Sequence record: NZ_CP118109.1
Source of the DNA: a plasmid
Direction: 5' to 3' (one strand)
Length of the DNA: 64,000 nucleotides
Part shown: positions 1 through 64,000 of the stretch, piece after piece
Layout: every line of letters starts with the position of its first letter
How positions within the stretch are numbered: the stretch's first letter is position 1
Position numbers and translations under genes: made by a program
Notes under the pieces: model-generated
What the model was told of the DNA's origin: nothing
What the model saw: the letters and a program-made list of their open reading frames with translations, nothing else
The model's database searches: none

Positions 1-84
1 ACTATAAATAGGCTTTTGGCCAAGCGCGGGCTCCCAACTCGGGAGTATAGCAGTACCATACTATATTTAAAGGAGTGTCATATC

Positions 85-294
85 ATGGATAATAAACAGA
101 TCATCAGATATTTTATGAAGCCTATTCAGAATAACTTTGCTTTGGTTGTCGCTACTCGGAGTAAAGGAGATATCATTATCGAGGAAGGCCCTAAGCCTTT
201 CGTGAAAGGGAAGTATACTTTCTATTCCCGTGATCGCCAGGCTCTCGAAAATAAAGTAGAGGAGGTGCTGTCATTAGAGACTGCTCACTCCTAA
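85..294 (+). CDS. hypothetical protein (69 aa; start moved to ATG after AAGGAG RBS)
   Basis: ORF track 16..294; RBS aaggag at 70-75; no recognisable motif. Confidence 0.4.
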   Translation: MDNKQIIRYFMKPIQNNFALVVATRSKGDIIIEEGPKPFVKGKYTFYSRDRQALENKVEEVLSLETAHS

Positions 295-691
295 AGATTC
301 GTTTCCCTATATGGGATAACTAAACCATTGCATAGGGTTTTAAAGGTTTTATGCTCTGCCTCATTTGGACAGACCTCTCCCAAAGGCCGATTATTTATGT
401 ATCTTACTAATGAATGTTACTCTCAATAGAATGAACTGACGATTCTATACGATAGCTCATTCTATTAAAGGTAGCTGCCGTTTTTGCTCCACCTTTTTAT
501 TTTTCTATCTACATCAGAAGTAAGCTAACTCTTGAATTGAATGTAATCTATCTATTCTTAAGTAAGCTTGCTTCTATATATAAAGAATTACCGGAAAACA
601 TAGGGTATATACACCCAATCCTAAAACGTTCACAAATTGTACACATACTGTTCGTGTAATGTTCTATTCCAGTGGAGGGAGGCTAACTAAA

Positions 692-811
692 TTGACTGTT
701 TTCGGTATCGTGCTTGGTATCTATGTAGCATGCCATTTAATCGGTGACTATCGCAAAATCCGTCGTTTTGTACTAAAATGTAAGGCAATACAACAAAAAT
801 ATATGAATTGA
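692..811 (+). CDS. small hydrophobic protein (39 aa, TTG start)
   Basis: GGAGGGAGG RBS 8 nt upstream of TTG; single predicted TM helix; below ORF-track size cutoff. Confidence 0.3.
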   Translation: MTVFGIVLGIYVACHLIGDYRKIRRFVLKCKAIQQKYMN

Positions 812-825
812 GGAGACATTTTTCG

Positions 826-1353
826 ATGTATCTTGTACAATACAGAGACGACACCAACTATAGCGAACTTAAAGTGCAGTACTGCAAGGATCCATTAGAC
901 GTAGAGAAGATGTGGAATCTGGATGATTCGGCCATATCTATCGTGGATGTTATTGAAGTGGATGAATACTTCAGACTTGTTGTAGCCGGGTCACGCGACT
1001 TCGATGATTACGCACTGCTTAGCAGACATTTGGATCATCTCTTGCAACACAAGAAGAACATCGTGATTGTTTCAGGAAATGCTATAGGTGCAGACATGCT
1101 AGGAGAGCGATATGCCAATGAAAGAGGATACTTTATAGATACATACATCCCTAATTGGCGCCCTAGGGGTCCGAGAGGTCCTGTTGATCGTTCTGCTGGA
1201 CATAGGCGAAATGCTGATATGGCCGATAATGGCGATGCTCTTGTGGCCTTCTGGGATAGCATTAGCAAAGGAACAGCAGGCATGATTAATATCGCTAAGA
1301 ATAAAGGATTACAGGTTCGTGTAATACATTACAATAAAGAAGGTGTCGTATGA
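826..1353 (+). CDS. SLOG-superfamily Rossmann protein (DUF2493/YspA-like)
   Basis: Motifs VVAGSRDFDDY and IVIVSGNAIGADMLGERYA typical of DUF2493 SLOG proteins common in phages; AGGAGA RBS 9 nt upstream of ATG 826. Confidence 0.45.
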   Translation: MYLVQYRDDTNYSELKVQYCKDPLDVEKMWNLDDSAISIVDVIEVDEYFRLVVAGSRDFDDYALLSRHLDHLLQHKKNIVIVSGNAIGADMLGERYANERGYFIDTYIPNWRPRGPRGPVDRSAGHRRNADMADNGDALVAFWDSISKGTAGMINIAKNKGLQVRVIHYNKEGVV

Positions 1354-1835
1354 ATAACAACCTTAAAGAATGGCTGAGATCACGCCCTTCGGGCTATCCT
1401 GAACTTTCTCATGATTTCCACGTTAAATTCCAAGCTGGTCTTGGAATATTCGCTACATATGTATCAGAAGATTTCTTTGATATTCAAGAGCAGCCAATGG
1501 ATCGAATGGATGTTTCTAATCAAGATGGATATTATTATTCTATCCCTTACTTTCATGGTGATTCGTTTTCTTCACACAGTGGCGAAATACCTCTACTTTA
1601 TGTACTTAGAGTCAAAGATCGTGGGTTTTTCTACCCGCTTCGATTCGACTTTAATGCGACAGTAGTCGAGCGTGATCGTGTCGATTTTTGGATCAAGGTC
1701 TATGATCAGACAGGTTCTCGTACTACGAGTCGAGAACTGGCGTATCATGAGAAGGGTGTAAATTATACGATGATACCCGACCATGACAAAATGAAGCTTT
1801 CTGACTTTATTAAGGAGGTGGAGCCTGGTGGATGA
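1350..1835 (+). CDS. hypothetical protein
   Basis: ORF track; ATGA start/stop overlap with upstream gene. Confidence 0.5.
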   Translation: MNNNLKEWLRSRPSGYPELSHDFHVKFQAGLGIFATYVSEDFFDIQEQPMDRMDVSNQDGYYYSIPYFHGDSFSSHSGEIPLLYVLRVKDRGFFYPLRFDFNATVVERDRVDFWIKVYDQTGSRTTSRELAYHEKGVNYTMIPDHDKMKLSDFIKEVEPGG

Positions 1836-2052
1836 GAATCTTTATCTTATTGATTCCCTGGCTTATCAAATTAACGGTAAGAGTGGATTGCTTCTTGGAC
1901 ATATGATGGCCACACATCAGCATATTGCAAGATCTGAAGCTGTTCATCAAGCGAATAAGAGGGAAGCCAAGGATCCCAAGCTTAACCGTGCCAACTATAG
2001 AAATGCCGTTCGTAATGTACTTGAGGATCGTCGCACTAGACGTTTCAAATAA
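1828..2052 (+). CDS. hypothetical basic protein
   Basis: ORF track; GTG/ATG start overlapping previous stop; followed by intrinsic terminator. Confidence 0.4.
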   Translation: MDENLYLIDSLAYQINGKSGLLLGHMMATHQHIARSEAVHQANKREAKDPKLNRANYRNAVRNVLEDRRTRRFK

Positions 2053-2080
2053 GCAGTCTAACGACTGCGGGGGCTTTTTG
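2053..2080 (+). terminator. intrinsic terminator (GCAGTC-TAAC-GACTGC hairpin + GGGGGCTTTTTG)
   Basis: 6-bp stem, TAAC loop, U-tract; same GGGGCTTTTTG tail as terminators at 21137, 32306, 47020. Confidence 0.7.
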
Positions 2081-2118
2081 AAGTTAAATAATAAAACATA
2101 CTTTGGAGGAATTTAATC

Positions 2119-2481
2119 ATGCAAGCTAACATCACAATCAAAGGTCTATCTATCCATGTCGTTAACCCAGTAGAGGGTTCAGATAAAGAGAGTCAATTTA
2201 ATCTTAAAACCGATGAAATCTCTGTATCTCTGAAAGAAGCAACGGTCGAAAACATTGGCGATACTTTCAAATCAGTTATCCAAGAGCAAATTAAAGAAGC
2301 TAAGAAAGCTAAGCTTCAAGAGCTTAAAGAAATGATGTTGCATTCTCACAAAGAGGAGAGCTTTGATCCATTCAAAATACCTGGTTTAAATGGGCATATC
2401 ATTGTTGGCGGAAACATTGATGATATACCCAAGGAAATCTTTGACCAGCTTCCAGATTTCATCAAAAATAGCTTTAAGTAA
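2119..2481 (+). CDS. hypothetical protein
   Basis: ORF track; GGAGGA RBS. Confidence 0.5.
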   Translation: MQANITIKGLSIHVVNPVEGSDKESQFNLKTDEISVSLKEATVENIGDTFKSVIQEQIKEAKKAKLQELKEMMLHSHKEESFDPFKIPGLNGHIIVGGNIDDIPKEIFDQLPDFIKNSFK

Positions 2482-2774
2482 TTCGTCTTGCCGGGGAAGC
2501 AACCCCTGGCTCCATGCCGTGATGGACTCTAAATAAGACACGGGTAAGAGATTCTAGTTGCTACTAAATACTATATATGAAATACGATTTAGACCCATAT
2601 CATATGATGTGGGTCTTTTTCTATTTCTTGAATGCTTAAATCATATGTAGTATGGAATATGTCGTATTAAGTATGTAAAATCAAAAAATTTGTTGATAGA
2701 TTTGGTGATCCAAATATTTTGAGTTATCAAATGTTTCAGCAAATATCATTATTTTATATAGGAGGTCGCTTAAG

Positions 2775-3290
2775 ATGAGTGGCACAAAAGGAAAGAAAGA
2801 ATTTGACAGTTTGCGCATTGAAATGTGGGTATCCGGCACTGCTAACACCAACAAGGATGGAGGCTATTGTGTCATGCTTCATTCTGCTATGGGTGGCCAG
2901 CATTATAAAAAAACTCTTGGTGGATATGGCAAGGATACAACTGTAACTCGAATGACGCTTAAAGCAGTTCTTGAGGGACTTAAAGAAATAAAGAAAAAAG
3001 CCTTTGTCCATATCTATACCGGCATTCCACAAGTCAGTGCGGGTCTAAATAAGCTGATTCATCAATGGGCTAAGAATGATTTCAAGAAAGCTAATGGCGA
3101 TCAGCTCAAACATGAGGATTTATGGCGTCAAATTCATGCTCTTTTGGAGTCAAAGACTATAAGCTATAAAGTCCATTATATGGCCGATAGCCCAGCTCCA
3201 GAGAATAATATCGAAGCTATTCATATCTCAAGTGAATATGCAATGAAAGCAAAACAAACGATATATGAAACAGCAATCGCTGTGTCATAA
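2775..3290 (+). CDS. RNase H-like fold protein with substituted catalytic residues
   Basis: By-eye alignment to E. coli RNase HI: GGY, TRMTL-AV, VHIYTG-QV, W--NDFKK-D-LW all align. The DEDD positions read S/T/G/non-acidic instead. Confidence 0.45.
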   Translation: MSGTKGKKEFDSLRIEMWVSGTANTNKDGGYCVMLHSAMGGQHYKKTLGGYGKDTTVTRMTLKAVLEGLKEIKKKAFVHIYTGIPQVSAGLNKLIHQWAKNDFKKANGDQLKHEDLWRQIHALLESKTISYKVHYMADSPAPENNIEAIHISSEYAMKAKQTIYETAIAVS

Positions 3291-3303
3291 GAAGGAGGAT
3301 ATC

Positions 3304-3525
3304 ATGCTACCGCAAGATAAGAATCGCCCAGGTTGGGCAAGAATCGATGCTCGTGTTGAGTTTGTTTATTTAGGCAAAAAGTATTTAGGTGTAGTGGAAG
3401 ATACCAGTTATACATTCTGCACATTCAAGAACATTATTGATCTTAGAAAGAACAAACCTGCAACTATTCCAAATACGATTGCGTTTGCTTATATTCAGAA
3501 TCCAATTGTCAGGACGGTGATCTGA
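3304..3525 (+). CDS. hypothetical protein
   Basis: AGGAGG RBS 3291-3296; ORF track 3265..3525 trimmed to RBS-supported ATG. Confidence 0.45.
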   Translation: MLPQDKNRPGWARIDARVEFVYLGKKYLGVVEDTSYTFCTFKNIIDLRKNKPATIPNTIAFAYIQNPIVRTVI

Positions 3526-3782
3526 TGAAAAGATCATTCATGGATATTATCGGACCTGGCTTGGATTTTATTGCAGATCGTTTCATGCTTTGCTTATTAA
3601 CGGCTGCCATTCTGGCTTCACTAGCTATTTTATTAGAACCCTTCGGCATTTTTATTATTCTTGCTGCCGCTGCTTTGTTTACATTTTATATTAGATGGGA
3701 TCTCCGAAGACAAAGTATTGAAGAGATCATTATTGAGGAGGAAGAGATTCAATGGGAAGACAAATCAAAACGACATGCTTAA
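3525..3782 (+). CDS. small membrane protein (2 TM)
   Basis: Hydrophobic segments; ATGA overlap coupling. Confidence 0.5.
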   Translation: MKRSFMDIIGPGLDFIADRFMLCLLTAAILASLAILLEPFGIFIILAAAALFTFYIRWDLRRQSIEEIIIEEEEIQWEDKSKRHA

Positions 3783-4213
3783 AATGTAACGAGACTGTAA
3801 CACTAGACTTTGGTGATGCAAACTATTCTCAAGCTTTAAAGATGGCAGAAAAGCTAGATAGGCGTGCTATGGAATGCCCTGGCTTTCATGTGGAAATCGG
3901 TGGCTGGAATAAATATTGGCAACTAAATCGCATTATTGAGGAAGCATATACTGAGGAAGAAAAGGATATATGTCGTGATATTGTAAGGCGTATCACAATT
4001 CAAATACTCGATGGCAAATATTTAGAGAAGGAACATGAGTTTGGAACTGAGAAAGAGACCGGATTATTCCTTCAAGGCCTTATAGATGGCGGACTAAAAG
4101 AAGATTCCCGCGTTCATGTAAGGCATTACAATTACTTTAAAGAAGAACTCGGAGATTATGAGGCTCCAGCGAAAACAGCACTCACTTATTTAAGCGGAAG
4201 CCATCTGTGTTGA
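3752..4213 (+). CDS. hypothetical protein
   Basis: GAGGAGG RBS; ORF track. Confidence 0.5.
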   Translation: MGRQIKTTCLKCNETVTLDFGDANYSQALKMAEKLDRRAMECPGFHVEIGGWNKYWQLNRIIEEAYTEEEKDICRDIVRRITIQILDGKYLEKEHEFGTEKETGLFLQGLIDGGLKEDSRVHVRHYNYFKEELGDYEAPAKTALTYLSGSHLC

Positions 4214-4267
4214 TCGTCGCTAACGCTCCCATGGCCTTATAGAATTAACATTACGGAGGGAATACTT

Positions 4268-4549
4268 ATGCTTATGAATATTGTAAATAAAATCGTTAAT
4301 GCAGGCACTATGAATACTATAACAGAGGCGATTAAGCCTCTTACATCCATGCAGAGGTATGAAGCACTGCGCGCAGCTTCTGAGGCACTTTCTGATGAAG
4401 TAGAATCTCAACTTACTTCTAAGAATACGCTTCTTGCTATGTGGACTATGTCAAAGCTTGCTATTATTGATGATCTGGCACTTCAGGAAGAACGTAAAGC
4501 ACATAACGTTTTGCAATATGAGCGTATCAAGGAAGAAGTAGCATTATGA
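4268..4549 (+). CDS. hypothetical protein
   Basis: GGAGGG RBS; ORF track. Confidence 0.5.
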   Translation: MLMNIVNKIVNAGTMNTITEAIKPLTSMQRYEALRAASEALSDEVESQLTSKNTLLAMWTMSKLAIIDDLALQEERKAHNVLQYERIKEEVAL

Positions 4550-4692
4550 TTTGGTATTTTATATTCGGATTCTTTGTTCTGATAGGGCAGTTTTGGCTAC
4601 TGCCCGCTGTTGTTTTATTCGCATTGATCAATCACTTTTGGAATACTCAAGTAAAGCTACCTAAATCTAAAAATAATTGGAGGAAATTATAA
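4546..4692 (+). CDS. small hydrophobic peptide (48 aa)
   Basis: ATG overlaps upstream TGA (ATGA); translated by hand MIWYFIFGFFVLIGQFWLLPAVVLFALINHFWNTQVKLPKSKNNWRKL; stop abuts next start. Confidence 0.35.
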   Translation: MIWYFIFGFFVLIGQFWLLPAVVLFALINHFWNTQVKLPKSKNNWRKL

Positions 4693-5699
4693 TGTTAGAT
4701 AAAATTAAAAGCGATATTCAAAACGCAATCTCTGTTGAAGTAGGCATGATGACTGGTAATGGTACTTATCCTGTTATCGTTCAAGATATTTCTGAGGGAT
4801 CCATTACAAAAGGATGGTCGTTAACTTATTACCCTCGGTTGCTCAATACTAATGGCCCAGAGCGCTTATATGACGGAAGAGAAGCTTTCTCTACACTCCG
4901 AATTGCTAATTTCAGCTCCCTTTATCAAGCCATTATGGGCATTGACCAGCGATTTCTGAATGGCGATTCTGTTGAGATTGGCGCAAATAATCGTAAGCGT
5001 GCCACTTATGAACTCAATGGAGCTCGTTTCTCTGCTGTTGAGTATGAAAATAGTGTATCCATTTCACTCACAATTACTCATGATAAATCTCCTCTACATA
5101 TGCTTAACATCAATTTTCGAGTAGTGGATAGCAACAAAGCACCAGGTAGTCGCTATTTAATCGGCATGGAGGACCATTGGGATCGCAATACAGATGTATT
5201 TACTGAAGAAAATGCTTCACTCACACCGAAAAAACGACGCATGCTTCAGGTTCACCAAGATAGGGCTAATGGACAAGTAACGCCTTACATTAAGACGATA
5301 GCACAACAAGGAAATCTTCCGAATACTTCGTTTGTTCATCCGGATGTGTCCCCATTCGAATACGTGCAGGATGTTCGAAATAAGTACAAGGCACTTGCCT
5401 ACATTCAAGAGCAAACCATTATAGAAATTGCAATGGAAAAAGCTCTTCAAATTGTGAATCAGCAATCGAATCAGCGGTCTCAGCATCAATCTTTTGGCTT
5501 TGGATCCCAAACATTCGGCTCTCAGCCTCCTGCTTTTAGCGCTCAGCATCCTTTTGCAGCTCAACCACTCTTTGGTCAGCAGTCGTCTTCGCAAGCGCCA
5601 CAGGCTCAACCACAAGGCTCTGCATCCCCAAATAGCTTTCAGGCGCAGTCTATGCAGTGGGGTGCTCCGGTTGATTCTGCAGGAAAGCAAATTTTCTAA
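4692..5699 (+). CDS. hypothetical protein with Q/S/F-rich disordered C-terminal tail
   Basis: GGAGGA RBS 4678-4683; ORF track frame; low-complexity tail FGFGSQTFGSQPP... Confidence 0.5.
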   Translation: MLDKIKSDIQNAISVEVGMMTGNGTYPVIVQDISEGSITKGWSLTYYPRLLNTNGPERLYDGREAFSTLRIANFSSLYQAIMGIDQRFLNGDSVEIGANNRKRATYELNGARFSAVEYENSVSISLTITHDKSPLHMLNINFRVVDSNKAPGSRYLIGMEDHWDRNTDVFTEENASLTPKKRRMLQVHQDRANGQVTPYIKTIAQQGNLPNTSFVHPDVSPFEYVQDVRNKYKALAYIQEQTIIEIAMEKALQIVNQQSNQRSQHQSFGFGSQTFGSQPPAFSAQHPFAAQPLFGQQSSSQAPQAQPQGSASPNSFQAQSMQWGAPVDSAGKQIF

Positions 5700-5828
5700 C
5701 TAGACATTGCAACTCAGGGTTCCGATGATTATTTAAAATCGGGCCTTGCATGCAGTGCCTAATTGTTTAAAATAGTATTGAACAATGGGTTAACGTGATA
5801 TAATGTAGGATAGAAGGGAGGTTTCCTC

Positions 5829-7703
5829 TTGATACAAGTGCGCAGCCAATACGATAACGTATATATTAAAATATTGGATAACATAGATACATTCGAATAT
5901 ACTTTGTCCAGAGTTCGATCTTTGCCTGGACGTGCGTTCAACATGGAAACTGGCGAGTGGATGATCTCCCGTGACAATGTTGGTGCTCTTTTGTTTAATT
6001 TTAACAATCAGATTATCTGGATGACCCCGCTTAACGAAATCGTTGCTGGATTAGACATCTATGACGAGATTGTACAGAAGCACTTACAATGGGAATCCGA
6101 AACAGAGTTCAAGAAATTTAAGCTGTTGCTATATCCATATCAAAAAGTGGGTGCAAACTTTCTTCTTGATCGAGGATCCGCTGCCGTTTTTGATGGTTGC
6201 GGTCTTGGCAAGACTCCGCAATTGATCGGCGCTTTTGAGAAAATTTTTGAACGTGGTGGCAAGCGCGGACTGATCGTCACACTTAATTCTCTTAAGAGGC
6301 AATGGGCTAAGGAAATTGAGAAGTTTACGGGTAAGCCAGCTATTCCAGTAACAGGCACATCCAAGCAGAGAGAGAAGCTCATACGTGGCTTCGCTTCACA
6401 TAAGAAGACACAATATTTGGTGATCAACTATGAAATCCTGCGGGATGAAAAACTTCGCAAACTTATTACTAGTATTCCTTTTGATGCCGTTGGATTAGAT
6501 GAGGCTCAAAAAATAAAGAATGGTGTAACAGATACCTTTTTGGATCTCAAGCCAAGCCAGATAGCTTCCGCCACTTATGAGCTAAAATATATTCCTCATC
6601 GGTTTATTGCTACTGCTACACCTATGCAGGGTAAAGCAGAAGAGGTGTGGAGTCTGTTCTACTTCGTTAATGAACATATACTCGGTGATTGGTATGCTTT
6701 TCGTGAAAGATACTGCGAGTATAGCAAGCGATATGGGATTACAGGCTACAAAGAGCTTGGAGAACTTTATTATCGCATTGCGCCTTACTTTATACGGAGA
6801 ACGAAAGAGAACCCAGAAGTACAACAGCAATTGCCTAAAGTTACAGATGATCCAATCTTCCTTGATATGACCGATAAGCAAGCACAACTTCATGATTATC
6901 TTCTGGATAAGTACATGGAAGTTAAAGAGACAGCTAAGAAGATTTCCTCTAGCCCGGATCAGTATCATTTTATCGCCGGCAAAAGCATGTCTAAAGAGGA
7001 GGCGAAGGAATATTACGATGCATTAGCTCAAGGCTATCAAATATTTATGCTGAGTGCTTGTGATTCTCCGCAGCTTCTTACAATGTCCGATTCATCCATG
7101 GCGCAAGGCATACTGAAGGATATCTCTTTGTCCGAGAAAGACCTTAAATCACCAAAGGTGGATCATATTGTTCAGTTCTATGAGCAAATGCTTTATGATG
7201 AGCCAAAGTCTAAGGTTGTTATATTCACTCAGTTTGCCCGTATGGCTGAGCTTATTCATAGCAAGCTCAAGCAATCGGTGGTATTCCATGGAAAGATGAA
7301 TGACAACGCGAAGGAATTTGCTAAAGAGCAATTCGTTAATAATCCGAACATTAAGGCCATTGTGTGTACCGATGCTGGAAGCACTGGACTGAATTTGCAG
7401 GTTGCCAACTATATGATTCATGCTGACTTGCCTTGGGATCCTACTTTAGTTGAGCAGCGGAATGGCCGCATTGATCGCACAGGCAATAAGTTTAGCAACA
7501 TCAACATCTATTATTTGATCATGAATAACGGATACGACGAGCATCTGCTGAATATTCTCGAGCGTAAATCATCGATGGCCAATACAGTTATTGATGGCGG
7601 CAAGTCAACCGCCTCATCAAAGAACATAAGCAAGCTTGCAATGGAAAACATGATCAAGGAAAGAAAAAAATCTTCTCAGGGTCTTGTAACTGTTGGAGGT
7701 TAG
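5829..7703 (+). CDS. SNF2-family (SF2) helicase
   Basis: Walker A CGLGKTPQ, DEAQ box (LDEAQKIKN), motif III ATATP, C-terminal helicase motifs QRNGRIDRTGN. Confidence 0.8.
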   Translation: MIQVRSQYDNVYIKILDNIDTFEYTLSRVRSLPGRAFNMETGEWMISRDNVGALLFNFNNQIIWMTPLNEIVAGLDIYDEIVQKHLQWESETEFKKFKLLLYPYQKVGANFLLDRGSAAVFDGCGLGKTPQLIGAFEKIFERGGKRGLIVTLNSLKRQWAKEIEKFTGKPAIPVTGTSKQREKLIRGFASHKKTQYLVINYEILRDEKLRKLITSIPFDAVGLDEAQKIKNGVTDTFLDLKPSQIASATYELKYIPHRFIATATPMQGKAEEVWSLFYFVNEHILGDWYAFRERYCEYSKRYGITGYKELGELYYRIAPYFIRRTKENPEVQQQLPKVTDDPIFLDMTDKQAQLHDYLLDKYMEVKETAKKISSSPDQYHFIAGKSMSKEEAKEYYDALAQGYQIFMLSACDSPQLLTMSDSSMAQGILKDISLSEKDLKSPKVDHIVQFYEQMLYDEPKSKVVIFTQFARMAELIHSKLKQSVVFHGKMNDNAKEFAKEQFVNNPNIKAIVCTDAGSTGLNLQVANYMIHADLPWDPTLVEQRNGRIDRTGNKFSNINIYYLIMNNGYDEHLLNILERKSSMANTVIDGGKSTASSKNISKLAMENMIKERKKSSQGLVTVGG

Positions 7704-7714
7704 GAGGAATCTTT

Positions 7715-8530
7715 ATGAAAGGAATGCCGGTTGTTGTAAAGAAGGTCCCATATTTATATGGGCCTGAAAAAGAGAAGGTTTACTTCGCTCACCAATTGAT
7801 TCACTTAGAAGCAATGGGCAGGTCAGATTATTGGGGTGAAGAATTTATTCCTGATGGAAACTATAGCTTTAAGGTCGAGCCCGATACTTTTTATAACTTG
7901 TATAATTACACCGGTCGTCTTGATCATAAGCGGGTTCACTACTATGATAAGCGCCAGAAGCGTAGAGTCTGGCGCTCTCTTTATGACCTGCATCTACAGT
8001 TTAATCAGCATGGCCAAGTGCATGTGCTTTGCAAAACAAGTGGTGTTACTAAGCAGCAGGCTAGAAAGATAATTGTCCGTGAAGTTATTAAATTTGAGAA
8101 GACTAGCTATGTTCGCAAACATATATGGCCAAAGGTTATCCATAAGCACCGATTAACTCATATATTTAAGAATTTTGGGGATCGAGGTCATTTATGGGTC
8201 TCATCTACCTGGGGAGAACCTATTGATACCATATGTGAAAAAAGGTTCGGGCGGATTACAAAATCGCCTCTTGGCATCGGCAAATTCTATACATATAAGC
8301 CGAAGTTCAAAGTAAATTTTAGTTCTTGGATAAATTCCAGCTCAAGTGATTTGAAAGGTGAGTATCAGAACCCAGACATTTCTTATATTAATTACAGTGG
8401 AGGATCATATTCGAGATCAAGTTGTCATGACAATGATTTGCTTTTAGAAATTGAAGCCCAGCTTGATCTTAATAACTTGATGAAGAAGTACCACGATCAG
8501 CAACGATACGAATCTATATTCAACACATAA
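7715..8530 (+). CDS. hypothetical protein
   Basis: ORF track; RBS GGAGGAA. Confidence 0.5.
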   Translation: MKGMPVVVKKVPYLYGPEKEKVYFAHQLIHLEAMGRSDYWGEEFIPDGNYSFKVEPDTFYNLYNYTGRLDHKRVHYYDKRQKRRVWRSLYDLHLQFNQHGQVHVLCKTSGVTKQQARKIIVREVIKFEKTSYVRKHIWPKVIHKHRLTHIFKNFGDRGHLWVSSTWGEPIDTICEKRFGRITKSPLGIGKFYTYKPKFKVNFSSWINSSSSDLKGEYQNPDISYINYSGGSYSRSSCHDNDLLLEIEAQLDLNNLMKKYHDQQRYESIFNT

Positions 8531-8573
8531 AAATTATCTCTTTTGAAATTAATGTTTATTGGGGTGAACATTC

Positions 8574-8921
8574 ATGGAATTAATGACAGCCTATCATTAT
8601 CGAGACCCCGGTGAGTTTCAGGCTTCAATCAATTTGCAGAAGGCTAAAAATGGGGATTTCATTGGCTTCTGGACTACAGAAAAGGGGTTAGTTATTCGGC
8701 CTGCCAATATGACAGATAGTCATCTTTTAAATTGTATTCGCCTAACTGAAAGAAGAGTGCAGGATATTGATCTTCGCGAGCTTGCTTCTCAAATTATGAG
8801 TAAAAAATACAGGCGCAATAAAGCTAAAAATATAAGGATGGATGTTATTGCTGAATATCTTCGCAAATCCAAAACTTATTTATTGATGATTGAAGAAGCA
8901 AAAAACAGGGGGTTGATCTAA
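8574..8921 (+). CDS. hypothetical protein
   Basis: ORF track. Confidence 0.45.
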   Translation: MELMTAYHYRDPGEFQASINLQKAKNGDFIGFWTTEKGLVIRPANMTDSHLLNCIRLTERRVQDIDLRELASQIMSKKYRRNKAKNIRMDVIAEYLRKSKTYLLMIEEAKNRGLI

Positions 8922-9262
8922 TGCCTAAAGAACAATTTTTTAATTATAGTAGTGTACTAGAAATCGCATTATCTACTCAGTCAATTAATAGCAATAATAT
9001 CCAGTATCAAGAAGAAGAATTGAAAGTTGCAAATGTCATTTTTAATAACAACTCAGTATCTGATGAGCAGCTTGATAACATTAGCTTTGAAGGCATTAAA
9101 CGACTATTCGAAGAGATTAATTATACTGCCACCCTTGAAGATGGGGAGGAGTATACTCCCAATATGCTGAGAGACAGTATTTATCAACATGTATATATGC
9201 GCGAATTTATATTTGAGCTAAAAAAGATGCAGCGAGTTCGACAACCAGTAAAATTTTTTTAA
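8921..9262 (+). CDS. hypothetical protein
   Basis: ORF track; overlap coupling. Confidence 0.45.
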   Translation: MPKEQFFNYSSVLEIALSTQSINSNNIQYQEEELKVANVIFNNNSVSDEQLDNISFEGIKRLFEEINYTATLEDGEEYTPNMLRDSIYQHVYMREFIFELKKMQRVRQPVKFF

Positions 9263-9276
9263 TAGAGGTGTGATCC

Positions 9277-9804
9277 ATGCACGAAGTTACCCCTTTGTTC
9301 GGAGCTGAAGAACGTGATTATTGGCTTAATCAATTAGATATTCTTGCACTCTTGAAAATTCGAAGGATTAATAATTTTGAAACTTCATCGGAATTTAATA
9401 ACTTAACAACTCAGCCTGGTGATGGATTAGTTCAAACATTATTTCGCCTAACTCTTCACGATCTTATATTTCCCTACGGAGCAGTATTTGGCTATTCCGA
9501 TGATGATCATGAAGATACAATTGCGAGAATCGAGTTTTATTTTCGTGAAGATTTAACAGAAACAGAATTAAAAATACTAGCTCCCATCAAAAAGAAGTTT
9601 GAAGATATTCTTGATGATATTTCAGGTTTTGATTTTGATGCCTCGTGGGAAATCGAACAAGAAGATATATTGCATATTAAATATTATTATTTTGTTGGTG
9701 TGGGGTTGGGTGCTATAAATTTTATGAACTTACTTAAAGAAATAAAGCCATATTTAACAGAAGGAGGCAATGGAAATGTCAGTCAAGATCGAGCTTCATC
9801 CTGA
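9277..9804 (+). CDS. hypothetical acidic protein
   Basis: ORF track. Confidence 0.45.
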   Translation: MHEVTPLFGAEERDYWLNQLDILALLKIRRINNFETSSEFNNLTTQPGDGLVQTLFRLTLHDLIFPYGAVFGYSDDDHEDTIARIEFYFREDLTETELKILAPIKKKFEDILDDISGFDFDASWEIEQEDILHIKYYYFVGVGLGAINFMNLLKEIKPYLTEGGNGNVSQDRASS

Positions 9805-10447
9805 AAAGATGCCGCTTTTAATTATTGAAGATAATGGAGTTAAAACGACGAAATATGTTTATGCGGATCAAATTATTGATATGCTTCAATCATCAACAGG
9901 AGGGAAAGAATTTACATCTGATAGAGTGGTTCTTACTTCTCCTGCGCTTCCACAAAACACAGCCAAATATGCTCAATCTGAAAAAGGAACAAACTATTTA
10001 TTTATTACAGTAGAAGAAACTACCCATGATGTTAAATATCATGATTTTAGTTTCGAATCGATACCATATCCAAAAATGGTTTTTGCTTTTGCTGTTGCTG
10101 GTAAAACACTCATATCGGCATATGTTGCAGCTTATAAAGACTTAAGCCTTAGAGACACGTCTGAGCTATACCGATTCCCTTATTCTAATGTTTACGATAG
10201 TGGAAAGCTCTGCTACTGGACTAATGAGTTGGTTCATGATCTTGTGCAGTTGCAGACATTCCCTTATCAATGGCGTGAAGTGCCTAATAATGATCATATT
10301 TATTTTTCCGGAGAAACCAACAAAATTAAAGACACCTTGTATAATGTCTTTGACATGTTTAAAAACAAGCCATTTGATTACGATATCCTAACACCAATGA
10401 ATACGACATTTGGTGATTGGTCTAGATTATTTATTAATAACAACTAG
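9776..10447 (+). CDS. E2-like (UBC-fold) protein, candidate ubiquitin-like conjugating enzyme
   Basis: Motif FPYSNVYDSGKLCYW matches the E2 HPN-x(6-7)-G-x-hydrophobic-C-hydrophobic active-site pattern (His absent, as in many prokaryotic E2s); AGGAGG RBS 8 nt before ATG 9776. Confidence 0.4.
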   Translation: MSVKIELHPEKMPLLIIEDNGVKTTKYVYADQIIDMLQSSTGGKEFTSDRVVLTSPALPQNTAKYAQSEKGTNYLFITVEETTHDVKYHDFSFESIPYPKMVFAFAVAGKTLISAYVAAYKDLSLRDTSELYRFPYSNVYDSGKLCYWTNELVHDLVQLQTFPYQWREVPNNDHIYFSGETNKIKDTLYNVFDMFKNKPFDYDILTPMNTTFGDWSRLFINNN

Positions 10448-10458
10448 GAGGAATTATC

Positions 10459-10884
10459 ATGGATTTTATTCAAGAGCAAGAAAACAATGAGGAATTAGAA
10501 AAACAAAAGCAGCTCGATTATATGATGAAATCAGTGGAGCCAGAAGAACCAGAAGACGAGGCAGAAAGCAAAGACGCTAATGTTGAGTATGATCTCTTTG
10601 GTGAGCCTATTGCTGCAGCAACTCCAAAATCAAAATCTTCAAAGCCTAAAGTCAATGCTACAAAGCCATCACCGACTGATCCTGTCAAATATGATACGAA
10701 TTGGGTATGTCTCGTTTACGATAAGCGCATTCCCGTTCCAGAAGACGGATTAACATTGGAAAAAGTGCGACAGTACTTGGAAATGGAGTATCCTCAATTT
10801 TCTAAAGACCGCACTGAAATGATGATTGATAAGGAGCAGAAATATATCATTCCAAATGTAACCAAAGCACCGAAAAAGGGGTGA
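10459..10884 (+). CDS. candidate ubiquitin-like (beta-grasp) protein with acidic disordered N-terminal half, ending in Gly
   Basis: C-terminal ~60 aa has beta-alpha-beta pattern and terminates ...KAPKKG-stop; sits between E2-like and E1-like genes. Confidence 0.3.
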   Translation: MDFIQEQENNEELEKQKQLDYMMKSVEPEEPEDEAESKDANVEYDLFGEPIAAATPKSKSSKPKVNATKPSPTDPVKYDTNWVCLVYDKRIPVPEDGLTLEKVRQYLEMEYPQFSKDRTEMMIDKEQKYIIPNVTKAPKKG

Positions 10885-10891
10885 TTATATT

Positions 10892-11707
10892 ATGATCAAG
10901 GAAATCAATGTAGCTGATTCTTTATCAGGATTTTCTATTGTTCAGATTGGCGTCGGAGGTAATGGAGGATATTTAACCCAGCGTCTTTCAAAAATGCTTA
11001 AATCTTTCCTGCAGACGAATCCAGTTTTTCGCTTTACTTATACGCTTATTGATGGGGATCGATTTGAAGAGAAGAATCTCCTGCGGCAACCATGCATCGA
11101 AGAAGATATTGGTTTTGTAAAGTCTCAAGTGTTAGCTGATCGTTATGGGAATGTTTATGACTTTCCGATTCATTATAAGGATGAGTACATTGAATCTATT
11201 CAAAGTATTGAAGAAGCATTTAGCATTGGGGGTCATCGGGTAAAGATTCTTATCGGCTGTGTTGATAATCATGCAACACGCAAGATCATGCATGAATACT
11301 TTCATAGCTGCACAGGCGATATTATCTACATTGATAGTGGAATTGATCCTTACGATGAAGATGATCCAGCTTCAGGATATTCTGGACAGATTGTTTGCGG
11401 TCTTAAATTAAGCGGAAAAGTAGTGCTACAGCCGGTTGGAGATCTATATGAAGATATCTTAACAGATACGGAATCAAAGCTCCCTACAGAGTCATGCGGG
11501 GATATTGTGGCTAATCAACCGCAGCGCATGATGACAAATGAAATGGCAGCTCTCGTTATGGCTGGCTATCTAAATAACATATTAGGCTCACGCACTCTTA
11601 TCAGTCATGTAACAAATTTCAACGCAAGACTATTATCAACACGCTCTGAATATATTACTGCAGGACAATTCGCTTTAGCAGAAAATGTCCGTTTAGTTAC
11701 AGCATAA
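10892..11707 (+). CDS. E1-like adenylyltransferase (ThiF/MoeB/UBA family)
   Basis: Rossmann IGVGGNGG; LIDGDRFEEKNLLRQ (DxD...NLxRQ); CVDNHATR; candidate catalytic Cys in PTESCGD. Confidence 0.7.
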   Translation: MIKEINVADSLSGFSIVQIGVGGNGGYLTQRLSKMLKSFLQTNPVFRFTYTLIDGDRFEEKNLLRQPCIEEDIGFVKSQVLADRYGNVYDFPIHYKDEYIESIQSIEEAFSIGGHRVKILIGCVDNHATRKIMHEYFHSCTGDIIYIDSGIDPYDEDDPASGYSGQIVCGLKLSGKVVLQPVGDLYEDILTDTESKLPTESCGDIVANQPQRMMTNEMAALVMAGYLNNILGSRTLISHVTNFNARLLSTRSEYITAGQFALAENVRLVTA

Positions 11708-11716
11708 TACACAATA

Positions 11717-11758
11717 AAAGCCGGTGGCTCTCATTTTGAGGGCTGCCGGCTTTTTTAT
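11717..11758 (+). terminator. intrinsic terminator
   Basis: AAGCCGGTGGC...GCTGCCGGCTT stem followed by TTTTTTATTT. Confidence 0.7.
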
Positions 11759-11791
11759 TTCTCAATTCTTATAACAACGGAGGTTAGTTCA

Positions 11792-13009
11792 TTGAAGACT
11801 TTTTTCGAAGTGATGCAGATTGTCATTTTCCTTTGGTTAAGCTATTGGTTTGTCATTGGTCTATTCGGCTTCGGCAAAGCAAAGAAGTTAGCGAATCATG
11901 CGCCTGAAAACCGATTTTTGCTTCTAATTCCTGCGAATAACGAGGCGGCTGTCATATCTGACATCTTGGAAAATCTTAAGCAAATAGACTATCCTGATCA
12001 TCTATATGATATCTGCTTAATTGCTGACAACTGTCAAGACAACACAGCAGAGATAGGTAGATCCAAGGATGTAATGGTCCTTGAGCATTTTTATCTCCCA
12101 GGGGAGAAAAAAGGAAAGCCCTATGCTATTCGTTATGCGATTGAAACAGTCGATCTGAATCAGTATGATGCAATCTGTGTATTTGATGCAGACAATCTTG
12201 TTTCGAGAAATTATCTTGAACAAATGAACAATCACCTTTGTGCTGGAGAGAAAATCGTTCAATGCTACATAGACACGAAAAATCCTACAGACAACTTTGT
12301 AACGATCGCATTCGATACAAGCTTTCGTGTAATGAACAGATCATGGCAATTGGCCAAATCACGTCTTGGACTCAGTAACGTGATCGGCGGCACTGGATTC
12401 TGTGTAGAGATGAACGTATTTCGTGAAGTAGGCTGGACAGCTAAGAGCTTGACTGAAGACCTAGAATTTACAATGCAGGCTCTCCTTAGAGGCGTGAAAA
12501 CAACGTGGTGCCACCATGCTAAAGTATACGACGAGAAGCCTACTGGCTTTAAAGACAGCTGTATTCAGCGTCTTCGCTGGTCGAGAGGGCATTGGGATGT
12601 ATGCTTTAAATATACTGCCCCCCTGCTTAAAAGAGCATTCATAAAGGGAGACCTATCTGCATTTGACAGCGTTCTTTATCTGCTTAATCCAGGAAGAATT
12701 GCTGCCGCTTTTATCATGTCTTCATTTTTCTATATAGCTTTGGTTTTTGGCCACACTTTATACGATACGATTATTCCTATGTGGGTTTACACATTTATGC
12801 TTCTTTCTAATTTTATGTATATCCATATCTCATTAAAGGATGCAAAACATAAGGTGAATACCTTTAAGGCTTACTTCTATTTAAACCTAATTAGCCTATC
12901 TAATATTCCGCTTTATTTTTGGTCATTCTTGACTTTTTCTAAGAAAGTTTGGGTGACAACAAAACACACAAAGTCCTCAAGCCTTCAGCAAGTGGAGGAT
13001 CTTGTTTAA
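11792..13009 (+). CDS. family-2 processive beta-glycosyltransferase (cellulose/PNAG/hyaluronan-synthase-like), multi-TM
   Basis: DAD (VFDADN), Q-x-x-R-W motif (CIQRLRWSRG), N- and C-terminal TM helices. Confidence 0.7.
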   Translation: MKTFFEVMQIVIFLWLSYWFVIGLFGFGKAKKLANHAPENRFLLLIPANNEAAVISDILENLKQIDYPDHLYDICLIADNCQDNTAEIGRSKDVMVLEHFYLPGEKKGKPYAIRYAIETVDLNQYDAICVFDADNLVSRNYLEQMNNHLCAGEKIVQCYIDTKNPTDNFVTIAFDTSFRVMNRSWQLAKSRLGLSNVIGGTGFCVEMNVFREVGWTAKSLTEDLEFTMQALLRGVKTTWCHHAKVYDEKPTGFKDSCIQRLRWSRGHWDVCFKYTAPLLKRAFIKGDLSAFDSVLYLLNPGRIAAAFIMSSFFYIALVFGHTLYDTIIPMWVYTFMLLSNFMYIHISLKDAKHKVNTFKAYFYLNLISLSNIPLYFWSFLTFSKKVWVTTKHTKSSSLQQVEDLV

Positions 13010-13093
13010 ATCTGTAATATTAATTCGTATAACAGAGCATTTTTGACCTATTCTAATATCACAACCTAATATCTCCAAGATTATCGCCTATAT

Positions 13094-13107
13094 TGTAACG
13101 CATTACA
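13094..13107. promoter_or_regulatory. dyad motif TGTAACGCATTACA (copy 1a)
   Basis: 14-bp near-palindrome recurring 13x in intergenic regions. Confidence 0.6.
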
Positions 13108-13128
13108 TTATATGTAGTACTTTTATTT

Positions 13129-13142
13129 TGTAATGCATTGCA
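13129..13142. promoter_or_regulatory. dyad motif TGTAATGCATTGCA (copy 1b), followed by TATAAT at 13152
   Basis: Second copy 35 bp from 1a; -10-like GGGGTATAAT downstream. Confidence 0.55.
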
Positions 13143-13203
13143 AAACATGGGGTATAATGCTATGATATCTTACGACAACCGAACAAAGCGAGGTGGAAAC
13201 AGA

Positions 13204-13926
13204 ATGAAACATCGTAATTTTTATACGATGGGCGTCATTAATGTCCTACTTGCTGCCGCACTTGTTACTAGCGTTCAAAGAGCGGATAGTAGCTTGCAAG
13301 AAAAGAGAAACACGATACATGACTTAAACCAGACTGTAGCTAACCAGAAGCTTCTGATCGACACTCAGCAGGAGGTGCTGAACGATCAGGAAATTTTGAA
13401 AAAGCAGAACAATGAATTGGCCTATCAGCTCAATACCGTTAAGGAAAAAAGAGCAGAAGAAAATGAGCAGTTCAAGGAGCAGCTGGAAGTGCAAAATCGT
13501 TTGTTCACTCAGAAAATTGAGAAGCTTTCGAGCGAAAAAGAACAAGCAAAGCAAAGTGCTAATTCCCAGACCAGGCAACTGAATTGGGATGAAGGCACCG
13601 GTTCGTCTTACATTGCCACGTACTATGATGCAAACGAGGCATCTACAGGTAAGGGACCCGGCCATCCGGCTTATGGAGTGACATTCTCCGGTCGGAAAGT
13701 AGAGGCTGGTGTTACGATTGCAGTAGACCCGAGATTGATCCCAATTGGATCGTGGGTCGAAGTCATGTATCCAGACGGCAGAGTAGAGAAGCGGCGCGCT
13801 GACGATACTGGTGGGGCTATTAAAGGCCACAAAATTGATATCTATGTGCCCGATGCTTCTGACCGTACTAGATACGGAAAGCACGAAGTCAAGGTGAGGA
13901 TTATCTCTACACCAGAGAAATTATAA
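13204..13926 (+). CDS. 3D-domain protein (MltA/RlpA-like double-psi barrel) with signal-anchor TM and coiled coil; YabE/YocH/YuiC-like cell-wall protein
   Basis: C-terminal block GVTIAVDPRLIPIGSWVEVMYPDGRVEKRRADDTGGAIKGHKIDIYV (three conserved Asp); N-terminal TM after GAGGTGG RBS. Confidence 0.6.
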   Translation: MKHRNFYTMGVINVLLAAALVTSVQRADSSLQEKRNTIHDLNQTVANQKLLIDTQQEVLNDQEILKKQNNELAYQLNTVKEKRAEENEQFKEQLEVQNRLFTQKIEKLSSEKEQAKQSANSQTRQLNWDEGTGSSYIATYYDANEASTGKGPGHPAYGVTFSGRKVEAGVTIAVDPRLIPIGSWVEVMYPDGRVEKRRADDTGGAIKGHKIDIYVPDASDRTRYGKHEVKVRIISTPEKL

Positions 13927-13974
13927 TCACTGCAAATTATGAGGAGAGGGCGATCTGCCCGAGGAGGAACTAAC

Positions 13975-14211
13975 ATGCCTATAGATGGACAGGGTGATTT
14001 GTTTGACAATCTTATACCTGCATCAAGAGAAGAGAAACCTTTCGTATCTCTTAGAAGAGAAGATCTGCTTCAATCTTCTTATGTAATCAGCAATGTATTA
14101 CTCAACGTTCTCATTAAACGAGGAATCATTCGCGAAGATGAATTGAATGATCTGCTTGACGAAGCATGGAAAACATACAACGAGCAGGTGAGATTGCATG
14201 GCAACAATTAA
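13975..14211 (+). CDS. hypothetical protein
   Basis: CGAGGAGGA RBS; ORF track trimmed. Confidence 0.4.
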   Translation: MPIDGQGDLFDNLIPASREEKPFVSLRREDLLQSSYVISNVLLNVLIKRGIIREDELNDLLDEAWKTYNEQVRLHGNN

Positions 14212-14539
14212 TAAGATACAGTCTGTGGTTACGCATTTTTCTGAACAATTAAAAGACGGTGAGTACCTCAGTGAAGTTAAGATTGCTGGCAAAATTACTT
14301 CTGTCAGTTTGACGCCTTTATTACCTATTTTCGATAATGAATCTTCGATTCGATCATTTGTTATTGACGACTACATAGGTGAGATCCGAGTGATTATCGC
14401 TGATGATGTATATCAGAATTTCAAAGATATCATCGAAGTTGGCAGCTACCTGTGTATTGACGGAATTTTAAACGTAATCGATAAGCTGCCTAAAAAAGAG
14501 TTTTCAGTTGTTGCCTATGATATGGAGCTACTGGTATGA
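14198..14539 (+). CDS. hypothetical protein (possible OB-fold)
   Basis: ORF track; beta-rich pattern. Confidence 0.4.
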   Translation: MATINKIQSVVTHFSEQLKDGEYLSEVKIAGKITSVSLTPLLPIFDNESSIRSFVIDDYIGEIRVIIADDVYQNFKDIIEVGSYLCIDGILNVIDKLPKKEFSVVAYDMELLV

Positions 14540-14715
14540 GAAATGTGTTTGTTTTGCCAGACGGCACCGAACAGCACTTCATGTATCCTGTTGAACGAGA
14601 TATAGAAATTGGTGATCGCTTCGCTGCACATTTTAGCGATAATTCAGATCACATACTTACTTTAACTTCTATTGTTCATGAGGAAAAACGTATTCTCTAC
14701 AAGCTTTCGTATTAG
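14536..14715 (+). CDS. small hypothetical protein (59 aa)
   Basis: ATG overlapping upstream TGA; hand translation gives uninterrupted 59 codons. Confidence 0.3.
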   Translation: MRNVFVLPDGTEQHFMYPVERDIEIGDRFAAHFSDNSDHILTLTSIVHEEKRILYKLSY

Positions 14716-14779
14716 GTCGCTAACGCTCCATAGGCTTTTTGAAATTATAAATTAAATTACTCTTGAGGAGGACTTTCAC

Positions 14780-15544
14780 ATGTCTAACTATCAAAATAAT
14801 GGTCAAGGTCAACAAGGAAATAACAATCAGGGGAACAGCATGCCTTCCCACGCAGAAATCGAGCTCATCGTTAATTTGGCTACTGTAAAGGATCCAAACA
14901 ATCAAAACGGCGATCGCGTACATGCTTATGCAAGAGCTGTTGGAGATTCTAAAGTTGCTAATGCAAGTGTAGCTGTTAATCACCAAGGTCAATCTGAACC
15001 GGATTATTGGAATCTTGAAGTTTGGGCGAACGGCGACCGTGACGGTAACTTTAAATTTCTGATGGAACACTGCTATAAGGGTCGCCAACTCTTCATCAAA
15101 GGTATTCCAATGCTGAAGAAAAACACAGATGGCCGTATGTTTCCGACCATCAAAGTTAGCAAAATCCAAGGTCTGGGTTCTAGCAATAACAATCAATCTG
15201 GTAATGGATCTAATCAACAACAAGGCGGCTTTGGTCAACAACAGCAACAAGGCGGAGGATTCCAGCAACAGGGTTATCAGCAACAGCCGCAACAAGGGTT
15301 TGGCCAGCAACAAGCTGGAGGCTTCCAACAGCAACAGCCTCAGCAAGGTGGGTTCCAACAGCAACCGCAACAGCCTCAACAAGGCGCTCCTGCTTGGGGT
15401 AATCAACAAGGATTTAACCAGCAACAAAATGGATTTGGTCAGCAACAACCTGCAGGATTTGGCGCCCCACAACAAGGAGGCATGCCTCAAAACCAGCCGC
15501 CACAAGGTAATTTCCAACCACCATTCGGCGCACCGCAACGCTAA
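14780..15544 (+). CDS. ssb: single-stranded DNA-binding protein with long Gly/Gln-rich linker
   Basis: OB-fold N-terminal domain; Q/G-rich tail ending ...FQPPFGAPQR (SSB C-terminal PF tip); GAGGAGG RBS. Confidence 0.75.
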   Translation: MSNYQNNGQGQQGNNNQGNSMPSHAEIELIVNLATVKDPNNQNGDRVHAYARAVGDSKVANASVAVNHQGQSEPDYWNLEVWANGDRDGNFKFLMEHCYKGRQLFIKGIPMLKKNTDGRMFPTIKVSKIQGLGSSNNNQSGNGSNQQQGGFGQQQQQGGGFQQQGYQQQPQQGFGQQQAGGFQQQQPQQGGFQQQPQQPQQGAPAWGNQQGFNQQQNGFGQQQPAGFGAPQQGGMPQNQPPQGNFQPPFGAPQR

Positions 15545-15567
15545 TCCTTTTAAGCAGGTGATGCATT

Positions 15568-15954
15568 ATGTCTCAGCATAAACCTGCAGAAGCCATTTCA
15601 CGCTTCCTGCACGGCATCTTCTCATTCTATCGGGATAAGGGGATGAACGTGCAGGGAGCGAAAGGGCGCATGTATGAAGAATCTTTAACCAAGATTCACA
15701 ACATGATCAAAGATGATAAGGATATTCCGGATCATGCCCAGGTGATTTCTGCACAGTTCTTTTCCAGAACGCTTCAGGCCCGAGGCCGAGCGTTAACAAC
15801 AGAATTAGAGTCAGCCGTAGCGGCTGGAGACGAACATTTGATTGCAACACTCCGCGCCGCTATTGGCGACCTGCACAAGATAAAAGTAGGGGTTGATGAT
15901 TTTATCGTCAACTATAAAGGAGTGTACAATCATGGCAGCAACAACGAAGGCTAA
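15568..15954 (+). CDS. hypothetical protein (immediately upstream of recA; possible recombination mediator)
   Basis: ORF track; position only. Confidence 0.4.
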   Translation: MSQHKPAEAISRFLHGIFSFYRDKGMNVQGAKGRMYEESLTKIHNMIKDDKDIPDHAQVISAQFFSRTLQARGRALTTELESAVAAGDEHLIATLRAAIGDLHKIKVGVDDFIVNYKGVYNHGSNNEG

Positions 15955-17122
15955 AAAAAACGATGAGAAAGAATCGGCTAAGCCTAAAAATCCGGTTATG
16001 ATGGATAATAAAGCAATCCAAGCCGATTTTAATAAGCGCTTTGGCGAAGGCACTTTCTTTACACTTGAAGGAAATGAGCGCACTCAAGTTACTCCTATTC
16101 CTTCTGGTATACCGGCATTCGATTTTGCAACAGGCATTGGAGGGGTTCCTTCTGGTCGTATAATCGAGATTTACGGTCCAGAGTCATCCGGTAAAACAAG
16201 TTTGTGCTTAATGCTTGCAGGAAAATTTCAGGAGTTAGCAAAGCTTCCAGGACCCTTCTTCGGAAAGAAGGTAGGGTTTATAGATGCTGAACATGCTTTA
16301 GACCCTTATCATGTCTCTAACTTGGGCGTAGACACTTCGGCAAATGGGATGTTGATCAACCAACCAGAGACAGGGGAAGGAGCCTTTGATCTAATGGAGG
16401 CTATGTGCTTATCTGAGCAGTTCGGTCTTGTAATAGTCGATTCAGCAGCAGCGTTGGTGCCTCTTGCAGAAGTTGAAAATGATATGGAGTATAATCCGAT
16501 CGGACTTCAAGCTCGAATGTTAGGAAAAGGGCTGCGTAAATTGAAAGGTCCTGCTCAAAAAACGGGAACTACTTTTATTTTTATTAATCAACTTCGTCAA
16601 AAGCCAGGCTTAAAAGGAGCAGTAGTAAATACAACTCCTGGCGGTCTTGCTCTTAGATTTTATGCATCAATGCGTATCGAAGTAAAAGCTACAAAGATCG
16701 AAAAAGGCGGATCTGAGGTTGGCCTGGCAACTACTCTTCATTTCAAGAAGAATAAGGTCGCCGTTCCGTTTACAACCGCTGAGTATGATTACTATTGGGT
16801 CGGTGGCGTTGATCGTGTGAAGAATATTATGGATGTCGCTTGTGATTTAGATATCATTCATCGTAAAGGAGCTTATTATTTTTATGGTGCCGACCCTGAT
16901 GATTCAAAGAATCCTTTCACAGATGGATCTGGTAATGAACTCAAGTGGCAAGGGAAAGAGCAATTGCTTCAAGCTTTAAGAGTTAGCCCAGCACTGTATG
17001 AATATACAAATAATCTTGTTCTTGGAAATATTCCAAGCGATACTGTTTTTGTAGATGAATCTGATTCAGATGAGGAGCCCGATGATTTGGAAGGCGCAAC
17101 TGAAGAAGAAGTATTACTCTAA
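15932..17122 (+). CDS. recA: RecA-family recombinase
   Basis: Walker A GPESSGKTS, LQARMLGKGLRKL, acidic C-terminal tail; AAAGGAG RBS. Confidence 0.9.
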   Translation: MAATTKAKKNDEKESAKPKNPVMMDNKAIQADFNKRFGEGTFFTLEGNERTQVTPIPSGIPAFDFATGIGGVPSGRIIEIYGPESSGKTSLCLMLAGKFQELAKLPGPFFGKKVGFIDAEHALDPYHVSNLGVDTSANGMLINQPETGEGAFDLMEAMCLSEQFGLVIVDSAAALVPLAEVENDMEYNPIGLQARMLGKGLRKLKGPAQKTGTTFIFINQLRQKPGLKGAVVNTTPGGLALRFYASMRIEVKATKIEKGGSEVGLATTLHFKKNKVAVPFTTAEYDYYWVGGVDRVKNIMDVACDLDIIHRKGAYYFYGADPDDSKNPFTDGSGNELKWQGKEQLLQALRVSPALYEYTNNLVLGNIPSDTVFVDESDSDEEPDDLEGATEEEVLL

Positions 17123-17138
17123 ATAAGGAGTGGTTGAT

Positions 17139-17708
17139 ATGGCAGCGGCCGAAAAACCAGTTTACTATAATGAATTGCTTAATGATATGCCGCAGGAGTG
17201 TATGCTGCAACAATCTCATGACATGTTGCGTCAAGATATACAAAACTGCAGATTATGTCCGTTTGCTAAACTTACCAAGCCGCTGCCTCTCAACAATTTT
17301 GATGCTTCAATTATGATCGTCGGGGAGACTCCCGACGATGTTTTGTATGATGGCAAGCGAGGCGGAAAACTTGGTAAATTATTGGTTGAAATGGGTATTG
17401 ATCTTAAAGACGTCTATTTAACTTCCCTTACAAAATGCTCAGAGTCCCAAGACTCCGCCAAATGTGCCCATCATCTTACCGGTGAGATTTTAACAGTTCG
17501 CCCCTCTATTATAGTTTGTTTAGGATACAAGACTTCTAGTACAATTATGCAACAACCTCAGTTTGGTCAGTATGTTCAGATAGCGCCATATACACATGCA
17601 TTAGCAACATATTCATTTGCTGATGCAGAAGAGGCGATTGTTTTAGACACGCTTCGGGGGCAGTTTAACTATATTTTAAATGTTTTACAGGGGATGAGGA
17701 CAGCATGA
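17139..17708 (+). CDS. uracil-DNA glycosylase superfamily protein (family 4/5-like, divergent motif)
   Basis: C-x2-CPF...IMIVGETPDD resembles family-4 UDG CxxC + GEAPG motif but degenerate. Confidence 0.4.
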   Translation: MAAAEKPVYYNELLNDMPQECMLQQSHDMLRQDIQNCRLCPFAKLTKPLPLNNFDASIMIVGETPDDVLYDGKRGGKLGKLLVEMGIDLKDVYLTSLTKCSESQDSAKCAHHLTGEILTVRPSIIVCLGYKTSSTIMQQPQFGQYVQIAPYTHALATYSFADAEEAIVLDTLRGQFNYILNVLQGMRTA

Positions 17709-17947
17709 GCAAGGACTACACTATCAACGAAGCAGCCAAGATCCTTGGCGTTCATAAGGATACGATCAAGTACTGGGAGGAAAGAAATCTAATTCCCAGA
17801 GCTAGACGTTCTATTAAAAACAGTCCACGCCATAGTTATCGCATCTACAATGTGGATGAGATCAGGGCTATCGCTAAAATACGAGGCATTTACGATGTTG
17901 AATTGGACGCCGCGATACACAACTTTCATATTTGGGAAAGAAAGTAA
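17705..17947 (+). CDS. MerR/excisionase-type HTH DNA-binding protein
   Basis: N-terminal YTINEAAKILGVHKDTIKYWEERNLIP helix-turn-helix. Confidence 0.55.
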   Translation: MSKDYTINEAAKILGVHKDTIKYWEERNLIPRARRSIKNSPRHSYRIYNVDEIRAIAKIRGIYDVELDAAIHNFHIWERK

Positions 17948-17986
17948 GCCTCGTTATAAATTTTTCATGGAATTTCCAATATTTCG

Positions 17987-18015
17987 TTGACACTATACGA
18001 CAAAGTATTTATAAT
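17987..18015 (+). promoter_or_regulatory. sigmaA-type promoter TTGACA-N17-TATAAT
   Basis: Perfect -35 (17987-17992) and -10 (18010-18015) hexamers with 17-nt spacer. Confidence 0.75.
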
Positions 18016-18086
18016 CAAAAAAGTAATCGATAATCGCAGGAAACAAGAGGATTCTTGCGGGATCGAGCAGGAGCGTGGTTTTAGCA

Positions 18087-18500
18087 ATGGAAATAAGACA
18101 GCTAGAGAAGAATCTTGCTATGGAATCCGCCAGAATCGGAAAGAAAGTCATTGGGCGGGGTCCTACAGAATGCAGAGTTCGCATTATAGATTCCATGATT
18201 GTAATTCGTTGCAGGCTAGAAATGACGCAGTTAGAAAAGCTAATGTACAAGCATCTTGAAATATCAAATGTAACGCATGCCATGATTGAAGACTATAAAA
18301 AAATTCTTCTCCCTATGATTAGCGTCACACTTGCTTCGATTCACTCAGATCTTGAAGTTACAGACTCTTATCTGAAACTTAATACAGAAGGCGGATTCTC
18401 TGTTTTTATTTTGAATATGAATATGGACATTGAAAAATTAATAGCACAAGAAAGAGTGACCGGCTCTAAGTCGGTCACTCGAAAGATAGCAATTAACTGA
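18087..18500 (+). CDS. hypothetical protein (possible DUF2294-like GRGP motif)
   Basis: ORF track trimmed to ATG after AGGAG; downstream of consensus promoter. Confidence 0.4.
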   Translation: MEIRQLEKNLAMESARIGKKVIGRGPTECRVRIIDSMIVIRCRLEMTQLEKLMYKHLEISNVTHAMIEDYKKILLPMISVTLASIHSDLEVTDSYLKLNTEGGFSVFILNMNMDIEKLIAQERVTGSKSVTRKIAIN

Positions 18501-18651
18501 AAATAAATGTTCAGTTGAGGCTGGTCAGTTTACTCCTTTCTTTCGGGATACTGTCCAGCCTTTTTTTAACCTTGCTTTTTCCTTTGTATCGCGCAAAATC
18601 CCTAGGTATACAGAGTAAAATGCCTCTTTCGCGAGATAGCCGTTGCAAAAA

Positions 18652-18665
18652 TGTAACGCATTATA
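18652..18665. promoter_or_regulatory. dyad motif TGTAACGCATTATA (copy 2a)
   Basis: Recurring motif family. Confidence 0.55.
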
Positions 18666-18676
18666 TCTTTTCACTT

Positions 18677-18690
18677 TGTAACGTGTTATA
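18677..18690. promoter_or_regulatory. dyad motif TGTAACGTGTTATA (copy 2b)
   Basis: Recurring motif family. Confidence 0.5.
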
Positions 18691-18767
18691 CTTTATCGTA
18701 ACAAGTGAAATTGTATTGCGTTGCTTTGTGCCAAAAGGCGATGCAAAATTGCGAGGAGGATGAAGTC

Positions 18768-19406
18768 GTGTCTGAAAATTATCTGGAAAGTCGCCTGACG
18801 AAGAATGAAATGTTAGTTTATGAGTATATAAAGCTTAAAACAGAAGAACAGGGATCCGTACAAGAATCTATGATTCAAATGGCTGAAAGCATTAGCGAAA
18901 TGTTTAAGGATCGCATCTCTGTCCGAAAAGTTCATTCCGTGGGCGGCGCAAGTTCCAAAAGCAAAAAAGGTTCTGCCATTAGCACCGCAACGATTTCACG
19001 CGCGGTTAATCGTTTGAAAGCTGAAGGCATAATTGATATTAGACAGTCGCCTGATAGCACGACACCACACGAGTATGTCTTCTTAGGCTTGCCTAATGAA
19101 GAAGAACAAGTGTCTGAAATACTCAATCTGGCTGACAAATTGAACAGTCATTTACAGCGGTTTGAAAAGCTTCTAGTGAATCGTGATAAGGAGATTCATC
19201 AGTTGAAAACGGAGAAGAAGCAGCTGTATGTTCAGCTCGATGCAAAGAATGAGGAGATCCGCGCTTTGAACGAATCATTAGCTTCGCTGCAGAATGAGTT
19301 GAAACAAATCAACACAGATGGAGTGAATCCGTTTAATGACGGTCAATTCGTAGGAATCACGGACATTGGTGATGGCGTTCGAGCCTATCTCGTAAAGACA
19401 CACTAA
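18768..19406 (+). CDS. winged-helix DNA-binding protein with C-terminal coiled coil
   Basis: GTG start after GAGGAGGA; ISTATISRAVNRLKAEGIIDIRQ wHTH; heptad repeats. Confidence 0.4.
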   Translation: MSENYLESRLTKNEMLVYEYIKLKTEEQGSVQESMIQMAESISEMFKDRISVRKVHSVGGASSKSKKGSAISTATISRAVNRLKAEGIIDIRQSPDSTTPHEYVFLGLPNEEEQVSEILNLADKLNSHLQRFEKLLVNRDKEIHQLKTEKKQLYVQLDAKNEEIRALNESLASLQNELKQINTDGVNPFNDGQFVGITDIGDGVRAYLVKTH

Positions 19407-19428
19407 GTTCGAGGGGGAACACGTCCAC

Positions 19429-20034
19429 ATGCTTAATCTTTTGACCAAATCAAATCGCACATCCGATACTTTTGCAAGATGGGTTGCAAGTGCCGTTATG
19501 AGCGGAAAAAGCAGCACGATTGAGAATTTTAAGGAGCAATTAATGGTTCAATTTTCAAGCAATCCATCCTTTAGCGGTTTAGTGAAGGAGCGGATTGAGG
19601 ATGAATTTTGCGATAACCTTTCTATGATGCTGGATAATTATGAGAGACCTTGTTTGGATGAATCATATTACCGCATCGCTATGGTCAAAGGTAAGTTATT
19701 ACATGTTGAAGTGGACTGCGAATTTTGTTGCAGAGTTGGAGTGACTTCGCATCAATTCCTTGGCAGGGAGCTTTCAAAAGAGTTTATGCCTTTAGATAAC
19801 CTGGAACATGTGCGGGATTGCTATTTCCGCGCATGGAACGGGGAAACAGTAGACTTTATCAGTCGCGGCAACACGGGAGAGTCTTATACAGTTAAGCTGA
19901 GCCCGGTCTATGATGATAATGGTGCTCTTTGCTTTGTCGAAGCTATTTGCCGTTTCACGAACCCGATCCCTATTGATCAGAGTGTTCGTGATGAAATGGG
20001 AGAGTTTCAGCCTACTCAATATGTATTATGGTAA
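19429..20034 (+). CDS. hypothetical protein (possible PAS-like fold)
   Basis: ORF track; C-terminal GESYTVKLSPVYDDNGALCFVEAI pattern. Confidence 0.35.
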   Translation: MLNLLTKSNRTSDTFARWVASAVMSGKSSTIENFKEQLMVQFSSNPSFSGLVKERIEDEFCDNLSMMLDNYERPCLDESYYRIAMVKGKLLHVEVDCEFCCRVGVTSHQFLGRELSKEFMPLDNLEHVRDCYFRAWNGETVDFISRGNTGESYTVKLSPVYDDNGALCFVEAICRFTNPIPIDQSVRDEMGEFQPTQYVLW

Positions 20035-20055
20035 TGTAGTTAGGAGTGATTACAT

Positions 20056-20520
20056 TTGGCTATTATCGACATCATATTGCGTGAAAATTTCATGGCATGG
20101 AATCGTTTAACCTTTGAGTATGAACAGGAAACAAAAAACTTAAGGGTACCGTCTGAAAATACAGCAGAGACACTGCTTGATTTTAACGTCAGACTGGATG
20201 AACTTAACACAAGAGCGGTCTATGACTTCGGCAGAATCCGTAAATTAAAAGATATTATGGATAGTCTGCTCGAAAGTGTTTTGAAAGATTTGTATGCCGG
20301 TCCGAATGACGCTGCAAGGAAAGCTGGCGGAATCCAACATGCCAGGGCGTTTCCAGTAACTGGATATCCTTTTGAAGCCGTAAATCTTTATGAGCTTCAA
20401 GACAATATCTTAAGCAATTATTACTCAATGCAATCTACAGTTAGAGCTCTTGAAGGCAAGATGGGCGCAAAGATTACAAACAATGCGCTGCTTAAAAATG
20501 AACTGGCCTCAGCAATGTAG
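20056..20520 (+). CDS. hypothetical protein (TTG start)
   Basis: ORF track; TAGGAGTG RBS. Confidence 0.4.
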   Translation: MAIIDIILRENFMAWNRLTFEYEQETKNLRVPSENTAETLLDFNVRLDELNTRAVYDFGRIRKLKDIMDSLLESVLKDLYAGPNDAARKAGGIQHARAFPVTGYPFEAVNLYELQDNILSNYYSMQSTVRALEGKMGAKITNNALLKNELASAM

Positions 20521-20583
20521 ACTCGAAAAGAAAGCGGTCTGGTCCTCCAGTCCGCTATTTTGATATATGCAAGGAGGAGCAAT

Positions 20584-21135
20584 ATGTCTGAATGTGAGCA
20601 CGCCTCTGAGTGTGAAAACGTGGACAAGTCCTGCCGCCGATGTTTCAACTACAACATGTTTCGTCCTAAGAAAGAAGTACGGCGGCTTGGGCAGCGCTCC
20701 GGTGCCAAAAAGAGCGATAAAGAAGGAATGGCATTTGAAGAGCGCGGTACGAAGAAATACAACCAGGCGATAAGACAAGCAAAAGACGTAGCGCGTCGTC
20801 AGTTCGCATCAGGCGCTCTGTATCACTCTCTAGGAGACATGATTACCGAAGAGGATCTTACAGCTGCTCTGGCCGAATTTAAAGAGCGTGGAACGCTAAG
20901 CAAGTCCGGAGAGAAGCAAATTACGATCAAGAAAGAGTGGCTTGATAAGCTGGAAGAAGAAGCGCGACTAATGAATCGTGACTTCTACTTCCTTCCGTTC
21001 ACATTCAAAGGTCAAAATACCGATTATGTCGTTATGACATATGATCGTATGCTTGCATATATTCAGACGATTCAAATACTGAATCAGAATTTGCGTCATC
21101 TTCAGGATCAACTTAATGCAGCGCAGGCCGACTAA
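20584..21135 (+). CDS. hypothetical protein with N-terminal Cys cluster
   Basis: CAAGGAGGAG RBS; CEHASECENVDKSCRRC. Confidence 0.45.
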   Translation: MSECEHASECENVDKSCRRCFNYNMFRPKKEVRRLGQRSGAKKSDKEGMAFEERGTKKYNQAIRQAKDVARRQFASGALYHSLGDMITEEDLTAALAEFKERGTLSKSGEKQITIKKEWLDKLEEEARLMNRDFYFLPFTFKGQNTDYVVMTYDRMLAYIQTIQILNQNLRHLQDQLNAAQAD

Positions 21136-21136
21136 C

Positions 21137-21160
21137 GCCGGCGGGGGCTTTTTGATAGTC
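21137..21160 (+). terminator. intrinsic terminator (CTAACGCCGGCGGGGGCTTTTTG family)
   Basis: GC hairpin + U-tract directly after stop. Confidence 0.6.
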
Positions 21161-21206
21161 TTTTTTAATTACATCATAAAATCAAAACACAGGAAGGATG
21201 TTAATA

Positions 21207-21932
21207 ATGAATACACTATTAGATTCAGCTTATATGTTTGAGCATGATGATATCATGAATGCAGTCGATGAAATGCTGGAAGCCGCTAAAGAGAACGGCG
21301 GGGTTACTCGTGAACTGAACGACATGGATATTCGTCGCATGATCATTCGTCGAAAATACTTGCTCCAGGAAAAAGAAAAGACTAAGCAAATGGCAGATAT
21401 AGTAGCATCTGAATGGAAACAAAGAATCAATCGTAAAGATGAACAGATCGAACAGATCAATCAAACGATTGAGAGTTATGTCAAAAATCGAGGCGAGAGT
21501 CTTGCTCTTGATGTGGCCACCGTTGGGACGCGCACCGTTAAGCACAAGATCGAGATTGCTGATATTGATGAGCTTACTCAAATGCTTGAAAAGCAAAACA
21601 TGAAGGAGCAGTTCTTAAAAGCTCCTGTTCTGGATGAAACAGCTATTAAAAATTACTTCATAAAGACGCTCGATGAGGCAATTGAAAAGCTAGAAGAAGA
21701 TCGTAAGAAAAAGTTAGACGATCTGGATCAGCAATATTCAGACGAAACAAAGGATATTAAGAAGGCTGCTGACAAGAAGCCGATCCAATCTAAGTATGCC
21801 GATCTGAAGAAAGAAGTAAGAAATCAGCATGATGCGAAAGTTGCCGAAACGATTAAGCAATTTCAAGAATGGATTCCAGGCTGCGTAAACTATGTGCCTG
21901 CAGATAAATCCTTATATGTAAAAATGAATTAG
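21207..21932 (+). CDS. Mu Gam-like (Ku-like) DNA-end-binding / host-nuclease-inhibitor candidate
   Basis: Coiled-coil N-terminus and LALDVATVGTRTVKHKIEIADIDEL resembling Phage_Mu_Gam block (LP-GTV-FR...I-D). Confidence 0.35.
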   Translation: MNTLLDSAYMFEHDDIMNAVDEMLEAAKENGGVTRELNDMDIRRMIIRRKYLLQEKEKTKQMADIVASEWKQRINRKDEQIEQINQTIESYVKNRGESLALDVATVGTRTVKHKIEIADIDELTQMLEKQNMKEQFLKAPVLDETAIKNYFIKTLDEAIEKLEEDRKKKLDDLDQQYSDETKDIKKAADKKPIQSKYADLKKEVRNQHDAKVAETIKQFQEWIPGCVNYVPADKSLYVKMN

Positions 21933-21938
21933 TGTTGT

Positions 21939-21967
21939 GGCGCTGCCTTACGGTGGCGCCTTTTTTA
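21939..21967 (+). terminator. intrinsic terminator
   Basis: GGCGCTGCCTTACGGTGGCGCC hairpin + TTTTTTAA. Confidence 0.75.
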
Positions 21968-22090
21968 ATGCATTAGCGTATCAGAAGACGCATGATCATA
22001 AATTCGTGCTTCTTCTAATGCAATAATTCATTTTTCTTTGAAATACTGCAGATTTTTCTTGTTTTTCCCTATGTTATAGTTTATATTGAA

Positions 22091-22104
22091 TGTAACGCAT
22101 TACA
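22091..22104. promoter_or_regulatory. dyad motif TGTAACGCATTACA (copy 3), 18 nt upstream of ATG 22122
   Basis: Recurring motif family. Confidence 0.6.
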
Positions 22105-22121
22105 ATTGTAGGAGTGAGGTA

Positions 22122-22970
22122 ATGATTAACTCAAGTTACATACGCCATTTGGCAGGCGTTCATGAGGTAGATATGAAACGTCAAGAAATGCGTTTTATTG
22201 GTGTGACCAAAGATGCAACTACAGCAGGTCCAGGAAAGCGCTTGGAACTGTTTTTAAAAGGATGTATACGAGGAATAGTTAACCCTTGCGAAGGCTGCTT
22301 CAATCCAGCTACATGGGAATTTGGAGGGCTAAGGAGAGATATGAAAGTCGATGAAGTGGTATACATGCTTGAGCGAGATGCATGGAATCTACAGATTACT
22401 TTCTGCGGGGGAGAGCCACTTCTACAAACACGGAATCTTATTAAAGTCTGCACCGAATTAAAACGCAGGAATCCTAGATTTCATATTGTGGTTTACACTG
22501 CTTATGTTCTCGAAAATTTGCTCAAAAACGGCATCACTTATCGTATCCGAAATGTAGATGAAGAACCTGTTAAAGAAACGCTTCTTGCCTATAGTGAAGA
22601 TTGGAACGATGAGCAAGACCGTTTTACTATAGCTACGCCTGATCAAATCAAAGAATTAATGTCTGTAATTGATCTGCTTGTTGATGGAGATTACCAAGCT
22701 AAGCATCGTATTCCTACTGAGAAGTATATGAACGAGGGTATGTTTGTTGGCTCTAGTAATCAGCGCGTATTTGATACGCAAGCGACTCTGAAAGAAAACT
22801 CTTTTATCTTTCTGCATGCAGACGAATGGATGGAAGAGCACCTTCGCCTGAAACATTGCAAATGCTGCGGTCATGGGCTCGAAGATCAACGAAGAACATT
22901 CTGTGATTCAACATGCTCAAAATTATATCGCAAGCGTGATAAGGCAATGGCCAAAATGGGCGGTGCTTAA
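22122..22970 (+). CDS. radical-SAM activating-enzyme family protein (NrdG/QueE-like) with C-terminal FCS/TRASH-type zinc ribbon
   Basis: GPGKRLELFLKGC...C-x2-C FNPATWEF and FCGGEPLL motifs as in NrdG/QueE; C-terminal CKCC-x11-FCDSTC. Confidence 0.5.
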   Translation: MINSSYIRHLAGVHEVDMKRQEMRFIGVTKDATTAGPGKRLELFLKGCIRGIVNPCEGCFNPATWEFGGLRRDMKVDEVVYMLERDAWNLQITFCGGEPLLQTRNLIKVCTELKRRNPRFHIVVYTAYVLENLLKNGITYRIRNVDEEPVKETLLAYSEDWNDEQDRFTIATPDQIKELMSVIDLLVDGDYQAKHRIPTEKYMNEGMFVGSSNQRVFDTQATLKENSFIFLHADEWMEEHLRLKHCKCCGHGLEDQRRTFCDSTCSKLYRKRDKAMAKMGGA

Positions 22971-24151
22971 TGGGTGATGATCTCGACTTATCCGAATTAC
23001 TTGTGACACTAAGTGATGGCAATCGTTCTGTTGATATTACTCCGGGTCTTGAAGCGCATGCTGAGGCAGTGTCGCGATCTGATCCGAATAGCGCGTTTAA
23101 GGCGCTTCAATCGATCGCATTAAATAATACCGAGCTTGCAGAGAATCTGCCTGCAGCATTTCGTATTCCAAGCGATCAGCTGTTAATGAGTTATGCTGTA
23201 GAGCTATCTGGACTTTTATCAATTCAACAACATTACAAAGAAATATTGGAGGTACTTCACATGCCAATTCCGAATCCTCATAATCCGAATGAAATGGATT
23301 ACATTGACTATTCGATTGTTAACAAGACTGTTATGAACCCTGACTATTTATTCTCTTGCGAAACAATGAGGCTCCAGAAGATGGATCTTTCTCTGGAAAT
23401 TGAGCCTAATGATGAAGAGAATATTTATTTTGTGGCTAAGCTTTCTGATACTAAAATCAAAGCGAAAACTTCTAGAGAGCAGTTTGAGCAACTAATGTCT
23501 GATCTGGCGCATAAAACTGAGAACAAGAACAAACGTATCGAGCAAACAGACTTATTCCGAAACACCCTCGGTGAGGCGATTGATCTTCATATTGAGGGCC
23601 AAAAGCAAGTTGGCAATCTGTATTTCAAGATTGGCAATAAAGCATTCGTTGGAGGACTAGGCATTATTTGGGACAGAGAAAAGAACGAAGATATCGGTAT
23701 TTTTGAGTCCTTGGAAATTGAAGTTAAGGACAGCGGATCAAATCGATATATTGTCCATGATTTAACGCTCCCTATCGGAAATGATAAAACTATCCTATCT
23801 AATTTGGAACGATATGAATTTATTTTTTATAACCTTGATGAAAAGTTGCTATACACTCTCAGCGCCAGCGCACAAGGTTCCACTTCTTTCCCTTCAGAGC
23901 TTGCATCACATTCATTGCAATTGAATGCAGCTTCTCTTTATCTTGATAAGATTGTTGACTTGTCAGAGGTGGATCTTATAGCAAAGGCTGTAGAATCTCG
24001 TAACAACCTTAAGTCTGTGGAATCCAATGATCCTTTCTATGCGGACTACAAGGATACTTTTGCTTCCGATCGACATGCCATTTTGAGATTAAGCAAGCAA
24101 AAAGCAGAGCAAGAGAAAGTTCAAAGCATCTTTTCTGATATCGAATTTTAA
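22970..24151 (+). CDS. hypothetical protein
   Basis: ORF track; ATGA-type overlap. Confidence 0.5.
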   Translation: MGDDLDLSELLVTLSDGNRSVDITPGLEAHAEAVSRSDPNSAFKALQSIALNNTELAENLPAAFRIPSDQLLMSYAVELSGLLSIQQHYKEILEVLHMPIPNPHNPNEMDYIDYSIVNKTVMNPDYLFSCETMRLQKMDLSLEIEPNDEENIYFVAKLSDTKIKAKTSREQFEQLMSDLAHKTENKNKRIEQTDLFRNTLGEAIDLHIEGQKQVGNLYFKIGNKAFVGGLGIIWDREKNEDIGIFESLEIEVKDSGSNRYIVHDLTLPIGNDKTILSNLERYEFIFYNLDEKLLYTLSASAQGSTSFPSELASHSLQLNAASLYLDKIVDLSEVDLIAKAVESRNNLKSVESNDPFYADYKDTFASDRHAILRLSKQKAEQEKVQSIFSDIEF

Positions 24152-24179
24152 TTTATCTAGTCTTGAGGAGGACTAATTC

Positions 24180-25829
24180 ATGTCAACTGCTATTCAACAA
24201 TCATCTGTGGATCAACTTACTGTGCTTCTCAACTCCAGGCACAGAGCTATTCTTGTTAAAACTTTTGAAGAGCAACGCTTCATAGAAAATTTGCAACATA
24301 TTGCTCAGCAAAAAGGTTATGCGAACATGTATTATTGGTCAATTACTTCTGGTCTTGTAGATGGTATTACCGGGAAACCAGCCGAGGGACCAAAGGCTGA
24401 TAATCCTATGAAGCTTTTTGATATTATTGCTGAAGCCAGGGAGCAAAACATTTATGTAATTCGTGATTTTCATGATATTTGGACCAATGCTCAAGCAAAG
24501 CGTAAATTACGGGATTATCTCGAATCGAAAACTGAATTTTATAAACCAATTATCTTAACTTCTCCCGAAGCATCTATCCCACTGGAACTTGAAAAGCTTA
24601 TAACGCTAATTAACTTTGATTTACCTGATCGGGATCGTGTTAAGTTTCTGCTGGATGGCAACATCAAGTTTTTGGAGAGCAAAGACCTTCCCACACCTAA
24701 AGGTCGAGAGTATGAAGCAATTATCCATGCCTTAGTTGGCATGACCGAGCATGAGATTTCAAATATTCTGCGCAAGACAACCTCTAAACATAAGGCGATC
24801 GTCCTTGCAGAGATTGTAGCTGAAAAAGAGCAAGTTATCAGAAAGACAGGCTTGCTCGAATACATCACGAAGCTTGGCGATATGGATAATGTAGGCGCGA
24901 TGGATCGTTTTAAAGAGTGGACGGAAGATGCCTACTACGCATTCCATCCTGATGCGCAGCAGTATAATGTTGATCCGGTACGTGGTGTAGTCCTTGCTGG
25001 CGTGCCGGGTACTGGTAAATCCTTGGCGGCTAAATCTATTGCTCATCAATGGAATCTTCCGCTGCTTAAGATGAACATGTCGGACATCATGGATTCCAAA
25101 GTTGGCCAGTCCGAGAAAAATATATCTCGTGCTCTAAAACTGTCTGAACAAGTATCGCCTTGCGTTCTCTGGATGGATGAGTTTGAGAAAGGTTTGTCGG
25201 GCATGTCGAGTTCAGACAAATCAGACTCTGGTACGCTATCCCGCGTTGTTCAAGAGATTTTGACTTGGCTCTCTGAAAAAGAGAAACCGGTATTTGTTAT
25301 TGCTACTGCGAATGATATTACAAAGCTGCCACCAGAGCTTACTCGTGCGGGTCGGTTTGACGAAATTATGTTTGTTAGTCTCCCACACACGGAAGAGCGT
25401 GCCGAGATTTTGGCTATCCATCTAAAGAAACGCGGGTATTCAATCACGAACGATGACTTTGAACATCCCAGCACACTTAATAAGCTAGATATTCTTAACC
25501 TTGCCGAGAAGATGAAAGATTTCACTGGTGCCGAGATCGAACAGGCAGTCTCTGAGGCTGGTCGCCGTGCGTACGCTGCTTTTAGAAAAGGACAACGTGA
25601 GAAGCACTACATCACTGTTCCTGATCTTGAAGAACAGGCAAACAAAATTGTTCCAATAGCGAAGCGAAATCCTCAGTTGATTAATGATCTGAGAGAATGG
25701 GCTAAACATTCAGCAGTCTGTGTGTCCAGCACCGAACATGATTTTCTTCATAGCGGTGGAAAAACAGAAGAAAACAAATCTGGTTCAACATTCCGCGTCT
25801 TTGGAACAGATCTTGAATTTTCTCAATAA
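24180..25829 (+). CDS. AAA+ ATPase (classical clade, Cdc48/FtsH/Vps4-like AAA domain) with ~240-aa N-terminal domain
   Basis: Walker A GVPGTGKS, Walker B VLWMDEFE, second region of homology TANDITKLPPELTRAGRFD. Confidence 0.7.
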   Translation: MSTAIQQSSVDQLTVLLNSRHRAILVKTFEEQRFIENLQHIAQQKGYANMYYWSITSGLVDGITGKPAEGPKADNPMKLFDIIAEAREQNIYVIRDFHDIWTNAQAKRKLRDYLESKTEFYKPIILTSPEASIPLELEKLITLINFDLPDRDRVKFLLDGNIKFLESKDLPTPKGREYEAIIHALVGMTEHEISNILRKTTSKHKAIVLAEIVAEKEQVIRKTGLLEYITKLGDMDNVGAMDRFKEWTEDAYYAFHPDAQQYNVDPVRGVVLAGVPGTGKSLAAKSIAHQWNLPLLKMNMSDIMDSKVGQSEKNISRALKLSEQVSPCVLWMDEFEKGLSGMSSSDKSDSGTLSRVVQEILTWLSEKEKPVFVIATANDITKLPPELTRAGRFDEIMFVSLPHTEERAEILAIHLKKRGYSITNDDFEHPSTLNKLDILNLAEKMKDFTGAEIEQAVSEAGRRAYAAFRKGQREKHYITVPDLEEQANKIVPIAKRNPQLINDLREWAKHSAVCVSSTEHDFLHSGGKTEENKSGSTFRVFGTDLEFSQ

Positions 25830-25841
25830 GGATGTGAATCT

Positions 25842-26204
25842 ATGCCCTATGATCGCGAAGAGCAACGCAAAAAGGCAATGGAGCTTGCAAAACCGCTTCA
25901 TGTGGATCCTAGAACAAAGATCGATAAGACTATCGAATATGCGTTAAACGAGCTAAAAGAATACGAGCAGCATGTGAGAAAAGCCCACAGTGAAATGAAT
26001 GGCAATGTAATTCAAGCTCATGCAGGTGAAAGTTTTATAAAAACACTGGATAACTTCGTGTCTTCTGCTACGTTTTTAATTCAGAAAGATTATTCTGAAG
26101 AGGAGTTAAATCAAATGCCAGCATCTGTTCATAAAGATGTGATCGCCTCTCAGGAAGTCAGAGCCAAATTACTGCGAAATATCGCAAATAAATACAATCT
26201 TTAA
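25842..26204 (+). CDS. hypothetical protein
   Basis: ORF track. Confidence 0.45.
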   Translation: MPYDREEQRKKAMELAKPLHVDPRTKIDKTIEYALNELKEYEQHVRKAHSEMNGNVIQAHAGESFIKTLDNFVSSATFLIQKDYSEEELNQMPASVHKDVIASQEVRAKLLRNIANKYNL

Positions 26205-26304
26205 TTTCTTGGGGAACCATACGGCGCGAATTGGGTGCCGCAACGGCAAGCGCATGACGGAGGGGTTAGGGCGCACTTAATATATCCTAGGAGGAATTAT
26301 CAAT

Positions 26305-26703
26305 ATGTCTCACTTTCAAGCTTACAAATGTGAAGTAAATAATGTCGAGTTCGTAAAGAAGGCTCTTACTGAAATGGGTCTTGGATACAAAGAAAACACG
26401 ACAATCATCGACTACTACAAGCAGTCCCGCAATGTTGTTCTGGCTGTTATCGATAGTAACGGAAAGCTGCAACCAATCGGGTTCCAAGAGAACGTTGTTG
26501 ATGGCAAAACTAAACTCGAATGCGTAGCTGACTGGTTTATGACTGGCTTCTCTGAAAAGTCCTTTACAAATCAAGTGGCACAGCTGCACGACAAGTACAT
26601 GGTTATTGACATGTGCGAATCTAATGGCTTCTCTATCGATTTTGACAGCATTGCTCATAATGATGCCGGCGAATTGGAGCTAGTCGCTTCTACTTGGTCC
26701 TAA
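26305..26703 (+). CDS. hypothetical protein
   Basis: TAGGAGGAA RBS; ORF track. Confidence 0.5.
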   Translation: MSHFQAYKCEVNNVEFVKKALTEMGLGYKENTTIIDYYKQSRNVVLAVIDSNGKLQPIGFQENVVDGKTKLECVADWFMTGFSEKSFTNQVAQLHDKYMVIDMCESNGFSIDFDSIAHNDAGELELVASTWS

Positions 26704-26739
26704 TAAATTTAACTACTCATTAAATCGGAGGTATTTGAC

Positions 26740-26946
26740 ATGCAAGAGAGAAAAGTAAAGTTCACTATTGGTAAAGAAGGCGGCGTGGCATTTGAAGTTT
26801 TGAATGGTGAAGGTGCAGATTGCACGAAGATCACCAAGGATATCGAAGTTCATTTGTCCCAAAACGGCACAATGGTTGATGAGGGCAAGAAACCTGAGTA
26901 CTACGATGGCGGCGGCCTCACTGATGTGTTTAACAGCCTAGACTAA
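26740..26946 (+). CDS. hypothetical small protein
   Basis: ORF track; GGAGG RBS. Confidence 0.45.
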   Translation: MQERKVKFTIGKEGGVAFEVLNGEGADCTKITKDIEVHLSQNGTMVDEGKKPEYYDGGGLTDVFNSLD

Positions 26947-27269
26947 TGGGCGACAGCATATTTTGGACTTATGTCTCTTTATCTTTTACCGTAAGCATAC
27001 TGATTGGGCTTTCGAAGGTTCTGCCTCGGAAGCCTGGATCAGAGCGAACGCGAGATAGAGGAGCCTTTCTAACTGTATCTATGTTCATAGTCAATATTAT
27101 GTACACTGCCGCCTTTGGCTGGAACATGAGAGCAGCATCAACAGCAGAAATGGTATTAGACATAATTAACGGTATATTAATGGGTCTTGGATTCATGATG
27201 ATGTACAAGGACGTAACTTTTATTAAAAAAGCAAAGGAGACCGACCGTGACCGAACAGAAAAGAACTAG
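26946..27269 (+). CDS. membrane protein (3 TM)
   Basis: Hydrophobic helices; overlap coupling. Confidence 0.45.
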   Translation: MGDSIFWTYVSLSFTVSILIGLSKVLPRKPGSERTRDRGAFLTVSMFIVNIMYTAAFGWNMRAASTAEMVLDIINGILMGLGFMMMYKDVTFIKKAKETDRDRTEKN

Positions 27270-28833
27270 ACGCACTACAAAGAGTCAGCCGGTTGCTAAA
27301 GAACAAAATCTTGATCTGACAGCACTACCGGATATTACTCCATTTGTGACGAATCCGGATGGAAATGTATATGCGGTAACGAATCTCACAGAGGAGTTTA
27401 TAGCTGTCTTGTTTGCCTGGGTGAGCCGATCACCGAAGTCATTCAAGGAACATCTACTGAAAGCTATTCAAGATGGGCTCATCAATGCAAGCGATTATCA
27501 AGGAAAGGATTCCTTTGAGAAGCTTTCGAAGAAGGCCCAAGACTTCCATGAGAAATGGACGGTTTCTTATGGACACAGCAGCGTTGCGGAGCATGCGAAT
27601 GCTCACGTAGGCATCGAGAAAGTCTCCAGATTAGCTTCTGCTGAGCTGGAGCTGTCCAACACTTTCTATTCCATTACTGAGTATTCTCAGCGCTATCAGA
27701 AGCCTCAGAGAGGGGACTGGCATAATCCAGTGCCTAAATCGATGCCTAATCCAAACGGAATCACCAGAGACATGGTGCCTAATCCGCTTTGGCAAGAGTT
27801 CGAAGATTTTATGAACGAATGTTACGATGTATTCGAACAATTAATTGATGGCGTATATAAGCATCTAAAAGAAGCTGATGATAAATTGTTCCATCCATCA
27901 TCTGGAACCGCAAATATAAAACGCGATAATGAGATTATGAAACTGGCGTTCGAAGATGCACGGTACGCGTTGCCACTTGCTATGCATACTCAACTGGGCA
28001 TGACAGCAAACGGACGTACTTGGCGGGACGGCATTGCTACTCTCTACTCAAGCTCCTATCCGGAGGTCATTAAGCTTGCTGGTGATCTGAAAACAGAGAT
28101 CACTAAAGTACTCCCAACATTGCTGAAGCATGCTGTGCCTTCTCAATATAAGGTGAATAGCAAGCAGCGTATTAAGCATCGTTTTGCTGATCAGCCTAGC
28201 GCAACAAAGGTGAGTAATCTTGCAACCCTAATCAAAGGCCCTTCACCTAAGAAGGCAATCGAAACAATTATTGCTGAAGCCATTGTGCAAGAGAATGGTA
28301 TTCCTTATGAGGAAGCTATGCGCCGGGCAGAGAACATCTCTAATCCGACCGAAATCATCAAAGAGATGCTTTTCGAAATTGGGAAGCATGACACCCCGCC
28401 AGAATCTTTCCGCGGGATTGATTTTTCTTTCGAACTACTTGTTTCTGAAGCCAACTGGCACCAGCTGCTTCGCCATAACCGTAAGACTGACTTTATTTAT
28501 AACCAGCCTTCTCCTTATAATGGCGTTACAATTCCGCCTCGTATTGCTGAAGCAGGTTTGCAGGGTCTGCTCTTTGATCTAGCAGAGAAAGCAGAAACTC
28601 TTTATGAGAAGCTGCTTGGCACAGTAGGACATGAATATACAGCACCATATATTGTCTTGAATACTCACCGCCGCCGCATTGTAGCTCACTTTGATCTGTG
28701 GGAGGCTTACCACTTGATCAATCTGAGAACATCGGAAGAAGCACAGTGGGATATTCGCGAGACATTTGAAGAAGTCTATCGCCAGCTTCATTTGCTTTAT
28801 CCTGATCTGATTGATCAAGCAAAAAGAAGATAG
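27247..28833 (+). CDS. thyX: flavin-dependent thymidylate synthase ThyX, tandem-domain form
   Basis: HSSVAEHA (ThyX H-x-x-x-E-H), ...YSQRY in first half; RHNR and ANGRTWRD in second half; GTG start after AAGGAG. Confidence 0.5.
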   Translation: MTEQKRTRRTTKSQPVAKEQNLDLTALPDITPFVTNPDGNVYAVTNLTEEFIAVLFAWVSRSPKSFKEHLLKAIQDGLINASDYQGKDSFEKLSKKAQDFHEKWTVSYGHSSVAEHANAHVGIEKVSRLASAELELSNTFYSITEYSQRYQKPQRGDWHNPVPKSMPNPNGITRDMVPNPLWQEFEDFMNECYDVFEQLIDGVYKHLKEADDKLFHPSSGTANIKRDNEIMKLAFEDARYALPLAMHTQLGMTANGRTWRDGIATLYSSSYPEVIKLAGDLKTEITKVLPTLLKHAVPSQYKVNSKQRIKHRFADQPSATKVSNLATLIKGPSPKKAIETIIAEAIVQENGIPYEEAMRRAENISNPTEIIKEMLFEIGKHDTPPESFRGIDFSFELLVSEANWHQLLRHNRKTDFIYNQPSPYNGVTIPPRIAEAGLQGLLFDLAEKAETLYEKLLGTVGHEYTAPYIVLNTHRRRIVAHFDLWEAYHLINLRTSEEAQWDIRETFEEVYRQLHLLYPDLIDQAKRR

Positions 28834-28859
28834 CACCACAGCATCCTTTATGCTAAAAT

Positions 28860-28873
28860 AGTAATGCATTACA
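28860..28873. promoter_or_regulatory. dyad motif AGTAATGCATTACA (copy 4)
   Basis: Recurring motif family. Confidence 0.55.
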
Positions 28874-28898
28874 TTTAGACATAAAGGATGTGAAACGA

Positions 28899-29114
28899 AT
28901 GGCAAACATCGAAAAAATGGAAGCAGTTTTCGAGGATGTTCTTAAACGCTATGTTGGCGCAGAGAAGAGTTACGTAGGTACTCTTGCTGGCGGCGGCACC
29001 GATTATAAACGTAACCTTGAAATTACTGATCAGCATGCAAATGCATTCCGTAAACGGTTCAAAGAAGCAATGCAAGAAGAGGCTGCCGAGCCTACAGAGC
29101 CGGTTGCTCCTTAA
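28899..29114 (+). CDS. hypothetical small protein
   Basis: ATG 28899 after AAAGGATG; ORF track frame. Confidence 0.4.
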   Translation: MANIEKMEAVFEDVLKRYVGAEKSYVGTLAGGGTDYKRNLEITDQHANAFRKRFKEAMQEEAAEPTEPVAP

Positions 29115-29135
29115 CAGATGATGAATATGAACATA

Positions 29136-29160
29136 AAAGCCGCCTAACCGCGGCTTTTCT
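29136..29160 (+). terminator. intrinsic terminator (AAGCCGC-CTAACC-GCGGCTT + U-tract)
   Basis: Hairpin + TTTTCT. Confidence 0.7.
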
Positions 29161-29202
29161 ACATAAAGGAAGCTTTATGATTTATTTTAGGAGGGAACAT
29201 GA

Positions 29203-31191
29203 ATGGCTACTGAGGAGAGAGAGCTCAACAATGTTGTATCGATGGAGAAGGTCAAAGAATTACTGGATGAATTAAATCCAGAGCAACGCATAGCAGCTGA
29301 GGCAATTTATGGACCCGTATTGGTTCTTGCGGGAGCCGGGAGCGGTAAAACCAAAACACTAACCTATCGGATTGCTAACATGCTTGCACATGGCGAGAAA
29401 GCATCCAGTATATTTGTAGCCACATTTACTAATAAGGCAGCCAAGGAAATGAAAGAACGTATCGCTAAAGCTGTTGGTGAAGAGACGGTGCGTGATTTAT
29501 GGATGGGAACCTTTCATTCCCTTTGTGTGCGCATCTTGCGCAAGCATGGACACTTGCTTGGGTATGAGAGCAACTTTACGATCATGGATACAGGTGACTC
29601 TCTTGATCTGATCAAACGTATTTATAAGAAGTTAAATGTTGATGAGAATACAAAACCAGGTTTGGCTTTGCACTATATTGACCAAGCTAAGAATAACCTG
29701 TTTACTCCTGAGTATTGCCTTCATGAGCAGGCCGAAAGCGCAAATGATCAAATGTGCGCCCTTGTTTATCAAGACTTTCAACTCCTGGCTAAAGAAATGA
29801 ACGCTATGGACTTTGGCGACTTGATCATGAACGTAGTAAAGCTTCTTGAGGAATTTCCAGATGCCTGCAATTACTGGCAGAACCGTTTTAAATTTGTTCT
29901 TTCTGATGAGTATCAGGACGCAAATCATGCGCAGTACCATTTGCTTCGGCTACTTGCATTCCCACATAACAACATCTTTGTCGTCGGGGATCCACAGCAG
30001 TCGATCTATAAATTCAGAGGAGCCGCTGTTAACCTGATTCTCTCTTTCGAGTCTCAGTATTTCCCTTGCACAACAGTAAGACTGTCAACAAACTATCGCT
30101 CGAACCATGTTATTGTCCGTGCTGGCAATGAATTAATGAAACAGAATAGTCACATGAGGCTTGAACTAGTAGCTAACAATCCAGAATTAAATGTTCATCC
30201 TATTCTTATTATGAAAACTCAGAATGAACATGCTGAAGCAGCTTTTGTTTCTTTTCAGATTCAGAAGATGGTTAAAGCTGGAACTCATGCGTATGGTGAT
30301 TTTGCAATCCTATACAGAACAAATGATCAGTCCGCACCATTCGAGCAAATGTTTATGCACAATATGATTCCTTATAAAGTCGTGGGCGGCACCGGCTTCT
30401 TTCAACGCGAAGAAATCAAAGACATTGTTGCTTACTTGAAGTCGATCGTTAACCGCAAGGATGATGGTGCCTTAATACGGATCATGAATAAACCTTCTCG
30501 TGGCATTGGAGATACGACTATCAATCATATTGTTGACTATGCTAATGAACATAAAGTAAGTGTTTCTCGAGCGATGAAGAATATTGATGATATTTCTGTG
30601 ATCAAAAAAGGGCCTAGAGGAAAAGTAAGAGACTTCCTCGGTATGCTTGATCATTTCGATTCAATGAAGCACATGGACATTAGAAGATATGTGCACTATG
30701 TGCTTGAACAAAGCGGATACATGGCAATGTGGACTTCAAAAAACAACAAAGAGGCAGAAGAAAAGGTCGATAATATTAATGAGTTTCTTCGACTGGTCGA
30801 ACGTTATAAAGATGAAAATTTAGACAAATCCCTTACTGATTTTATGCAAGAGATATCCCTACTCATGGATTTTGATAATAAAGAGAAGGATAATGCTGTT
30901 CGTATGATGTCTATTCACGGGAGCAAAGGCTTGGAGTTTCCTGTTGTCTTTGGTGTAGGAATGAACGAGGGCATCTTCCCATCATTCCGCAGTTACTCTC
31001 CAGAAGACTTGGAGGAAGAAAGACGATTGGCATATGTTCTCGTTACAAGAGCTGAAAATCAGATTATGCTAACATCTACACGAGAACGCACAAACTATCG
31101 AGGGGGCAAAACTTCTCAGGATTCTTCCCGATTTTTAGATGAACTCCCCGAGGATCTTGTGGTTCGGCATGAGCTTAAACCAAATAATTAG
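29203..31191 (+). CDS. uvrD: UvrD/PcrA-family SF1 DNA helicase
   Basis: Walker A AGAGSGKT, DEYQD, VGDPQQSIY, later helicase motifs. Confidence 0.85.
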   Translation: MATEERELNNVVSMEKVKELLDELNPEQRIAAEAIYGPVLVLAGAGSGKTKTLTYRIANMLAHGEKASSIFVATFTNKAAKEMKERIAKAVGEETVRDLWMGTFHSLCVRILRKHGHLLGYESNFTIMDTGDSLDLIKRIYKKLNVDENTKPGLALHYIDQAKNNLFTPEYCLHEQAESANDQMCALVYQDFQLLAKEMNAMDFGDLIMNVVKLLEEFPDACNYWQNRFKFVLSDEYQDANHAQYHLLRLLAFPHNNIFVVGDPQQSIYKFRGAAVNLILSFESQYFPCTTVRLSTNYRSNHVIVRAGNELMKQNSHMRLELVANNPELNVHPILIMKTQNEHAEAAFVSFQIQKMVKAGTHAYGDFAILYRTNDQSAPFEQMFMHNMIPYKVVGGTGFFQREEIKDIVAYLKSIVNRKDDGALIRIMNKPSRGIGDTTINHIVDYANEHKVSVSRAMKNIDDISVIKKGPRGKVRDFLGMLDHFDSMKHMDIRRYVHYVLEQSGYMAMWTSKNNKEAEEKVDNINEFLRLVERYKDENLDKSLTDFMQEISLLMDFDNKEKDNAVRMMSIHGSKGLEFPVVFGVGMNEGIFPSFRSYSPEDLEEERRLAYVLVTRAENQIMLTSTRERTNYRGGKTSQDSSRFLDELPEDLVVRHELKPNN

Positions 31192-31266
31192 CATAATTTA
31201 ATCTTAATGGTTATAATCGAGTGGGGAATTAAAAATAATTAAAGATATGGGAAGGAAGGCCTTAGA

Positions 31267-32304
31267 ATGAGTGCTGCGCCACAAAAAAAAGTGGATAGGG
31301 ATACCCTACTCGAACATTTAAAAACCATGGCTGATGATGTTGGAGATATTCATGTATCTCCAACAGTTCTTGGTCAAGAATTTGAGGTTTCAACTGCTTC
31401 AATTACACATCATTTACGTGTACTTTCGGATGAGGGAAAGATAGTAGATACAGGACGAACAGGTCCACATAAGAAAAAAATATATCGCTTATCATCTAGC
31501 TTAATGAGGGAATCAAAAGTGCCTCAATCTAAATTAATCTATCCTACGATTAATGATGAAAGCTTTATGCAAAAAATTAAAGATAGTGTTAAACATCTTA
31601 ATATACCAAAATCCATAATCTCTTCGGAGAGTCAAATAAAAACAAATGAACATATAGATGAAAACACAATTAATCAGGAAAATTATAAAAATATTGAACA
31701 GGATGCCCCAGGCGAGGAGGAAATAATTTCCAAAAACGATTTTTCTATTAGCGAAATATCTTCAAATAATAAAGCTGAGGACTCTTCTGATAATCATGAT
31801 GAAGATGACTCTTTTAATCGATCAATTATTGAGAGAGAGAAGTCTTTAGATGATCAAATTAGAGAATTTCAGGCTAAATCTAGATCTTCATCTGCACAAA
31901 TAATGTTAGAAAAAGATGATCGAGAAATCTTATCTGTTGCTGTTGAAAGTTTAAATCAAATTCAAATGTTCTTTAAAGATTTAACAGATCAATTATCTAC
32001 GATTGAAGAGAAAAAATTTATTCAAGCATTGATCGAGGAAAGGAATCAAAATCTCCAACAAATTGCTGAACTTCAAAATCAAATTAGTACGATGAACGAT
32101 ACAATTAACGAGATGAGTTCAAAGAAAAACAAGAATGGCGATATAGAGCAGAAAGCAAAAAATATATATCAAAGCCTTCTTTTTATTGTTGATAATTTCG
32201 TTGATCAGCCAGCCCATACTATGTTTTTACAGAAAACGGAGTTCCGTAAAGACATTGGCGAAAGAGTTAAGGAGCTGTTCTTACTAGCTGTCCGCAAGGA
32301 GTAA
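31267..32304 (+). CDS. N-terminal winged-helix DNA-binding protein with acidic/coiled-coil C-terminal region
   Basis: ASITHHLRVLSDEGKIVD wHTH-like; low-complexity middle; ORF track. Confidence 0.4.
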   Translation: MSAAPQKKVDRDTLLEHLKTMADDVGDIHVSPTVLGQEFEVSTASITHHLRVLSDEGKIVDTGRTGPHKKKIYRLSSSLMRESKVPQSKLIYPTINDESFMQKIKDSVKHLNIPKSIISSESQIKTNEHIDENTINQENYKNIEQDAPGEEEIISKNDFSISEISSNNKAEDSSDNHDEDDSFNRSIIEREKSLDDQIREFQAKSRSSSAQIMLEKDDREILSVAVESLNQIQMFFKDLTDQLSTIEEKKFIQALIEERNQNLQQIAELQNQISTMNDTINEMSSKKNKNGDIEQKAKNIYQSLLFIVDNFVDQPAHTMFLQKTEFRKDIGERVKELFLLAVRKE

Positions 32305-32305
32305 C

Positions 32306-32336
32306 AGGCCGCCTTACGCCGGCAGGGGCTTTTTGA
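32306..32336 (+). terminator. intrinsic terminator (GCCGCCTTACGCCGGCAGGGGCTTTTTG family)
   Basis: Hairpin + U-tract right after stop. Confidence 0.7.
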
Positions 32337-32360
32337 AAATTGAATAAGGAGGTGCACCCA

Positions 32361-33728
32361 GTGTCTGCATTTTACCCAGATAATTTTAAGTCAGAATTGA
32401 AAGAGAAAGCTGATATTGTCCAAGTCATCAGTCAGTTTACAACACTTACTCCTATGGGAAGTAATGTATTTGGGATATGCCCATTTCACAACGATCATTC
32501 ACCTTCGATGCAAATTCGTCCAGATACTCAGACGTTTTATTGTCATGCTTGCGGAGCTGGATCGAAAAACCATAGTACGGTACAAGCATCCGATGTTTAT
32601 GGCTTTTTAAAAGGCATCTTAAATGTGAATATGGGCGGTGCGATCGAATGGCTCTCCAGTTTTCTGAATATTCCATTGCCGCCGATGAATCCCGAAGAAG
32701 CAAAAAGAGAAAATATTAGATCTCAGTGGGTGCAATATTGTGAAGAATCTGGCAGGCGGTTTCATGACCGCTTGCTAGAGAGCACTGAAGGACTTAATTA
32801 TCTATACAATCGGGGTTTCGATATTAATGATATCAAACTTTGGAATTTAGGATTAGGCGATGACCAAGTTTATGATTTTCGGAATACCAAGGATCGCATT
32901 GTCTTTTCACTTTATGATTATTGGGGAAATCTGGTCAGTTTTACGGGTCGAGTGCTGCTTCCTGATAATGTTCTCAAAGCAAAAAATGATCAACTTAAAT
33001 CTGATAATAAGCCGACTATTGTTAAATACTTAGATCGAATCGGCCTTAAGAAAGACGATGCAAATTATGCTAATCACCCTTATCCTGAGTTTGTAAAAGG
33101 CGATCATCTATATGGTATTCACATTGCTAAAGATTTTATACGCAGATTCGGTGTTGCTATTATTGTTGAAGGTTGGACTGATATAATTAAGCTTCATAAA
33201 TACGGGGCGCAGCATGCCGTTGCTACAATGGGCGTGGCGCTTACATTAAATCAGGTCAAGTTATTAAAACGGGCAGGAGCAAAGAGTGCGATAATCATGC
33301 GTGATGGTGATCCTGCAGGTGAAGCTGCCATACAGCGTGATTCTAAAATATTAAAAGAAAATGGTATTGAGCCACTCGTCCTTGCGCTCTCTCCAGGACT
33401 TGATCCTTGCACTGTTTGCGATAACTTCAATATGGTGGATGATTCATTTGCTCGTTTTATTGAGCGTTATACCATGCAACTAAATCAGTATCGGCTTAAA
33501 CGGATCTATCAAGAAACGCATGAAGATATCGTTTATCATCAGTCAAGAATAAGTGGCTTGCAGAATGAGCGTATGCGTAAAGTAATTGAAGTCCTTAGCA
33601 GTATAGAGAATCCTGTTGAAAAGGATATCTATGTCCGTCAAGCATCTGAATTGTTTGGCGTAAACTATGAATCTATCCAGGCACATGTTTCGCATTATCA
33701 GGAGAAAGGTGTGTTCATGGTCAGATGA
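32361..33728 (+). CDS. dnaG: DnaG-type DNA primase
   Basis: CHC2 zinc finger CPFHNDHSPSM...C-x2-C; TOPRIM IIVEGWTD...MRDGDPAGEAA; GTG start after AAGGAGG. Confidence 0.85.
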   Translation: MSAFYPDNFKSELKEKADIVQVISQFTTLTPMGSNVFGICPFHNDHSPSMQIRPDTQTFYCHACGAGSKNHSTVQASDVYGFLKGILNVNMGGAIEWLSSFLNIPLPPMNPEEAKRENIRSQWVQYCEESGRRFHDRLLESTEGLNYLYNRGFDINDIKLWNLGLGDDQVYDFRNTKDRIVFSLYDYWGNLVSFTGRVLLPDNVLKAKNDQLKSDNKPTIVKYLDRIGLKKDDANYANHPYPEFVKGDHLYGIHIAKDFIRRFGVAIIVEGWTDIIKLHKYGAQHAVATMGVALTLNQVKLLKRAGAKSAIIMRDGDPAGEAAIQRDSKILKENGIEPLVLALSPGLDPCTVCDNFNMVDDSFARFIERYTMQLNQYRLKRIYQETHEDIVYHQSRISGLQNERMRKVIEVLSSIENPVEKDIYVRQASELFGVNYESIQAHVSHYQEKGVFMVR

Positions 33729-34114
33729 GCATAAAGATTGAAAGATATCTAATGCATTGCAAAGACTGCAATAATAAATTCTGGGCGCTTAAAGATATGA
33801 AAAACAATCTGCCAGATGACTGCATATATTGTGGAGCTAAGAATAGTAGGAATCCAAATATAGAGCCACATACTATTGATTTTATATCGCTCGATTCTGA
33901 TCTCTATGAGATTGACATTGATCAGGAAACTGGAATACCATTCATGAAGCACCACGAGCAAATACTTCGGAGTGCTGAAATCTTAGCAAATCTTTCTCAG
34001 AATTACGGCCAAGTTATTGATGGTTTTAGAGTAAGAGAATGTATTATTGCAATTCGAGAAGAACTAAGAAATCTTAATGGAAAATCCGAAAATATAATTG
34101 CAGGGGAGAAATGA
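33725..34114 (+). CDS. zinc-ribbon protein
   Basis: CKDCNNKF...CIYCGAKN; ORF track. Confidence 0.45.
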   Translation: MSIKIERYLMHCKDCNNKFWALKDMKNNLPDDCIYCGAKNSRNPNIEPHTIDFISLDSDLYEIDIDQETGIPFMKHHEQILRSAEILANLSQNYGQVIDGFRVRECIIAIREELRNLNGKSENIIAGEK

Positions 34115-34347
34115 TTATGGCTGTGACTTTGGCTCAGCTTCATGTAATGAAGCCAGGAACCGTATTACAAAAAGGTAAAAGAAAACGCATATATCTTGGC
34201 ATGCAAGGAATCATGGTCTTTTACAAAAGGCCATCTTCCAAACAACTGCACGGTGAACATATTGGCCATTTCCGAAAATGGCTTTTAGATGCTGAAATTT
34301 TGCCGACCGAAAATGCATCAAAAACCGATCTTAATATTTCTTTGTAA
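34111..34347 (+). CDS. hypothetical basic protein
   Basis: ORF track. Confidence 0.4.
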   Translation: MIMAVTLAQLHVMKPGTVLQKGKRKRIYLGMQGIMVFYKRPSSKQLHGEHIGHFRKWLLDAEILPTENASKTDLNISL

Positions 34348-34356
34348 CACATTACT
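34343..34356. promoter_or_regulatory. dyad motif TGTAACACATTACT (copy 5) with TATAAT 10 nt downstream
   Basis: Recurring motif family. Confidence 0.5.
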
Positions 34357-34388
34357 TTTTCATAATATAATAATGAGGTGTAGCACAT

Positions 34389-35066
34389 ATGGATTTGAAT
34401 GCATTGATCAATCAGCAGTTAGTAAATCTACAGGAAGAAGGATATATTGAAACTGTCGTAAAGGAGCAGCTAAAAAGCACAATTAAATCGGTTATCGAAA
34501 ACTCCCTGCGCTCCTACAGTAATTTTGGCAAGGAATTAGAAAAACAAGTAGAAGAATCGCTTAATGTTAATCTTAAGTCTCTCGACGTGCCATCATATAA
34601 TCATGTCGTTCTCAATATGATCAAACAGGAGATTGATCGTTCTATCCATGAAGTTGGTTCTGCTAAATTAAAGGAGCAGCTTGAAGACATGCTTGGAACC
34701 GGCAAGAATGAGTATAAGCTATCCGAATTGATTCAAGAAATGGTTGAATTTGAAATGGAACTTGGAGAGCTTGAATATGATGAAGTTGCTGAGATTTCAG
34801 TTCATGTAAAAGAGACCGGCGCAGGGCTTACTTGGATCTATTTAGATCCCAATCCAGATAAGGAAGCATACGAATGCAAGTACCGAATATATCTGGATGA
34901 TAATGTTGTAACTAGCGCTATGCTTGGTGAGAAGAGTTTTGATAATAGCGTTATTCTAGGTGGTCTTTACGGTCTTGAAGAAACGATCTTCAAAATGTTT
35001 ATTCACGGTTCCAGACTCATCATTGATGAGTATACGACAGAGTTCTCAAATCCCTCTTTCGATTAA
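34389..35066 (+). CDS. hypothetical acidic protein
   Basis: ORF track; GAGGTG RBS. Confidence 0.5.
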   Translation: MDLNALINQQLVNLQEEGYIETVVKEQLKSTIKSVIENSLRSYSNFGKELEKQVEESLNVNLKSLDVPSYNHVVLNMIKQEIDRSIHEVGSAKLKEQLEDMLGTGKNEYKLSELIQEMVEFEMELGELEYDEVAEISVHVKETGAGLTWIYLDPNPDKEAYECKYRIYLDDNVVTSAMLGEKSFDNSVILGGLYGLEETIFKMFIHGSRLIIDEYTTEFSNPSFD

Positions 35067-35079
35067 AGGAGTTTTTTCG

Positions 35080-35427
35080 TTGTACGACAAAGTAGATTGC
35101 CCATATTGTGGCAGAAAAAACGATATGCGTGATGCTCTTACTGAAGGGCTGTCTGATGACAACACTACCGATTGGGAGTGCGAGCATTGCGGACAAGAGT
35201 TCACGGTTCATGTTGACTTTATTCCAACTTTCACTGCGTCTAAAATTATCATTGTAGAATGTGATCTCTGCAAATTTGAAACTAGCGACATTAAGAATAA
35301 GGATAATGTCTGGCCTTTCCCCGAAGCATTATTAAAACTGGGAAAGAACTTTTGCCATTCTTGTTGGCTTAAATACATGGGTAAGGAGATGGATACTAAA
35401 TATGGAACTAACAGAGACTCAACGTAA
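35080..35427 (+). CDS. multi-CxxC zinc-finger protein (TTG start)
   Basis: AAGGAG RBS 35066-35071; CPYCGRKND, CEHCGQEF, CDLCKFE, CHSC motifs. Confidence 0.4.
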   Translation: MYDKVDCPYCGRKNDMRDALTEGLSDDNTTDWECEHCGQEFTVHVDFIPTFTASKIIIVECDLCKFETSDIKNKDNVWPFPEALLKLGKNFCHSCWLKYMGKEMDTKYGTNRDST

Positions 35428-35644
35428 TCAAATGAAACATGCTCTTGGGTTGAATTATCATGAACATGAAACACGGAATTATTTCTTTACTCGTGCGAAC
35501 AACGCAGACTGGAACGATCTTGTTGATAAAGGCTATGCCAATAAGCGTCCAGGTTGGGATGATGAAGATGCTTATTTCTCAGTGACTGATGAAGGGCGCA
35601 AAGCGCTCGGATTGCCTGAGAAAAGAACAGAGGATGCTCAATAA
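35402..35644 (+). CDS. hypothetical protein
   Basis: ORF track. Confidence 0.45.
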   Translation: MELTETQRNQMKHALGLNYHEHETRNYFFTRANNADWNDLVDKGYANKRPGWDDEDAYFSVTDEGRKALGLPEKRTEDAQ

Positions 35645-35720
35645 AAAGGAGTTTATATGAAAACATTACATCCTCACATATGATCCCCTTACGCTTGTAA
35701 GGATTGCTCTCGAAAGTCAT

Positions 35721-36215
35721 GTGGAGAACAATATACAAGGGAAATTCTATAAGGCTAAGCAATTTGCCTGCTATGATTTTTTGAACAAAATGGATGACCA
35801 AACTTTGGAAGTCATATTGCTGAAATTTATGGAGAACGAAGGTTTAGAGGTCATCACATTAGAGAATTGGAAAAAAGATGCGCGCTTAATATTCGATGTA
35901 ATTTTCCAAAGAGAAGATTATAAGAATTTAGAAATTAATTTTAAAAAAAGAGGATATGGTTCAACCGGTTTAGGTGTTTACGATAAGCAGGCCAATAAGT
36001 TTTATGACTGCACATGGACAAATCACTTTCCAACTATAATGACGATAGTTGAATCTGAATACCCTGATAAATTCCCTGCCTTGCGTGAATTTTACGCAAT
36101 GCCAAGTATTGACCAACATGAGAATTATACAAGGGAAGAAATTGAACGATTTGTTATGGAAAACTTCGAACTCATCGGACAAACAAAACAACTAGATGAT
36201 TATTTAAAGGATTGA
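35721..36215 (+). CDS. hypothetical protein
   Basis: ORF track. Confidence 0.45.
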   Translation: MENNIQGKFYKAKQFACYDFLNKMDDQTLEVILLKFMENEGLEVITLENWKKDARLIFDVIFQREDYKNLEINFKKRGYGSTGLGVYDKQANKFYDCTWTNHFPTIMTIVESEYPDKFPALREFYAMPSIDQHENYTREEIERFVMENFELIGQTKQLDDYLKD

Positions 36216-36417
36216 GGCTGCCTACCTCTTTCCTCTGGGGGAGATATAAACCTTGTTTATACTAATAGAATTAGATCGGGATTGGACAGTAGGTCTTGAC
36301 TGGTACAAGCACAGTAAAGGTGTACGATTAGGCTATTTCGCCATACACATCGTTTTTGTAAAGCATTCTGAATTTGTAAATAGATTAGCCAAGCACTATG
36401 CAGAGGAGCGATAACAG

Positions 36418-36675
36418 ATGAGCCAAGAGGGGCAAGTGATTAAACATTTAGTTGAACAAATGAAGGCACTTAATGCAGATAATGCACACACGCAGCTTCA
36501 AAACATTGAACAGACTCAAGGACTGACTGTTGTTATATCTATTTATGACAATTTAAAGCCGGCACACGAAGTATTGGATGAATTATATGAATGGGCGGAA
36601 GAAAACAACGAAGAAGTAAAGGAACTCATTGAGCAACTGGAGCAAGATATGAGTTGGAACGCTGAGACGGATTGA
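36418..36675 (+). CDS. hypothetical acidic protein
   Basis: ORF track. Confidence 0.45.
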   Translation: MSQEGQVIKHLVEQMKALNADNAHTQLQNIEQTQGLTVVISIYDNLKPAHEVLDELYEWAEENNEEVKELIEQLEQDMSWNAETD

Positions 36676-36710
36676 GGCCATCAGTCTCTTTCCCTGGGAG
36701 GGGAGAACAC

Positions 36711-36875
36711 ATTGAAGAATTTTGACATATACGAGTATTTAGCTGACTTTGTTAGTGATGGGAAATCAAAAGACGGAGATGAAATTCTTATAAACATTGA
36801 TGGTCGGAAGATATGTGTAGTTACTCCTCAATTTAAGGAAGAAGAAATCAGTTTCAAGATTGTAAAACGGTATTA
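36711..36875 (+). CDS. small hypothetical protein (54 aa, TTG start)
   Basis: GGAGGGGAGAACA RBS-like block directly upstream; hand translation uninterrupted. Confidence 0.3.
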
Positions 36876-36999
36876 GGGAGGGGAGAACAACAGATGATTA
36901 AAAATCAGCGAGTTGTAGTTGAGTACTTAACCAATACCGGACATGACTTTTTTAATAAAGAAACAAAGGAAAAACGAAAGTATGGTGGAAAGGTAGACT

Positions 37000-37332
37000 A
37001 TGAGTAAACAAGAGCACCTTATATCAGCAGATAAGCTGAAGGAATGGTTTTTAAATAATGACAAAGCTGAACCTTTTATGGAATCTGAGTATTCTGGTGA
37101 TGCATTCGTAGACCTTTGCGCAGCAATTGATTCAGGATTGCTCAATCCTGATCCAGTACCCACCATTAAGCCGGGAGATAAGGTGCGATACCACGGATGG
37201 CAATACAATCTATCTAATGTTGCAACAGTAGATCATTTGATAGAGAGAAATGGCACATATGCAACCATAATACATGACGAAGCACCTTATATTGTTCCAC
37301 TTGAACATTTGGAGGTAGTAAAGGATGAATGA
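37000..37332 (+). CDS. hypothetical protein
   Basis: ORF track. Confidence 0.45.
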   Translation: MSKQEHLISADKLKEWFLNNDKAEPFMESEYSGDAFVDLCAAIDSGLLNPDPVPTIKPGDKVRYHGWQYNLSNVATVDHLIERNGTYATIIHDEAPYIVPLEHLEVVKDE

Positions 37333-37552
37333 AGAAGTAGAAACAATCGGTGATTACCTTGAGCGAATGATTACAGAAGGTTACATTGACAAAGACTGTC
37401 GCCCGATAAAGTGTCACATCTGTGAAAGCACTGATATAGAAGGACGTAATTATATGTACGAAGATTTCGCGCTTATCATTGAATATGAAATGTTCTGCAA
37501 GCCTTGCAATGTATCAATTGGGCGATGGTCTTATGGAAACTGGGAGGCGTAA
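37325..37552 (+). CDS. zinc-ribbon protein
   Basis: C-x2-C ... C-x2-C; ORF track. Confidence 0.45.
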   Translation: MNEEVETIGDYLERMITEGYIDKDCRPIKCHICESTDIEGRNYMYEDFALIIEYEMFCKPCNVSIGRWSYGNWEA

Positions 37553-37555
37553 AAA

Positions 37556-37792
37556 TTGAGTAAAGAGAAAAAACTCTTATATAGGGTATATGGTCAAAGC
37601 AATAACACTACAGCAAAGGTGTCAGTTGATAAAGAGATGACACTTGAAGAATGCAAAAGCGCTGCTGCTAATGAAGTCTTTAAAACCACATATCACCAAT
37701 TAGACAAACTTGTTGCTCTGCCAATTGGAACTAAAGATGATTATGATCGAGGAATTATTCTTTTCTGTCCAAGGTGCGGGGGAACCTGTTGA
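37556..37792 (+). CDS. hypothetical protein with C-terminal CPRCGGTC
   Basis: ORF track. Confidence 0.45.
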   Translation: MSKEKKLLYRVYGQSNNTTAKVSVDKEMTLEECKSAAANEVFKTTYHQLDKLVALPIGTKDDYDRGIILFCPRCGGTC

Positions 37793-37881
37793 GGATATGG
37801 GTGCTTCGGAAGCGAATTTTGATTGCTACCAATGTGATGCCAGTATTTATGTAGATATAAGTGTATCCCAGGAGGAGGAGT

Positions 37882-38115
37882 ATGAATGACTTTCTCTTAT
37901 TTTATAACAGCATAAGTCATAATTTTTCCTGGACGCTTGATATTTACCACTCAAGCATAGTGGGCTGGATTATAACCATTGGCTATAAACCTGCACATGA
38001 AATGCATGGCCAAAATGTAATTCATGTTCAGGATGATTGCGATATGCAGCTCTGCTTTGCGAAAGCGCAGATTGCGCTTAAAGAGTGGCTTTGTGAAAAT
38101 AATGGCGGCTATTAA
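37882..38115 (+). CDS. hypothetical protein
   Basis: CAGGAGGAGGAG RBS before ATG 37882. Confidence 0.4.
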   Translation: MNDFLLFYNSISHNFSWTLDIYHSSIVGWIITIGYKPAHEMHGQNVIHVQDDCDMQLCFAKAQIALKEWLCENNGGY

Positions 38116-38127
38116 GGGCGGTGAATT

Positions 38128-38370
38128 ATGAAAGACAAGGACGAAGTGTGCGAAGATCACGGCCGGCTTCGTTGTGATATATGCGCCTATGTTGAAGAAT
38201 TAAGAGAGCGTGCTGAAAAAGCAGAGCGTAAAGAGGAGAAGCTTAAAGAGGCGATAGGGCATGCTATTTCTCAATACCCTCAGTTCGATTCTAGTGCTAT
38301 TTATGGGATAATGATGCACGATTACTTGGTATCTATTATGGCCATTCTATATCCCGAAAATAAGGAGTGA
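38128..38370 (+). CDS. hypothetical protein
   Basis: ORF track. Confidence 0.45.
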   Translation: MKDKDEVCEDHGRLRCDICAYVEELRERAEKAERKEEKLKEAIGHAISQYPQFDSSAIYGIMMHDYLVSIMAILYPENKE

Positions 38371-39050
38371 ATTATATAGTGGCATACAATAACGGCAACG
38401 GAGGAAAACGCTCCAGCTTTGATCCATCTAAATATGAGACTGTTAAACGAAGAAAAGAACGCTTACGTATTGATTATCCCAATTCCATCATTTATCCAAT
38501 GCAAATATCTGGCGTTAACTATGCTAATCATTATGTAGTCTATATTTCCTTAATCTGGCTGGATAAGGAAAAGCGCATCCTTTCACCCGAAGCGGTTACT
38601 GCAGTAACAGAACTATGTAAGTCCGTTACTCCGGATAACGCAGCGATCGTTGCTTCAAGTATTGGTCTGCTCTTAGGTGCAGATTCTATCGGCTATTCTC
38701 TTTCTATCGCCGGTGGTCGCCAAGCGGATCAATATGCTTGGGTAGAAAACTGTGAAGAGTCGGCTAGTGGCCGTGCTTTAGATAATCTTGGCTATCACAG
38801 CGGCAGCGCAAGCCAAGAGGAAATGCAAAAAGTAATTGAGACAGAAAATATAGCAAAAAGACGCATTGATATTGAGAGTCAAATCACGTTTTATTTGCAA
38901 CAAATGTACAATATGGATATCAATGTCCAGAATGTCTTTAACCAATGTGCGAGCGCAGTAGGCCACAGCTTTAATTATCTAACCGAATTGGACATTGATG
39001 AATTGCAAACTGTTCATAAAATCGTTAAGAGCGCCATGCCAGCGGCATAA
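38367..39050 (+). CDS. hypothetical protein
   Basis: ORF track. Confidence 0.5.
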   Translation: MNYIVAYNNGNGGKRSSFDPSKYETVKRRKERLRIDYPNSIIYPMQISGVNYANHYVVYISLIWLDKEKRILSPEAVTAVTELCKSVTPDNAAIVASSIGLLLGADSIGYSLSIAGGRQADQYAWVENCEESASGRALDNLGYHSGSASQEEMQKVIETENIAKRRIDIESQITFYLQQMYNMDINVQNVFNQCASAVGHSFNYLTELDIDELQTVHKIVKSAMPAA

Positions 39051-39137
39051 TTCGACACAATTCGTATATCCTATATCATATGAAATATTGACCTCAGCCT
39101 CATGCTTATTTATAATCATGACTGAGGAGGTGTACAT

Positions 39138-39650
39138 ATGGGTGCACAAGATTTAATGAGAGCGGCCGCGAACGCAAGTGGGCAGAGCCGGCTTCAGCCG
39201 CAAAAACCGAAAATGGGAACTGCAGCAGCTCAGCCACCAACACCTGAGCCAGAACAAGAAGAAAGCAATATTCGAGAGGATATTATTGAAACTGCCCAAT
39301 CTCAGGTTGCAGCAACACGACAGACTGAACAGAGGGTAGTTCGTCCACGTCTTCCTAGGCAAGAGACAAGCACTGCCAAGCATCGGTTTGTTAAGCGTCC
39401 AGAGCTGCCTGACGATCTCTATCGTGAAGTTCCTTCAACCAGCAGTTATCAAATCTATAATAAAGATATTGATAAATTTATTAAAAATTTTTCATCGGAA
39501 AATTCTCAATATCGTGGTGGGGCTAAAATCACCCCTTCTATGCTGATAGAAGCTGTTCTAGATTTCACTTTTTACGATATGGATATCCGACCGGATGGCT
39601 ATATTGATCTCGAAGAGCTACGTGAACATATGCGCAGCAAATTGAAGTAA
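39138..39650 (+). CDS. hypothetical protein with disordered N-terminus
   Basis: TGAGGAGGTG RBS. Confidence 0.5.
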   Translation: MGAQDLMRAAANASGQSRLQPQKPKMGTAAAQPPTPEPEQEESNIREDIIETAQSQVAATRQTEQRVVRPRLPRQETSTAKHRFVKRPELPDDLYREVPSTSSYQIYNKDIDKFIKNFSSENSQYRGGAKITPSMLIEAVLDFTFYDMDIRPDGYIDLEELREHMRSKLK

Positions 39651-39662
39651 AACATTGCATAA

Positions 39663-39676
39663 TGTAAGACGTTACA
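39663..39676. promoter_or_regulatory. dyad motif TGTAAGACGTTACA (copy 6a)
   Basis: Recurring motif family. Confidence 0.5.
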
Positions 39677-39686
39677 TTTTTCTGCC

Positions 39687-39700
39687 TGTAACGTCTTTTA
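39687..39700. promoter_or_regulatory. dyad motif TGTAACGTCTTTTA (copy 6b); TATAAT at 39718-39723
   Basis: Recurring motif family. Confidence 0.45.
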
Positions 39701-39753
39701 TTATGCTCAAAACATGCTATAATAGCTTATGTTACTGAATGGAGGCCCATACT

Positions 39754-40218
39754 ATGGAGCTTATGAAAGCTTATTTATATAATCAATTCCCTTTTCAAAC
39801 TACGGACATTTCTGCAAGAACGATTTCAAACCTGCTGACTTGCAATTGGTTTGAGGATGATCGAAAATCGGCAGCTTATACAATATTGCATCGAAGACTG
39901 TTAATCAGTTCACAGTGGTACAAGATTACATTACGCTTTAAAAAAGAAGGTCCTGAATTATTGTCATTAGATACGCCTGCCCCTTTTATGGTTGTTCTCA
40001 GTGAAGTGAAAGAGGCAGACAATAAAAATTCTCGTTTTGTAGATAAGCAGGTTTATCATTCTAAAACTGTTGGCACTGTATCAGGATACCTTGAGAAAGG
40101 TATACCTGCAGAGCTAATTGATGCAATGATTGAAGAGTTCAGGATCAGTGTGCAATACGGCATTCCTATGGTTGAAATCGCTTCTGCTAATAGTAAACTT
40201 TCAGAAATACCATTTTGA
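39754..40218 (+). CDS. hypothetical protein
   Basis: GGAGG 39741-39745 then ATG 39754. Confidence 0.45.
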   Translation: MELMKAYLYNQFPFQTTDISARTISNLLTCNWFEDDRKSAAYTILHRRLLISSQWYKITLRFKKEGPELLSLDTPAPFMVVLSEVKEADNKNSRFVDKQVYHSKTVGTVSGYLEKGIPAELIDAMIEEFRISVQYGIPMVEIASANSKLSEIPF

Positions 40219-41495
40219 GGAGGAGATTGATTATGAGTTTTCCATCACAAATTAACGCTGCCTTGTCTGGACATACGGCAAGGCGTTTACATAGTTTTCT
40301 TGAGTTCCCTGAAGGCAAGTCAATTACTGCCCTTGATTTTAAAGCTTTTAATGGCAAGACATTAGATGAATTAACTTACTTTGCGAGTGAACGCTACCTA
40401 TATGGCGCCGAAGCAAGTGAGTATATGGCGAAGGAAGCCAGTACTTTCTTTGAAAGAGTTGCCCTTTCTCATTACAAGAGAGAGATGAAGATAAGTAATG
40501 ATGCTTTTTCGCTAGCAGTTGTTGATCCTTATATTCACCCGCAATTCATTGAAGATATCTTTATGTCCTATGATCCTTTTCAAATCCCTGACTTTGAGGC
40601 TGAGATACGGCAGCAACAACAATCGCTTCAATCTACTGCAGATAATTATCTCGATCTGAATCAGCTTGAAATGACGGAGGAAGAAGTTGAAAAGCGCAAA
40701 GTAGATATGGAAGAGCGGATTCAGAAAGCAATCGAAGATAGAAACATTGCATATCGTAAGGCATTACGTGAACAAGAGAAACGTACTTCTGCCTTGCGTG
40801 ATGATAAGCTCCTTTTAACGAATGCTGCTCGTTATTTAAAGCCTGGCGGCATTCTTATCATGCTTACTCCGAAGGAATTTATTGATGCACATATTTCATT
40901 TAAGTTGGCCAACGCCTTTGAAGATATTCAAATTTTCCGCCTGGATGATAGCGAATATGAGAAGCACAGAAAGTGCGTTATTATCGCTAAGAAACGCCTA
41001 AGAACAGAGAAGCAAGATACGCTCCCTTACGAGATCATGCAGACGAAATACAAGCCTTACAAGGATATTCCGGTTATCTCTGTACAAGAGAAACCTCTAT
41101 ATAAAGTTCCTGAAGGAAAGAAAGAAGATGTAGTCAGCTTCCGGATCGGACCGATTACACCAGAAGAAGTTCAACAAGTCATGAGAAAGTCTATGCTCGT
41201 CGAAAACTATGCTGTTCAGCATGGAATAACCCTGGATAATATCACACCAAAACCACCCACGCAGCTGCATAAAGGACATGTATCATTAACCCTTGCAAGT
41301 GGACTGCTAAACGGATATATCGGCACTGGTGCGGATCGCCACTTGGTTAAAGGATCGGTTGTCAAAAAGAATAGTGAGTTTACTGAAGAGGAAGAAACGG
41401 ATCGCGGAACTGAGATTAAGACCGTAGATCGTGAATACTTCCATATCGGAATCAAATATTTAGATCGGCACGGTGATTTTCACAAATTATTATAG
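40215..41495 (+). CDS. hypothetical protein (weak SAM-methyltransferase-like LKPGGILIM motif)
   Basis: ORF track; translationally coupled to downstream giant helicase. Confidence 0.4.
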   Translation: MRRRLIMSFPSQINAALSGHTARRLHSFLEFPEGKSITALDFKAFNGKTLDELTYFASERYLYGAEASEYMAKEASTFFERVALSHYKREMKISNDAFSLAVVDPYIHPQFIEDIFMSYDPFQIPDFEAEIRQQQQSLQSTADNYLDLNQLEMTEEEVEKRKVDMEERIQKAIEDRNIAYRKALREQEKRTSALRDDKLLLTNAARYLKPGGILIMLTPKEFIDAHISFKLANAFEDIQIFRLDDSEYEKHRKCVIIAKKRLRTEKQDTLPYEIMQTKYKPYKDIPVISVQEKPLYKVPEGKKEDVVSFRIGPITPEEVQQVMRKSMLVENYAVQHGITLDNITPKPPTQLHKGHVSLTLASGLLNGYIGTGADRHLVKGSVVKKNSEFTEEEETDRGTEIKTVDREYFHIGIKYLDRHGDFHKLL

Positions 41496-41506
41496 GAGGT
41501 TGTGTC

Positions 41507-44500
41507 ATGGCCACAAGAGTATCGGACAAACTCTTTGAACTCGTCCTGCATAATAAAGGTCGTGGACCTAGAATCAGTACTTTTATTGATTTGATCGTCC
41601 TCGAAAGAATAGGTAGAAGCGCCAATAATATGTATTTGGTTAATACCATGAATGCAGGACCGAAACAAACACTTTTAGCTTATGAGATGAATGAGCATAA
41701 AAGCGGAACGATCTCTCCATTAGGTGAAGGGGTAAGCCGGGATGAAATCATGAACGTCTTTGTTCCAGAGAAAGACTTTTATGACTCATCGGAGCAAAAG
41801 ATTGATGATATCGTTAACACTCTTTATGTAGCAAAAGCTGCCAAGAATGATATCAAGAAGAAGGAAATGCGCATTTTAGAAAACAAGCAACGCGTTGAAT
41901 CAGGCATACAGCCACTAGGGCCACATCCTGAACTTATCTTAGCTTGGGATGGCGATATCTTCTCAGAAGTGTATCGAGTACTGAATGATCGATATAATAC
42001 GCCAATGCTTCCTGAATGGAAGGAAGAGATCGTGCAGGCTTGTTATGATCATGGTCTCCTGACTAACCTTGAAGTAAAGAGCTATGGTAAGGATTATGAT
42101 CTTGAAGCTGCTTTGCTTCGAATCACTGAAGAGAACCTGGAAGCCATTATTTCAGAAGGTATTCGGTCTTATTCCATGCCATTCGCTATTCTGGACGATG
42201 GTCCAACTGAAGAAGAATCTGTACTCAAGAACTGCACGACGTTGGATGTGTATCTCGAGAACTTTGCAGGAGAGCTTGGCCAGCGGATTCAGGAAAACTC
42301 TGTATTGCGCTTTGATCCTACAAAGGAAGAGCATCATCGTTCTTTATATCATGCGAATCTTCATGCAAACACCAAAGGTGTTACCGGATTGTTCCCGCCA
42401 CAAGCAGATGTCGTTATGGGCTGTGCTAATACGATCAAAGACGATGAGGATGACTACGTATTTGTCGTCGGTGAGATGGGATCTGGTAAATCACCAATGG
42501 GCGCCCTAATTCCTTATGTTACTCATGCTATTCGATCAGGCATGGAGAAACCTAAGCCTTATCGTGCACTCGTATTTGTGCCAGCAATAATGGTCGAAAA
42601 ATGGAAGCGGGAGATAGAGGAGCGTATTCCTGATGTGAAAGTATATCAAATCAATAACTGGCGGGATGTACATCGCTTAAGAAATATGCCGTATCGCCCG
42701 ACAGAGATCGAATACTATGTCATGAGTTCTGATGCAGCAAAGCAGACATATCCGATTGAACCGGTTATGGATTTCCGCAAAGGATATGTCAAAAATCATG
42801 ACTATGAAGAAGTCATTGCACAAAAGAGAGCGGGTAAGAAAATCCGCATTCGTATGACCAAAGAAAATTCCTTTAGAAATGGTGCAGCGATAACACGAAC
42901 TGCTATTGGCCCTGAAGCTATGTATTGTCCTCAATGCGGACAGCCGATTAAGAAGACGAAAGAGAAGTACTCTGATGAGCATTACTTCCAGCTTCGCCGC
43001 GGTAAAGACAAATGGGCTTGGAATCAAAACCGTGAAAACTACCGCTGTCGCAATAAAGTCTCAAAAGATGCTCTTCCTAAGCATCAGCGTCTTAAGGGCG
43101 ATTCTCCTGATCAAGAGTGCGGCTTTATTTTTTGGAGTGCTAAGAAGCTCCCTGCTCGCTCTCTCGAGAGAAAGGTATCTCCTGCATGGTATCTGAATAA
43201 ACATCTTCGTCGTGGATTCTTTGAATACTTGATCGCAGATGAGGTTCATGAATACAAGAGTGGAGACTCGGATCGTGCGAATGCCTTCGGTCAGTTGATC
43301 AATCATACAAATAAGCAGATTTTGCTGACAGGTACACTTCTCGGTGGTATGGCAAGAGATATCTTCTATCTTCTGGCTAGACTGGACGCGAAGAAGCTGA
43401 AATTGGAAGGTATTACGTATGATGATGAAAGCCGCTTCGTTGAGAACTATGGCGTATACGAACGTTCTATGACAGAGTTCACCGATGATCGTAAGGGCAA
43501 GAAGAGAAAGAAGCAGTTGCCTGGCGTTTCGCCACTTGTATTCCCGCGCTTCTTAATGAGTAACTGTGCCTTTATCGAGCTGGGTGACCTAGGCTATGCA
43601 CTGCCGCCGTATCGTGAGATTCCAATGTTCATCGAGATGGAAGACGAGCATCGCAGAATGTATGACGAGTTGGAAGAAAACATCATGGATGCGATGGGGC
43701 AAGGCGGGATGAAGCATCTTTCCTCGTATATCACAAAGCTCTATCAGTATGCAGATATGCCATTCAAACACGAGCCGATCACATATCTTGATGAGCATGA
43801 CAAGGTTAAGGAGCTATGTCAGCCGTATAATTTCCCTGAAGATTACACTCCAAGTAAATATTATGCGCTCCAGAGCCTTCTGGAGGAGCAGATCGAGGAA
43901 CGCGGCCGTAAAGTACTTGTCTATGGACGTTTTACTGGCGGAGATAATGGAGTCGATACGTGGCTGTATGAGCGGCTTAAACAGGATGGCTATAATGTTG
44001 GTATCCTACGTTCATCTGGAACCTATGATGGAATGAAGATGCCGAAGCAAGAGGATCGGGAAACCTGGCTGCGTAAGAATATGGAACGCTATGATTGGGA
44101 TGTTCTTGTAACCAACTCTCGTCTGGTCGCTGTTGGTCTTGATCTGCTTATGTTCCCTCATATTCATTTCTATCAAATGGATTACAGTGCTTATAACTAT
44201 ATGCAGGCTTCACGCCGATCTTGGCGGATTAAACAGACTGAGGAAGTTGAAGTTAGTACGTCGGTCTATCGCAATACAATCCAGGCAGATGTGCTAGAAA
44301 GCATTGCGAAGAAGATTGATGCGGCAATGGCTCTGCAAGGCAAGTTCTCTGAAGAGGGTCTTCGTGCAATGGCAGACTCTGGCGATGGCATCAATGCACT
44401 GGCTAAGAAGCTTATGAGTGAAGGAAGACTGGATAATATCAATTCCATTGAAGATCGATGGAAGCGAATCAATGCTTCCTATGAGCAGCTGCAGAACAGC

Positions 44501-44752
44501 TCCTATGAGGGTTATGACTCTTATGAAATGAATCCACTTGGTATTGATAAAGTGCGTGAGATTCAGAAAGGCCTTGTTAATAAGATGCGTATTGATGTGG
44601 CTTCCGGCAAGATTACTCAGAACGATCTAAACAGTTATATGGATCATATCGAAGAAATCTTCCGTGTCGTTGAGGATGTGCGTGAGTATAACAAAGGGCT
44701 TCGTAAGAACGATAGAATCGTGGAAGGACAAGGCGCTTTTGCCTTCTTTTAA
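41507..44752 (+). CDS. large SF2 (DEXH/SNF2-like) helicase with inserted zinc ribbon
   Basis: VVGEMGSGKS (Walker A), LIADEVHEY (DExH), LLTGTLLGG (motif III), QASRRSWR (motif VI), CPQCG...C-x-N-K. Confidence 0.6.
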   Translation: MATRVSDKLFELVLHNKGRGPRISTFIDLIVLERIGRSANNMYLVNTMNAGPKQTLLAYEMNEHKSGTISPLGEGVSRDEIMNVFVPEKDFYDSSEQKIDDIVNTLYVAKAAKNDIKKKEMRILENKQRVESGIQPLGPHPELILAWDGDIFSEVYRVLNDRYNTPMLPEWKEEIVQACYDHGLLTNLEVKSYGKDYDLEAALLRITEENLEAIISEGIRSYSMPFAILDDGPTEEESVLKNCTTLDVYLENFAGELGQRIQENSVLRFDPTKEEHHRSLYHANLHANTKGVTGLFPPQADVVMGCANTIKDDEDDYVFVVGEMGSGKSPMGALIPYVTHAIRSGMEKPKPYRALVFVPAIMVEKWKREIEERIPDVKVYQINNWRDVHRLRNMPYRPTEIEYYVMSSDAAKQTYPIEPVMDFRKGYVKNHDYEEVIAQKRAGKKIRIRMTKENSFRNGAAITRTAIGPEAMYCPQCGQPIKKTKEKYSDEHYFQLRRGKDKWAWNQNRENYRCRNKVSKDALPKHQRLKGDSPDQECGFIFWSAKKLPARSLERKVSPAWYLNKHLRRGFFEYLIADEVHEYKSGDSDRANAFGQLINHTNKQILLTGTLLGGMARDIFYLLARLDAKKLKLEGITYDDESRFVENYGVYERSMTEFTDDRKGKKRKKQLPGVSPLVFPRFLMSNCAFIELGDLGYALPPYREIPMFIEMEDEHRRMYDELEENIMDAMGQGGMKHLSSYITKLYQYADMPFKHEPITYLDEHDKVKELCQPYNFPEDYTPSKYYALQSLLEEQIEERGRKVLVYGRFTGGDNGVDTWLYERLKQDGYNVGILRSSGTYDGMKMPKQEDRETWLRKNMERYDWDVLVTNSRLVAVGLDLLMFPHIHFYQMDYSAYNYMQASRRSWRIKQTEEVEVSTSVYRNTIQADVLESIAKKIDAAMALQGKFSEEGLRAMADSGDGINALAKKLMSEGRLDNINSIEDRWKRINASYEQLQNSSYEGYDSYEMNPLGIDKVREIQKGLVNKMRIDVASGKITQNDLNSYMDHIEEIFRVVEDVREYNKGLRKNDRIVEGQGAFAFF

Positions 44753-44764
44753 TCTATGGACCTA

Positions 44765-44914
44765 ATGCAACATTATCTTGAAAAGAAATACTTGATCGGT
44801 GAAGCATGGATGTGCCGCCTTCGATGTTATGAATGCGGCAGGTCCTACCATTACTTTGAGTATATTAAAAAATATTGCTGTTTTTCATGCTATTCAAAAT
44901 ATGCTGCTGTATAG
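44765..44914 (+). CDS. small FCS/TRASH-type zinc-ribbon protein (49 aa)
   Basis: CYECG-x13-CCFSCYSKY; weak RBS; below ORF-track cutoff. Confidence 0.3.
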   Translation: MQHYLEKKYLIGEAWMCRLRCYECGRSYHYFEYIKKYCCFSCYSKYAAV

Positions 44915-44940
44915 CTAGCAAGCAAAAGGAGAGATATTCT

Positions 44941-45414
44941 ATGTCGGCTGTAAAGATTCCAGAGGGAGCAATACGCTGCTCCGTTTACGAAGCATTTCGT
45001 GCAATGCGAGAAGAAGGAAAAACGATAGTCGCTGTATTGCAAGATGAAGACAATATTAACTACGCTGCTCACTGTTTCTATCCGTGGGAGATCGACAATG
45101 AACGAGGATACAGGTGCTCATTTTCTGAATTATCTGAGTACATTGAAAAAGGTAAATGGCATGTGCTTCAGGAGAAGAGCGCAGCTCCAGACGAGCGCAT
45201 CTATGATCAAGATTATATTAACGTTTATCTTGTCGGAGGCATTGTGGATGGTGTTTCGAAATTTGATACAGAGAAGGAGGCTATGGAAGACATTCGTGAG
45301 CGATATTCTCAAGATCCTTTTGATCCTGACGAAGATGATGCCACAGTATGGAAGCGAGAGCCCGATGGCTCCTATGAGGTCATCCATAATGAAGACGCGG
45401 TGGAGATAGCATAA
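44941..45414 (+). CDS. hypothetical acidic protein
   Basis: AAAGGAGAG RBS; ORF track frame. Confidence 0.45.
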   Translation: MSAVKIPEGAIRCSVYEAFRAMREEGKTIVAVLQDEDNINYAAHCFYPWEIDNERGYRCSFSELSEYIEKGKWHVLQEKSAAPDERIYDQDYINVYLVGGIVDGVSKFDTEKEAMEDIRERYSQDPFDPDEDDATVWKREPDGSYEVIHNEDAVEIA

Positions 45415-45416
45415 AT

Positions 45417-45551
45417 ATGGAAGCCGTTTTAGTAAAGAAATGTTTTCACTGCGATGATGAGATCTCCAGCAATAAACATAAAAACTTTTGCTCGGATTCT
45501 TGCAAATATTTGTATGCTGGCAATGAAGATGGGGAGGAGAGAGAGTGCTGA
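45417..45551 (+). CDS. small FCS/TRASH-type zinc-ribbon protein (44 aa)
   Basis: GGTGGAG RBS; CFHCDDEISSNKHKNFCSDSCKYLY. Confidence 0.35.
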   Translation: MEAVLVKKCFHCDDEISSNKHKNFCSDSCKYLYAGNEDGEEREC

Positions 45552-45778
45552 TGCAGATCAAGGCAAAAAGATGGATCAGAGAGAGATTTAAACCTTGGAT
45601 AAACAAGAATAAGGGGTCTGTGGAAATATGGTTTACAGCCAACAATAAAGCACACGCCCTTGCATTTGAGTGTGCCAAGCCTATATTTTGGTTTCCGAGG
45701 ATAGATAGGAGGCCAAGACTCATCCGATTCGGCTTTCTACTGTTTTCAATAATATATTACAAAAGAACAATCGAATAA
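45545..45778 (+). CDS. hypothetical basic protein
   Basis: ORF track. Confidence 0.35.
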   Translation: MLMQIKAKRWIRERFKPWINKNKGSVEIWFTANNKAHALAFECAKPIFWFPRIDRRPRLIRFGFLLFSIIYYKRTIE

Positions 45779-45791
45779 GGGGGAATCTTGG

Positions 45792-46685
45792 ATGGCAAAA
45801 GCCAAGAAGCGCCAGGACCTGTATCAAATGGATCGTTTTCTTCCGGAGCAGCTCATAAAAGTGCAGTCTAGCATTCAAAGCTATGCTTCAGCGGTAAACG
45901 GTCTTCCAATGAATCATTCGGAGGTATTTGAGAAGAGGGGGTGGCTTTTGCCATTCCTATTCTCCTTCGATGATTTGCTTTGGGGTAGATGGAACTACTG
46001 GCATGAGATATTGCAGAAGAAAACGATCGAAGGCAGTGGGCCAATTCCTCAGATTGAATGGAAAGACCGAGGCAGAGAAGGTGTCGAAGAGACTCAAAAG
46101 ATGCTGCGCACTTGTCTCGATCATCACGAATCAACGATTGATCACTTTGCAGATTGGCTGATGTGGGGTCTAGCGGCTTCACCGGAAGACCAAAAGCTCA
46201 ATATATCACCAGAGCTGAATGAGCATTACTATAGAAAGTTTGATATTTTTTTAGTTCAAAATTATCCGACCGATTACTTGTCTCAGACGCTCTCAGAAGA
46301 AACTGGAAAAGGTTATAAGTCTGGATTGGGCTACTTCCCTACACCATTTAATATAACTTGCATGATGACCAAAATGACCATGGGTGGAGATCCCGAAGAG
46401 GAAAAGCGCCAGACTGTATACGATGGCTGTGTAGGCTGCGGAGCTACCATACTTCCAGCATCTAATCATACTCTTCGAATGTTCGCCCAAGATATCAGCC
46501 AGATTGCTGTTAAGCTCTGCAAGATTCAAATGTATTGGTATGCTCCATGGTATGCTTTCCATCCACAATGGCTTAAGGGCTTTGAGCAAAGCAAAACAAT
46601 TTCTCTTGTTCCTGCATCACCTGGTAAGAAGATTCTCGAAGGACAACTTGCATTTGATTTAGACTGGGCAACCACGCCCGTATAA
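45792..46685 (+). CDS. N6-adenine DNA-methyltransferase-like domain protein (HsdM/N6_Mtase fold) with non-canonical motif IV
   Basis: GLGYFPTP...DGCVGCGATIL matches N-6 DNA methylase G-x-Y/F-x-TP ... D-x-x-C-G-x-G; NPPY replaced by APWY. Confidence 0.45.
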   Translation: MAKAKKRQDLYQMDRFLPEQLIKVQSSIQSYASAVNGLPMNHSEVFEKRGWLLPFLFSFDDLLWGRWNYWHEILQKKTIEGSGPIPQIEWKDRGREGVEETQKMLRTCLDHHESTIDHFADWLMWGLAASPEDQKLNISPELNEHYYRKFDIFLVQNYPTDYLSQTLSEETGKGYKSGLGYFPTPFNITCMMTKMTMGGDPEEEKRQTVYDGCVGCGATILPASNHTLRMFAQDISQIAVKLCKIQMYWYAPWYAFHPQWLKGFEQSKTISLVPASPGKKILEGQLAFDLDWATTPV

Positions 46686-46713
46686 AAAACTAACTTATTG
46701 GAGGAATTTTATT

Positions 46714-47019
46714 ATGCATAACCCTGAATTGGTAGTCCAAAAACTAGAAAAACAATCGGTGATTTCTCAAGATCAACTACAAAATCTAATTGATACATTT
46801 CCATATAACCAAAACGAAGGCTTTGTTCCATTTGCTGCTGCGTCTGATGACTTCTCTCTGTTTGGTTTTATGCGTAGTGAAATTGCAATGAGCGAGCGCG
46901 TTAACGAAGGCATGCTTTCAGCTTTTCAAGAAATGGTTCTACAAGAGGGAGCGAAACTTCCCGCAGGAGCCATTAAGCATATTTCTCCATTTGGCATTCT
47001 AACAAACATCATTGGGTGA
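46714..47019 (+). CDS. hypothetical protein
   Basis: ORF track; GGAGGAA RBS. Confidence 0.45.
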   Translation: MHNPELVVQKLEKQSVISQDQLQNLIDTFPYNQNEGFVPFAAASDDFSLFGFMRSEIAMSERVNEGMLSAFQEMVLQEGAKLPAGAIKHISPFGILTNIIG

Positions 47020-47050
47020 CGGCCGTCTTACGACGGCGAGGGCTTTTTGG
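47020..47050 (+). terminator. intrinsic terminator (GACGGCCGTCTTACGACGGCGAGGGCTTTTTGG)
   Basis: Hairpin + U-tract after stop. Confidence 0.7.
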
Positions 47051-47064
47051 AAATGAGGTGCTTT

Positions 47065-47298
47065 ATGGATAAGAATTACTATTTCCGTTTTATATATAAA
47101 TCAAAGAATTATAGATGGGGGATCTACCTTCACACTCTTTCATATTGGAAGATAAAAAGAAAAGAGATAGATCCGATTCCTCTATTTCGATTGAATGTTG
47201 TTCGTCCTTATAAATATTCGGACGACTCCAATCAGTTTATCGCTATTGGCACCTATATATTTCCCTTTGTTATTCGTAAACTCAAAATGAAAAAATAG
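47065..47298 (+). CDS. hypothetical basic protein
   Basis: ATG after GAGGTG. Confidence 0.35.
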   Translation: MDKNYYFRFIYKSKNYRWGIYLHTLSYWKIKRKEIDPIPLFRLNVVRPYKYSDDSNQFIAIGTYIFPFVIRKLKMKK

Positions 47299-47311
47299 TG
47301 GAGGCGTAGAA

Positions 47312-48652
47312 ATGACTATGACACTTGAACATGATATTGATTTAGATAAGAAGGTTGACCTGCAGCTGGCTGATGATGCGAATAAGGTAAGAAAGATAAC
47401 AATTAAGACTGCTGAGCTATTAAAAGCAGTGAGACGAGCTGTATCCATTGTTAACCATAATCATTCAACTCTTGTATTGCAAAATATATTCTTTGCTACT
47501 ACAGATAACGGAATTATTTTACGAGCTGTAAACGACAGCTTTTCTGTAGAAACAACAATCGATCCGGCACATTGCGTGATTGAAGATGATCCGAGATCTG
47601 TTTTGTTTCCAGCTAAGCGTCTTTTAGATATTGTCAGTAAAATGAGCGGAAAGAATACGACGATCTTTATTCGGGATAATTTCATTCGAATCAAGTCAGG
47701 TCGAGCTAATATGGATATTGGAGTCCAGGATGCAGACGAGTTCCCAAAACTGCCTCAGATCAAGAAAGGAAACACTTTCGAAATCGCTGCTGATGCATTG
47801 CTTGATATGTACACTCGTACAGTATTTGCAACCTCTAAGCTTGAAAGCATGCCTGTTTTGCAGGGCGTACTACATGACATTGAAGATCAAAGATTCCGCT
47901 GTATTGCAACGGATCGTCATCGTTTTGCGCAGGTCTATCATCCGACAACTATTGAGTGTGAGCCAATGCGTGTCAGCGTTCCTGCAATAACAATCAATGA
48001 AGTTATGAAGCATCTGAAAGAAAAGAAGGCTGATACGATCAAGGTTACAGTCAAAGACACTCGTGTAGTATACGATATGAACGATACTGTCCTTTACTCC
48101 CAGGTATTAGAAGGCACATATCCGGATACAAATCGAATCATCCCTACTGGAGCTAAGGCTACTGTGACAGTTCCTAATTCAGAGTTCCTAGGCGCAGTGA
48201 AGCGGGCAGCTATCTTTTTGGATGATTCTAATTCTTCTAAAATAACAATCATGATTGATGGCGAAAAGAACCAGATGCGCATTCAATCACTGGATAGTGA
48301 TGAAGGCACAATGTTAGAAGATATGGTAACACTAAAAGGAGAGGGCGGGTTTGCTTCATCCACGATGAATGGTCGTTATCTGCTTGAGTCCCTAAGCAGG
48401 ATTGGTGGCACTGCTCATGTTGAGATTAAGATGACATCAACAATGCCTTTTCTCTTAAGAGAAGCTAATGCTCTTGAAGGTAATGTAAATGTCGTTGTGC
48501 CTGTTAAGCATAGACTTGATAGCTCGAAATCTATCGAAAACTTTACGTCAAATTATAACGAAGAAGAAGCTGATCCTTTTGCTGGTCGTGCAGAGGAATA
48601 CGCTGAGCAGCAAGCTTCTGAGGCTACTGAAAGCCAAGAAGGAGCAGCTTAA
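47312..48652 (+). CDS. dnaN: DNA polymerase III beta sliding clamp (DnaN-like) with acidic C-terminal extension
   Basis: Three-domain length; ATDRHRFA (DnaN ATDGHRLA), domain-I N-terminal pattern. Confidence 0.75.
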   Translation: MTMTLEHDIDLDKKVDLQLADDANKVRKITIKTAELLKAVRRAVSIVNHNHSTLVLQNIFFATTDNGIILRAVNDSFSVETTIDPAHCVIEDDPRSVLFPAKRLLDIVSKMSGKNTTIFIRDNFIRIKSGRANMDIGVQDADEFPKLPQIKKGNTFEIAADALLDMYTRTVFATSKLESMPVLQGVLHDIEDQRFRCIATDRHRFAQVYHPTTIECEPMRVSVPAITINEVMKHLKEKKADTIKVTVKDTRVVYDMNDTVLYSQVLEGTYPDTNRIIPTGAKATVTVPNSEFLGAVKRAAIFLDDSNSSKITIMIDGEKNQMRIQSLDSDEGTMLEDMVTLKGEGGFASSTMNGRYLLESLSRIGGTAHVEIKMTSTMPFLLREANALEGNVNVVVPVKHRLDSSKSIENFTSNYNEEEADPFAGRAEEYAEQQASEATESQEGAA

Positions 48653-48687
48653 TCAATTTATCTTAAAATAACGCTTGATTTTAGCTT

Positions 48688-48701
48688 GTAACGTGTTATA
48701 A
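48688..48701. promoter_or_regulatory. dyad motif TGTAACGTGTTATA (copy 7a)
   Basis: Recurring motif family. Confidence 0.5.
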
Positions 48702-48709
48702 TTCAAAAT

Positions 48710-48723
48710 GTAATGCGTTACAA
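48710..48723. promoter_or_regulatory. dyad motif TGTAATGCGTTACA (copy 7b, near-perfect palindrome)
   Basis: Recurring motif family. Confidence 0.6.
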
Positions 48724-48750
48724 GCTCATGCTAATAGGGGGCTAATAACG

Positions 48751-48969
48751 ATGACAGCAATGACAGTTGAAGATATGTATGCAATGAAACCAGTAGGCAG
48801 TGTGATTCCTTTCTTTAATTTCACCGGATATAAATCAGGTGATTCTGTGCAGGTGGCTGACGGCGCTTATGACTACGACAACAAGGTGTATGTCGTAGAA
48901 GGAAGCCGAATACAGCATATCTGGCATAATGAAGAGAATCAAATGGCATTTGAATTTGAAGGGATTTGA
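48751..48969 (+). CDS. hypothetical protein
   Basis: ORF track. Confidence 0.45.
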   Translation: MTAMTVEDMYAMKPVGSVIPFFNFTGYKSGDSVQVADGAYDYDNKVYVVEGSRIQHIWHNEENQMAFEFEGI

Positions 48970-49208
48970 AGTACATGAACTTCGACGTTCAGCGTTCAAT
49001 ATTTGCAACAAATGCATTCGCTTCAGAATTTCCGGAACAGCATACTCAGCTCTGGAAAGAGTTTGAAGAAAAGGTTCCACAGGTAAATCGGATTGGCTAT
49101 TATGGCGCAGATAATGTGGCTTATATAGGCTGGCTCCGTAGCACGAAGAATGCACTCTTTAATTCATTTTTGCAATCCAATATTGCAACAAAGCATTTTG
49201 ATGCATGA
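48966..49208 (+). CDS. hypothetical protein
   Basis: ORF track. Confidence 0.45.
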   Translation: MKYMNFDVQRSIFATNAFASEFPEQHTQLWKEFEEKVPQVNRIGYYGADNVAYIGWLRSTKNALFNSFLQSNIATKHFDA

Positions 49209-49558
49209 TATAAGAATGTGGTGGCGGAAGAGAGACGCTTAGGTCTAAGGCAGATACGACTCGGTGAGCCCCGGCGCAATTCTCAGAGAGGCGGACTAGA
49301 AACCGCGCTGTAGAAACGTAGAGCCGGATTAGGGCCGTGGGAACCTGTAAGGGGAAGTCAGTTAGGCTGCTACCCGTGATGATGAAATGCTGCTATGCAA
49401 GGGAGAATGGCCCTTGCCCACATTCTTGCTCTCATTCAGCGCACAAGAGTACTGTCCCCCCGGTCTTGAGGACAGCGGCTTGCAACTGAAACCGGTAAAG
49501 GAGCCGACCTTGTGCGTTGAATGAGGGTCTTTTATTCACCCTTTTTTTCCCCTCATCT
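49209..49558 (+). ncRNA. candidate structured non-coding RNA (GC-rich, ends in intrinsic terminator at ~49525-49558)
   Basis: ~350 nt without credible ORF; GC content clearly above flanks; terminal AGGGT-loop-ACCCT + TTTTTTT. Confidence 0.35.
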
Positions 49559-49835
49559 AAGAACTATAAAGGGTAGGTTATCTGATTTAGCCGTAGGAAG
49601 TCTGGAGTTATTCGTTAGTAGGTTTGTAGGCGCTGCAGAGCCGATCACTGAGGACGGTAGCCTGGATGGACTATTCAAAAATCAGACGACAGTATGCAAA
49701 AACTGACGTTACACAACAGCCAGGACCGAACCTGCAAAAAAGGCGATGAAGAGAGGCAAAAGATGGGCCCTCCGCGACAACCTAGGGGTGTGATGAGGGT
49801 TGTCATGATCATACTGGATGTGAGTCTGCCATGAT

Positions 49836-49908
49836 AGCTTAATTGGGAAAGCGCATGACTGAGAATCATGAGATGCGGTTCAATTCCGATGTGGTGGCAT
49901 TCTAGTAT
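49836..49908 (+). tRNA. tRNA-like element (non-canonical; D-arm and anticodon arm fold, loop CUGAGAA; weak T-stem)
   Basis: GCCATGA acceptor, GCTT/AAGC D-stem, CATGA/TCATG anticodon stem, GGTTCAATTCC T-loop; T-stem only 3 bp; no CCA. Confidence 0.3.
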
Positions 49909-50167
49909 GATTCACTTATGTAGGCGCACTGATGATCTTGTCCGGTTCCGCAAGCCACGCTGATGCGGGTAGACTGGTCTTGTATCGAATCTGAGAGAGT
50001 AAATAGTGGATTAGAAACGGGCGGCTTAAATGACCGGCAACGCGTGGCTTGCCGGCATCATAAGCTGGAGTGTTTCGGCTCCGTTTGCATCCCTTGCTTT
50101 GCGACAGCAGTTAGTCACACGAAACGCAGAACCCTTAGTGACTTTCAGTGCGCTACATAGATTTGTC

Positions 50168-50245
50168 CGGAATAGCTTAACGGTAGAGCGCTCGTATAAA
50201 CCCATACGAGAGATCAGAGGTTCGATTCCCGTTTCCGGCTTCTGC
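50168..50245 (+). tRNA. tRNA-like element (GGTTCGATTCC T-loop; aberrant anticodon arm)
   Basis: TCCGGAA/TTCCGGC acceptor pairing 6/7, GCTT/GAGC D-stem, 7-bp anticodon-region stem with 6-nt loop. Confidence 0.25.
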
Positions 50246-50803
50246 ATTTAGCATACAAGTAAAGACCGTAGATCAGCCAGAGACCTCTGTATTATTTACT
50301 TGAAAAGGTGCGTTGTGTACGAAACTTTTCAAGTAAACAATATAGGCAAGTAGCGAAAGCTATTATAAGTCCAATTGTTTTCTGGTGCATGGATGCTTAA
50401 ATGGGATCAGGTGCAACAAGTGCCAATGGCAGGGTAGAAGACTCGAATCGGTTGCTTTAAGTTTCCGTTTATCGGATCGGATGGATGCTTGAACAGTAAT
50501 GTTCTTGATCGTGAAAAACACCTTTCATCCTATATGCTTAAAGACCTGCAGCTTGTATGTTAAATGGAGAAAGTTTGTGGGGCGGATTAAGTCTCAATGG
50601 ATTGGACGAGGGCGAAGCTTACTATTAATTTCAGGTAGGATCTTCAGGCATCGAGCAGTTGGGTGTCTGAAGACTATCTTTAAATCCTATATGCCGAAAG
50701 GCCAAGGCTTAATGACCCTAACGAAAACTTTCCGAGACTCACAGGTGATCTGCAGTCGGGTAAGCGGTAAAGACCGGCGTACATAATATAAAGGAGGCTT
50801 CCT

Positions 50804-51109
50804 ATGAATATCCCTGAAATTAGGCTCCGTAATGGAAAATTAGCTACATATAAATCATCCAGGCAAACGCGGATTCCTGATATGGGTATTAACGAATTAA
50901 CGGAAGTCCATAGTTTTCGTATCCCTTGCCCAGTATGTGATTACAATGAAGATAATATTGCCGTTTCACAAGACGGCATTGTCTTTCTAAATAGCCAGAT
51001 TGTCTGCCGGTTCTGTGGAGTATTTTTCCGTCCGGTAATAGATCCTGCATTCATAAAAGAGCAGCGGCTTGTCCGCTCGACTATATCCCAAAATGAAGCC
51101 GCCAAATAA
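50804..51109 (+). CDS. zinc-binding hypothetical protein
   Basis: AAAGGAGG RBS; CPVCDYNED...CRFCG. Confidence 0.5.
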   Translation: MNIPEIRLRNGKLATYKSSRQTRIPDMGINELTEVHSFRIPCPVCDYNEDNIAVSQDGIVFLNSQIVCRFCGVFFRPVIDPAFIKEQRLVRSTISQNEAAK

Positions 51110-51143
51110 GCCGGCTTTTTATTATGTTGAAGGAGATGAATTA

Positions 51144-51374
51144 ATGGATCTTTTTGATTTTGCCGATCAGCAGGAAGAAAAAGAGGAAGTTTACTTACCA
51201 GTAGAAGGAGATCGTGTTTTTATCCCCTCTATTGAGCAGAATGGAGTAGTAGATTATATAGATCAAAAGACTCTCTTTGTTGATGAATATTTTCCGAATC
51301 AAGTAATATTAGATGTTCCTTATGATTACTCAGCACTAATTCGCACTAATTTGAGAGATATTAAAAAAGAATAA
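51144..51374 (+). CDS. hypothetical acidic protein
   Basis: AAGGAG RBS 51129-51134. Confidence 0.4.
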   Translation: MDLFDFADQQEEKEEVYLPVEGDRVFIPSIEQNGVVDYIDQKTLFVDEYFPNQVILDVPYDYSALIRTNLRDIKKE

Positions 51375-51436
51375 CTTGCCATTTTTGCAAAAAAGTTTTA
51401 TTCTAACTGTTGAGAATTGTCGAGGGGAGAATAGAA

Positions 51437-52270
51437 ATGATTAATAATATTGATGCCAGTGACTTAGACTCTCTCATAAGTCAGCTAAAAAACACTTTTT
51501 CATTTGGTGACTGGGATAAGATTATACTTTTAGCTGAAAAACTTATAGAGAAAACTAATGTTATTAATAATATAACGAAGATGACTGGTGTTAATTTTAA
51601 TCAAGCAGAGAGAAGCCTGGTTTATTATTATGGCTTCGCATATATGGCTATTGGATCAGCTTACGAACATAAGTGTGATTTCTCTAGGGCCAGAGAATGG
51701 GCTCTTAAATATAGGGACTGGTCTTCTGTTTCATCGCCAACTTCTGAGGATATCAGATGGATGAATCATTGGACTAAATTGTCTGAAATTAATGTGATTG
51801 TTGTCGATCTCCTTATGGGAAAAAATGAAGCTCTTGATCAAATTGCTGATTATATATTGGAGCATCCTGAAGATGCCCTAGCCGGATTAATCACAATGCT
51901 CGATGCTGCAAACAAAAATGATATAAATATTGATCATGTCCTTGCTCGTATTCCAGATGATTTCTGGCAGAACGATAAAAGCACAGGTGTTGTCAACATG
52001 TCTTATCAGTATAGATTTTTTCGCCAACTATCCCTTTACAAACAAAAATGTAATGAGTTACATTTTTGTTTAGAAAATCTCTTGCGCGCTTTATCATTAG
52101 CTGATAAAATGAAAAACGTAGATGACTTTAAGGAATGTATTCAAGTTTTTGAATCTCTTAAAGATCACGCCGACAAGCGTCAAGAGAAAAAATATAACCG
52201 GATAGTAAAGGGAGCGATTAGGCATGAAAAAGTTGTTTCTATCAGCATTGCTAACATTAGGGATTCTTAG
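51437..52270 (+). CDS. TPR-like all-helical protein, candidate RRNPP-type (Rap/AimR/PlcR-like) peptide receptor lacking obvious HTH
   Basis: SLVYYYGFAYMAIGSAYEHKCDFSRAREWALKY TPR signature; GAGGGGA RBS; 3' end overlapped by secreted-peptide ORF. Confidence 0.45.
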   Translation: MINNIDASDLDSLISQLKNTFSFGDWDKIILLAEKLIEKTNVINNITKMTGVNFNQAERSLVYYYGFAYMAIGSAYEHKCDFSRAREWALKYRDWSSVSSPTSEDIRWMNHWTKLSEINVIVVDLLMGKNEALDQIADYILEHPEDALAGLITMLDAANKNDINIDHVLARIPDDFWQNDKSTGVVNMSYQYRFFRQLSLYKQKCNELHFCLENLLRALSLADKMKNVDDFKECIQVFESLKDHADKRQEKKYNRIVKGAIRHEKVVSISIANIRDS

Positions 52271-52376
52271 CGTAACAGCAGGCGCTGTGAGCGCATCGGA
52301 CGTAACTAAGCCTGTGGTTGTATCTAACCAAGAGGATGCAGTTATTACTACTATGACCTTTGGTTGGGGTTCTTAA
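52224..52376 (+). CDS. secreted pro-peptide (50 aa) with Sec signal peptide; candidate signalling peptide (C-terminal ...MTFGWGS)
   Basis: AAGGGAG RBS; MKK + hydrophobic core + AVSA-SD cleavage site; overlaps receptor 3' end in alternate frame as in rap-phr/aimR-aimP. Confidence 0.4.
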   Translation: MKKLFLSALLTLGILSVTAGAVSASDVTKPVVVSNQEDAVITTMTFGWGS

Positions 52377-52397
52377 TTCAAACCACATATTCTATAT

Positions 52398-52434
52398 AAA
52401 AAGAGCTGATCGTTTATTGTTCGGCTCTTTTTTA
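52398..52434 (+). terminator. intrinsic terminator
   Basis: AAAAGAGC...GCTCTTTT stem + TTTTATTT. Confidence 0.6.
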
Positions 52435-52442
52435 TTTCATAT

Positions 52443-52456
52443 TGGAATGCATTACA
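52443..52456. promoter_or_regulatory. dyad motif TGGAATGCATTACA (copy 8) immediately upstream of RBS of 52475 gene
   Basis: Recurring motif family. Confidence 0.55.
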
Positions 52457-52474
52457 TATAAGGAGGTTTTGTAG

Positions 52475-52702
52475 TTGAGTGATAAGAGATACATCCTATT
52501 TACAAGAGAAGGTAGTAGTGAGGTTCGTGCAGACGATACCCAGAAGCGTTATTTCGATCCGCCAGGAAGAGATCATATTATTTTTGGATTTGATAATCAG
52601 AAAGCTATGGCTAGAAAGGCTAATGAACTCCTACGAGATGGTTGCACATTGCTTACCCGCGGAGGAAGAGAGCAGCTGAGGATTTTTAAATCCTATATAT
52701 AA
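52475..52702 (+). CDS. hypothetical small protein (TTG start) downstream of peptide cassette
   Basis: AAGGAGG RBS; ORF track. Confidence 0.45.
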   Translation: MSDKRYILFTREGSSEVRADDTQKRYFDPPGRDHIIFGFDNQKAMARKANELLRDGCTLLTRGGREQLRIFKSYI

Positions 52703-52956
52703 CCAATTCATTTGATATGCCTTCCTTATCATGATAAAATATCCCTAGTATTGGAGTGTATGCCTAGCGCTTCAAACTTGTCATCACAATACGCCATATT
52801 GTTTTTGACAATTGATGTTTATGGATGTCTCAGATCGGTTGAGTCAACAGTTTCGCTATAGGCTGTTCGACATACGAGCTGAGGATCATGATTTGACATC
52901 AGCATATAACCCATCTTTTATGATGGGTTTTTGCTTTGTAAGGAGGGAATATCAAA

Positions 52957-53268
52957 ATGGTTCCAAAATCACCTTTTATTTTGGAAATGTGTCAAGACAT
53001 AGCCCGACACATGCGGGCAAAAGGTGTTTGGCCAGATTGCTCAGCTGAAGATATACACAAATCTGCTGATGTTTATGAGCAGATCCCTTCGTGGTGGTAC
53101 GATGCCCTTGCCTACTTTAATGAAAGGGATTATTATTACACTTTAGATGATGTCCAGAGCCCACAGGAAGGCCAATACGTTTCTGTACGAAAGCCAGGAT
53201 ACATAGATGGATATCAGTATAGAAATGGCAAATGGGTAGAAACTGGAGGCTTTAGCACTTATTCATAA
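52957..53268 (+). CDS. hypothetical protein
   Basis: AAGGAGGGAA RBS. Confidence 0.5.
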   Translation: MVPKSPFILEMCQDIARHMRAKGVWPDCSAEDIHKSADVYEQIPSWWYDALAYFNERDYYYTLDDVQSPQEGQYVSVRKPGYIDGYQYRNGKWVETGGFSTYS

Positions 53269-53286
53269 TAAGAGAGGAATTTGCAA

Positions 53287-53619
53287 ATGTATTTCTATAG
53301 TGAATCTCATGAAACTAATTACAAAGAAATGCTCAAGAGGTATCCTACAGCATTAAAGGATGCGGAATATAAATTAGGCTGCTATATCGTAGCTCATCCT
53401 GAAATTTATCTTGCCGCATCTGAGCAAGATTGGCCAGATATTTTCGATGATTGGACTGAGAAGTCATTCTCAAGAGGAGGACGACTGCTCATTGATCTCG
53501 GCATGCACCTCTTCGGGGGCGGACATACTGAGCTTAATCTAACAGATGCCATTAACACATGGGATGATAAGAATTACAAAGTGTTTTTACAAGCAGTTGA
53601 TATTCGAAGAAATGGTTAA
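53287..53619 (+). CDS. hypothetical protein
   Basis: GAGAGG RBS; followed by terminator. Confidence 0.45.
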   Translation: MYFYSESHETNYKEMLKRYPTALKDAEYKLGCYIVAHPEIYLAASEQDWPDIFDDWTEKSFSRGGRLLIDLGMHLFGGGHTELNLTDAINTWDDKNYKVFLQAVDIRRNG

Positions 53620-53650
53620 GTCGCCTAATATGGCGGCTTTTCTTTTTCCC
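53619..53650 (+). terminator. intrinsic terminator
   Basis: CGCCTAATATGGCGGC hairpin + TTTTCTTTTT. Confidence 0.6.
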
Positions 53651-53740
53651 ATATTTTACGTGTTACTATGAAAATATTAGTAACATTAGTTCAAAATACC
53701 TGCTATAATGAAAAGCGGAAAATTAAGAGGAGGAAGAAAG

Positions 53741-54517
53741 ATGGAAGACTTTAGTGCTATTTTATTGTTTGTTTCACTCATTGCTATGGTCGCATTTTTA
53801 GTTTTATCAGTGGTTTCTAAGATTAAGAAAGATGGCAAAGCTAAGCGGAAGCTAATGTATGCGGGTGGATCTTTCGTCGTAATGATCGCATCTTTTATTA
53901 TGTTTGGTAGCGTGACTTCTGGCACGACTACAACCGCTGATCCTGCTCCTGCTGTTGAGCAACCAAAGGCTGAAACAGTAAAGCTTTCACCTGAAGAAGA
54001 AGCGGCCATAAAGGAAGAAGCAGAGGCAGCTGCGAAGGCTAAAGCAGAGGAAGAGGCTAAAGCGAAAGCTGAAGCTGAGGAAAAGGCAAAGGCTGAAGCA
54101 GAAGCTAAAGCAAAGGAAGAAGCTGAAGCAAAGGCTAAAGCAGAAGCGGAAGCTAAGGCTGCAGCTGAGGCGGCGGCTCAAGCAGAGGCTGATAAGAAAG
54201 CAAATGCTCAAACAATTGAATATCCGCATCTTTCAAAGAATCCTGACCGTTACGCAGGGGAGTATGTTACATACACCGGCGAAATTGTTCAAATATTAGA
54301 GAGCGGCGAGTTTACTAATATCAGACTTGCTGTAACTCAGGATGAATGGGGATATAACTACAACGACCTCATCTTCATTGAATACGAGGGATTAACTGAC
54401 TTTGTTGATGGTGATGTTGTAACGGTCTATGGTGAGATCTACGGGGCTTATTCGTACACATCACAGGCAGGTTGGGAGATCACCCTGCCTGGTCTAGTAG
54501 CTGACACTGTAGAATAA
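53741..54517 (+). CDS. membrane-anchored protein with Ala/Glu/Lys-rich (EAKAKAEAE) repeat linker and C-terminal globular domain
   Basis: AAGAGGAGGAAG RBS; TM helix; tandem GAAGCTAAAGC-type repeats 53990-54200. Confidence 0.5.
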   Translation: MEDFSAILLFVSLIAMVAFLVLSVVSKIKKDGKAKRKLMYAGGSFVVMIASFIMFGSVTSGTTTTADPAPAVEQPKAETVKLSPEEEAAIKEEAEAAAKAKAEEEAKAKAEAEEKAKAEAEAKAKEEAEAKAKAEAEAKAAAEAAAQAEADKKANAQTIEYPHLSKNPDRYAGEYVTYTGEIVQILESGEFTNIRLAVTQDEWGYNYNDLIFIEYEGLTDFVDGDVVTVYGEIYGAYSYTSQAGWEITLPGLVADTVE

Positions 54518-54543
54518 AATGATAAAGAAACTCCCTCCAAGGA

Positions 54544-54570
54544 AGCCGTCCGATCGGGCGGCTTTTTTAT
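54544..54570 (+). terminator. intrinsic terminator
   Basis: GCCGTCCGATCGGGCGGC hairpin + TTTTTTAT. Confidence 0.65.
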
Positions 54571-54572
54571 AT

Positions 54573-54596
54573 TTATATTGCACTAAAATATGGTAT
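54573..54596 (+). promoter_or_regulatory. sigmaA-type promoter with extended -10 (TGGTATAAT)
   Basis: TTGCAC ... TGGTATAAT; same TGGTATAAT element as at 61760. Confidence 0.5.
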
Positions 54597-54691
54597 AATT
54601 AAAAATGCATCAAAATACTGACAGGTATTATCATGGTGAGGGCCGCCTTTGTGCGGCTTTTCCCATGTATATCATCATATGGGGGATTCCT

Positions 54692-55738
54692 ATGTCAAAT
54701 AAGGTATATAATGACTCATTGTATAACGAGGATGTGAAATTAAAGTTCCTAGAGTTAATGAAAAAGAATGGTTGTTCTGAAAATACATTAGTTACATATA
54801 AGCGAGTTTTTCTACGCGCATCTGGATTAGAAAAAAGATTTAAGACGGATCTGTATGATTTTACATTCGAATATATAGAAAAACTCTTAATCAAGATGAA
54901 TCATACAACATTAAACTCCGCAATAAGCAGCATTAGCATCATAAGAAGTTACATTGATTGGGCGATACAGAACAAGTACAGAAAGGTGCCTTTAAGCCCA
55001 CTGGACGTATTCACTACGAAGGAATTGGCCCAGCGATACAAGAACAAACGAGTAAGAGTATATTTTACACATGCTGAAGTGCAAAAGTTTGCAGATAGCG
55101 CTGTGAATGCGCAGGATAAGGCTCTCATTTGGGCAATGTTTCATGGTATATGTGGAAATGGGATGGCAGAACTAAGGAATCTTACGTTGTATGATATTGA
55201 TCAGCATAACTATAAATTGACTCTTAAGGACGATGATTCAGAGAGAGTTATTGAACTCATCTCAGATGAACAAAAAAAATTGATCGACCACCTTCTTAAA
55301 GCCCATGAGCAAACTCATTATCTAAAGGGAAACGGAAAGTCTGTTGCTAAAAACCCTATCGGTTTCTTAGCAAAAAATAACCATGTATTTAGGCCTATGA
55401 TTCGTGGAGACAGTTCTACTGCTTCTTATCATGTTTTAAGAAATAGACTTGTAGATATATCAAAAATCAACGAAGAGCCGCAACTAACTTCCCCTATTTC
55501 GTTAAGATATAGTGGGATGCTTTATATGGCTTATTGTGAATATCAAAAGCATGGGGCGTTGAGTCTTGAGTCCATAAAGAGAATTTCAGATTTCTATGCT
55601 ATCAGTAAAGTAACTGATTCCAAATATGACAACTTCTTTATTCGAAGAGAATTTTTAACCGAAGAAACGATCATAAAGGAATATCTCTCTGGAGACGAAG
55701 GAGAAGAAGACTATGGAGTTGATGCAAAGATATTTTGA
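54692..55738 (+). CDS. tyrosine-recombinase/integrase-like protein (SAM-like core-binding domain; divergent catalytic region)
   Basis: N-terminal core-binding-like helices (FLELMKKNGCSENTLVTYKRVF...); HVLRNR and terminal Y candidates; start after TGGGGGAT. Confidence 0.35.
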   Translation: MSNKVYNDSLYNEDVKLKFLELMKKNGCSENTLVTYKRVFLRASGLEKRFKTDLYDFTFEYIEKLLIKMNHTTLNSAISSISIIRSYIDWAIQNKYRKVPLSPLDVFTTKELAQRYKNKRVRVYFTHAEVQKFADSAVNAQDKALIWAMFHGICGNGMAELRNLTLYDIDQHNYKLTLKDDDSERVIELISDEQKKLIDHLLKAHEQTHYLKGNGKSVAKNPIGFLAKNNHVFRPMIRGDSSTASYHVLRNRLVDISKINEEPQLTSPISLRYSGMLYMAYCEYQKHGALSLESIKRISDFYAISKVTDSKYDNFFIRREFLTEETIIKEYLSGDEGEEDYGVDAKIF

Positions 55739-56006
55739 TAATCTTTATCCCAAGGTTCAGGTTATATCAAATCGATTCAAGTGTACCCTAGATTATCACA
55801 CGATAAAAAGATGGCTAAATGCTAATGTTCCAAGACAGTTTACTCATAAGTATGGGGGCTATACTTATACCACAACAGGTCTTGGCAAAGAGATTGTTGC
55901 TAAGGTTGTATGTGAAGGAAAGATTAACGGCGATGCAGTTTACTGTGCTATCGTTTTTCATAATTCGATTCGCATATATCTAAAGCAGGGGTTAAATTAT
56001 TTGTGA
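55713..56006 (+). CDS. hypothetical protein
   Basis: ORF track. Confidence 0.4.
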   Translation: MELMQRYFDNLYPKVQVISNRFKCTLDYHTIKRWLNANVPRQFTHKYGGYTYTTTGLGKEIVAKVVCEGKINGDAVYCAIVFHNSIRIYLKQGLNYL

Positions 56007-56011
56007 TTGGA

Positions 56012-56212
56012 TTATTCTCTTAATTCAACACGGCCATCATTATATATGTTCATTCGCAGTAGCCGGCCATCACGAACTCTGTAATTGTACACGCAGTATT
56101 CATAGTTGAGACCGGATCGACCAAAATATATAAGCTCACCATATTTTTCATAATACTTTACAGCTTCGTCCAGTGAGTCAAATTGTGGCAACGGCTTATT
56201 CATACAAACCAC
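56012..56212 (-). CDS. hypothetical small protein
   Basis: Minus-strand ORF with GAGGTGG RBS; convergent with upstream + genes. Confidence 0.45.
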   Translation of the reverse strand: MVCMNKPLPQFDSLDEAVKYYEKYGELIYFGRSGLNYEYCVYNYRVRDGRLLRMNIYNDGRVELRE

Positions 56213-56278
56213 CTCGATACAAGTATAACATATGTAATATAATGCAATTCTTGAATTACAGCAGGAGGAAGATAATAA

Positions 56279-56569
56279 ATGAGCATGCAGAAAAAGTTAG
56301 AGGCAGCAAGACTAGAAGGATATAAGGCAGGGTTTGAAGCTGGTCTTAAAGACAGTGCTTCGCAGAAGGAAATTCAGACATCTTTTCTGAATGGTATCAA
56401 AGTGGGGGCAGATGCTGCAAATGAAGCATGGTCCTCAGCCGTTCAAAATGCCCCAGGCGTAGGTCCAAAAACCATGAAAAAGATATACGATCAAGCCGAG
56501 AAGGAGCATAAAGAACGAAAAGTGGAGCGTGAAATGCTTGCAAAGTCTTCCGTAGCCAAAGGTGCATAG
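56279..56569 (+). CDS. hypothetical protein with helix-hairpin-helix-like GVGPKTMKKI
   Basis: AGGAGGAAG RBS. Confidence 0.45.
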   Translation: MSMQKKLEAARLEGYKAGFEAGLKDSASQKEIQTSFLNGIKVGADAANEAWSSAVQNAPGVGPKTMKKIYDQAEKEHKERKVEREMLAKSSVAKGA

Positions 56570-56580
56570 GTTGCTTTGCA

Positions 56581-56666
56581 ATGACATAAAGTTGCCTACT
56601 CGGCTAGAGAATTGACATAAAGTTACCCACCAGACTGGAGAGTGACATAAAGTTACCTACCAGAAG
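56581..56666 (+). repeat. three direct repeats TGACATAAAGTTNCCYACC at 32-bp period
   Basis: Copies at 56582, 56614, 56646; directly upstream of strong terminator. Confidence 0.7.
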
Positions 56667-56674
56667 CTGCCTAG

Positions 56675-56716
56675 GCCGCCGGTAAACTAGCTCAAGTTTA
56701 CTCGGCGGTTTTTTTG
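56675..56716 (+). terminator. intrinsic terminator (13-bp stem + TTTTTTT)
   Basis: CCGCCGGTAAACT...AGTTTACTCGGCGG + U7. Confidence 0.8.
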
Positions 56717-56755
56717 GTAATACTATCTTCATAATAGTTCTTGGAGGAAACACAC

Positions 56756-56845
56756 TTGAAGGAAGATGCTAAGATCGTATTCAGTATTATTGCATTAGGT
56801 TTTTTCATCATTGCATTAGTCATACTAGTATTATACTGGGCCTAA
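56756..56845 (+). CDS. tiny hydrophobic peptide (29 aa, TTG start)
   Basis: GGAGGA RBS 56743-56748; single TM; speculative. Confidence 0.2.
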   Translation: MKEDAKIVFSIIALGFFIIALVILVLYWA

Positions 56846-57007
56846 GAGGGCCGATTTCTCATCCTCAGACATTTAGTCAAAATTCAGATTTTGTGCACAT
56901 GTCTAACATAAAATACTTTATGTAAACCAAAAAGCCGCCTATTGGCGGTTTCCTGGACCCAATGAACCAATGATTATTATCACCAATAAAATGTTTTTCA
57001 TACATAA

Positions 57008-57040
57008 AAGCCGCCCTATACAGGACGGCCTTGTTTTTGC
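57008..57040. terminator. bidirectional intrinsic terminator (serves minus-strand hag and + strand)
   Basis: GCCGCCCTATACAGGACGGC hairpin flanked by T-tracts on both strands; second hairpin at 56930-56953. Confidence 0.65.
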
Positions 57041-57048
57041 TTTTAATA

Positions 57049-58092
57049 TTAACGAAGCAATTGAAGAACTGCTTGTGGTTGTTGGTTTGCTTGAGCCAAC
57101 ATTGCTTGAGCTGCTTGGGAAAGAATCGAGTTCTTAGTTTGCTCAACCATTTCTTTCGCCATGTCAACGTCACGAATACGGGATTCAGATGCTGTCAGGT
57201 TCTCTGCTGTTGTACCCAGGTTATTTACTGTGTGCTCCAAACGGTTTTGTACGGAACCCAATTTAGAACGCTCAGCAGATACGCTCTCGATCGCTGCGTT
57301 AATTGTAGTGATTGCTGTATCAGCGTCTTCTTGGTTAGAAATGTTGATACCAGCGTTTACTTTTGCTTCATCAGCATATGCTTCGTCAACTTTGACAACC
57401 ATTTTGTCGCCATCGTAGTAACCAGCTACAACAACATCATCTTCGGTTGCCTTTCTAGTTGTACCATTACCACTGCCATCGTCAATGTCGTCTCCGACAT
57501 TAACTGCTTCTTTAAAAGTAAGTGTAGTTGTTCCGGCAGTCAAAGTTGCAGTAGTGCCATCGTTATCAGATGTGTACTCTGTGCTTACTTTCAGCGCTTC
57601 AGCGCCCATGTCACTAATTGAAAGACTAATGCTTTGACCTGCATTTGCTCCGATTTGGAATGTAACATTTTCAGCAGAACCATTGATCAGCTTTTTCGTA
57701 TTGAACTCAGTGTCTGTAGAGATACGAGTCAATTCTTCAGCTAATTGGTTTACTTCTTTTTGAAGCTCTGCGCGGTCGGAATCCGTGTTTGTGTCAGATG
57801 CTGATTGAACTGCCAGCTCACGCATACGTTGCAGGATAGAATGAGATTCATTCAATGCACCTTCAGCTGTCTGGATCAGTGAGATACCATCTTGAGCGTT
57901 ACGAGAAGCTTGCTCAAGACCGCGGATTTGTCCACGCATTTTTTCGGAGATTGCAAGACCCGCTGCGTCATCACCAGCACGGTTGATGCGAAGACCGGAA
58001 GACAATTTCTCCATGTTTTTTCCTTGTGCAGAGTTAGCTGCGCCCAGGCTGCGTTGAGTGTTAATCGCCGCAATGTTGTGATTGATAATCAT
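57049..58092 (-). CDS. hag: flagellin (Hag/FliC family)
   Basis: N-terminal [16 protein letters not shown]...[30 protein letters not shown] and C-terminal [14 protein letters not shown]...[25 protein letters not shown], near-identical to B. subtilis Hag D0/D1; GGAGGT RBS. Confidence 0.95.
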
Positions 58093-58150
58093 TTTTAACC
58101 TACCTCCATGTAGTTACGTCAAGGAGAGTCCTTTCTCCTTGCGTTAAGAT

Positions 58151-58348
58151 TTAGAGCGGCAGTCCATTTTGTCTGCAGAGCTCTTTTTGTTCGTCTGACA
58201 AGATCTCTTCCCTGAGTATCTTAACGTCATTCGGAGCAGTTATTTCTAACTTTGGATTGCCGTAATCATCGACCTTCACTTTAATATGTATGGAATTGCC
58301 GATAATGATCGACTCACCCGCTCTTCTGTTGACTGTTAATTTTCCCAT
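58151..58348 (-). CDS. csrA: carbon storage regulator CsrA (flagellin translation regulator)
   Basis: MGKLTVNRRAGESIIIGNSIHIKV...ITAPNDVKILREEI matches CsrA (LVLTRKVGESIVIGDDIEITV...APKEV-V-REEI); directly upstream of hag as in B. subtilis. Confidence 0.8.
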   Translation of the reverse strand: MGKLTVNRRAGESIIIGNSIHIKVKVDDYGNPKLEITAPNDVKILREEILSDEQKELCRQNGLPL

Positions 58349-58382
58349 GCCGACTACCAACTTCCCTATTGTGATAGTTATT

Positions 58383-58409
58383 TTATCGGCGGGATCCGGA
58401 AATAGTTTA
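58383..58409 (-). promoter_or_regulatory. sigmaD (sigma-28, flagellar) promoter TAAA-N15-GCCGATAA driving csrA-hag
   Basis: Minus-strand TAAA (58409-58406), 15-nt spacer, GCCGATAA (58390-58383) vs consensus TAAA-N15-GCCGATAT. Confidence 0.65.
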
Positions 58410-58445
58410 TACCATTTTAAAAAAATTTTATTGGAGCTGATAAAT

Positions 58446-58790
58446 ATGAAATATAACCCTACTCTACTCAACGTTTTTAATCTTAATAAATTTGATCCTC
58501 GTGAGTTAACGTATAGCGAAAAAATGCTGGTCGAGGAATATCTTGGCGAAATCTTAGAGGAACAATATTCCGGAGACATCCAAGAAATTATCCATTATCA
58601 AGATAAACGCATTACATTTAGCGAGGATTCTGAAGGCTTCAAACTGCCCCTAGCAAACGATCTACCACTTGAATATAACCTATGGAATATAAATAGTTTA
58701 TTCGCCTATGGAGAGGCTGATATGGAGCTTGTGGCGGTCTTAGAGAATCCCGAAAATACAATGAATCAGGTGATGGTTAGTATGTATTAA
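58446..58790 (+). CDS. hypothetical acidic protein (divergent from csrA)
   Basis: ATG 58446 after GGAGCTGA; ORF track frame. Confidence 0.4.
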   Translation: MKYNPTLLNVFNLNKFDPRELTYSEKMLVEEYLGEILEEQYSGDIQEIIHYQDKRITFSEDSEGFKLPLANDLPLEYNLWNINSLFAYGEADMELVAVLENPENTMNQVMVSMY

Positions 58791-58841
58791 TTATCTATTT
58801 ATTGGTATAATTTAATTAGAACATCGAGGTGATTTTGCTAA

Positions 58842-59102
58842 ATGAAAATAATATCTATCTATCTGGCGATAGGTTCCATTATCGCTTTTCTATTTTTAAT
58901 GTCTCTATACGGCTTTAGTTGGTACACCCAAAGAAATGAGCCTGATGATTTTGAAGAGGAGCTGGAAAGAGAGCAGCTGCAAGGATCGTGGGATAAAGCA
59001 TCAAGAGAATTTGGCGGAGACATGCGTACTGTATTCTTGATGTTCGTTACGATCTGTCTGGCTTGGCCAGGTTTTATTATTTATGCTTTCAAGAAAGACT
59101 GA
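58842..59102 (+). CDS. membrane protein (2 TM)
   Basis: ORF track; GAGGTG RBS. Confidence 0.45.
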   Translation: MKIISIYLAIGSIIAFLFLMSLYGFSWYTQRNEPDDFEEELEREQLQGSWDKASREFGGDMRTVFLMFVTICLAWPGFIIYAFKKD

Positions 59103-59130
59103 ACATCGTATTGCAGGAGTGTAAAGAAAA

Positions 59131-59367
59131 TTGAAACAGATTGAAGAATGCTTTGACCGGTATTTTGATAATATGTCACCGCTCAAAAAGAAATGGCAAA
59201 TCGTCGATGCGCCAGGAAATAGTCTATGGCTTTTTCATTACCACCATCTTATTCTTGTCTTTAATAAGACCACTAGAGAGATTATTCATGAGTGGGCGGA
59301 AACATCTGCTGATAAGCGCGGTTTGAGAGCTGCAAAAGAATATCTTACAAGACGTTATGATCTGTAG
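59131..59367 (+). CDS. hypothetical protein (TTG start)
   Basis: ORF track. Confidence 0.4.
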   Translation: MKQIEECFDRYFDNMSPLKKKWQIVDAPGNSLWLFHYHHLILVFNKTTREIIHEWAETSADKRGLRAAKEYLTRRYDL

Positions 59368-59481
59368 TATAGTATAGCAACGAGGAACGCTTGTATGCTT
59401 AGGCGCTGTCTCCGATTTTGATGTTTCATTATTGGAATCATGGGGTAATATATTCTTTTACATTCATCACGAGGTGAGGAC

Positions 59482-60009
59482 ATGATTGGCCTGCTTAGAC
59501 AGCGACCTGCGTTAATTGTTGGATTTATTGTAAATAGCGATACCCACATTGAAGCTGTACGTAATTTATTTCCTGTCGAGTACCATAAAAGGATGATCTT
59601 TCTTTCGCTAAGCGCGCTTGATCTAACCGATAATATGAAGCGTTATGTAACCATGCTAGGCAATCTTACTCATCATTTAATTATTTGCCTAGATCCTGGC
59701 CAAATCGCTGATGCTCTTACTCCTGTATTTAAGGAGTGGGTGCCTTCTGCCGAAGAAGTTGTTCTCAACGTTCCTTTGCTCGAATGCGAAAAAGAATATT
59801 TGGGTCTTCAAATTTTTGAAGCATACCGTTTTTCTGTTTGTGAGAAGAAACGTGCTAAAGAATTAATACCCTGCATAAATTGTACCAAGATGACCTATAT
59901 TATCGACTCTAGCTGGAATGTGCCTTTATGTAGTGATGCATGCTTTGAAGAATGGGAATCGAATCATGCGAAGAAGCTGCGCTCAAAACGCCATAAGCAA
60001 AAATTATAA
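59482..60009 (+). CDS. hypothetical protein with C-terminal FCS/TRASH-type zinc ribbon
   Basis: GAGGTGAGG RBS; CINC-x15-CSDACFEEW. Confidence 0.45.
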   Translation: MIGLLRQRPALIVGFIVNSDTHIEAVRNLFPVEYHKRMIFLSLSALDLTDNMKRYVTMLGNLTHHLIICLDPGQIADALTPVFKEWVPSAEEVVLNVPLLECEKEYLGLQIFEAYRFSVCEKKRAKELIPCINCTKMTYIIDSSWNVPLCSDACFEEWESNHAKKLRSKRHKQKL

Positions 60010-60260
60010 TATCTAAGCGGATGATTGGATGTTTTCAGTTGTCCGCTTCTTTGTTTTTCGATTTTTATCTACCTTCTTCCCTCTCATTTTTACCGCCTCC
60101 GTTTGATAGTTTCTACTCTTTTTATACCCTATTTGCTAGGACGAACACAAGTCTTTTGTCGATTCACTTATCCACAGCTCTGCCTATTATTTATATATGG
60201 TGGAGAAAAGATTTTATTAAAGAAAGTACTTCTTTGCGTTAAATTTTTTAACCCCCCTCT

Positions 60261-60463
60261 TTAAAATTTTTAACGTAATAGCCTTTCGTTAAAATTTTTA
60301 ACGTAATGTTTTTGCCTAAAATCGTTACGTTAAAAATTTTAACATAAGGGTTATCCACAGATCGATCTACTACGTTAAAATTTTTAACGTAATGAGCTTC
60401 AACTCTCAAATTCGTTACGTTAAAAATTTTAACGTAAGAGATAACCACAAAATCTGTGGATAA
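60261..60463. repeat. origin-like array: five palindromic iterons (TTACGTTAAAA(A)TTTT(T)AACGTAA) plus two perfect DnaA boxes in inverted orientation
   Basis: Iterons at 60261, 60287, 60323, 60371, 60412; TTATCCACA 60351-60359; TGTGGATAA 60455-60463; AT-rich. Confidence 0.65.
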
Positions 60464-60477
60464 CTTTTCAATAAAAA

Positions 60478-60508
60478 AAGCAGAAGGATGTCTCCCTCTG
60501 CTCTCTTT
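60478..60508. terminator. bidirectional intrinsic terminator between rep gene and iteron array
   Basis: AGCAGAAGG-loop-CCCTCTGCT with T-tracts on both sides. Confidence 0.55.
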
Positions 60509-61483
60509 TTACAAAAATTTTTCTGCTGTAGTAACACAAATAATTGCATCATTATTGTTGGTCAAATCTCTAAAGATGTTAAGAATTTGCTTCGAATGAT
60601 AATTATCAATCCATTCTGCAGCGAATGGCGCAGGCGCAAGCACCACCAGTTTGTTATCTTCGAAGAACCCAAAAGTCTCTTTAAACCATGTGCCAAATGT
60701 AACGGCGCTTATAGATCGTTTCAAGATATCTTCGATCTCACTCCATAAGTGAATGTCTTGAGGTGTTCGATTCAGGAACAGCTCTTCACGTTTTTTGTTG
60801 ATCCTTACTTCCAACGGAGCGGTGACTTCAATTGATCCAGGTGTTCTAGCTCTCCCCTTCTCATGCAGCTTCTTAATCTCGTCTTCATGATCATTATTCT
60901 CTGGGAGCATAACCTCGTTAGACTCAAAAAGTTTTTCCATAAAGCGATTATGTTGAAGGAGTAGCCACTCAGGCAGCTGCTTCAGCTCTGCCTCACTTAA
61001 GAAAGGAACGGTCTGTCTTACTTTCACTCGAGTGCTATCATTCATTCCCTTTTTCTTTTTACTCTCTGCCCAGAACCGCATAACAAAACCGTAGTCTTCA
61101 AGTTTACTTAGGTATTTAATCAGTGTAACACGACTGATCCCCATCATTTCTGCCATGTGTTCTTGTGACATATGAGGGATTGATTCGTTGAATGAAAGGC
61201 TCAGATAATTTATGTAGGTCATGGTAGCTTCTGGCCCAAGAAAGTATTGCCAAAATTTAATCAGATAATTGTGAACGGTGGTTTTGTTGCCTGGTGTGTA
61301 AGGCAGTGAAAGACCCAAGTTCTCGAGCGAATAACTAGTGACATCTTTTTCAGTGTAATAGATCTTCCTCGTCTCCTCGACCATTTCCTCAATGCTCTCC
61401 CCGTTAACTTTTCTTTTTCGCGGCACCTTATTTCCCGTCTTTTCATAGCGGAAATAATGTATGTCATTCGTGCTGTCGCCCAT
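60509..61483 (-). CDS. replication initiator: N-terminal RepA_N-like wHTH plus C-terminal DnaA domain-I-like domain
   Basis: HTH MSQEHMAEMMGISRVTLIKYLSKLEDYGFV; C-terminal LWSEIEDILKRSISAVTFGTWFKETFGFFEDNKLVVLAPAPFAAEWIDNYHSKQILNIF aligns with B. subtilis DnaA N-terminus ([25 protein letters not shown]...LTITAPNEFARDWLESRYLHLI); start set at ATG 61483 behind GAGGAGG. Confidence 0.6.
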   Translation of the reverse strand: MGDSTNDIHYFRYEKTGNKVPRKRKVNGESIEEMVEETRKIYYTEKDVTSYSLENLGLSLPYTPGNKTTVHNYLIKFWQYFLGPEATMTYINYLSLSFNESIPHMSQEHMAEMMGISRVTLIKYLSKLEDYGFVMRFWAESKKKKGMNDSTRVKVRQTVPFLSEAELKQLPEWLLLQHNRFMEKLFESNEVMLPENNDHEDEIKKLHEKGRARTPGSIEVTAPLEVRINKKREELFLNRTPQDIHLWSEIEDILKRSISAVTFGTWFKETFGFFEDNKLVVLAPAPFAAEWIDNYHSKQILNIFRDLTNNNDAIICVTTAEKFL

Positions 61484-61505
61484 CTTCAAAGACCTCCTCA
61501 AGTAA

Positions 61506-61534
61506 TTGACAGGAATAGGAGGCTCCGATATACT
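61506..61534 (+). promoter_or_regulatory. sigmaA-type promoter TTGACA-N17-TATACT divergent from rep
   Basis: -35 61506-61511, -10 61529-61534. Confidence 0.55.
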
Positions 61535-61540
61535 AGACCT

Positions 61541-61668
61541 AACGTAAAAATCATATTCCTCTATATCTCTCTGATGATTCTCTCAATTTTCAAGGAGCCA
61601 TGACACTAAAGTCTAGGTATAGCAGGAACCTTTAAGCCACCTGACCACGGGTGGCTTTTTCCTTTTAT
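61541..61668 (+). ncRNA. candidate small RNA (~125 nt) from promoter 61506 to terminator 61636-61665; potentially antisense to rep leader
   Basis: Promoter + intrinsic terminator (GCCACC-TGACCAC-GGGTGGC + TTTTT) with no ORF (only 11 codons) between. Confidence 0.35.
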
Positions 61669-61743
61669 TGATATTAACATACATTCTTAGACTTTGGAAA
61701 CTCCCCCAGTACTTTTATCACCAAGGTATGATTTGACAACGAC

Positions 61744-61768
61744 TTGACACTAAAAGTTTGGTATAATA
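61744..61768 (+). promoter_or_regulatory. promoter with extended -10 TGGTATAAT (TTGACA 12 nt upstream)
   Basis: TTGACActaaaagtttgGTATAAT upstream of 61804 gene. Confidence 0.5.
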
Positions 61769-61803
61769 TACTAAACCCAACAAATGGATGTTGGGTGGTC
61801 ATT

Positions 61804-62352
61804 ATGAAATATGTCAAAGGCTTAGACGAAAAATACTACGGAGAGATGATCGTAGAGATCGACCAAAAGTTCCAGGCGCTCCATGCAAAATTGAATCTGT
61901 ATTGCCCTGGGCTGCATTTAATGCCCACGCCGGTTACTGTAGAGGGTGTTCAATATCCTTATCCTCTTGCAGCACAAATACGAGAGATCTATCTCTATAT
62001 GATCGGTCAAAGAGAAATGCCGCAAGACATAGTAAGCATGCTAGAAAGTATCTGCTCTCTAATTTGGGAGAACAACTTTCTGAATGAAACATTCTTTACT
62101 ATCGACTGGCTAAAGTGGGAAAAAACCTTGATCGGAAGGTTTGTAAGATGCACCTACATAAGAATTACACTAGATGCTGGCGAACCGATCACAGCAAAAC
62201 AATTGGCGCTTATGACTGGCCTTACACCGGCTGGTATAGTAAAAGCCATAAATACCAAGAGGCTTCATGGGCGGAAGATCAAGAGCGAATGGTCTATTCC
62301 AGCGGAAGATGCCACCACTTTTATTTGGAAGCACGTCAATACATCAAGATAG
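61804..62352 (+). CDS. hypothetical protein with C-terminal HTH-like segment
   Basis: ITAKQLALMTGLTPAGIVKAINTKRLHG; ORF track trimmed. Confidence 0.4.
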   Translation: MKYVKGLDEKYYGEMIVEIDQKFQALHAKLNLYCPGLHLMPTPVTVEGVQYPYPLAAQIREIYLYMIGQREMPQDIVSMLESICSLIWENNFLNETFFTIDWLKWEKTLIGRFVRCTYIRITLDAGEPITAKQLALMTGLTPAGIVKAINTKRLHGRKIKSEWSIPAEDATTFIWKHVNTSR

Positions 62353-62365
62353 GGGATTGAGCTGC

Positions 62366-62518
62366 ATGTACATTGTAACCTGGGTTGAAAATGATCAAGT
62401 CCAAGATAGAGGATTCAAAACTCCTTCAGAGCGAGATACTTTTATTAGCAATCTTAAAGAAGAAGGCATTGAATCTGATTGGTACTCTGACGAAGAAGCC
62501 AAGGAGGAAAATCGTTAA
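62366..62518 (+). CDS. small hypothetical acidic protein (50 aa)
   Basis: GGGGATTGAG then ATG 62366; ORF track frame 62267..62518. Confidence 0.3.
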   Translation: MYIVTWVENDQVQDRGFKTPSERDTFISNLKEEGIESDWYSDEEAKEENR

Positions 62519-62790
62519 TGAATGATATGGTAGTTCAAATGGAGATTGCTGACTTAACCGATCACACAGATTTGCAAAAGCAAATCATCATTGAACGACT
62601 ACAGACTGACACGAATTTGCGAGACGATCAGTACAATGTAATAGGAAGAATAATTCTGCCTTATCTTGATGGTGACAAGTTAAAGGCTACCGTAAAAGTG
62701 CACTCATCTTCTATTATCACTAGGTCAATAGCAGAGGCTTGCAAAAATATATCATCTGAAATACGAAATATGAAATTTAATCTGCACTAA
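62518..62790 (+). CDS. hypothetical protein
   Basis: ORF track; ATGA overlap; followed by terminator. Confidence 0.45.
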   Translation: MNDMVVQMEIADLTDHTDLQKQIIIERLQTDTNLRDDQYNVIGRIILPYLDGDKLKATVKVHSSSIITRSIAEACKNISSEIRNMKFNLH

Positions 62791-62795
62791 AAAAA

Positions 62796-62820
62796 CCTGC
62801 CAACACGGCAGGCTTTTTTA
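62796..62820 (+). terminator. intrinsic terminator
   Basis: CCTGCC-AACAC-GGCAGG + TTTTTTA. Confidence 0.75.
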
Positions 62821-62900
62821 TAGGGAAAATAAGTCAAAGAGAGAAAAATCAAGGAGCAGGAAAAAAGGTCATTTGTTCCTATAGCTAGTATATAATGAAA

Positions 62901-62914
62901 TGTAATGCATTACA
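62901..62914. promoter_or_regulatory. dyad motif TGTAATGCATTACA (copy 9, perfect palindrome) flanked by TATAAT boxes
   Basis: Recurring motif family. Confidence 0.6.
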
Positions 62915-63053
62915 ATACATATAATTATTTCAGTGTATGAAAAATTCATAATAGAAAGACATCCAATGTTAAAAGAAGCAATCATGCCACATTCTACCTC
63001 TCGGCGTCAAACCTTTTTTAGCTGCCCCTCTCCCTTTGCCGCCTATCGGCGGA

Positions 63054-63082
63054 AGAAAAAAACCACCATTGCTGGTGGCTTA
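63054..63082 (-). terminator. intrinsic terminator for minus-strand tmk operon
   Basis: rc: AAGCCACCAGCAATGGTGG + TTTTTTTT. Confidence 0.7.
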
Positions 63083-63085
63083 GTA

Positions 63086-63703
63086 TTATAGGATGTCCTC
63101 GTCTTTAAGTCTTGCGATGACTTCCTTCTTAATTTCTTCATGAACATCCTCGATCGGCGCATTTCCATCTATAATTGGATGATCTTTTCTTCTGAAGATT
63201 CGATAGGCAAAGCTAACTTGATGAAGCAAATTAAGATCAGATTCATAACGATCATTAACACCGCCATTATGCTTTCCTTTTCGCTCCATGCTGAGCTCTG
63301 GTGGAATTTCAATAACAATATCCATATCTGGCTTACGTAAAAGCTCCTGAAGCTTTTCGCACCAATCATATGGCATTTCATTCACTATGCCATAAACAAA
63401 TTGACTTAGAGTATAGCGATCTAGGATTAGTACATCTACACCGGCAGCTTCTAGTTCATTGAAGTATTCTTGTTGAGCATGCTTATCGGCTGCCATGATC
63501 AGCTCGATAGTAGCTTGGCTAACAGGGTATTCCTTACGAAGCCATTTTGCGATGAGCTCTCCGGTTGGCGTATCATACCGATGAAACTCACTCTGCTCTA
63601 CCTTGAGACCTTTCTCCCGCAATGCTTCAGTAAGCAGCTTTGCTTGAGTGGCTTTCCCACTCTTATCAAGTCCCTCAAGGGCTATGATGAACATTTTCTT
63701 CAT
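63086..63703 (-). CDS. tmk: thymidylate kinase
   Basis: P-loop LEGLDKSGKAT, DRY motif (ILDRYTLS), lid region; typical dTMP kinase length. Confidence 0.85.
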   Translation of the reverse strand: MKKMFIIALEGLDKSGKATQAKLLTEALREKGLKVEQSEFHRYDTPTGELIAKWLRKEYPVSQATIELIMAADKHAQQEYFNELEAAGVDVLILDRYTLSQFVYGIVNEMPYDWCEKLQELLRKPDMDIVIEIPPELSMERKGKHNGGVNDRYESDLNLLHQVSFAYRIFRRKDHPIIDGNAPIEDVHEEIKKEVIARLKDEDIL

Positions 63704-63709
63704 ATCACT

Positions 63710-63940
63710 CTACCCTTTCATCTCTTCTGTCTTTTCTATAACGAGCTGCAGTATTTCTGCCTGGACAGCGAGTGCAGCATTCATCATTTCCCTAATGTTT
63801 AATTCTTTGTCTTCTGATATCTTACGGATCTCTTCGAACATCAAGTCAGCTGCTTCAGCTGAGTTTTCCTTTTCTTTGTCCGTAAGCATGCTTTGCAGGA
63901 TTCCTAGAAACCCTTTCGATTGGTTAAGAAACTCTTCCAT
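63710..63940 (-). CDS. hypothetical acidic protein
   Basis: GGAGGAAAG RBS; ORF track. Confidence 0.45.
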   Translation of the reverse strand: MEEFLNQSKGFLGILQSMLTDKEKENSAEAADLMFEEIRKISEDKELNIREMMNAALAVQAEILQLVIEKTEEMKG

Positions 63941-64000
63941 GTTTTTCTTTCCTCCGTTAACTCATCCATGTCTTCATTCAGATCGGCAATATCTACCAAG

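Follow-up and report, generated by a model that had tools for sequence, protein, structure and literature searches.

A predicted Alo-type peptide-sensing cassette with a short, HTH-less receptor on a large extrachromosomal element of Paenibacillus urinalis

Introduction

The ~215 kb (214,846 bp) extrachromosomal replicon NZ_CP118109.1 of Paenibacillus urinalis, recorded by NCBI as a plasmid, contains a gene for a helical TPR protein whose end is overlapped by a small ORF with the appearance of a secreted pro-peptide. Analysing a stretch of 64,000 nucleotides of this record (hereafter, the window), we asked whether these genes constitute a receptor and pro-peptide pair of the RRNPP type and, if so, to which family the pair belongs and how it might act. 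A preliminary description of the locus had proposed a phage communication cassette built on a new RRNPP-like variant. The pairing itself is upheld by homology to Alo receptors, by a predicted signal peptide and by a conserved, pheromone-like C-terminal end. The novelty is not, because the receptor falls within the published Alo family. Judged from sequence comparison, the locus is an AloR/AloP (Alo) quorum-sensing cassette of a short-receptor clade that also includes Alo7, Alo15, Alo17 and Alo18; it adds a member to this family and is not a new kind of system.

Results

A TPR receptor gene overlapped by a pro-peptide gene

The receptor ORF (Table 1) opens with an ATG at 51437, preceded 7 nt upstream by GAGGGGAG, and its stop codon ends at 52270. 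These are the coordinates given in the preliminary description, although the product has 277 and not 278 aa. The sigma-A promoter in front of it is listed as a candidate only, because promoter-like sites are no commoner in the region than expected from shuffled sequence. An AlphaFold2 model (pLDDT 86) shows a TPR solenoid of 13 helices, in agreement with the TPR signature previously noticed, and residues 62-91, where that signature lies, align with the only stretch of an AloR7 orthologue that passes the Pfam TPR_2 cut-off (31.7 bits, for a cut-off of 27). Among 39 family members, Y64 and G66 are invariant, whilst G73 and Y92, the latter just beyond this motif, are conserved in at least 90%. 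The protein has a TPR domain of the type that, at the C-terminus of cytoplasmic RRNPP receptors, binds peptide.

Table 1. Features of the cassette and its immediate surroundings in the window.
Feature	Coordinates	Strand	Basis or remark
101-aa CxxC...CxxC protein, Zn-ribbon-like, PUW25_25975	50804..51109	+	Conserved ahead of the receptor gene in each of the five elements
Candidate sigma-A promoter of the cassette (TTGCCA, 17 nt, TATTCT)	51376..51404	+	Consensus scan, 9/12 matches; weak
AloR-like TPR receptor, short, HTH-less, 277 aa	51437..52270	+	PUW25_25985, WDI05021.1
Best-conserved TPR motif, residues 62-91 (YYYGFAYMAIGSAYEHKCDFSRAREWALKY)	51620..51709	+	Family alignment, AloR7 orthologue
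AloP-like pro-peptide gene, 50 aa (MKKLFLSALLTLGILSVTAGAVSASDVTKPVVVSNQEDAVITTMTFGWGS)	52224..52376	+	Sequence, conservation in L002/L005/L006/L007, dN/dS
Predicted Sec signal peptide (MKK, LFLSALLTLGILSV, TAGAVSA; cleavage before SD)	52224..52295	+	Read from sequence
Predicted mature pheromone TFGWGS, C-terminal hexapeptide	52356..52373	+	Clade conservation, AloP13 alignment
Intrinsic terminator closing the two-gene operon	52398..52438	+	Hairpin 52398-52432 plus T-run
Dyad GGAATGCATTAC, a copy of an operator-like element that recurs in the window	52444..52455	.	Neighbour of the cassette
75-aa gene, PUW25_25990, TTG start, AAGGAGG upstream	52475..52702	+	Neighbour of the cassette

The 50-aa ORF overlaps the final 47 nt of the receptor gene in a different frame and has its own RBS, AAAGGGAG, 9 nt upstream of its start. 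It is absent from GenBank, where the locus tag and accession next after those of the receptor belong to the 75-aa gene. Read by eye, the beginning of its product comprises an n-region, an h-region and V-S-A at positions -3/-1, as in a Sec-type signal peptide. The ORF is followed by a hairpin with a fold of -15.4 kcal/mol (z = -5.35) and a T-run, which was overlooked by a simple terminator scan and detected by RNA folding. The overlap, the RBS, the predicted signal peptide and the terminator had all been reported in the preliminary description, and all of them hold.

The receptor gene, the ORF overlapping it by 47 nt and the terminator recur in four related elements of ~200 kb (L002, L005, L006 and L007), and hairpins of unrelated sequence occupy the same position in L002, L005 and L006; the recurrence of this layout is more than chance. 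Among these relatives, the signal peptide and the GWG end of the pro-peptide are kept with wobble changes, the middle is variable with in-frame indels, and all indels between the small ORFs are multiples of three. For the part outside the overlap, and in the closer pairs, dN/dS is 0.08-0.32. The small ORF is under purifying selection.

Searches of Pfam, PHROGs and NCBIfam returned no match for the receptor, the 50-aa peptide or the 75-aa protein. PDB sequence searches, using as queries the single receptor sequence, a profile of its clade and the related protein from phage SecTim467 (see below), retrieved only spurious matches to designer PPR proteins. In structural comparisons, the receptor was no closer to RRNPP receptors than to unrelated TPR proteins, and the top matches were non-RRNPP proteins. 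The receptor has no homology to AimR, Rap, PlcR or NprR; PlcR-PapR and NprR-NprX differ further in that their receptors are transcription factors combining HTH and TPR.

The receptor groups with the short Alo receptors

BLASTP comparison with an AloR7 orthologue, defined as the receptor encoded upstream of a peptide identical to the published AloP7, gave 27% identity over 270 aa (E 4e-38), and the window ORF scored 316 bits against the family profile. A profile search retrieved 246 clusters that fall into two size classes, short receptors of 260-295 aa and long ones of 440-490 aa, the latter with an XRE-type HTH; roughly half of the Alo-like clusters retrieved belong to the short class and lack a DNA-binding domain. 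The clade of the window receptor aligns with the long HTH forms along the whole TPR domain (hhalign probability 100%, E 5e-50; residues 7-272 on 195-464). The 80 genomic relatives are, with one exception titled Priestia, Paenibacillaceae (78 titled Paenibacillus and one Brevibacillus), in keeping with a family described as restricted to Paenibacillaceae; there are several per genome, and 48 of the 80 precede a signal-peptide ORF ending in x-[H/F/N]-G-x-x-x. Two loci (L015 and L018) encode exact published AloP7 sequences, and the peptide of a third (L008) is identical to one of Alo17; peptides of the NHGWN kind are similar to Alo15 alleles (PMC7425212 Table S1). AloP genes are short ORFs of 32-50 aa that directly follow the receptor gene and begin with a hydrophobic signal sequence, and the 50-aa ORF of the window conforms to this description. 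In trees constructed by neighbour-joining only, 41 of the 48 short forms, including the window clade, make up a single clade, and receptor clades follow peptide types.

Compared with Alo7, Alo15, Alo17 and Alo18 of Paenibacillus polymyxa, the window receptor is homologous (27-30% identity), has the same length and domain content, and equally lacks an HTH; those loci also show a 43-52-nt overlap with a downstream signal-peptide ORF and a C-terminal x-H-G-x-x-x motif, and a Trp is common to the NHGWN alleles and the window peptide. However, the window clade is a separate branch, with 43-64% identity among its receptors, is carried at a syntenic site on ~200-kb extrachromosomal elements, and has peptides ending in GWG[SAV], with F replacing the near-universal H in the window. 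These short Alo loci are known from sequence alone, whereas AloR13/AloP13 of P. polymyxa is the validated Alo system.

Alo receptors have all been described as carrying an N-terminal HTH (PMC7425212; Voichek 2020). As the preliminary description had stated, we found none in the window receptor by Pfam, alignment or tblastn, and tblastn with 59 N-terminal domains and a long-form HMM revealed no homologue of the long-form N-terminal domain within the window. That the receptor gene had been split, with its HTH supplied by a separate gene, was also considered and rejected, because tblastn and the long-form HMM came out empty in the window and beside other short forms. A scan of six further short forms, among them the AloR7 orthologue and receptors like those of Alo15, Alo17 and Alo18, also revealed no HTH. 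Since the receptors of Alo7, Alo15, Alo17 and Alo18, of only 275-297 aa in Table S1 of the same work (PMC7425212), are short forms of this kind, the HTH is not a family-wide feature of Alo as published. The supplementary text of Bernard et al. 2023, which we compared for its 'novel cluster 8', contains no sequences matching the short clade.

In the phage collection, the sole match was gp69 of Brevibacillus phage SecTim467 (474 aa, 'putative DNA-binding protein'), which shares 26% identity with the window receptor along the entire TPR domain (E 2e-13) and shows that the AloR-like family occurs in phages. It differs from the window receptor in being a long form with an XRE-type HTH, with a spo0E-like gene just upstream and an annotated overlapping ORF that lacks a signal peptide.

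A predicted hexapeptide pheromone

The pro-peptides of the window clade end in TFGWGS, NFGWGA or NHGWGV, and G-W-G is invariant despite third-position changes. AloP13 matures to its C-terminal hexamer, SHGRGG, which acts on AloR13 at nM to μM concentrations (PMC7425212), and the last six residues of the window pro-peptide align with this validated signal. The alignment is imperfect, because the window peptide has F where nearly all its relatives have H (xHGxxx). By clade conservation and this alignment, we predict TFGWGS as the pheromone, and the mature peptide could be longer than a hexamer.

Genes surrounding the cassette

The 101-aa CxxC protein encoded upstream of the receptor is 73% identical in L002, L005 and L007, and 58% in L006, where its gene directly adjoins that of the receptor; no family assignment was obtained for it. 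Together with a 96-aa protein, it is a conserved neighbour of the cassette. No dedicated output gene is conserved adjacent to the cassette in the loci of the relatives. Across all short-form loci, no common neighbour was found, with the exception of a divergent XRE gene (115 aa) that adjoins orphan Alo18-like receptors and is missing in the window clade. Nor did we find within the window any spo0E-like gene, which marks a further difference from AloR13: this receptor (457-473 aa, with an N-terminal XRE-type HTH) activates an adjacent spo0E-like gene, and its peptide turns this activation off.

Downstream, the preliminary description had called the 75-aa gene reminiscent of aimX and had noted a recurring dyad operator motif directly in front of it. 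Neither an aimX role for the gene nor a dyad specific to the cassette is supported. The gene stands behind the recurring terminator; its homologue in L002, L005 and L007 (49% identity) is not adjacent, being displaced ~1 kb further on, past two extra genes, and none was found within the 4-kb contig of L006. On this evidence the 75-aa gene appears as a neighbour, and not as a conserved output gene of the cassette. The dyad has 29 matches with up to two mismatches in the window, for 7.3 expected, and lies 4-6 nt past a -10-like box at at least nine other promoter-like sites; it was not found at the cassette-downstream position in relatives and is probably not part of the cassette. The repeated dyads of the window are GTAAYGCRTTAC dyads.

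The window also contains a replication module, with a Rep-like initiator (60509-61501), and an MrpR-like gene (54605-55738). It has no virion genes, and the NCBI record designates the replicon a plasmid, which leaves the phage identity of the preliminary description putative. Neither the phage nor the plasmid collection yielded a Megablast match to the locus; the contig of a close relative appears in IMG/VR.

Discussion

A receptor likely to act through a protein partner

In our opinion, the locus is probably best explained as an Alo peptide-sensing cassette with an HTH-less receptor that acts via a protein partner. The receptor and pro-peptide genes would form one operon, ended by the terminator. 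The 50-aa product would be exported via Sec and cleaved after AVSA, and extracellular trimming would then release a peptide from its C-terminal end, with the hexamer TFGWGS as the most likely product. Following the pattern of other RRNPP systems, cells may take this peptide up again, and it may bind to the concave side of the TPR receptor (277 aa). Without the N-terminal HTH and linker (~190 residues) that canonical AloR possesses, the receptor presumably cannot bind DNA itself, and its target would most likely be another protein, in analogy to Rap. The most likely output would be a peptide-controlled protein-protein interaction, by which the receptor sequesters or activates a regulator in a Rap-like manner.

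Rap proteins act by binding proteins, not DNA. Rap-Phr systems, such as RapI-PhrI of ICEBs1, the Rap-Phr of pLS20 and the Rap of phage phi105, also pair a TPR receptor devoid of an HTH with a phr-like gene that lies downstream and overlaps the receptor gene, and are often found on plasmids and phages; the short AloR would be to the long AloR what Rap is to NprR. There is, however, no sequence homology, and the window receptor is ~100 residues shorter than Rap (about 380 aa, with an N-terminal 3-helix bundle plus TPR). The resemblance would be one of mechanism and not of membership.

Carried further, this analogy would mean that Rap-like receptors arose independently for a second time within RRNPP, in the clade of short AloRs without an HTH, and that the receptor of this element serves as an anti-repressor or anti-activator of the element's own lifestyle switch. 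We regard this extension as unlikely. If true, a lineage of transcription-factor receptors would have shed its DNA-binding half to become a peptide-controlled protein binder; the target of the switch could be, for instance, the MrpR-like repressor with the repeated dyad, or the Rep initiator; and TFGWGS would couple induction, copy number or transfer of the ~215-kb phage-plasmid to cell density.

Alternative explanations

The TPR domain of RRNPP receptors also mediates dimerisation, as in AimR and PlcR. The HTH-less receptor, which retains the entire TPR domain, could be a decoy or modulator with no output of its own that titrates peptides or heterodimerises with full-length AloRs of the host; the element would eavesdrop on, or dampen, the host Alo systems and would not run a circuit of its own. 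Paenibacillus genomes contain many AloR paralogues with similar xHGxxx peptides, and the absence of a conserved dedicated output gene beside the cassette fits this role. Nevertheless, the receptor has its own pro-peptide, with which it has co-diversified, as would better suit a self-contained pair of signal and receptor, and the short clade is ancient and widely distributed among chromosomes, which argues against a degenerate fragment. We consider a decoy or modulator distinctly unlikely.

A still more doubtful reading is the arbitrium-like one, in which the receptor would be a transcription factor operating at the dyad, the 75-aa gene would be the analogue of aimX, and the whole would govern the lysis-lysogeny decision of a temperate phage. 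The arrangement, in which the receptor gene is followed by an overlapping pro-peptide gene, a terminator and a small gene, does resemble aimR-aimP-aimX of SPbeta-like phages, where the pro-peptide likewise joins a signal peptide to a hexapeptide signal at its C-terminus. An MrpR-like gene (SPbeta YopR-type) lies 2.2 kb downstream of the cassette, and MrpR and arbitrium are linked in SPbeta (PMC10516654); the IMG/VR entry of the close relative would also agree with a phage. This reading is, however, largely refuted by the lack of a DNA-binding domain in the receptor, neither HTH nor N-terminal domain having been found in the window. Moreover, the receptor has no homology to AimR, the peptide motif is different, the cassette has no conserved aimX-like target, the relatives place neither the 75-aa gene nor the dyad where this reading needs them, and the fetched stretches of the relatives' loci showed no MrpR-like gene (Pfam on called genes, tblastn). 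All in all, this reading is very improbable.

Least credible of all is the absence of any signalling pair, with the small ORF encoding a secreted or membrane peptide (a toxin or an envelope component) and the TPR protein being an unrelated, co-transcribed scaffold or chaperone: TPR folds are generic, and the best structural matches lie outside RRNPP receptors, but the receptor is homologous to a family in which Alo13 responds to the last six residues of its pro-peptide (PMC7425212), the pro-peptides family-wide show a short conserved motif at the C-terminus behind a variable spacer, as is typical of pheromone precursors, some precursors repeat the motif (three times NHGANY in L009), and peptide types are tracked by receptor clades.

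Implications for Alo signalling

The advance provided by the Alo cassette is modest. It gives a large mobile element, from a Paenibacillus species of occasional clinical occurrence, a pheromone gene missing from the annotation, together with the signal predicted for it, and Alo-type signalling is seen to be carried, at a conserved site, on ~200-kb plasmid- or phage-like replicons. The short HTH-less receptors, largely a single clade with a peptide type proper to each subclade, depart from the founding paper, which calls all Alo receptors HTH proteins. If the short forms do act through protein partners, they would parallel the split between Rap and NprR, and the change in receptor output would become testable. 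As to specificity, the two clades with Trp-containing peptides share five columns, for 0-2 in clades of equal size, a mild enrichment that in this exploratory comparison might reflect convergent specificity residues.

Structure and conservation of the cassette

The receptor gene, the small ORF, the hairpin, the dyad and the 75-aa gene all lie where the preliminary description had placed them (see table); the limits of the receptor gene stand as well, although its product has 277 aa and not 278. The last 47 nt of the receptor ORF are overlapped, in a different frame, by the 50-aa ORF, whose N-terminus (MKK, then a hydrophobic core and a V-S-A site) reads by inspection as a predicted Sec signal peptide. 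The following terminator was overlooked by a simple terminator scan and was recovered by RNA folding. The receptor is identical to PUW25_25985 (NCBI), and the GenBank annotation of the Paenibacillus urinalis replicon does not include the 50-aa ORF; the flanking tags PUW25_25985 and PUW25_25990 are consecutive, as are their accessions.

Features in the window (positions in nt)
Feature	Position	Strand	Details
Stretch of ca. 2 kb without long ORF	48650-50800		parts kept in L002, L005 and L007
tRNA-Leu(GAG)	49827-49898		in the ORF-poor stretch
Second tRNA-like match	50166-50240		Rfam only, 36.9 bits
Receptor ORF, 277 aa	51437 (ATG)-52270 (stop)	+	GAGGGGAG 7 nt upstream
Pro-peptide ORF, 50 aa, MKKLFLSALLTLGILSVTAGAVSASDVTKPVVVSNQEDAVITTMTFGWGS	52224-52376	+	AAAGGGAG 9 nt upstream
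Terminator hairpin and T-run	52398-52438	+	fold -15.4 kcal/mol, z = -5.35
Dyad GGAATGCATTAC	52444-52455	.	directly before AAGGAGG and the 75-aa ORF
75-aa ORF, TTG start	52475-52702	+	AAGGAGG ahead
269-aa protein	53708-54517	+	N-terminal membrane segment, long Ala/Glu/Lys-rich repeats, C-terminal domain matching PHROG 26645 (2e-34)
MrpR-like (SPbeta YopR-type), tyrosine-recombinase fold	54605-55738	+	Pfam MrpR_N_CB 2e-23, MrpR_C_cat 3e-14
Full-length flagellin and CsrA-domain protein pair	57049-58092, 58151-58579	-	NCBIfam Hag 5e-110; Pfam Flagellin_N, Flagellin_C
Rep-like initiator	60509-61501	-	
Dyad 12-mers	780, 13095, 13130, 18653, 22092, 28861, 34344, 48710, 52444, 62902		palindrome

Only five close homologues of the receptor were found among 5.8 billion proteins. 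We compared the loci of three of them and of one IMG/VR contig (L002, L005, L006 and L007), leaving out the homologue from Paenibacillus sp. TCA20, for which no contig is recorded. All four contained the overlapping ORF, with a 47-nt overlap in each, and behind it a terminator hairpin; the hairpins are unrelated in sequence, and their z values lie between -4.6 and -7.2. Alignment of the pro-peptides showed a conserved signal peptide, a spacer that varies through in-frame indels and a conserved C-terminal end (TFGWGS, NFGWGA, NHGWGV). Codons for the c-region and GWG show wobble-only changes throughout, and dN/dS in the non-overlapping part of the small ORF is 0.08-0.32 for the closer pairs. Together, the conserved overlap and terminator, the wobble-only changes and the dN/dS values indicate that the 50-aa ORF is a translated and selected gene, in agreement with the overlapping secreted pro-peptide gene proposed initially.

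Assignment to the Alo family

A profile search against 1.84 billion representatives retrieved 246 clusters with two architectures: a short one of 260-295 aa, which is that of the window receptor, and a long one of 440-490 aa, with ca. 190 extra N-terminal residues matching XRE-type HTH proteins. In hhalign comparisons of the window clade with the long forms, residues 7-272 of the window receptor matched 195-464 of the long forms (probability 100%, E 5e-50). Scanning one genome per species, we obtained 80 loci, several per genome, titled as Paenibacillus (78), Brevibacillus (1) and Priestia (1). In 48 of them, a signal-peptide ORF lies directly at the receptor 3' end or overlaps it, typically by 43-52 nt, and the C-terminal motif of these ORFs aligns as x-[H/F/N]-G-[AVMW]-[GNDE]-x.

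On sequence grounds, we identify these receptor/peptide loci as the Alo systems that Voichek et al. 2020 described (PMC7425212). Loci L015 and L018 encode peptides identical to published AloP7 sequences, the peptide of L008 is that of an Alo17 system, and the NHGWN peptides are similar to Alo15 alleles (PMC7425212 Table S1). The RRNPP-like receptor/pro-peptide pair recognised at the outset is thus maintained, but not as a new variant, because it belongs to this published family (BLASTP of the window receptor against an AloR7 orthologue, E 4e-38); the TPR signature flagged then aligns with the only segment of AloR7 above the Pfam TPR_2 cut-off. Useful by-products are an unannotated pheromone gene and an unrecognised clade of HTH-less AloR. 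Alo systems and further candidates had already been reported in RRNPP_detector studies from plasmids and phages of Paenibacillaceae, among them Brevibacillus phage SecTim467, and a long-form homologue from SecTim467 was the single match in our search of a phage collection. This phage (L001) carries two AloR-like genes in tandem, both of HTH + TPR type (3479-4843 and 5422-6846) and separated by a spo0E-like gene (5115-5270); the ORF annotated as overlapping the 5422-6846 gene lacks a signal peptide.

The receptor itself matched no family in Pfam, PHROG or NCBIfam. Its AlphaFold2 model is a 13-helix solenoid (pLDDT 86, pTM 0.76), and comparison with RRNPP structures gave scores of 10.4 for phage phi105 Rap, 10.2 for RapI, 10.0 for pLS20 Rap, 9.4 for NprR and 9.3 for SPbeta AimR. 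With these scores, the predicted structure supports a TPR solenoid and nothing more specific. Tests for membership in AimR, Rap, PlcR and NprR were negative for the window locus.

Short receptors without HTH

An N-terminal HTH is stated for all Alo receptors, yet Alo7, Alo15, Alo17 and Alo18 are given as 275-297 aa in Table S1 (PMC7425212). In receptor homology, in its downstream ORF with signal peptide and in taxon, the window locus qualifies as an Alo system, and only the HTH is lacking; the same lack applies, on length, to four published Alo clades, whose representatives here have no HTH. Pfam revealed no HTH in the window receptor, nor in the six further short forms examined in this way, a tblastn search with 59 N-terminal domains of long forms gave no match beside the short forms or anywhere in the window, and the receptor ORF was the sole match of the long-form HMM in the window, all of which agrees with the early impression of a receptor without recognisable HTH. 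Of the 48 short forms in a neighbour-joining tree of 107 representatives, 41, including the window clade, formed one clade; in a further neighbour-joining tree, of 38 receptor-peptide pairs, receptor clades followed peptide types. The negative HTH searches and the short-form clade indicate that short AloR are a distinct, old, HTH-less subfamily, with a relation to long AloR like that of Rap to NprR.

Alo18-like orphan short receptors (16 loci), and two peptide-bearing ones, have upstream a divergently transcribed XRE gene for 108-131 aa, a hint that a separate HTH protein is the partner of some short forms; the orphan plus XRE gene may represent the HTH + TPR architecture in split form. This XRE-family HTH gene (Pfam HTH_3 6e-19) lies ca. 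170-650 nt from the receptor gene, and the orphan loci with it include L046, L048, L049, L053-L055, L059, L061-L064, L067, L071, L077 and L080; it also occurs in L030 and L033. It is absent upstream in the window clade.

Proposed signal and mode of action

The mature signal of Alo13 is the C-terminal hexamer SHGRGG, which acts on its receptor at 10 nM to 5 uM (PMC7425212). By homology with Alo13, TFGWGS, the C-terminal hexamer of the pro-peptide, is the most likely signal in the window, with F where H is usual; F also occurs in L042 (GFGVNH). As in the family and in RRNPP systems generally, the pro-peptide would be exported, trimmed, re-imported and bound by the receptor. Lacking a DNA-binding domain, the receptor would most likely act through a peptide-controlled protein-protein interaction, and it might share with Rap its mode of action but not its membership. 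A 101-aa CxxC...CxxC protein encoded just upstream is the only neighbour kept in all five elements, and the window contains no spo0E-like gene. Residues I29, Y69, T74, L90 and N227 are shared by two non-sister Trp-peptide clades, a weak signal from an exploratory comparison. Some pro-peptides hold the pheromone motif three times (NHGANY) or twice (NHGANS), in L009-L011 (4773-4937) and L008 (4803-4940), and one precursor could therefore release several signal copies.

The 75-aa gene and the dyad

The 75-aa gene had been likened to aimX, which we do not uphold: a terminator whose function is conserved precedes it, its homologue in L002, L005 and L007 follows two other genes and is ca. 1 kb more distant, and a search of the 4-kb L006 contig gave no homologue. 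The dyad in front of it does recur (consensus GTAAYGCRTTAC, 29 matches at <=2 mismatches vs 7.3 expected), but it is not specific to the cassette, as it lies 4-6 nt downstream of a -10-like box at at least nine sites and the 52444 copy is not kept in relatives, whereas that upstream of 48751 is. Just after the -10 box is the classic location of an operator. We interpret the dyad as a general repeated element and not as the operator of the cassette.

MrpR of SPbeta binds a 15-bp element that recurs at about ten promoters (PMC10516654). By analogy with the MrpR-bound SPBRE element, the dyad looks like the putative operator site of a global repressor, and the MrpR-like protein of the window is a reasonable candidate for binding it. 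Homologues of this protein occur in large temperate Bacillus siphoviruses, e.g. Tsamsa, and the 3.5-kb stretch with its gene (52.9-56.0 kb) is missing from L002 and L005.

The replicon and its other genes

The replicon, of 214,846 bp, is labelled by NCBI as a plasmid of P. urinalis. Most of the window is a replication and nucleotide-metabolism module, with genes for helicases, primase, DnaN, a clamp-loader-like ATPase, a UvsX-like recombinase and radical-SAM activase-like and thymidylate-synthase-like proteins; no virion genes were seen in these 64 kb of the ca. 215-kb element. A 96-kb contig of a close relative is listed in IMG/VR. The flagellin and CsrA pair, unusual as genes carried by a plasmid or phage, is also found near the cassette in L006 (3287-4077), and the ORF-poor stretch may hold further RNA genes. 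Short cassettes of the NHGWN type (Alo15-like) occur on very small replicons or contigs from several Paenibacillus species, such as the 9.3-kb plasmid pUY79 (L037), a 6-kb scaffold (L020) and a 10.8-kb contig (L024), suggesting that short Alo systems are present on small plasmids too.

Follow-up and report, generated by a model that had tools for sequence, protein, structure and literature searches.

A promoter-csrA-flagellin cassette that may remodel host flagella on a probable jumbo phage-plasmid of Paenibacillus urinalis

Organization of the cassette

The window analysed in this work, a stretch of 64,000 nucleotides (64 kb) of record NZ_CP118109.1, belongs to a replicon of 214,846 bp deposited as a Paenibacillus urinalis plasmid, which encodes both a CsrA-family protein and a flagellin (hereafter CsrA* and Hag*). 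The two genes form a minus-strand cassette, in which a sigmaD-type promoter, csrA*, a 58-nt leader, hag* and a terminator follow one another:

58383-58409 (-), sigmaD (sigma-28)-type promoter with TAAA (-35), a 15-nt spacer and GCCGATAA (-10); activity predicted from the motif
58349-58382 (-), 5' leader of csrA*, containing a GGA (AAUAGGGAAGUU)
58151-58348 (-), csrA*, 65 aa, a divergent CsrA-family RNA-binding protein with predicted FliW insensitivity
58093-58150 (-), intercistronic leader of hag*, 58 nt, with two GGA-in-loop hairpins
58116-58144 (-), hairpin 1, with core stem AAGGAGA/UCUCCUU, loop AAGGAC and the GGA at 58129-58131
58100-58113 (-), the small hairpin 2, presenting the Shine-Dalgarno AUGGAG, with the GGA at 58105-58107
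57049-58092 (-), hag*, encoding a flagellin of 347 aa whose D0/D1 core is of host type and whose central (surface) domain is divergent
57008-57032 (-), terminator-like hairpin directly 3' of the hag* stop, an 11-bp stem followed by UUUUAU
56935-56948 (-), second terminator, from a pattern scan

A sigmaD promoter had been placed ahead of both genes by an earlier note made from the sequence of the window, and an exact match was indeed located there, with its 3' edge 34 nt upstream of the csrA* ATG. With its 15-nt spacer, this site matches 11 of the 12 bases of the sigmaD consensus (TAAA, a spacer of 14-16 nt and GCCGATAT), and it is the sole such match in the 64-kb window. An exact TAAA-N15-GCCGATAA did not appear in any of 100 shuffled sequences, whereas tolerating one mismatch gave matches in 33 of 100. 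Matches of the latter kind are therefore not rare, and support for the promoter rests on its exactness, position, uniqueness and conservation, with an equivalent motif found 31-47 nt upstream of csrA* in all seven cassettes compared below. Neither a pattern scan nor the comparison of cassettes found a promoter or a terminator between csrA* and hag*, and a second promoter within csrA* or the spacer was rejected in the same way. A Hin-type invertible promoter was also discarded, because no inverted repeats flank the promoter. At the other end of the unit, the hairpin behind hag* folds with -16.9 kcal/mol (z=-3.2).

The P. urinalis chromosome carries a canonical fliW-csrA-hag locus where fliW and csrA overlap and where the same type of sigmaD motif is placed between csrA and hag. 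The earlier suggestion that the element recapitulates the host csrA-hag arm consequently holds for the gene pair but not for its layout, given that the cassette promoter lies 5' of csrA* and makes a single operon of both genes. Searches of the 64-kb window for fliW, fliS or further flagellar genes found none. In this regard, the lack of fliW that had been noted before was corroborated by tblastn, in which neither the window nor 200 kb of a B. halotolerans relative yielded a FliW homologue.

The flagellin Hag*

As previously claimed, hag* encodes a full-length flagellin with Hag-like termini. Both Pfam domains are matched over their full length (Flagellin_N, E=6e-47; Flagellin_C, E=1e-29), and the protein shows 65% overall identity with the Hag of B. 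subtilis, with nearly invariant ends. A search for the closest homologues revealed that the two cassette proteins are 100% identical to P. urinalis plasmid entries, WP_274338652.1, annotated as 'flagellin (plasmid)', and WP_274338653.1, annotated as 'carbon storage regulator (plasmid)', and that the next best match of Hag* is the P. urinalis chromosomal flagellin (74% identity). When compared with this host copy, the N-domain (85% amino acid identity, dN/dS 0.056, dS 2.2) and the C-domain (89% identity) are strongly conserved, whereas the central domain keeps just 40% amino acid identity. For the N- and C-domains, dN/dS values of 0.06-0.10 were obtained with saturated dS, and for the surface domain, which is diversifying, a value of 0.29. 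The possibility that hag* was a recent copy of the host gene was rejected (dS 0.7-2.2), since synonymous sites are saturated with changes relative to the host copy. For csrA*, dN/dS reached 0.025 against the copy of Paenibacillus sp. TCA20, and both csrA* and hag* are under purifying selection and are functional genes. Moreover, the flagellin regions known to be protected by FliW (residues 11-34, 50-72 and 240-260) are conserved in Hag*. Together with the dN/dS of D0/D1 and with the fliS gene of the TCA20 cassette, these regions predict that Hag* is destined for export and filament assembly.

A CsrA predicted to be blind to FliW

The 65-aa CsrA described immediately upstream of the flagellin was recovered with Pfam PF02599 (E=1e-12, 48.2 bits for a cutoff of 27, profile positions 2-50 of 53). 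A longer ORF of 142 aa covers the gene as an in-frame 5' extension, and the 65-aa start agrees exactly with the NCBI protein. CsrA* is 32% identical to the host chromosomal CsrA, which has 83 aa, and a phmmer comparison aligned it without gaps to the E. coli CsrA of 1Y00, with a better score than that of the Geobacillus CsrA of 5DMB. The RNA-binding residues of E. coli CsrA, said to have been established by Mercante et al. in 2006, are L2, L4, R6, R7, V40, V42, R44 and I47, with L4, V6, R8, R9, V42, I44, R46 and I49 as their equivalents in CsrA*. Six of them (L2, R6, R7, V40, R44 and I47) are kept, the changes L4V and V42I are conservative, and the equivalent of R44 is invariant in the seven cassettes, whose CsrAs all appear from their alignment to retain the RNA-binding residues.

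The contact surface for FliW offers a very different panorama. In B. subtilis, where fliW is immediately 5' of csrA and translationally coupled to it (PMC6529632), a salt bridge between D41 of CsrA and K123 of FliW is needed for the inhibition of CsrA, the charge reversal D41K abolishes FliW antagonism, and N55, invariant in FliW-partnered CsrAs, is needed for FliW binding (bioRxiv 10.1101/2020.07.02.184341). The equivalents of D41 and N55 in CsrA* are K43 and L57. Across the seven cassettes we find K/K/K/R/L/R/K at position 41 and L/L/A/E/E/E/Q at position 55, where the CsrAs of the host and of B. subtilis both have D and N, respectively. From these two residues, defined in B. subtilis, we infer that CsrA* is insensitive to FliW. 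A further idea in the earlier note, that the pair could titrate host FliW, is therefore restricted to one of its two products: CsrA*, lacking D41 and N55 and quite distant from the host protein, would not do so, and the flagellin alone could.

CsrA sites in the leaders

The 58-nt csrA-hag spacer was described as keeping the hag Shine-Dalgarno region, and closer inspection bears this out, with AUGGAG placed in the small hairpin and the AAGGAC-loop hairpin beside it. The leader folds with -18.3 kcal/mol (z=-4.17, about -4.2), and none of 200 shuffles was equally stable. Its architecture agrees with that of the host hag leader, which combines CCAC-AUGGAC-GUGG with AGGGAGGA. In two relatives the stem of hairpin 1 is swapped while the GGA loop is retained (AGAGAG/CUCUCU in TCA20 and GGGAGA/UCUCCC in contig L018), and a Shine-Dalgarno of the form ACAYGGAGGUA before hag* is conserved among all seven. 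Both canonical CsrA sites are retained in hag*, so that repression of its own partner is to be expected of CsrA* as well, a point against the function proposed below. On the other hand, the GGA in the 5' leader of csrA* is a possible but weak candidate for an autoregulatory site, in a leader that folds no better than its shuffles (z=-0.2). Bacillus-type cassettes show at this position a clear GUCA-GGGAYGAA-UGAC hairpin together with an AAGGAGG Shine-Dalgarno.

Recurrence and mobility of the cassette

A look for the csrA-hag pair in other phage genomes, proposed with the first description of the locus, gave positive results, such as Bacillus phage EZ-2018a and the IMG/VR contig L017. Altogether, at least seven elements, drawn from two or more phage types, carry the promoter-csrA-hag cassette, an unrelated phage contig of ~124 kb among them. 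The carriers are this window, Paenibacillus sp. TCA20, a Logan contig, ~200-kb elements of B. halotolerans and B. licheniformis, L017 and EZ-2018a, the last two being viral-classed records (an IMG/VR contig and a deposited phage genome). All seven share a sigmaD motif 5' of csrA*, the absence of an intergenic promoter and the conserved hag* Shine-Dalgarno. The 58 nt between csrA* and hag* in our window are the loosest spacing of the seven, and the genes overlap in three of the seven relatives. L017, where the cassette is flanked by an integrase, an endolysin and a Gam-like gene, has only the ~1.25-kb cassette in common with the B. halotolerans element, with CsrA* proteins 89% identical, whereas the P. 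rhizovicinus element is collinear with the window and has no cassette. Such recurrence, combined with its absence from a close collinear relative, makes the cassette a mobile accessory module, which judging from these comparisons appears to have moved between unrelated phages. Moreover, csrA* of the window and of TCA20 are 97% identical while their hag* genes share only 61% identity (flagellins of 347 and 258 aa), a contrast that would reflect modularity, and the TCA20 cassette also carries its own fliS chaperone gene.

Other searches delimited the distribution of the cassette. Near-identity DNA searches of the locus against phage and plasmid collections gave nothing useful, and a pattern search of 185,579 species-representative genomes did not find the cassette. 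Among 1.84 billion representative proteins, a single full-length relative of the Paenibacillus-type CsrA* was obtained, and its alignment retrieved from genome contigs only unrelated CsrAs from MAGs of Pseudomonadales and Heliobacteriaceae. A metagenome scan recovered 62 CsrA loci, all of them at most 49% identical, and no further cassette; those beside a flagellin or FliW were rejected, as they look like ordinary chromosomal fliW-csrA arrangements. Seven phage csrA genes obtained from viral contigs in the CsrA* scan were also set aside, being without a flagellin and unrelated to the cassette. No flagellin was found in cultured 0305phi8-36-type phages, and no published description of the csrA*-hag* cassette was found in the literature. 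Thus, a flagellin plus a CsrA in a phage, which had been regarded as highly unusual, is indeed rare and unreported, but it is not unique, with seven elements and at least two phage types.

The carrier element

Two features of the window are informative about the replicon that carries the cassette:

808-49208 (+), replication, recombination and nucleotide-metabolism arm, collinear with 0305phi8-36-like jumbo phage-plasmids, with PHROG and Pfam matches
60160-60480 (no strand assigned), plasmid-type origin region with five ~22-nt palindromic iterons, TTATCCACA DnaA-box motifs and the repeat families D1-D3

About 40 genes of the window keep the same order as in the B. halotolerans element NZ_CP114067 (from 146 down to 91 kb, 29-61% identity), and ~40 are collinear with the P. 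rhizovicinus element NZ_CP048288 (30-70% identity). These relatives of ~200-230 kb, deposited as plasmids of Bacillus and Paenibacillus, encode terminase, major capsid, tail and virion proteins as well as ParM. The B. halotolerans element encodes a major capsid protein with 47% identity to the major head protein of phage 0305phi8-36 and 61% to that of Moorella MTATph1, and the PcrA-type helicase of the window shows 37-39% identity with the helicases of 0305phi8-36-related jumbo myoviruses. In this line, the carrier is most likely a 0305phi8-36-like jumbo phage-plasmid, a reading that relies on collinearity, because the collinear relatives encode terminase, major capsid protein and ParM.

Virion genes (terminase, capsid, tail) are not present within the 64-kb window, and the 214,846-bp P. 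urinalis element was not among the best 120 listed relatives of the B. halotolerans terminase. The origin region, which among the elements compared was seen in this window only, lies ~2 kb from the cassette and adjoins an initiator-like gene of DnaA_N/HTH type (60509-61501, -). Both the B. halotolerans and the B. licheniformis element likewise have a homologous initiator-like gene beside their cassette. A scan of genome contigs with the initiator of the window found no relatives. The designation 'phage' used in the earlier note is accordingly to be qualified: collinearity with ~200-kb elements bearing virion genes speaks in its favour, but the record was deposited as a plasmid, has a plasmid-type origin and shows no virion gene in the window.

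Comparison with known systems

The closest precedent are the FRphi tldR-fliCP prophages of Enterobacter, which keep the fliC gene of their host repressed and build the filament anew (Wiegand et al., bioRxiv 10.1101/2023.11.30.569447; Walker et al., Nat Microbiol 2026, PMC13418256). Both systems have a flagellin of a temperate phage's own (the phage nature of our carrier resting on collinearity), conserved in its D0/D1 core and divergent in its outer domain, a sigma-28/FliA-type promoter on the flagellin gene and a dedicated adjoining repressor aimed at flagellin expression. FRphi prophages end in the replacement of the host filament, and for csrA*-hag* a repression of host hag would be expected. 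The repressor of FRphi, however, is TldR, a nuclease-dead TnpB that an RNA guides to the host fliC promoter to block transcription there, whereas here we find a CsrA paralogue with a predicted translational action, in Gram-positive Bacillales and on a probable jumbo phage-plasmid. No gene of TnpB/TldR size was found near the cassette, where all the ORFs between 58.4 and 60.5 kb are below 180 aa and those at 58290-58790 and 59482-60009 match no Pfam family; the larger genes flanking the cassette encode a MrpR-type recombinase and the DnaA_N/HTH protein. Tests of superinfection exclusion by the TldR system gave it no support (PMC13418256).

A CsrA beside an alternative flagellin has also been reported in chromosomal csrA-tldR-fliC loci, where CsrA acts on the 5'UTR of the alternative fliC. 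The hin-csrA-tldR-fliC loci of Oscillibacter and Flavonifractor resemble the cassette in that an accessory flagellin comes with its own csrA, which binds a GGA stem-loop of the 5'UTR. These loci are nonetheless chromosomal and include TldR and a Hin-invertible FliA promoter, whereas the cassette is phage-borne and lacks TldR, hin and inverted repeats; the authors found no phage association for the csrA-associated TldRs (PMC13418256). The B. subtilis Hag-FliW-CsrA switch shares with the cassette the protein families, the type of sigmaD promoter and the two-site CsrA operator (PMC6529632; bioRxiv 10.1101/2020.07.02.184341; PMC6070490), but it has fliW, a CsrA with D41 and N55 and a promoter between csrA and hag, none of which is found in the cassette. 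Besides, csrA is coupled to fliW in the host, whereas in the cassette hag lies close behind csrA or overlaps it.

The carrier backbone is common to 0305phi8-36 and related jumbo myoviruses (KLEB27-3, WH1, Edson and Moorella MTATph1), but while these cultured phages have no flagellin, the cassette was found on 0305phi8-36-type members deposited as plasmids, with ParM annotated on those of B. halotolerans and P. rhizovicinus. In the phase-2 operon fljBA of Salmonella, FljA is a post-transcriptional repressor of the resident flagellin that is co-transcribed with the alternative one. FljA is unrelated to CsrA, the flagellin gene comes first, in reverse order to the cassette, the hosts are Gram-negative, and chromosomal fljBA switches by Hin inversion, unlike the cassette. 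An alternative flagellin, fljB:z66, is also found on an extrachromosomal element, the linear plasmid pBSSB1 of S. Typhi (PMC1876496). Finally, csrA is carried by many Pseudomonas megaplasmids, and RsmQ of pQBR103 is, like CsrA*, a mobile-element translational regulator of the CsrA family, which shifts its host from motile to sessile (PMC9928087). RsmQ differs from CsrA* in having no flagellin partner and no flagellar promoter and in acting within a sRNA-antagonised Rsm network. The RsmQ paper (PMC9928087) makes no mention of phages, Firmicutes, flagellin or FliW, and a paper on CsrA variation (NAR 2026) contains nothing on phage or Firmicute mobile CsrAs.

Proposed function and rival explanations

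It is reasonable to think that the csrA-hag pair manipulates the Hag-FliW-CsrA circuit of its host. Our tentative reading, which may be right, is that of a self-contained accessory cassette remodelling host flagella, that is, a lysogenic conversion encoded on a ~215-kb P. urinalis element, most likely a jumbo phage-plasmid. A single sigmaD-type promoter would drive csrA* and hag*, restricting transcription to cells with the late flagellar programme on. Hag*, whose D0/D1 would provide a host-like core for assembly, export and chaperone binding under a surface domain unlike that of the host, would pass through the export apparatus of the host and become part of its filament. CsrA*, in turn, would escape FliW and repress the translation of flagellin mRNAs bearing hairpin-GGA and Shine-Dalgarno-GGA sites, and the host hag leader, which bears both, would hence be one of its targets. 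Ribosomes on csrA* probably open the hag* sites, as hag* follows directly behind on the same transcript, and an escape of hag* from CsrA* by such translational coupling is our conjecture, against which the spacer of 58 nt, the loosest of the seven, has to be weighed. The element's flagellin would thus be favoured and the host flagellin held down, with conversion of the flagellar filament in lysogens as the net outcome. Taken as a whole, the specific scheme where a phage-borne FliW-blind CsrA silences host flagellin translation, the coupled phage flagellin escapes, the filament is swapped and the ~1.25-kb unit moves between unrelated Bacillales phages is possible, but rather doubtful in all its parts at once.

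Much of the same evidence could be read as a motility shut-off, an explanation we consider unlikely. Both products would push the host partner-switch OFF, and motile (sigmaD-ON) carriers would stop filament production, with Hag* soaking up FliW, thereby freeing the host CsrA, and FliW-blind CsrA* adding repression; flagellotropic phages would be blocked, resources saved or a sessile life favoured, as for RsmQ in Pseudomonas. The absence of fliW from the window, a CsrA* without D41 and N55 and the CsrA sites in both the host and the cassette flagellin leaders are all compatible with it, and so are the inhibition of B. subtilis motility by ectopic CsrA overexpression (PMC6529632) and the motile-to-sessile shift caused by RsmQ (PMC9928087). 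A FliW sponge alone, however, needs neither a polymerisation core under a dN/dS of 0.06-0.10, nor a diversifying surface domain (0.29), nor the fliS of TCA20, and a conserved core, a diversifying surface and an added fliS fit an exported and assembled flagellin. An improbable rival keeps the extra flagellin as the selected cargo and reduces csrA* to a dosage buffer, which would only cap hag* translation on a multicopy element and spare the cytoplasm a flagellin overload, any effect on host hag being incidental. CsrA sites immediately 5' of hag* and, in Bacillus-type cassettes, also 5' of csrA* do suggest autoregulation, and cytoplasmic Hag must be kept within tight limits in B. subtilis (PMC6529632). 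But these sites would already allow the host CsrA to regulate hag*, which makes a second CsrA unnecessary, and the systematic loss of the FliW-contact residues in seven out of seven cassettes speaks for selection to evade the host's control rather than for mere buffering.

Two further explanations question the phage or the function itself. That the carrier is an ordinary megaplasmid and not a phage, with the cassette as a plasmid accessory flagellin like that of the S. Typhi linear plasmid pBSSB1, seems to us very unlikely. Its deposition as a plasmid, the iteron and DnaA-box origin with an initiator gene, the window devoid of virion genes and the absence of the element from the best 120 terminase relatives listed have to be set against ~40 genes collinear with two ~200-230-kb elements that bear terminase, capsid, tail and virion proteins and ParM, a B. 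halotolerans major capsid protein with 47% identity to that of phage 0305phi8-36, and the occurrence of the same cassette in an IMG/VR viral contig and a deposited phage genome. Since csrA adjoins hag in the host chromosome, one event could easily have captured both genes, and the cassette could be a neutral hitch-hiker, a chromosomal csrA-hag fragment captured by chance and functionless on the element. This is hardly credible for proteins conserved despite a saturated synonymous divergence from the host copy, with a promoter relocated 5' of csrA, in a cassette conserved in seven elements and transferred between unrelated phages.

Biological significance

Flagellar remodelling by phages of Enterobacteriaceae is a recent discovery, based on an RNA-guided transcriptional repressor, whose authors claim the first known prophage-encoded flagellins (PMC13418256). 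The best reading of our analysis is that the csrA*-hag* cassette resembles this published TldR-FliC prophage system but would employ a FliW-insensitive CsrA, which suggests that Gram-positive phages independently reached flagellar remodelling. The Hag-FliW-CsrA system, the best-understood post-transcriptional flagellin checkpoint, would be rewired through a CsrA lacking its FliW handle, and the cassettes supply natural "D41K/N55X" variants of CsrA and a compact two-gene module that can be tested in the B. subtilis group. Should flagella serve as receptors for the carrier phages or for their competitors, the swap would amount to a receptor conversion comparable to O-antigen conversion. Altogether, the cassette would provide a concrete lysogenic-conversion trait for the little-studied ~200-kb jumbo phage-plasmids that are filed as plasmids in the databases.

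Anatomy of the cassette

The earlier note had described a csrA-hag pair behind a sigmaD motif, with a 58-nt spacer and without fliW, and the anatomy of the region from 58409 to 57008, together with the absence of fliW from the 64-kb window, bears this out in every particular. The cassette copies, hereafter csrA* and hag*, form one compact unit on the minus strand:

58383-58409, minus strand: sigmaD-type promoter motif TAAA-N15-GCCGATAA, exact match
58151-58348, minus strand: csrA*, 65 codons, starting 34 nt downstream of the promoter motif (Pfam CsrA, E=1e-12)
Between the two ORFs, minus strand: csrA*-hag* spacer, 58 nt
57049-58092, minus strand: hag*, 347 codons, full-length Flagellin_N and Flagellin_C
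End of the unit, minus strand: terminator-like hairpin with an 11-bp stem, closing the cassette

Shuffling the sequence 100 times gave no exact sigmaD motif (matches with one mismatch were not rare in the shuffles), and a relaxed scan of the 64 kb gave the cassette promoter site as its sole match. A second terminator follows about 100 nt past the first hairpin, and the csrA*-hag* interval lacks terminators as well as promoters of sigma-70-like or sigmaD-like type; neither fliS nor any further flagellar gene occurs within the window. Folding of the spacer RNA gives a stable hairpin (z=-4.2) with AAGGAC in a 6-nt loop, followed by a small second hairpin displaying the Shine-Dalgarno AUGGAG, a two-site layout shared with the leader of the host hag (CCAC-AUGGAC-GUGG plus AGGGAGGA). 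In B. subtilis, CsrA blocks access to the Shine-Dalgarno on hag mRNA (PMC6529632). An MrpR-type tyrosine recombinase gene, also present in the TCA20 element, lies 1.3 kb downstream of hag* (54605-55738) and probably serves plasmid multimer resolution; since there are no inverted repeats around the cassette promoter, a switch by inversion is not an obvious role for it.

Both products match Paenibacillus urinalis proteins with 100% identity, CsrA* being WP_274338653.1/WDI05031.1, "carbon storage regulator (plasmid)", and Hag* WP_274338652.1/WDI05030.1, "flagellin (plasmid)", both encoded on a 214,846-bp contig. The chromosomal flagellin is a distinct protein, 74% identical to Hag*, encoded in its own canonical locus (flgM-flgN-flgK-flgL-DUF6470-fliW-csrA-hag-flaG-fliD-fliS-fliT), and synonymous divergence between the two hag copies is saturated (dS 0.7-2.2). 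The assembly is therefore not chimeric with the chromosome at the cassette, contrary to a possibility that the earlier note had kept in reserve.

Seven cassettes in different elements

A csrA-hag pair in other phage genomes, which the earlier note had proposed to look for, was indeed found, including in an IMG/VR contig and in EZ-2018a. The promoter-csrA-hag layout occurs in seven elements, the window included:

Elements carrying the cassette
1, the window
2, sister element about 78% identical to the window, Paenibacillus sp. TCA20; fliS after hag
3, Logan contig; CsrA 58% identical to CsrA*
4, ~200-kb B. halotolerans element; PGAP labels "carbon storage regulator" and "flagellin Hag"
5, ~200-kb B. 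licheniformis element NZ_CP035189; labelled as in the B. halotolerans element
6, 123.9-kb IMG/VR contig
7, 118-kb record "Bacillus phage EZ-2018a"

An annotated hag is also carried by three more ~200-kb B. licheniformis/B. paralicheniformis plasmids. All seven cassettes have a TAAA-N15/16-NNCGATA(T/A) motif 31-47 nt upstream of csrA, none has a sigmaD-type motif between csrA and hag, and all keep the Shine-Dalgarno ACAYGGAGGUA before hag as well as a GGA motif 25-40 nt upstream of it. In the three Paenibacillus copies this upstream GGA sits in a hairpin whose stem sequences differ while the pairing is kept (AAGGAGA/UCUCCUU, AGAGAG/CUCUCU and GGGAGA/UCUCCC). The distance from csrA stop to hag start is +58, +63, -4, -11, +6, -11 and +21 nt, so that the hag start codon overlaps csrA* in three cassettes; the csrA* coding sequence itself contains the upstream GGA in the Bacillus copies and the Logan copy.

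Copies of the Paenibacillus-type cassette are rare: there are three, and neither 185,579 species-representative genomes nor a JGI metagenome scan yielded one; among 1.84 billion representative proteins, the Logan CsrA was the sole full-length relative of CsrA*. The cassette is a mobile accessory insert, because the IMG/VR contig has only this ~1.25-kb segment in common with the B. halotolerans element (CsrA at 89% identity; the neighbouring genes in the contig encode an integrase, a Gam-like protein, a sigma factor and an endolysin of the amidase type), and because the cassette is missing from the collinear Paenibacillus rhizovicinus element, as is any flagellin from cultured 0305phi8-36-type phages. 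Between the window and TCA20, csrA is 97% identical (dN/dS 0.025) and the flagellin 61% (347 vs 258 aa), a pattern indicating that the flagellin slot is swapped while csrA and promoter remain. The TCA20 cassette (L002, the TCA20 sequence, 3022-3387; BBIW01000029) encodes a short 258-aa flagellin without outer domain and then its own fliS, and about 2.2 kb of this sister element have no counterpart in the window.

Other genes accompany the Bacillus cassettes. In the Bacillus elements (L004, 1473-5296, and L005, 2452-4980) the cassette is within a few kb of an LXG polymorphic toxin with its YezG immunity, a Rap (aspartate phosphatase) gene is near the cassette in B. halotolerans, and a RapH-like gene is immediately upstream of it in EZ-2018a (L001, 4402-5547). 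These neighbours suggest that accessory genes for host behaviour cluster around the origin region.

The two proteins

CsrA* (65 aa) shares just 32% identity with the 83-aa host CsrA, and a tblastn search with the host protein does not pick up csrA* at E<10. Its alignment to E. coli CsrA is gapless, and it scores higher against sRNA-regulated gamma-proteobacterial CsrAs than against the FliW-bound Geobacillus CsrA (5DMB). Genetic work marks two positions as needed for control by FliW: N55, which is invariant in FliW-partnered CsrAs and required for FliW binding, and D41, which salt-bridges FliW K123 and whose change to K abolishes inhibition (bioRxiv 10.1101/2020.07.02.184341). The host chromosomal CsrA retains both residues; in the seven cassettes the equivalents are L, L, A, E, E, E and Q for N55, and K, K, K, R, L, R and K for D41. 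As the RNA-binding positions are kept in CsrA*, including the key R44, and positions 41 and 55 are changed in every cassette, the prediction is that the cassette CsrA binds RNA without responding to FliW.

Stand-alone phage CsrAs exist beyond the cassette, as indicated by seven viral contigs (L010-L016, IMG/VR, 32-58% GC) with homologues 41-48% identical to the window protein and no flagellin near csrA, and by the annotated csrA of Escherichia phages Pondi and HelliStehle.

Compared with the host flagellin, the N- and C-terminal domains of Hag* are 85-89% identical (dN/dS 0.06-0.10), and the central surface-exposed domain 40% (dN/dS 0.29). The FliW-protected regions of B. subtilis flagellin (residues 11-34, 50-72 and 240-260) fall in the conserved blocks. 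Such conservation, set against a divergent central domain, reads as the signature of a flagellin fitting host chaperones, export gate and filament lattice with a different surface.

A probable phage-plasmid carrier

The window encodes helicases, primase, RecA/UvsX, UDG, ThyX, DnaN and thymidylate kinase, along with an E2/ThiF pair, the MrpR-type recombinase and a DnaA_N/HTH initiator-like protein. Adjoining the gene for the latter (60509-61501, minus strand), five ~22-nt palindromic repeats (ACGTTAAAATTTTTAACGTAAT) at 28-45 nt spacing plus TTATCCACA DnaA-box motifs occupy 60160-60480, which looks like a plasmid-mode replication origin. About 40 window genes are collinear with the 203.6-kb circular B. 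halotolerans "plasmid" NZ_CP114067 (29-61% identity), and this set also matches the 228.8-kb P. rhizovicinus "plasmid" NZ_CP048288. Each of these two relatives has genes for ParM, the large subunit of terminase, a phage major capsid protein, and virion structural and tail proteins. The capsid protein of the B. halotolerans element shares 47% identity with the major head protein of jumbo phage 0305phi8-36 and 61% with its Moorella phage MTATph1 counterpart; among the matches listed, many contigs of 195-217 kb, belonging to several Bacillales genera, carry relatives of the terminase of the B. halotolerans element. Given the collinearity with elements bearing these phage genes, the carrier is most likely a 0305phi8-36-like jumbo phage-plasmid. 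A plain plasmid would agree with the lack of any virion gene within the 64-kb window and seems quite improbable. The term "phage-encoded" used in the earlier note holds in so far as the window is collinear with phage-like elements, but not through any virion gene of its own.

Further features of the window deserve mention. Three genes in a row at 9770-11707 (a Prok-E2_D or E2-like protein, then a 141-aa ORF, then a ThiF/E1-like protein) make up a ubiquitin-like conjugation module on a phage-plasmid; each has a homologue in the B. halotolerans element, where the three are not contiguous. A DUF6094 methyltransferase-like gene followed by a 1081-aa SNF2/ResIII helicase-like gene (40215-44752), is a pair kept beside dnaN throughout the three collinear elements and may act in anti-restriction or in DNA modification. 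The FAD-dependent thymidylate synthase ThyX (27247-28833) is unusually long at 528 aa, with its Pfam match in two stretches, and is comparably long in the B. halotolerans and P. rhizovicinus elements.

Proposed role of the cassette

We infer the function of the cassette from sequence throughout. SigmaD would limit its expression to cells already making flagella, where CsrA* would be an extra repressor of flagellin leaders with hairpin-GGA and SD-GGA sites, one that secretion-released FliW could not turn off. The host hag mRNA, monocistronic and with both sites, would be its obvious target. With hag* directly behind csrA* on one transcript, ribosomes translating csrA* would probably clear the GGA sites and hand translation to hag*, and the net result would be a filament composition biased toward the element's flagellin.

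Flagellar remodelling of this kind is our leading reading, at a little under even odds, and its strict version, host filament replacement, is more doubtful. The main weakness is that hag* retains both CsrA sites; moreover, the csrA*-hag* coupling in the window is among the loosest of the seven. Of the two main rivals, a shut-off of motility, in which Hag* titrates FliW while CsrA* represses, appears unlikely: against it speak the selection that acts on the entire flagellin core, the diversification of the surface domain and the presence of fliS in the TCA20 cassette. That the cassette is a dosage buffer is likewise improbable, given the systematic loss of FliW contacts.

Two published systems operate in the manner proposed for the cassette: Salmonella fljB-fljA, in which FljA is a post-transcriptional repressor of the resident flagellin, and the prophage tldR-fliCP module. 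The latter represses the fliC of its host and remakes the filament, with gains in host motility, immune evasion and colonisation of the gut; a test of whether the TldR system excludes flagellotropic phages gave no support for this (PMC13418256). In chromosomal csrA-tldR-fliC loci of Clostridia, CsrA binds the alternative fliC leader, and the authors reported no phage association for csrA-associated TldRs (PMC13418256). A plasmid precedent for an alternative flagellin is pBSSB1 (PMC1876496), and the RsmQ work on plasmid CsrA homologues makes no mention of phages, Firmicutes, flagellin or FliW (PMC9928087). Full-text literature searches turned up no description of a csrA-flagellin pair on Firmicutes phages or plasmids. 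Phage-specified flagellar remodelling with a dedicated repressor is already known (2023-2026); what the cassette would add is the type of repressor, the post-transcriptional level, Gram-positive hosts and jumbo phage-plasmids as carriers.

Follow-up and report, generated by a model that had tools for sequence, protein, structure and literature searches.

A probable pBS72-type replication module with a DnaA domain I-like initiator on a Paenibacillus urinalis plasmid

The window analysed here, a stretch of 64 kb of DNA, contains a gene for a Rep protein whose C-terminus resembles domain I of DnaA, and next to this gene lies an array of palindromic repeats interspersed with DnaA boxes. This arrangement raises two questions: whether the array is the origin used by this Rep protein, and what the DnaA-like domain does there. 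The region is likely to be the theta-type replication module of a ~215-kb Paenibacillus urinalis plasmid and to belong to the pBS72-type family. The Rep protein exactly matches WP_274338658.1, encoded on a record of 214,846 bp labelled by NCBI as a Paenibacillus urinalis plasmid; NCBI names the protein "DnaA N-terminal domain-containing protein (plasmid)", with Paenibacillus urinalis as its source. The find is not new: this family has a studied prototype (pBS72), for which the homology of a RepA domain to DnaA was reportedly pointed out in 2006 (Titok et al.), and the NCBI pipeline annotation names the protein after the domain.

The first-pass annotation had described the protein as a phage Rep. 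This description is not supported: the exact protein lies on a labelled plasmid, homologues are present on 41 plasmid records (tblastn) and no phage structural match was found among ~40 ORFs of the 64-kb window. A nucleotide search with the 1.7-kb region also gave no phage match. Its only plasmid matches, in a collection that does not hold the source plasmid, were two weak 142-bp matches to Paenibacillus polymyxa megaplasmids.

Layout of the replication module

Rep is homologous to pBS72 RepA (NZ_KX711616.1, CDS 126-1160; tblastn E 1e-28 over amino acids 1-306, 94% coverage, 26% identity), it aligns end to end with members of the pBS72-type family and it matches phrog_26369, a 'replication initiation protein' (E 2e-31). 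Amino acids 84-136 form a winged helix with HTH_Crp_2, HTH_36 and MarR-type matches. The protein has two domains, an N-terminal HTH_36-type winged helix and a C-terminal DnaA_N domain, and its relatives carry the pair PF13730 and PF11638 in precomputed annotation. The N-terminal region had been called a RepA_N-type winged helix. The winged helix stands, but the RepA_N assignment does not: Rep has no Pfam match to RepA_N (PF06970) at E <= 1 and none in a PDB profile search. Rep_3 is absent among the Pfam matches of Rep at E <= 1. Within the rep gene there are two short palindromes only and no repeat family.

Downstream of rep, a hairpin terminator is followed by a DnaA box and then by four palindromic 23-bp iterons, among which a further DnaA box lies; after these come two half-iterons, an AT-rich stretch and a third DnaA box (Table 1). 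Using the 23-bp palindrome TTACGTTAAAAATTTTAACGTAA as the iteron model and allowing <=2 mismatches, four full and two half copies were found at 60234-60437 with no copy elsewhere in the 64 kb, and no full iterons are expected from shuffled sequences. Five iterons had been counted originally. Four of these are full copies, the fifth (60256-60278) is a right half only, and a left half can be added at 60234-60251. From one iteron to the next the spacing is 41-45 bp, or about four turns of the helix. An Rfam scan of 59500-62500 gave only sub-threshold chance matches on the palindromes.

Table 1. Features of the replication module, with positions in the window. L002 and L003 are two related loci.
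Feature	Position	Strand	Basis or conservation
Perfect DnaA box, distal	60168..60176	+	Kept with flank GAATCGNCAAAAG in L002 and L003
GC cluster, then 70-80% AT stretch; candidate DNA-unwinding element	60177..60233	.	AT profile; TATATAAA core kept in L002 and L003
Two half-iterons around a C-run, TTGCGTTAAATTTTTTAA-CCCCCCTC-TTTAAAATTTTTAACGTAA	60234..60278	.	Same composite in L002 and L003
Iteron	60284..60306	.	1 mismatch
Iteron	60325..60347	.	1 mismatch
Perfect DnaA box between iterons, TTATCCACA	60351..60359	+	Kept as TCTGTGGATAACC in L002 and L003
Iteron	60370..60392	.	1 mismatch
Iteron, perfect palindromic TTACGTTAAAAATTTTAACGTAA	60415..60437	.	0 mismatches
Perfect DnaA box, rep-proximal, TGTGGATAA	60455..60463	-	Same sequence at the same place in L002 and L003
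Hairpin terminator immediately past the rep stop codon, probably active in both directions	60473..60508	.	Folding; conserved in L002 and L003
rep gene, encoding a pBS72 RepA-family initiator of 324 aa, WP_274338658.1	60509..61483	-	ORF, exact NCBI protein, tblastn, PHROG match
C-terminal DnaA domain I-like module, aa 241-323	60515..60763	-	
N-terminal winged-helix DNA-binding region, ~aa 46-160; presumed iteron reader	61004..61348	-	
Candidate small RNA upstream of rep, opposite strand	61506..61665	+	Promoter and terminator called; conserved in L002 and L003

The proposed bidirectional terminator between the array and the minus-strand gene is a strong 16-bp hairpin (dG -22.6 kcal/mol, z -5.2). 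The rep strand carries a U-run and the opposite strand a T-run, and the hairpin probably acts both ways. A pattern scan for terminators did not call this hairpin. The candidate small RNA comprises a promoter at 61506-61534 (matches 11/12), a predicted transcript of ~120 nt starting at ~61541 and a terminator at 61634-61657; its predicted fold has an MFE of -33.3 kcal/mol (z -3.65). It belongs to no Rfam family and may possibly be a copy-control countertranscript.

In an exhaustive search of representative proteins for homologues, 61 clusters reached E <= 1e-30 and 284 reached E <= 1e-10; a word-indexed search with the family alignment gave 18 proteins. At nine loci, rep is immediately followed on its 3' side by palindromic iterons of 22-23 bp that have an AT core. 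This family-wide layout and the homology to pBS72 RepA suggest, as the first-pass annotation had it, that the array is a replication origin adjoining its own initiator gene. Plasmid centromeres, too, typically have palindromic repeats in arrays, and the repeats could instead be a partition (parS-like) site or an operator for another protein. We regard this as very improbable. In at least nine loci the array is always found directly 3' of rep, whereas all other neighbouring genes change from locus to locus, and the repeat arms change together with Rep. The ParA operon of pBS72 is on the opposite side of repA from the origin. The working B. subtilis vector pHT01 contains pBS72 repA and the downstream iteron/DnaA-box region, its ParA is truncated, yet it replicates. 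The GC skew of the window changes sign at 59-60 kb, following gene orientation. As far as can be judged with only 4 kb to the right of this point, its polarity would fit a terminus or a switch in gene orientation and not a bidirectional origin.

The C-terminal DnaA domain I of Rep

Sequence profile and fold both identify the C-terminal domain of Rep as truly homologous to DnaA domain I. The Pfam DnaA_N family (PF11638) matches this region with a score of 34.6 bits (E 1.5e-8, profile positions 3-64 of 65), where the gathering cut-off is 24.6 bits. A profile of the Rep family matches domain I of B. subtilis DnaA with an E-value of 4e-19, and the domain has the domain I fold. The resemblance had first been noticed from the sequence alone, with a profile comparison to DnaA_N suggested as a check, and it is confirmed by these results. 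A literature search for PF11638 or DnaA_N in plasmid or phage initiators returned nothing relevant.

In DnaA the substitutions T26A, W27A and F49A abolish DnaD binding and the recruitment of DnaD to oriC (PMC10201431). In our alignment T26, W27 and F49 of B. subtilis DnaA correspond to T265, W266 and F287 of Rep. Neither T265 nor W266 varies in an alignment of 21 members of the family. Among 82 Rep-type representatives the first position is a threonine in 59, the second is aromatic in 81 and the third is phenylalanine in 48 and methionine in 12; these three residues are conserved in DnaA generally, so their conservation may partly reflect the fold and not a shared partner.

The most likely reading of these comparisons is that Rep attaches to the iterons and uses its mimic domain to bring in DnaD and the helicase loaders. 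Rep dimers would bind the palindromic iterons via the N-terminal winged helix and would display the C-terminal copy of domain I, on which T265, W266 and F287 would form the equivalent of the DnaA surface. This patch would recruit host DnaD, and thereby DnaB and the DnaI-DnaC helicase complex, so that the plasmid would bypass DnaA as the recruiting hub. The outer iteron arms, which differ among sister plasmids, may set the specificity of Rep for its origin and hence compatibility. The genes of the plasmid include a primase (DnaG), a clamp (DnaN), RecA, ThyX and flagellin; with primase, clamp and RecA encoded by the plasmid, partners other than host DnaD are possible. Two mechanisms had been put forward for the domain. 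Hijacking of domain I partners such as DnaD appears to be the better fit, given that the patch is kept. The other mechanism, recruitment of host DnaA, is disfavoured because the prototype pBS72 reportedly replicates without it.

DnaA domain I is also known as a self-interaction module (PMC5448010, PMC8287927). It is conceivable that the domain serves contacts between Rep molecules, either for cooperative loading of the iterons or for handcuffing to control copy number, and not the recruitment of host proteins. A spacing of about four turns between iterons would suit cooperative contacts, and other proteins carry the module two or three times in tandem, pointing to a generic role in contacts between proteins. 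The best conserved residues of the domain are the threonine and tryptophan of the DnaD-binding patch, however, and the dimer-interface tryptophan is less well conserved, which makes this explanation improbable. Rep-Rep contacts and host recruitment are not mutually exclusive.

DnaA boxes and the AT-rich stretch

The window has three perfect DnaA boxes and no more, clustered within 296 bp; 0.6 would be expected over its whole length. Two perfect boxes had been reported, the rep-proximal box and the box between the iterons, and both are exact; the third, distal box lies just beyond the range first described. Across the family, 18 perfect boxes are found in 8.1 kb of DNA downstream of rep compared with 2 in 87.5 kb elsewhere, an enrichment of ~97-fold. 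One or more perfect boxes are present in eight of 13 lineages (0.005 expected per lineage), and the other five have none. Loci L002 and L003 encode a Rep with 52% identity to the one described here, and their origin DNA shows 84% identity. Each of the three boxes is preserved exactly, while the arms of the iterons change from TTACG here to CTACC. In the B. licheniformis plasmid pSCDB14 a perfect box is clustered in tandem with four near-perfect ones.

Such strong purifying selection on the boxes indicates that DnaA does something at the origin. DnaA bound at the three boxes could be a required co-initiator that acts in a mixed complex with Rep. Domain I of Rep would then pair with domain I of DnaA via the equivalent of E. 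coli W6 or B. subtilis W8, the AAA+ domain of DnaA would open the AT-rich stretch by the distal box, and Rep would give origin specificity. The boxes are exactly conserved although the iteron arms diverge, which together with the family-wide enrichment and the pSCDB14 cluster is consistent with a hybrid origin of this kind. Rep W247 aligns with W8 of DnaA, and tryptophan is found at this position in 44 of the 82 representatives. It is missing from pBS72 RepA and several other family members, however, and across the loci there is no link between the presence of this tryptophan and that of DnaA boxes. The five lineages that have no perfect box also argue against a required role, and DnaA is reportedly dispensable for pBS72. 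One later paper, on the other hand, describes the replication of a pBS72 derivative as "thought to" be DnaA-dependent (PMC5615212).

The distal box, the GC cluster and the AT-rich triplets loosely resemble the chromosomal layout of box, spacer and trios. DnaA-trios have been defined by a box with <=2 mismatches, a spacer of 0-16 bp and then at least three consecutive NAN trios (PMC8287927). After the distal box come first GCTCTGCC and then TAT TAT TTA TAT, which contains two consecutive NAN motifs in that register; three are not reached, and a DnaA-trio at this box is unconvincing. Overall we think it unlikely that DnaA is a required co-initiator.

If Rep recruits DnaD through its own domain I, as we favour, the role of DnaA at the conserved high-affinity boxes would probably be accessory or regulatory and not essential. 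It might help with melting, couple replication to the host cycle or be titrated by the boxes. The conservation of the boxes stands in contrast to a prototype that reportedly has no need of DnaA. Since the boxes are nevertheless under clear purifying selection, we suggest, tentatively and with considerable doubt, that pBS72-type replicons are split initiators, in which Rep would supply origin specificity and the recruiting surface, and box-bound DnaA would bring about or regulate the opening of the strands, or tie plasmid replication to the initiation cycle of the host. Domain I of Rep and DnaA could also be competitors for DnaD, or for regulators of the SirA type, so that a large plasmid could modulate the initiation of chromosome replication.

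Comparison with known systems

As a find this replicon is ordinary, and what makes it useful is the data that the family offers for comparison. A plasmid initiator has here taken over and kept the DnaD-binding patch of DnaA domain I, most lineages keep DnaA boxes beside the iterons, and the iteron arms switch while the rest of the origin is fixed. The family would provide a clean and cheap test of DnaA-free helicase loading by Gram-positive plasmids and of the role of the DnaA boxes. Vectors derived from pBS72 are common in Bacillus, the answer would therefore be useful for the engineering of copy number and compatibility.

pBS72 RepA is the same two-part protein, with a winged helix and a DnaA domain I, and is homologous to Rep over its full length. 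It matches the DnaA N-terminus in TIGR00362 (positions 4-64, E 1.8e-8). The layout is also the same: the origin lies directly 3' of rep and contains a perfect DnaA box together with palindromic iterons that have an AT core. The pBS72 iterons differ in sequence (ATTAAAATTTAAT core arms), there is one DnaA box compared with three in the Paenibacillus plasmid, the host belongs to another genus and the rest of the ~215-kb plasmid is unrelated to pBS72. Titok et al. (2006, Microbiology 152:1471) reportedly found that pBS72 replication needs RepA, the iteron origin, DnaB, DnaC, DnaD, DnaG, DnaI, DnaE, PolC, DnaN and DnaX, and that DnaA, PriA, PcrA and Pol I are dispensable. They are also reported to have proposed that the helicase is delivered by way of a RepA domain homologous to the helicase-binding domain of DnaA. 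The pBS72 plasmid of Titok et al. (2003, 2006) is the basis of the vectors pHT01, pHCMC04 and pNDH33. We found no description of the pBS72 origin in the accessible literature. Vectors derived from pBS72 replicate as theta plasmids (PMC5615212, PMC5031790).

The homology to domain I of chromosomal DnaA (PDB 4TPS, 2WP0, 2E0G) is recognisable, and the T26/W27/F49 patch is common to both. Domain I is found at the C-terminus of a winged-helix protein in Rep and at the N-terminus of an AAA+ ATPase in DnaA; DnaA domains II, III and IV are lacking in Rep. The identity between the two domains is ~22%, which points to an old fusion and not to a recent capture from the host. DciA (DUF721) shows a much weaker similarity to the Rep module, it is chromosomal and has no fused origin-binding domain. 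DciA is not known from Bacillota.

In RepA_N initiators, such as pSK41 RepA (PDB 4PTA), a winged helix likewise binds repeats and the host primosome is brought in without DnaA. RepN/oriN of pLS32 is a system of the RepA_N family. This system, which is unrelated to the pBS72 type, needs DnaD and DnaB and not DnaA (PMC10201431). The repeats of RepA_N systems lie inside rep and the C-terminal domain is unrelated, whereas the iterons of the Paenibacillus plasmid lie outside rep.

The Gram-negative iteron plasmids pSC101, P1, F and RK2 encode Rep_3 proteins, which have two winged helices and no DnaA-like domain and are unrelated to the Paenibacillus Rep. Their iterons are direct repeats and not palindromes, and DnaA is generally required. 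The origins of these plasmids nevertheless have iterons specific to the initiator, together with DnaA boxes and an AT-rich stretch, the same mix as is found in the Paenibacillus plasmid.

The Rep protein and its C-terminal domain

The DNA around rep is very probably the origin and initiator of a plasmid of the pBS72 type (features are listed in the table). Several winged-helix families in Pfam match Rep at residues 84-136. The first-pass annotation described the N-terminus as RepA_N-type, which is not borne out, as neither RepA_N nor Rep_3 in Pfam matches Rep even at E <= 1. Its assignment of the C-terminus to DnaA domain I is correct. Residues 246-305 match DnaA_N (PF11638) with 34.6 bits against a cut-off of 24.6, and the top match in the PDB is domain I of Bacillus subtilis DnaA (4TPS_B), with E 6e-4 for the single sequence and 4e-19 for a profile of 21 family members. 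Rep also matches a 'replication initiation protein' family in PHROGs (E 2e-31). In the AlphaFold2 model (mean pLDDT 76.5) a long beta hairpin at the N-terminus precedes a winged helix, and a disordered linker (residues 195-222) leads to a compact C-terminal domain (pLDDT 86-92).

In B. subtilis the DnaA substitutions T26A, W27A and F49A are lethal; the mutant proteins no longer bind DnaD in two-hybrid and pull-down assays, nor do they recruit it to oriC (Winterhalter et al., PMC10201431). HMMER aligns Rep T265 and W266 with T26 and W27 of this DnaA, F287 and A288 with F49 and A50, W291 with W53 and W247 with W8. T265 and W266 are invariant across 21 aligned family members, and the SKPSFDTWFK of Rep is nearly identical to the matching DnaA motif. 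Of the 82 Rep-type cluster representatives from an exhaustive search, 59 have T at the T26 position, 81 have an aromatic residue at W27, 48 have F and 12 have M at F49, and only 44 have W at W8. As equivalents of T26, W27 and F49, known for DnaD binding in DnaA, are kept, the most conserved surface of Rep domain I would, judging from these alignments, be the DnaD-binding one. The three positions are also conserved across DnaA generally, and the same residues may have a role in folding. The retention of this patch in Rep remains interesting and unexplained.

Short proteins of 250-320 amino acids contain two or three copies of the domain I module in tandem, and it is also found inside much longer proteins (590-950 amino acids) that are not related to Rep; these cases come from P0082, P0096, P0145, P0116, P0138 and P0139 of a representative homology search and from NCBIfam NF005206. 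The module seems to be a mobile one for protein interactions, extending well past DnaA.

Iterons and DnaA boxes

The palindromic 23-mer TTACGTTAAAAATTTTAACGTAA forms an array of four copies with at most two mismatches, and has no other site in the 64 kb, where none is expected by chance. Five iterons had been counted previously; the array is real, and the fifth copy consists of the right arm only. With this copy and a left-arm half iteron, the array terminates in two half sites around a C-run. The consensus DnaA box TTATCCACA has three exact matches in the window, spanning 296 bp, against an expectation of 0.6 for the entire window. Two were already noted, and the third lies just to the left of the region then described. 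The terminator proposed between the array and rep is present as a 16-bp hairpin (-22.6 kcal/mol, z -5.2 by folding) carrying a U-run on the rep strand and, on the opposite one, a T-run; a simple terminator scan does not call it.

Features of the replication region and of other parts of the window
Feature	Position	Strand	Remark
Prok-E2_D (E2-like) and ThiF (E1-like) genes	9770-11707	+	141-aa ORF in between
RecA	15893-17122
233-aa ORF	18705-19406	+	weak match to 'replication initiation protein' phrog_8102 (E 1.7e-6); perhaps a second initiator-like gene
ThyX	27247-28833		long, 528 aa
UvrD/PcrA-type helicase	29203-31191
DnaG	32340-33728		DnaB-binding tail
DnaN sliding clamp	47312-48652
tRNA-Leu	49827-49898	+	single; anticodon GAG
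hag (flagellin) and CsrA-like gene	57049-58579	-	adjoin replication module
DnaA boxes	60168, 60351, 60455	+, +, -	exact
AT-rich stretch	60177-60233		adjoins iterons
Half iteron	60234-60251		left arm
Half iteron	60256-60278		right arm
Iterons	60284, 60325, 60370, 60415
Hairpin	60473-60508
rep	60509-61483	-	324 aa; ATG after GAGGAGG ribosome-binding site
Near-consensus promoter	61506-61534	+	conserved; directed away from rep start
Predicted small RNA	within 61506-61665	+	~120 nt
Half-iteron TTACGTTA	61539-61546	-	within small RNA region
Intrinsic terminator	61634-61657	+	conserved; ~100 nt after promoter
Thymidylate kinase	63086-63703

Eighteen loci were fetched around homologues of rep. In nearly all of them a non-coding gap of 400-800 bp lies immediately 3' of rep and carries arrays of palindromes 22-23 bp long, whose centre is AT-rich and whose arms are specific to the lineage, for example CTACCTTAAAATTTTTAAGGTAG, CCTATGAAAAATTCTTTCATAGG, GCCTATCAAAATTTGATAGGC and GCCCGTCATTTCCTGACGGGC, and ATTAAAATTTAAT in pBS72. 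The genes on the far side vary (YolD, HIT, ArdC, ImmA, Spo0E, Fic and others), and Rep is the sole constant neighbour of the arrays, which is the main argument that Rep rather than a partition protein reads the repeats. That the repeats are a parS-like partition site, an alternative raised at first pass, is contradicted by this layout and by the vector pHT01, which holds pBS72 repA, its downstream intergenic region and little other pBS72 DNA; we consider it hardly conceivable.

The DNA up to 450 bp downstream of rep (8.1 kb in all) contains 18 perfect DnaA boxes and the remaining 87.5 kb contains 2, a 97-fold difference. At least one is found near rep in 8 of 13 independent lineages (0.005 expected per lineage), and in Bacillus licheniformis pSCDB14 one perfect box and four with a single mismatch are clustered in tandem. 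The origin of the window aligns with those of the closest relatives, L002 and L003, at 84% column identity, and their Rep is 52% identical. The terminator, the three boxes and some neighbouring bases, the AT-rich TATATAAA core, the C-run composite and the iteron centre TTAAAA(N)TTTTAA are kept, and the iteron arms have switched in concert from TTACG...CGTAA in the window to CTACC...GGTAG. Arms that determine the specificity of Rep, combined with boxes recognised by a host protein that stays the same, would be expected to leave this pattern. The main rival reading, a true hybrid origin of Rep and DnaA, has its strongest support in the conserved boxes; we regard it as unlikely. That the boxes are so strictly conserved in a family reportedly independent of DnaA remains interesting and unexplained.

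Strains of Paenibacillus urinalis harbour several large plasmids, and the Reps of these are paralogous (31-33% identical). One of these plasmids (L009) has quite different iterons, TCGCCTCTCAATTTTTGAGAGGC, which fits compatibility through iteron divergence. In L007 (1-710), L009 (1-770) and L016 (1-388), from Paenibacillaceae plasmids (Paenibacillus, Thermobacillus), a second gene, annotated as 'replication initiation protein' (~410 amino acids), lies upstream of the pBS72-type rep in divergent orientation; these lineages have no perfect DnaA box downstream of rep. The hag-csrA-rep neighbourhood recurs on the 205-kb pSCDB14 (L011, 108-1280), which suggests that flagellin and CsrA move together with the pBS72-type replicon.

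The upstream region and the plasmid

The DNA upstream of rep is 83% identical to that of L002 and L003. The small RNA predicted here (MFE -33.3 kcal/mol, z -3.65) matches no family in an Rfam scan. If rep is transcribed from a conserved extended -10 element farther upstream, its leader would overlap this RNA in antisense, making the RNA a possible copy-control countertranscript. GC skew is positive along nearly 59 kb, where the genes all lie on the + strand, and changes sign at 59-60 kb, at the origin (1-59000 versus 59000-64000). This polarity is opposite to that expected of a bidirectional origin, and the flip may be due to the orientation of the genes or to replication in one direction.

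The exact protein (WP_274338658.1, WDI05036.1), listed under the name 'DnaA N-terminal domain-containing protein', is encoded on a 214,846-bp record. Using tblastn, homologues were found on 41 plasmid records, mostly of 80-390 kb, from Bacillus, Paenibacillus, Cytobacillus, Niallia, Brevibacillus, Terribacillus and Thermobacillus. Rep had been called a phage protein, which the visible DNA does not support, as none of the approximately 40 scanned window ORFs matches a phage structural family. The only phage homologues extending into the C-terminal domain are from Brevibacillus phages Jenst, which also has a partition gene, and SecTim467; in a few Bacillus phages the match is limited to the N-terminal half. 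In addition to the tabulated genes the window encodes UDG, SNF2 helicases and an MrpR-type recombinase. RecA, ThyX, the UvrD/PcrA-type helicase, DnaG, DnaN and thymidylate kinase form a replication and nucleotide-metabolism set of jumbo-phage size, and the scanned ORFs revealed no replicative helicase. The Prok-E2_D and ThiF pair resembles a bacterial cassette for ubiquitin-like conjugation and may be a defence system.

Comparison with pBS72

Rep matches RepA, the first CDS (126-1160) of pBS72 from B. subtilis strain 72 (NZ_KX711616.1), with 94% query coverage and E 1e-28. RepA in turn has a match to the DnaA N-terminus (TIGR00362 positions 4-64, E 1.8e-8). Vectors based on pBS72 show low-copy theta replication in Bacillus and Paenibacillus (PMC5615212, PMC5031790, PMC10789242). 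In the RepN/oriN plasmid system DnaA is not required, and DnaD and DnaB still are (PMC10201431).

Rep dimers would occupy the palindromic iterons and expose several copies of domain I, which would bring in DnaD, then DnaB and then DnaI-DnaC at the adjoining AT-rich stretch. DnaA on its boxes would be accessory or regulatory. We lean slightly towards the DnaD step; the overall reading, a pBS72-type origin and initiator with DnaD recruitment via domain I, is likely. Self-association of Rep through its domain I copy is compatible with either this or the hybrid origin, and seems highly improbable.

Titok et al. (2006, Microbiology 152:1471) reportedly found that pBS72 replication requires RepA and an iteron-containing origin, together with DnaB, DnaC, DnaD, DnaG, DnaI, DnaE, PolC, DnaN and DnaX, and that DnaA, PriA, PcrA and Pol I are dispensable. 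They reportedly proposed that the helicase is delivered by way of a domain in RepA with homology to the part of DnaA that binds the helicase. If so, the feature that looks novel here was described for the prototype twenty years ago. The first-pass observation is accurate and its core interpretation, an origin and an initiator with a DnaA domain I, is sound; the object is a further member of the known pBS72 replicon family, with a domain already recognised by public annotation.
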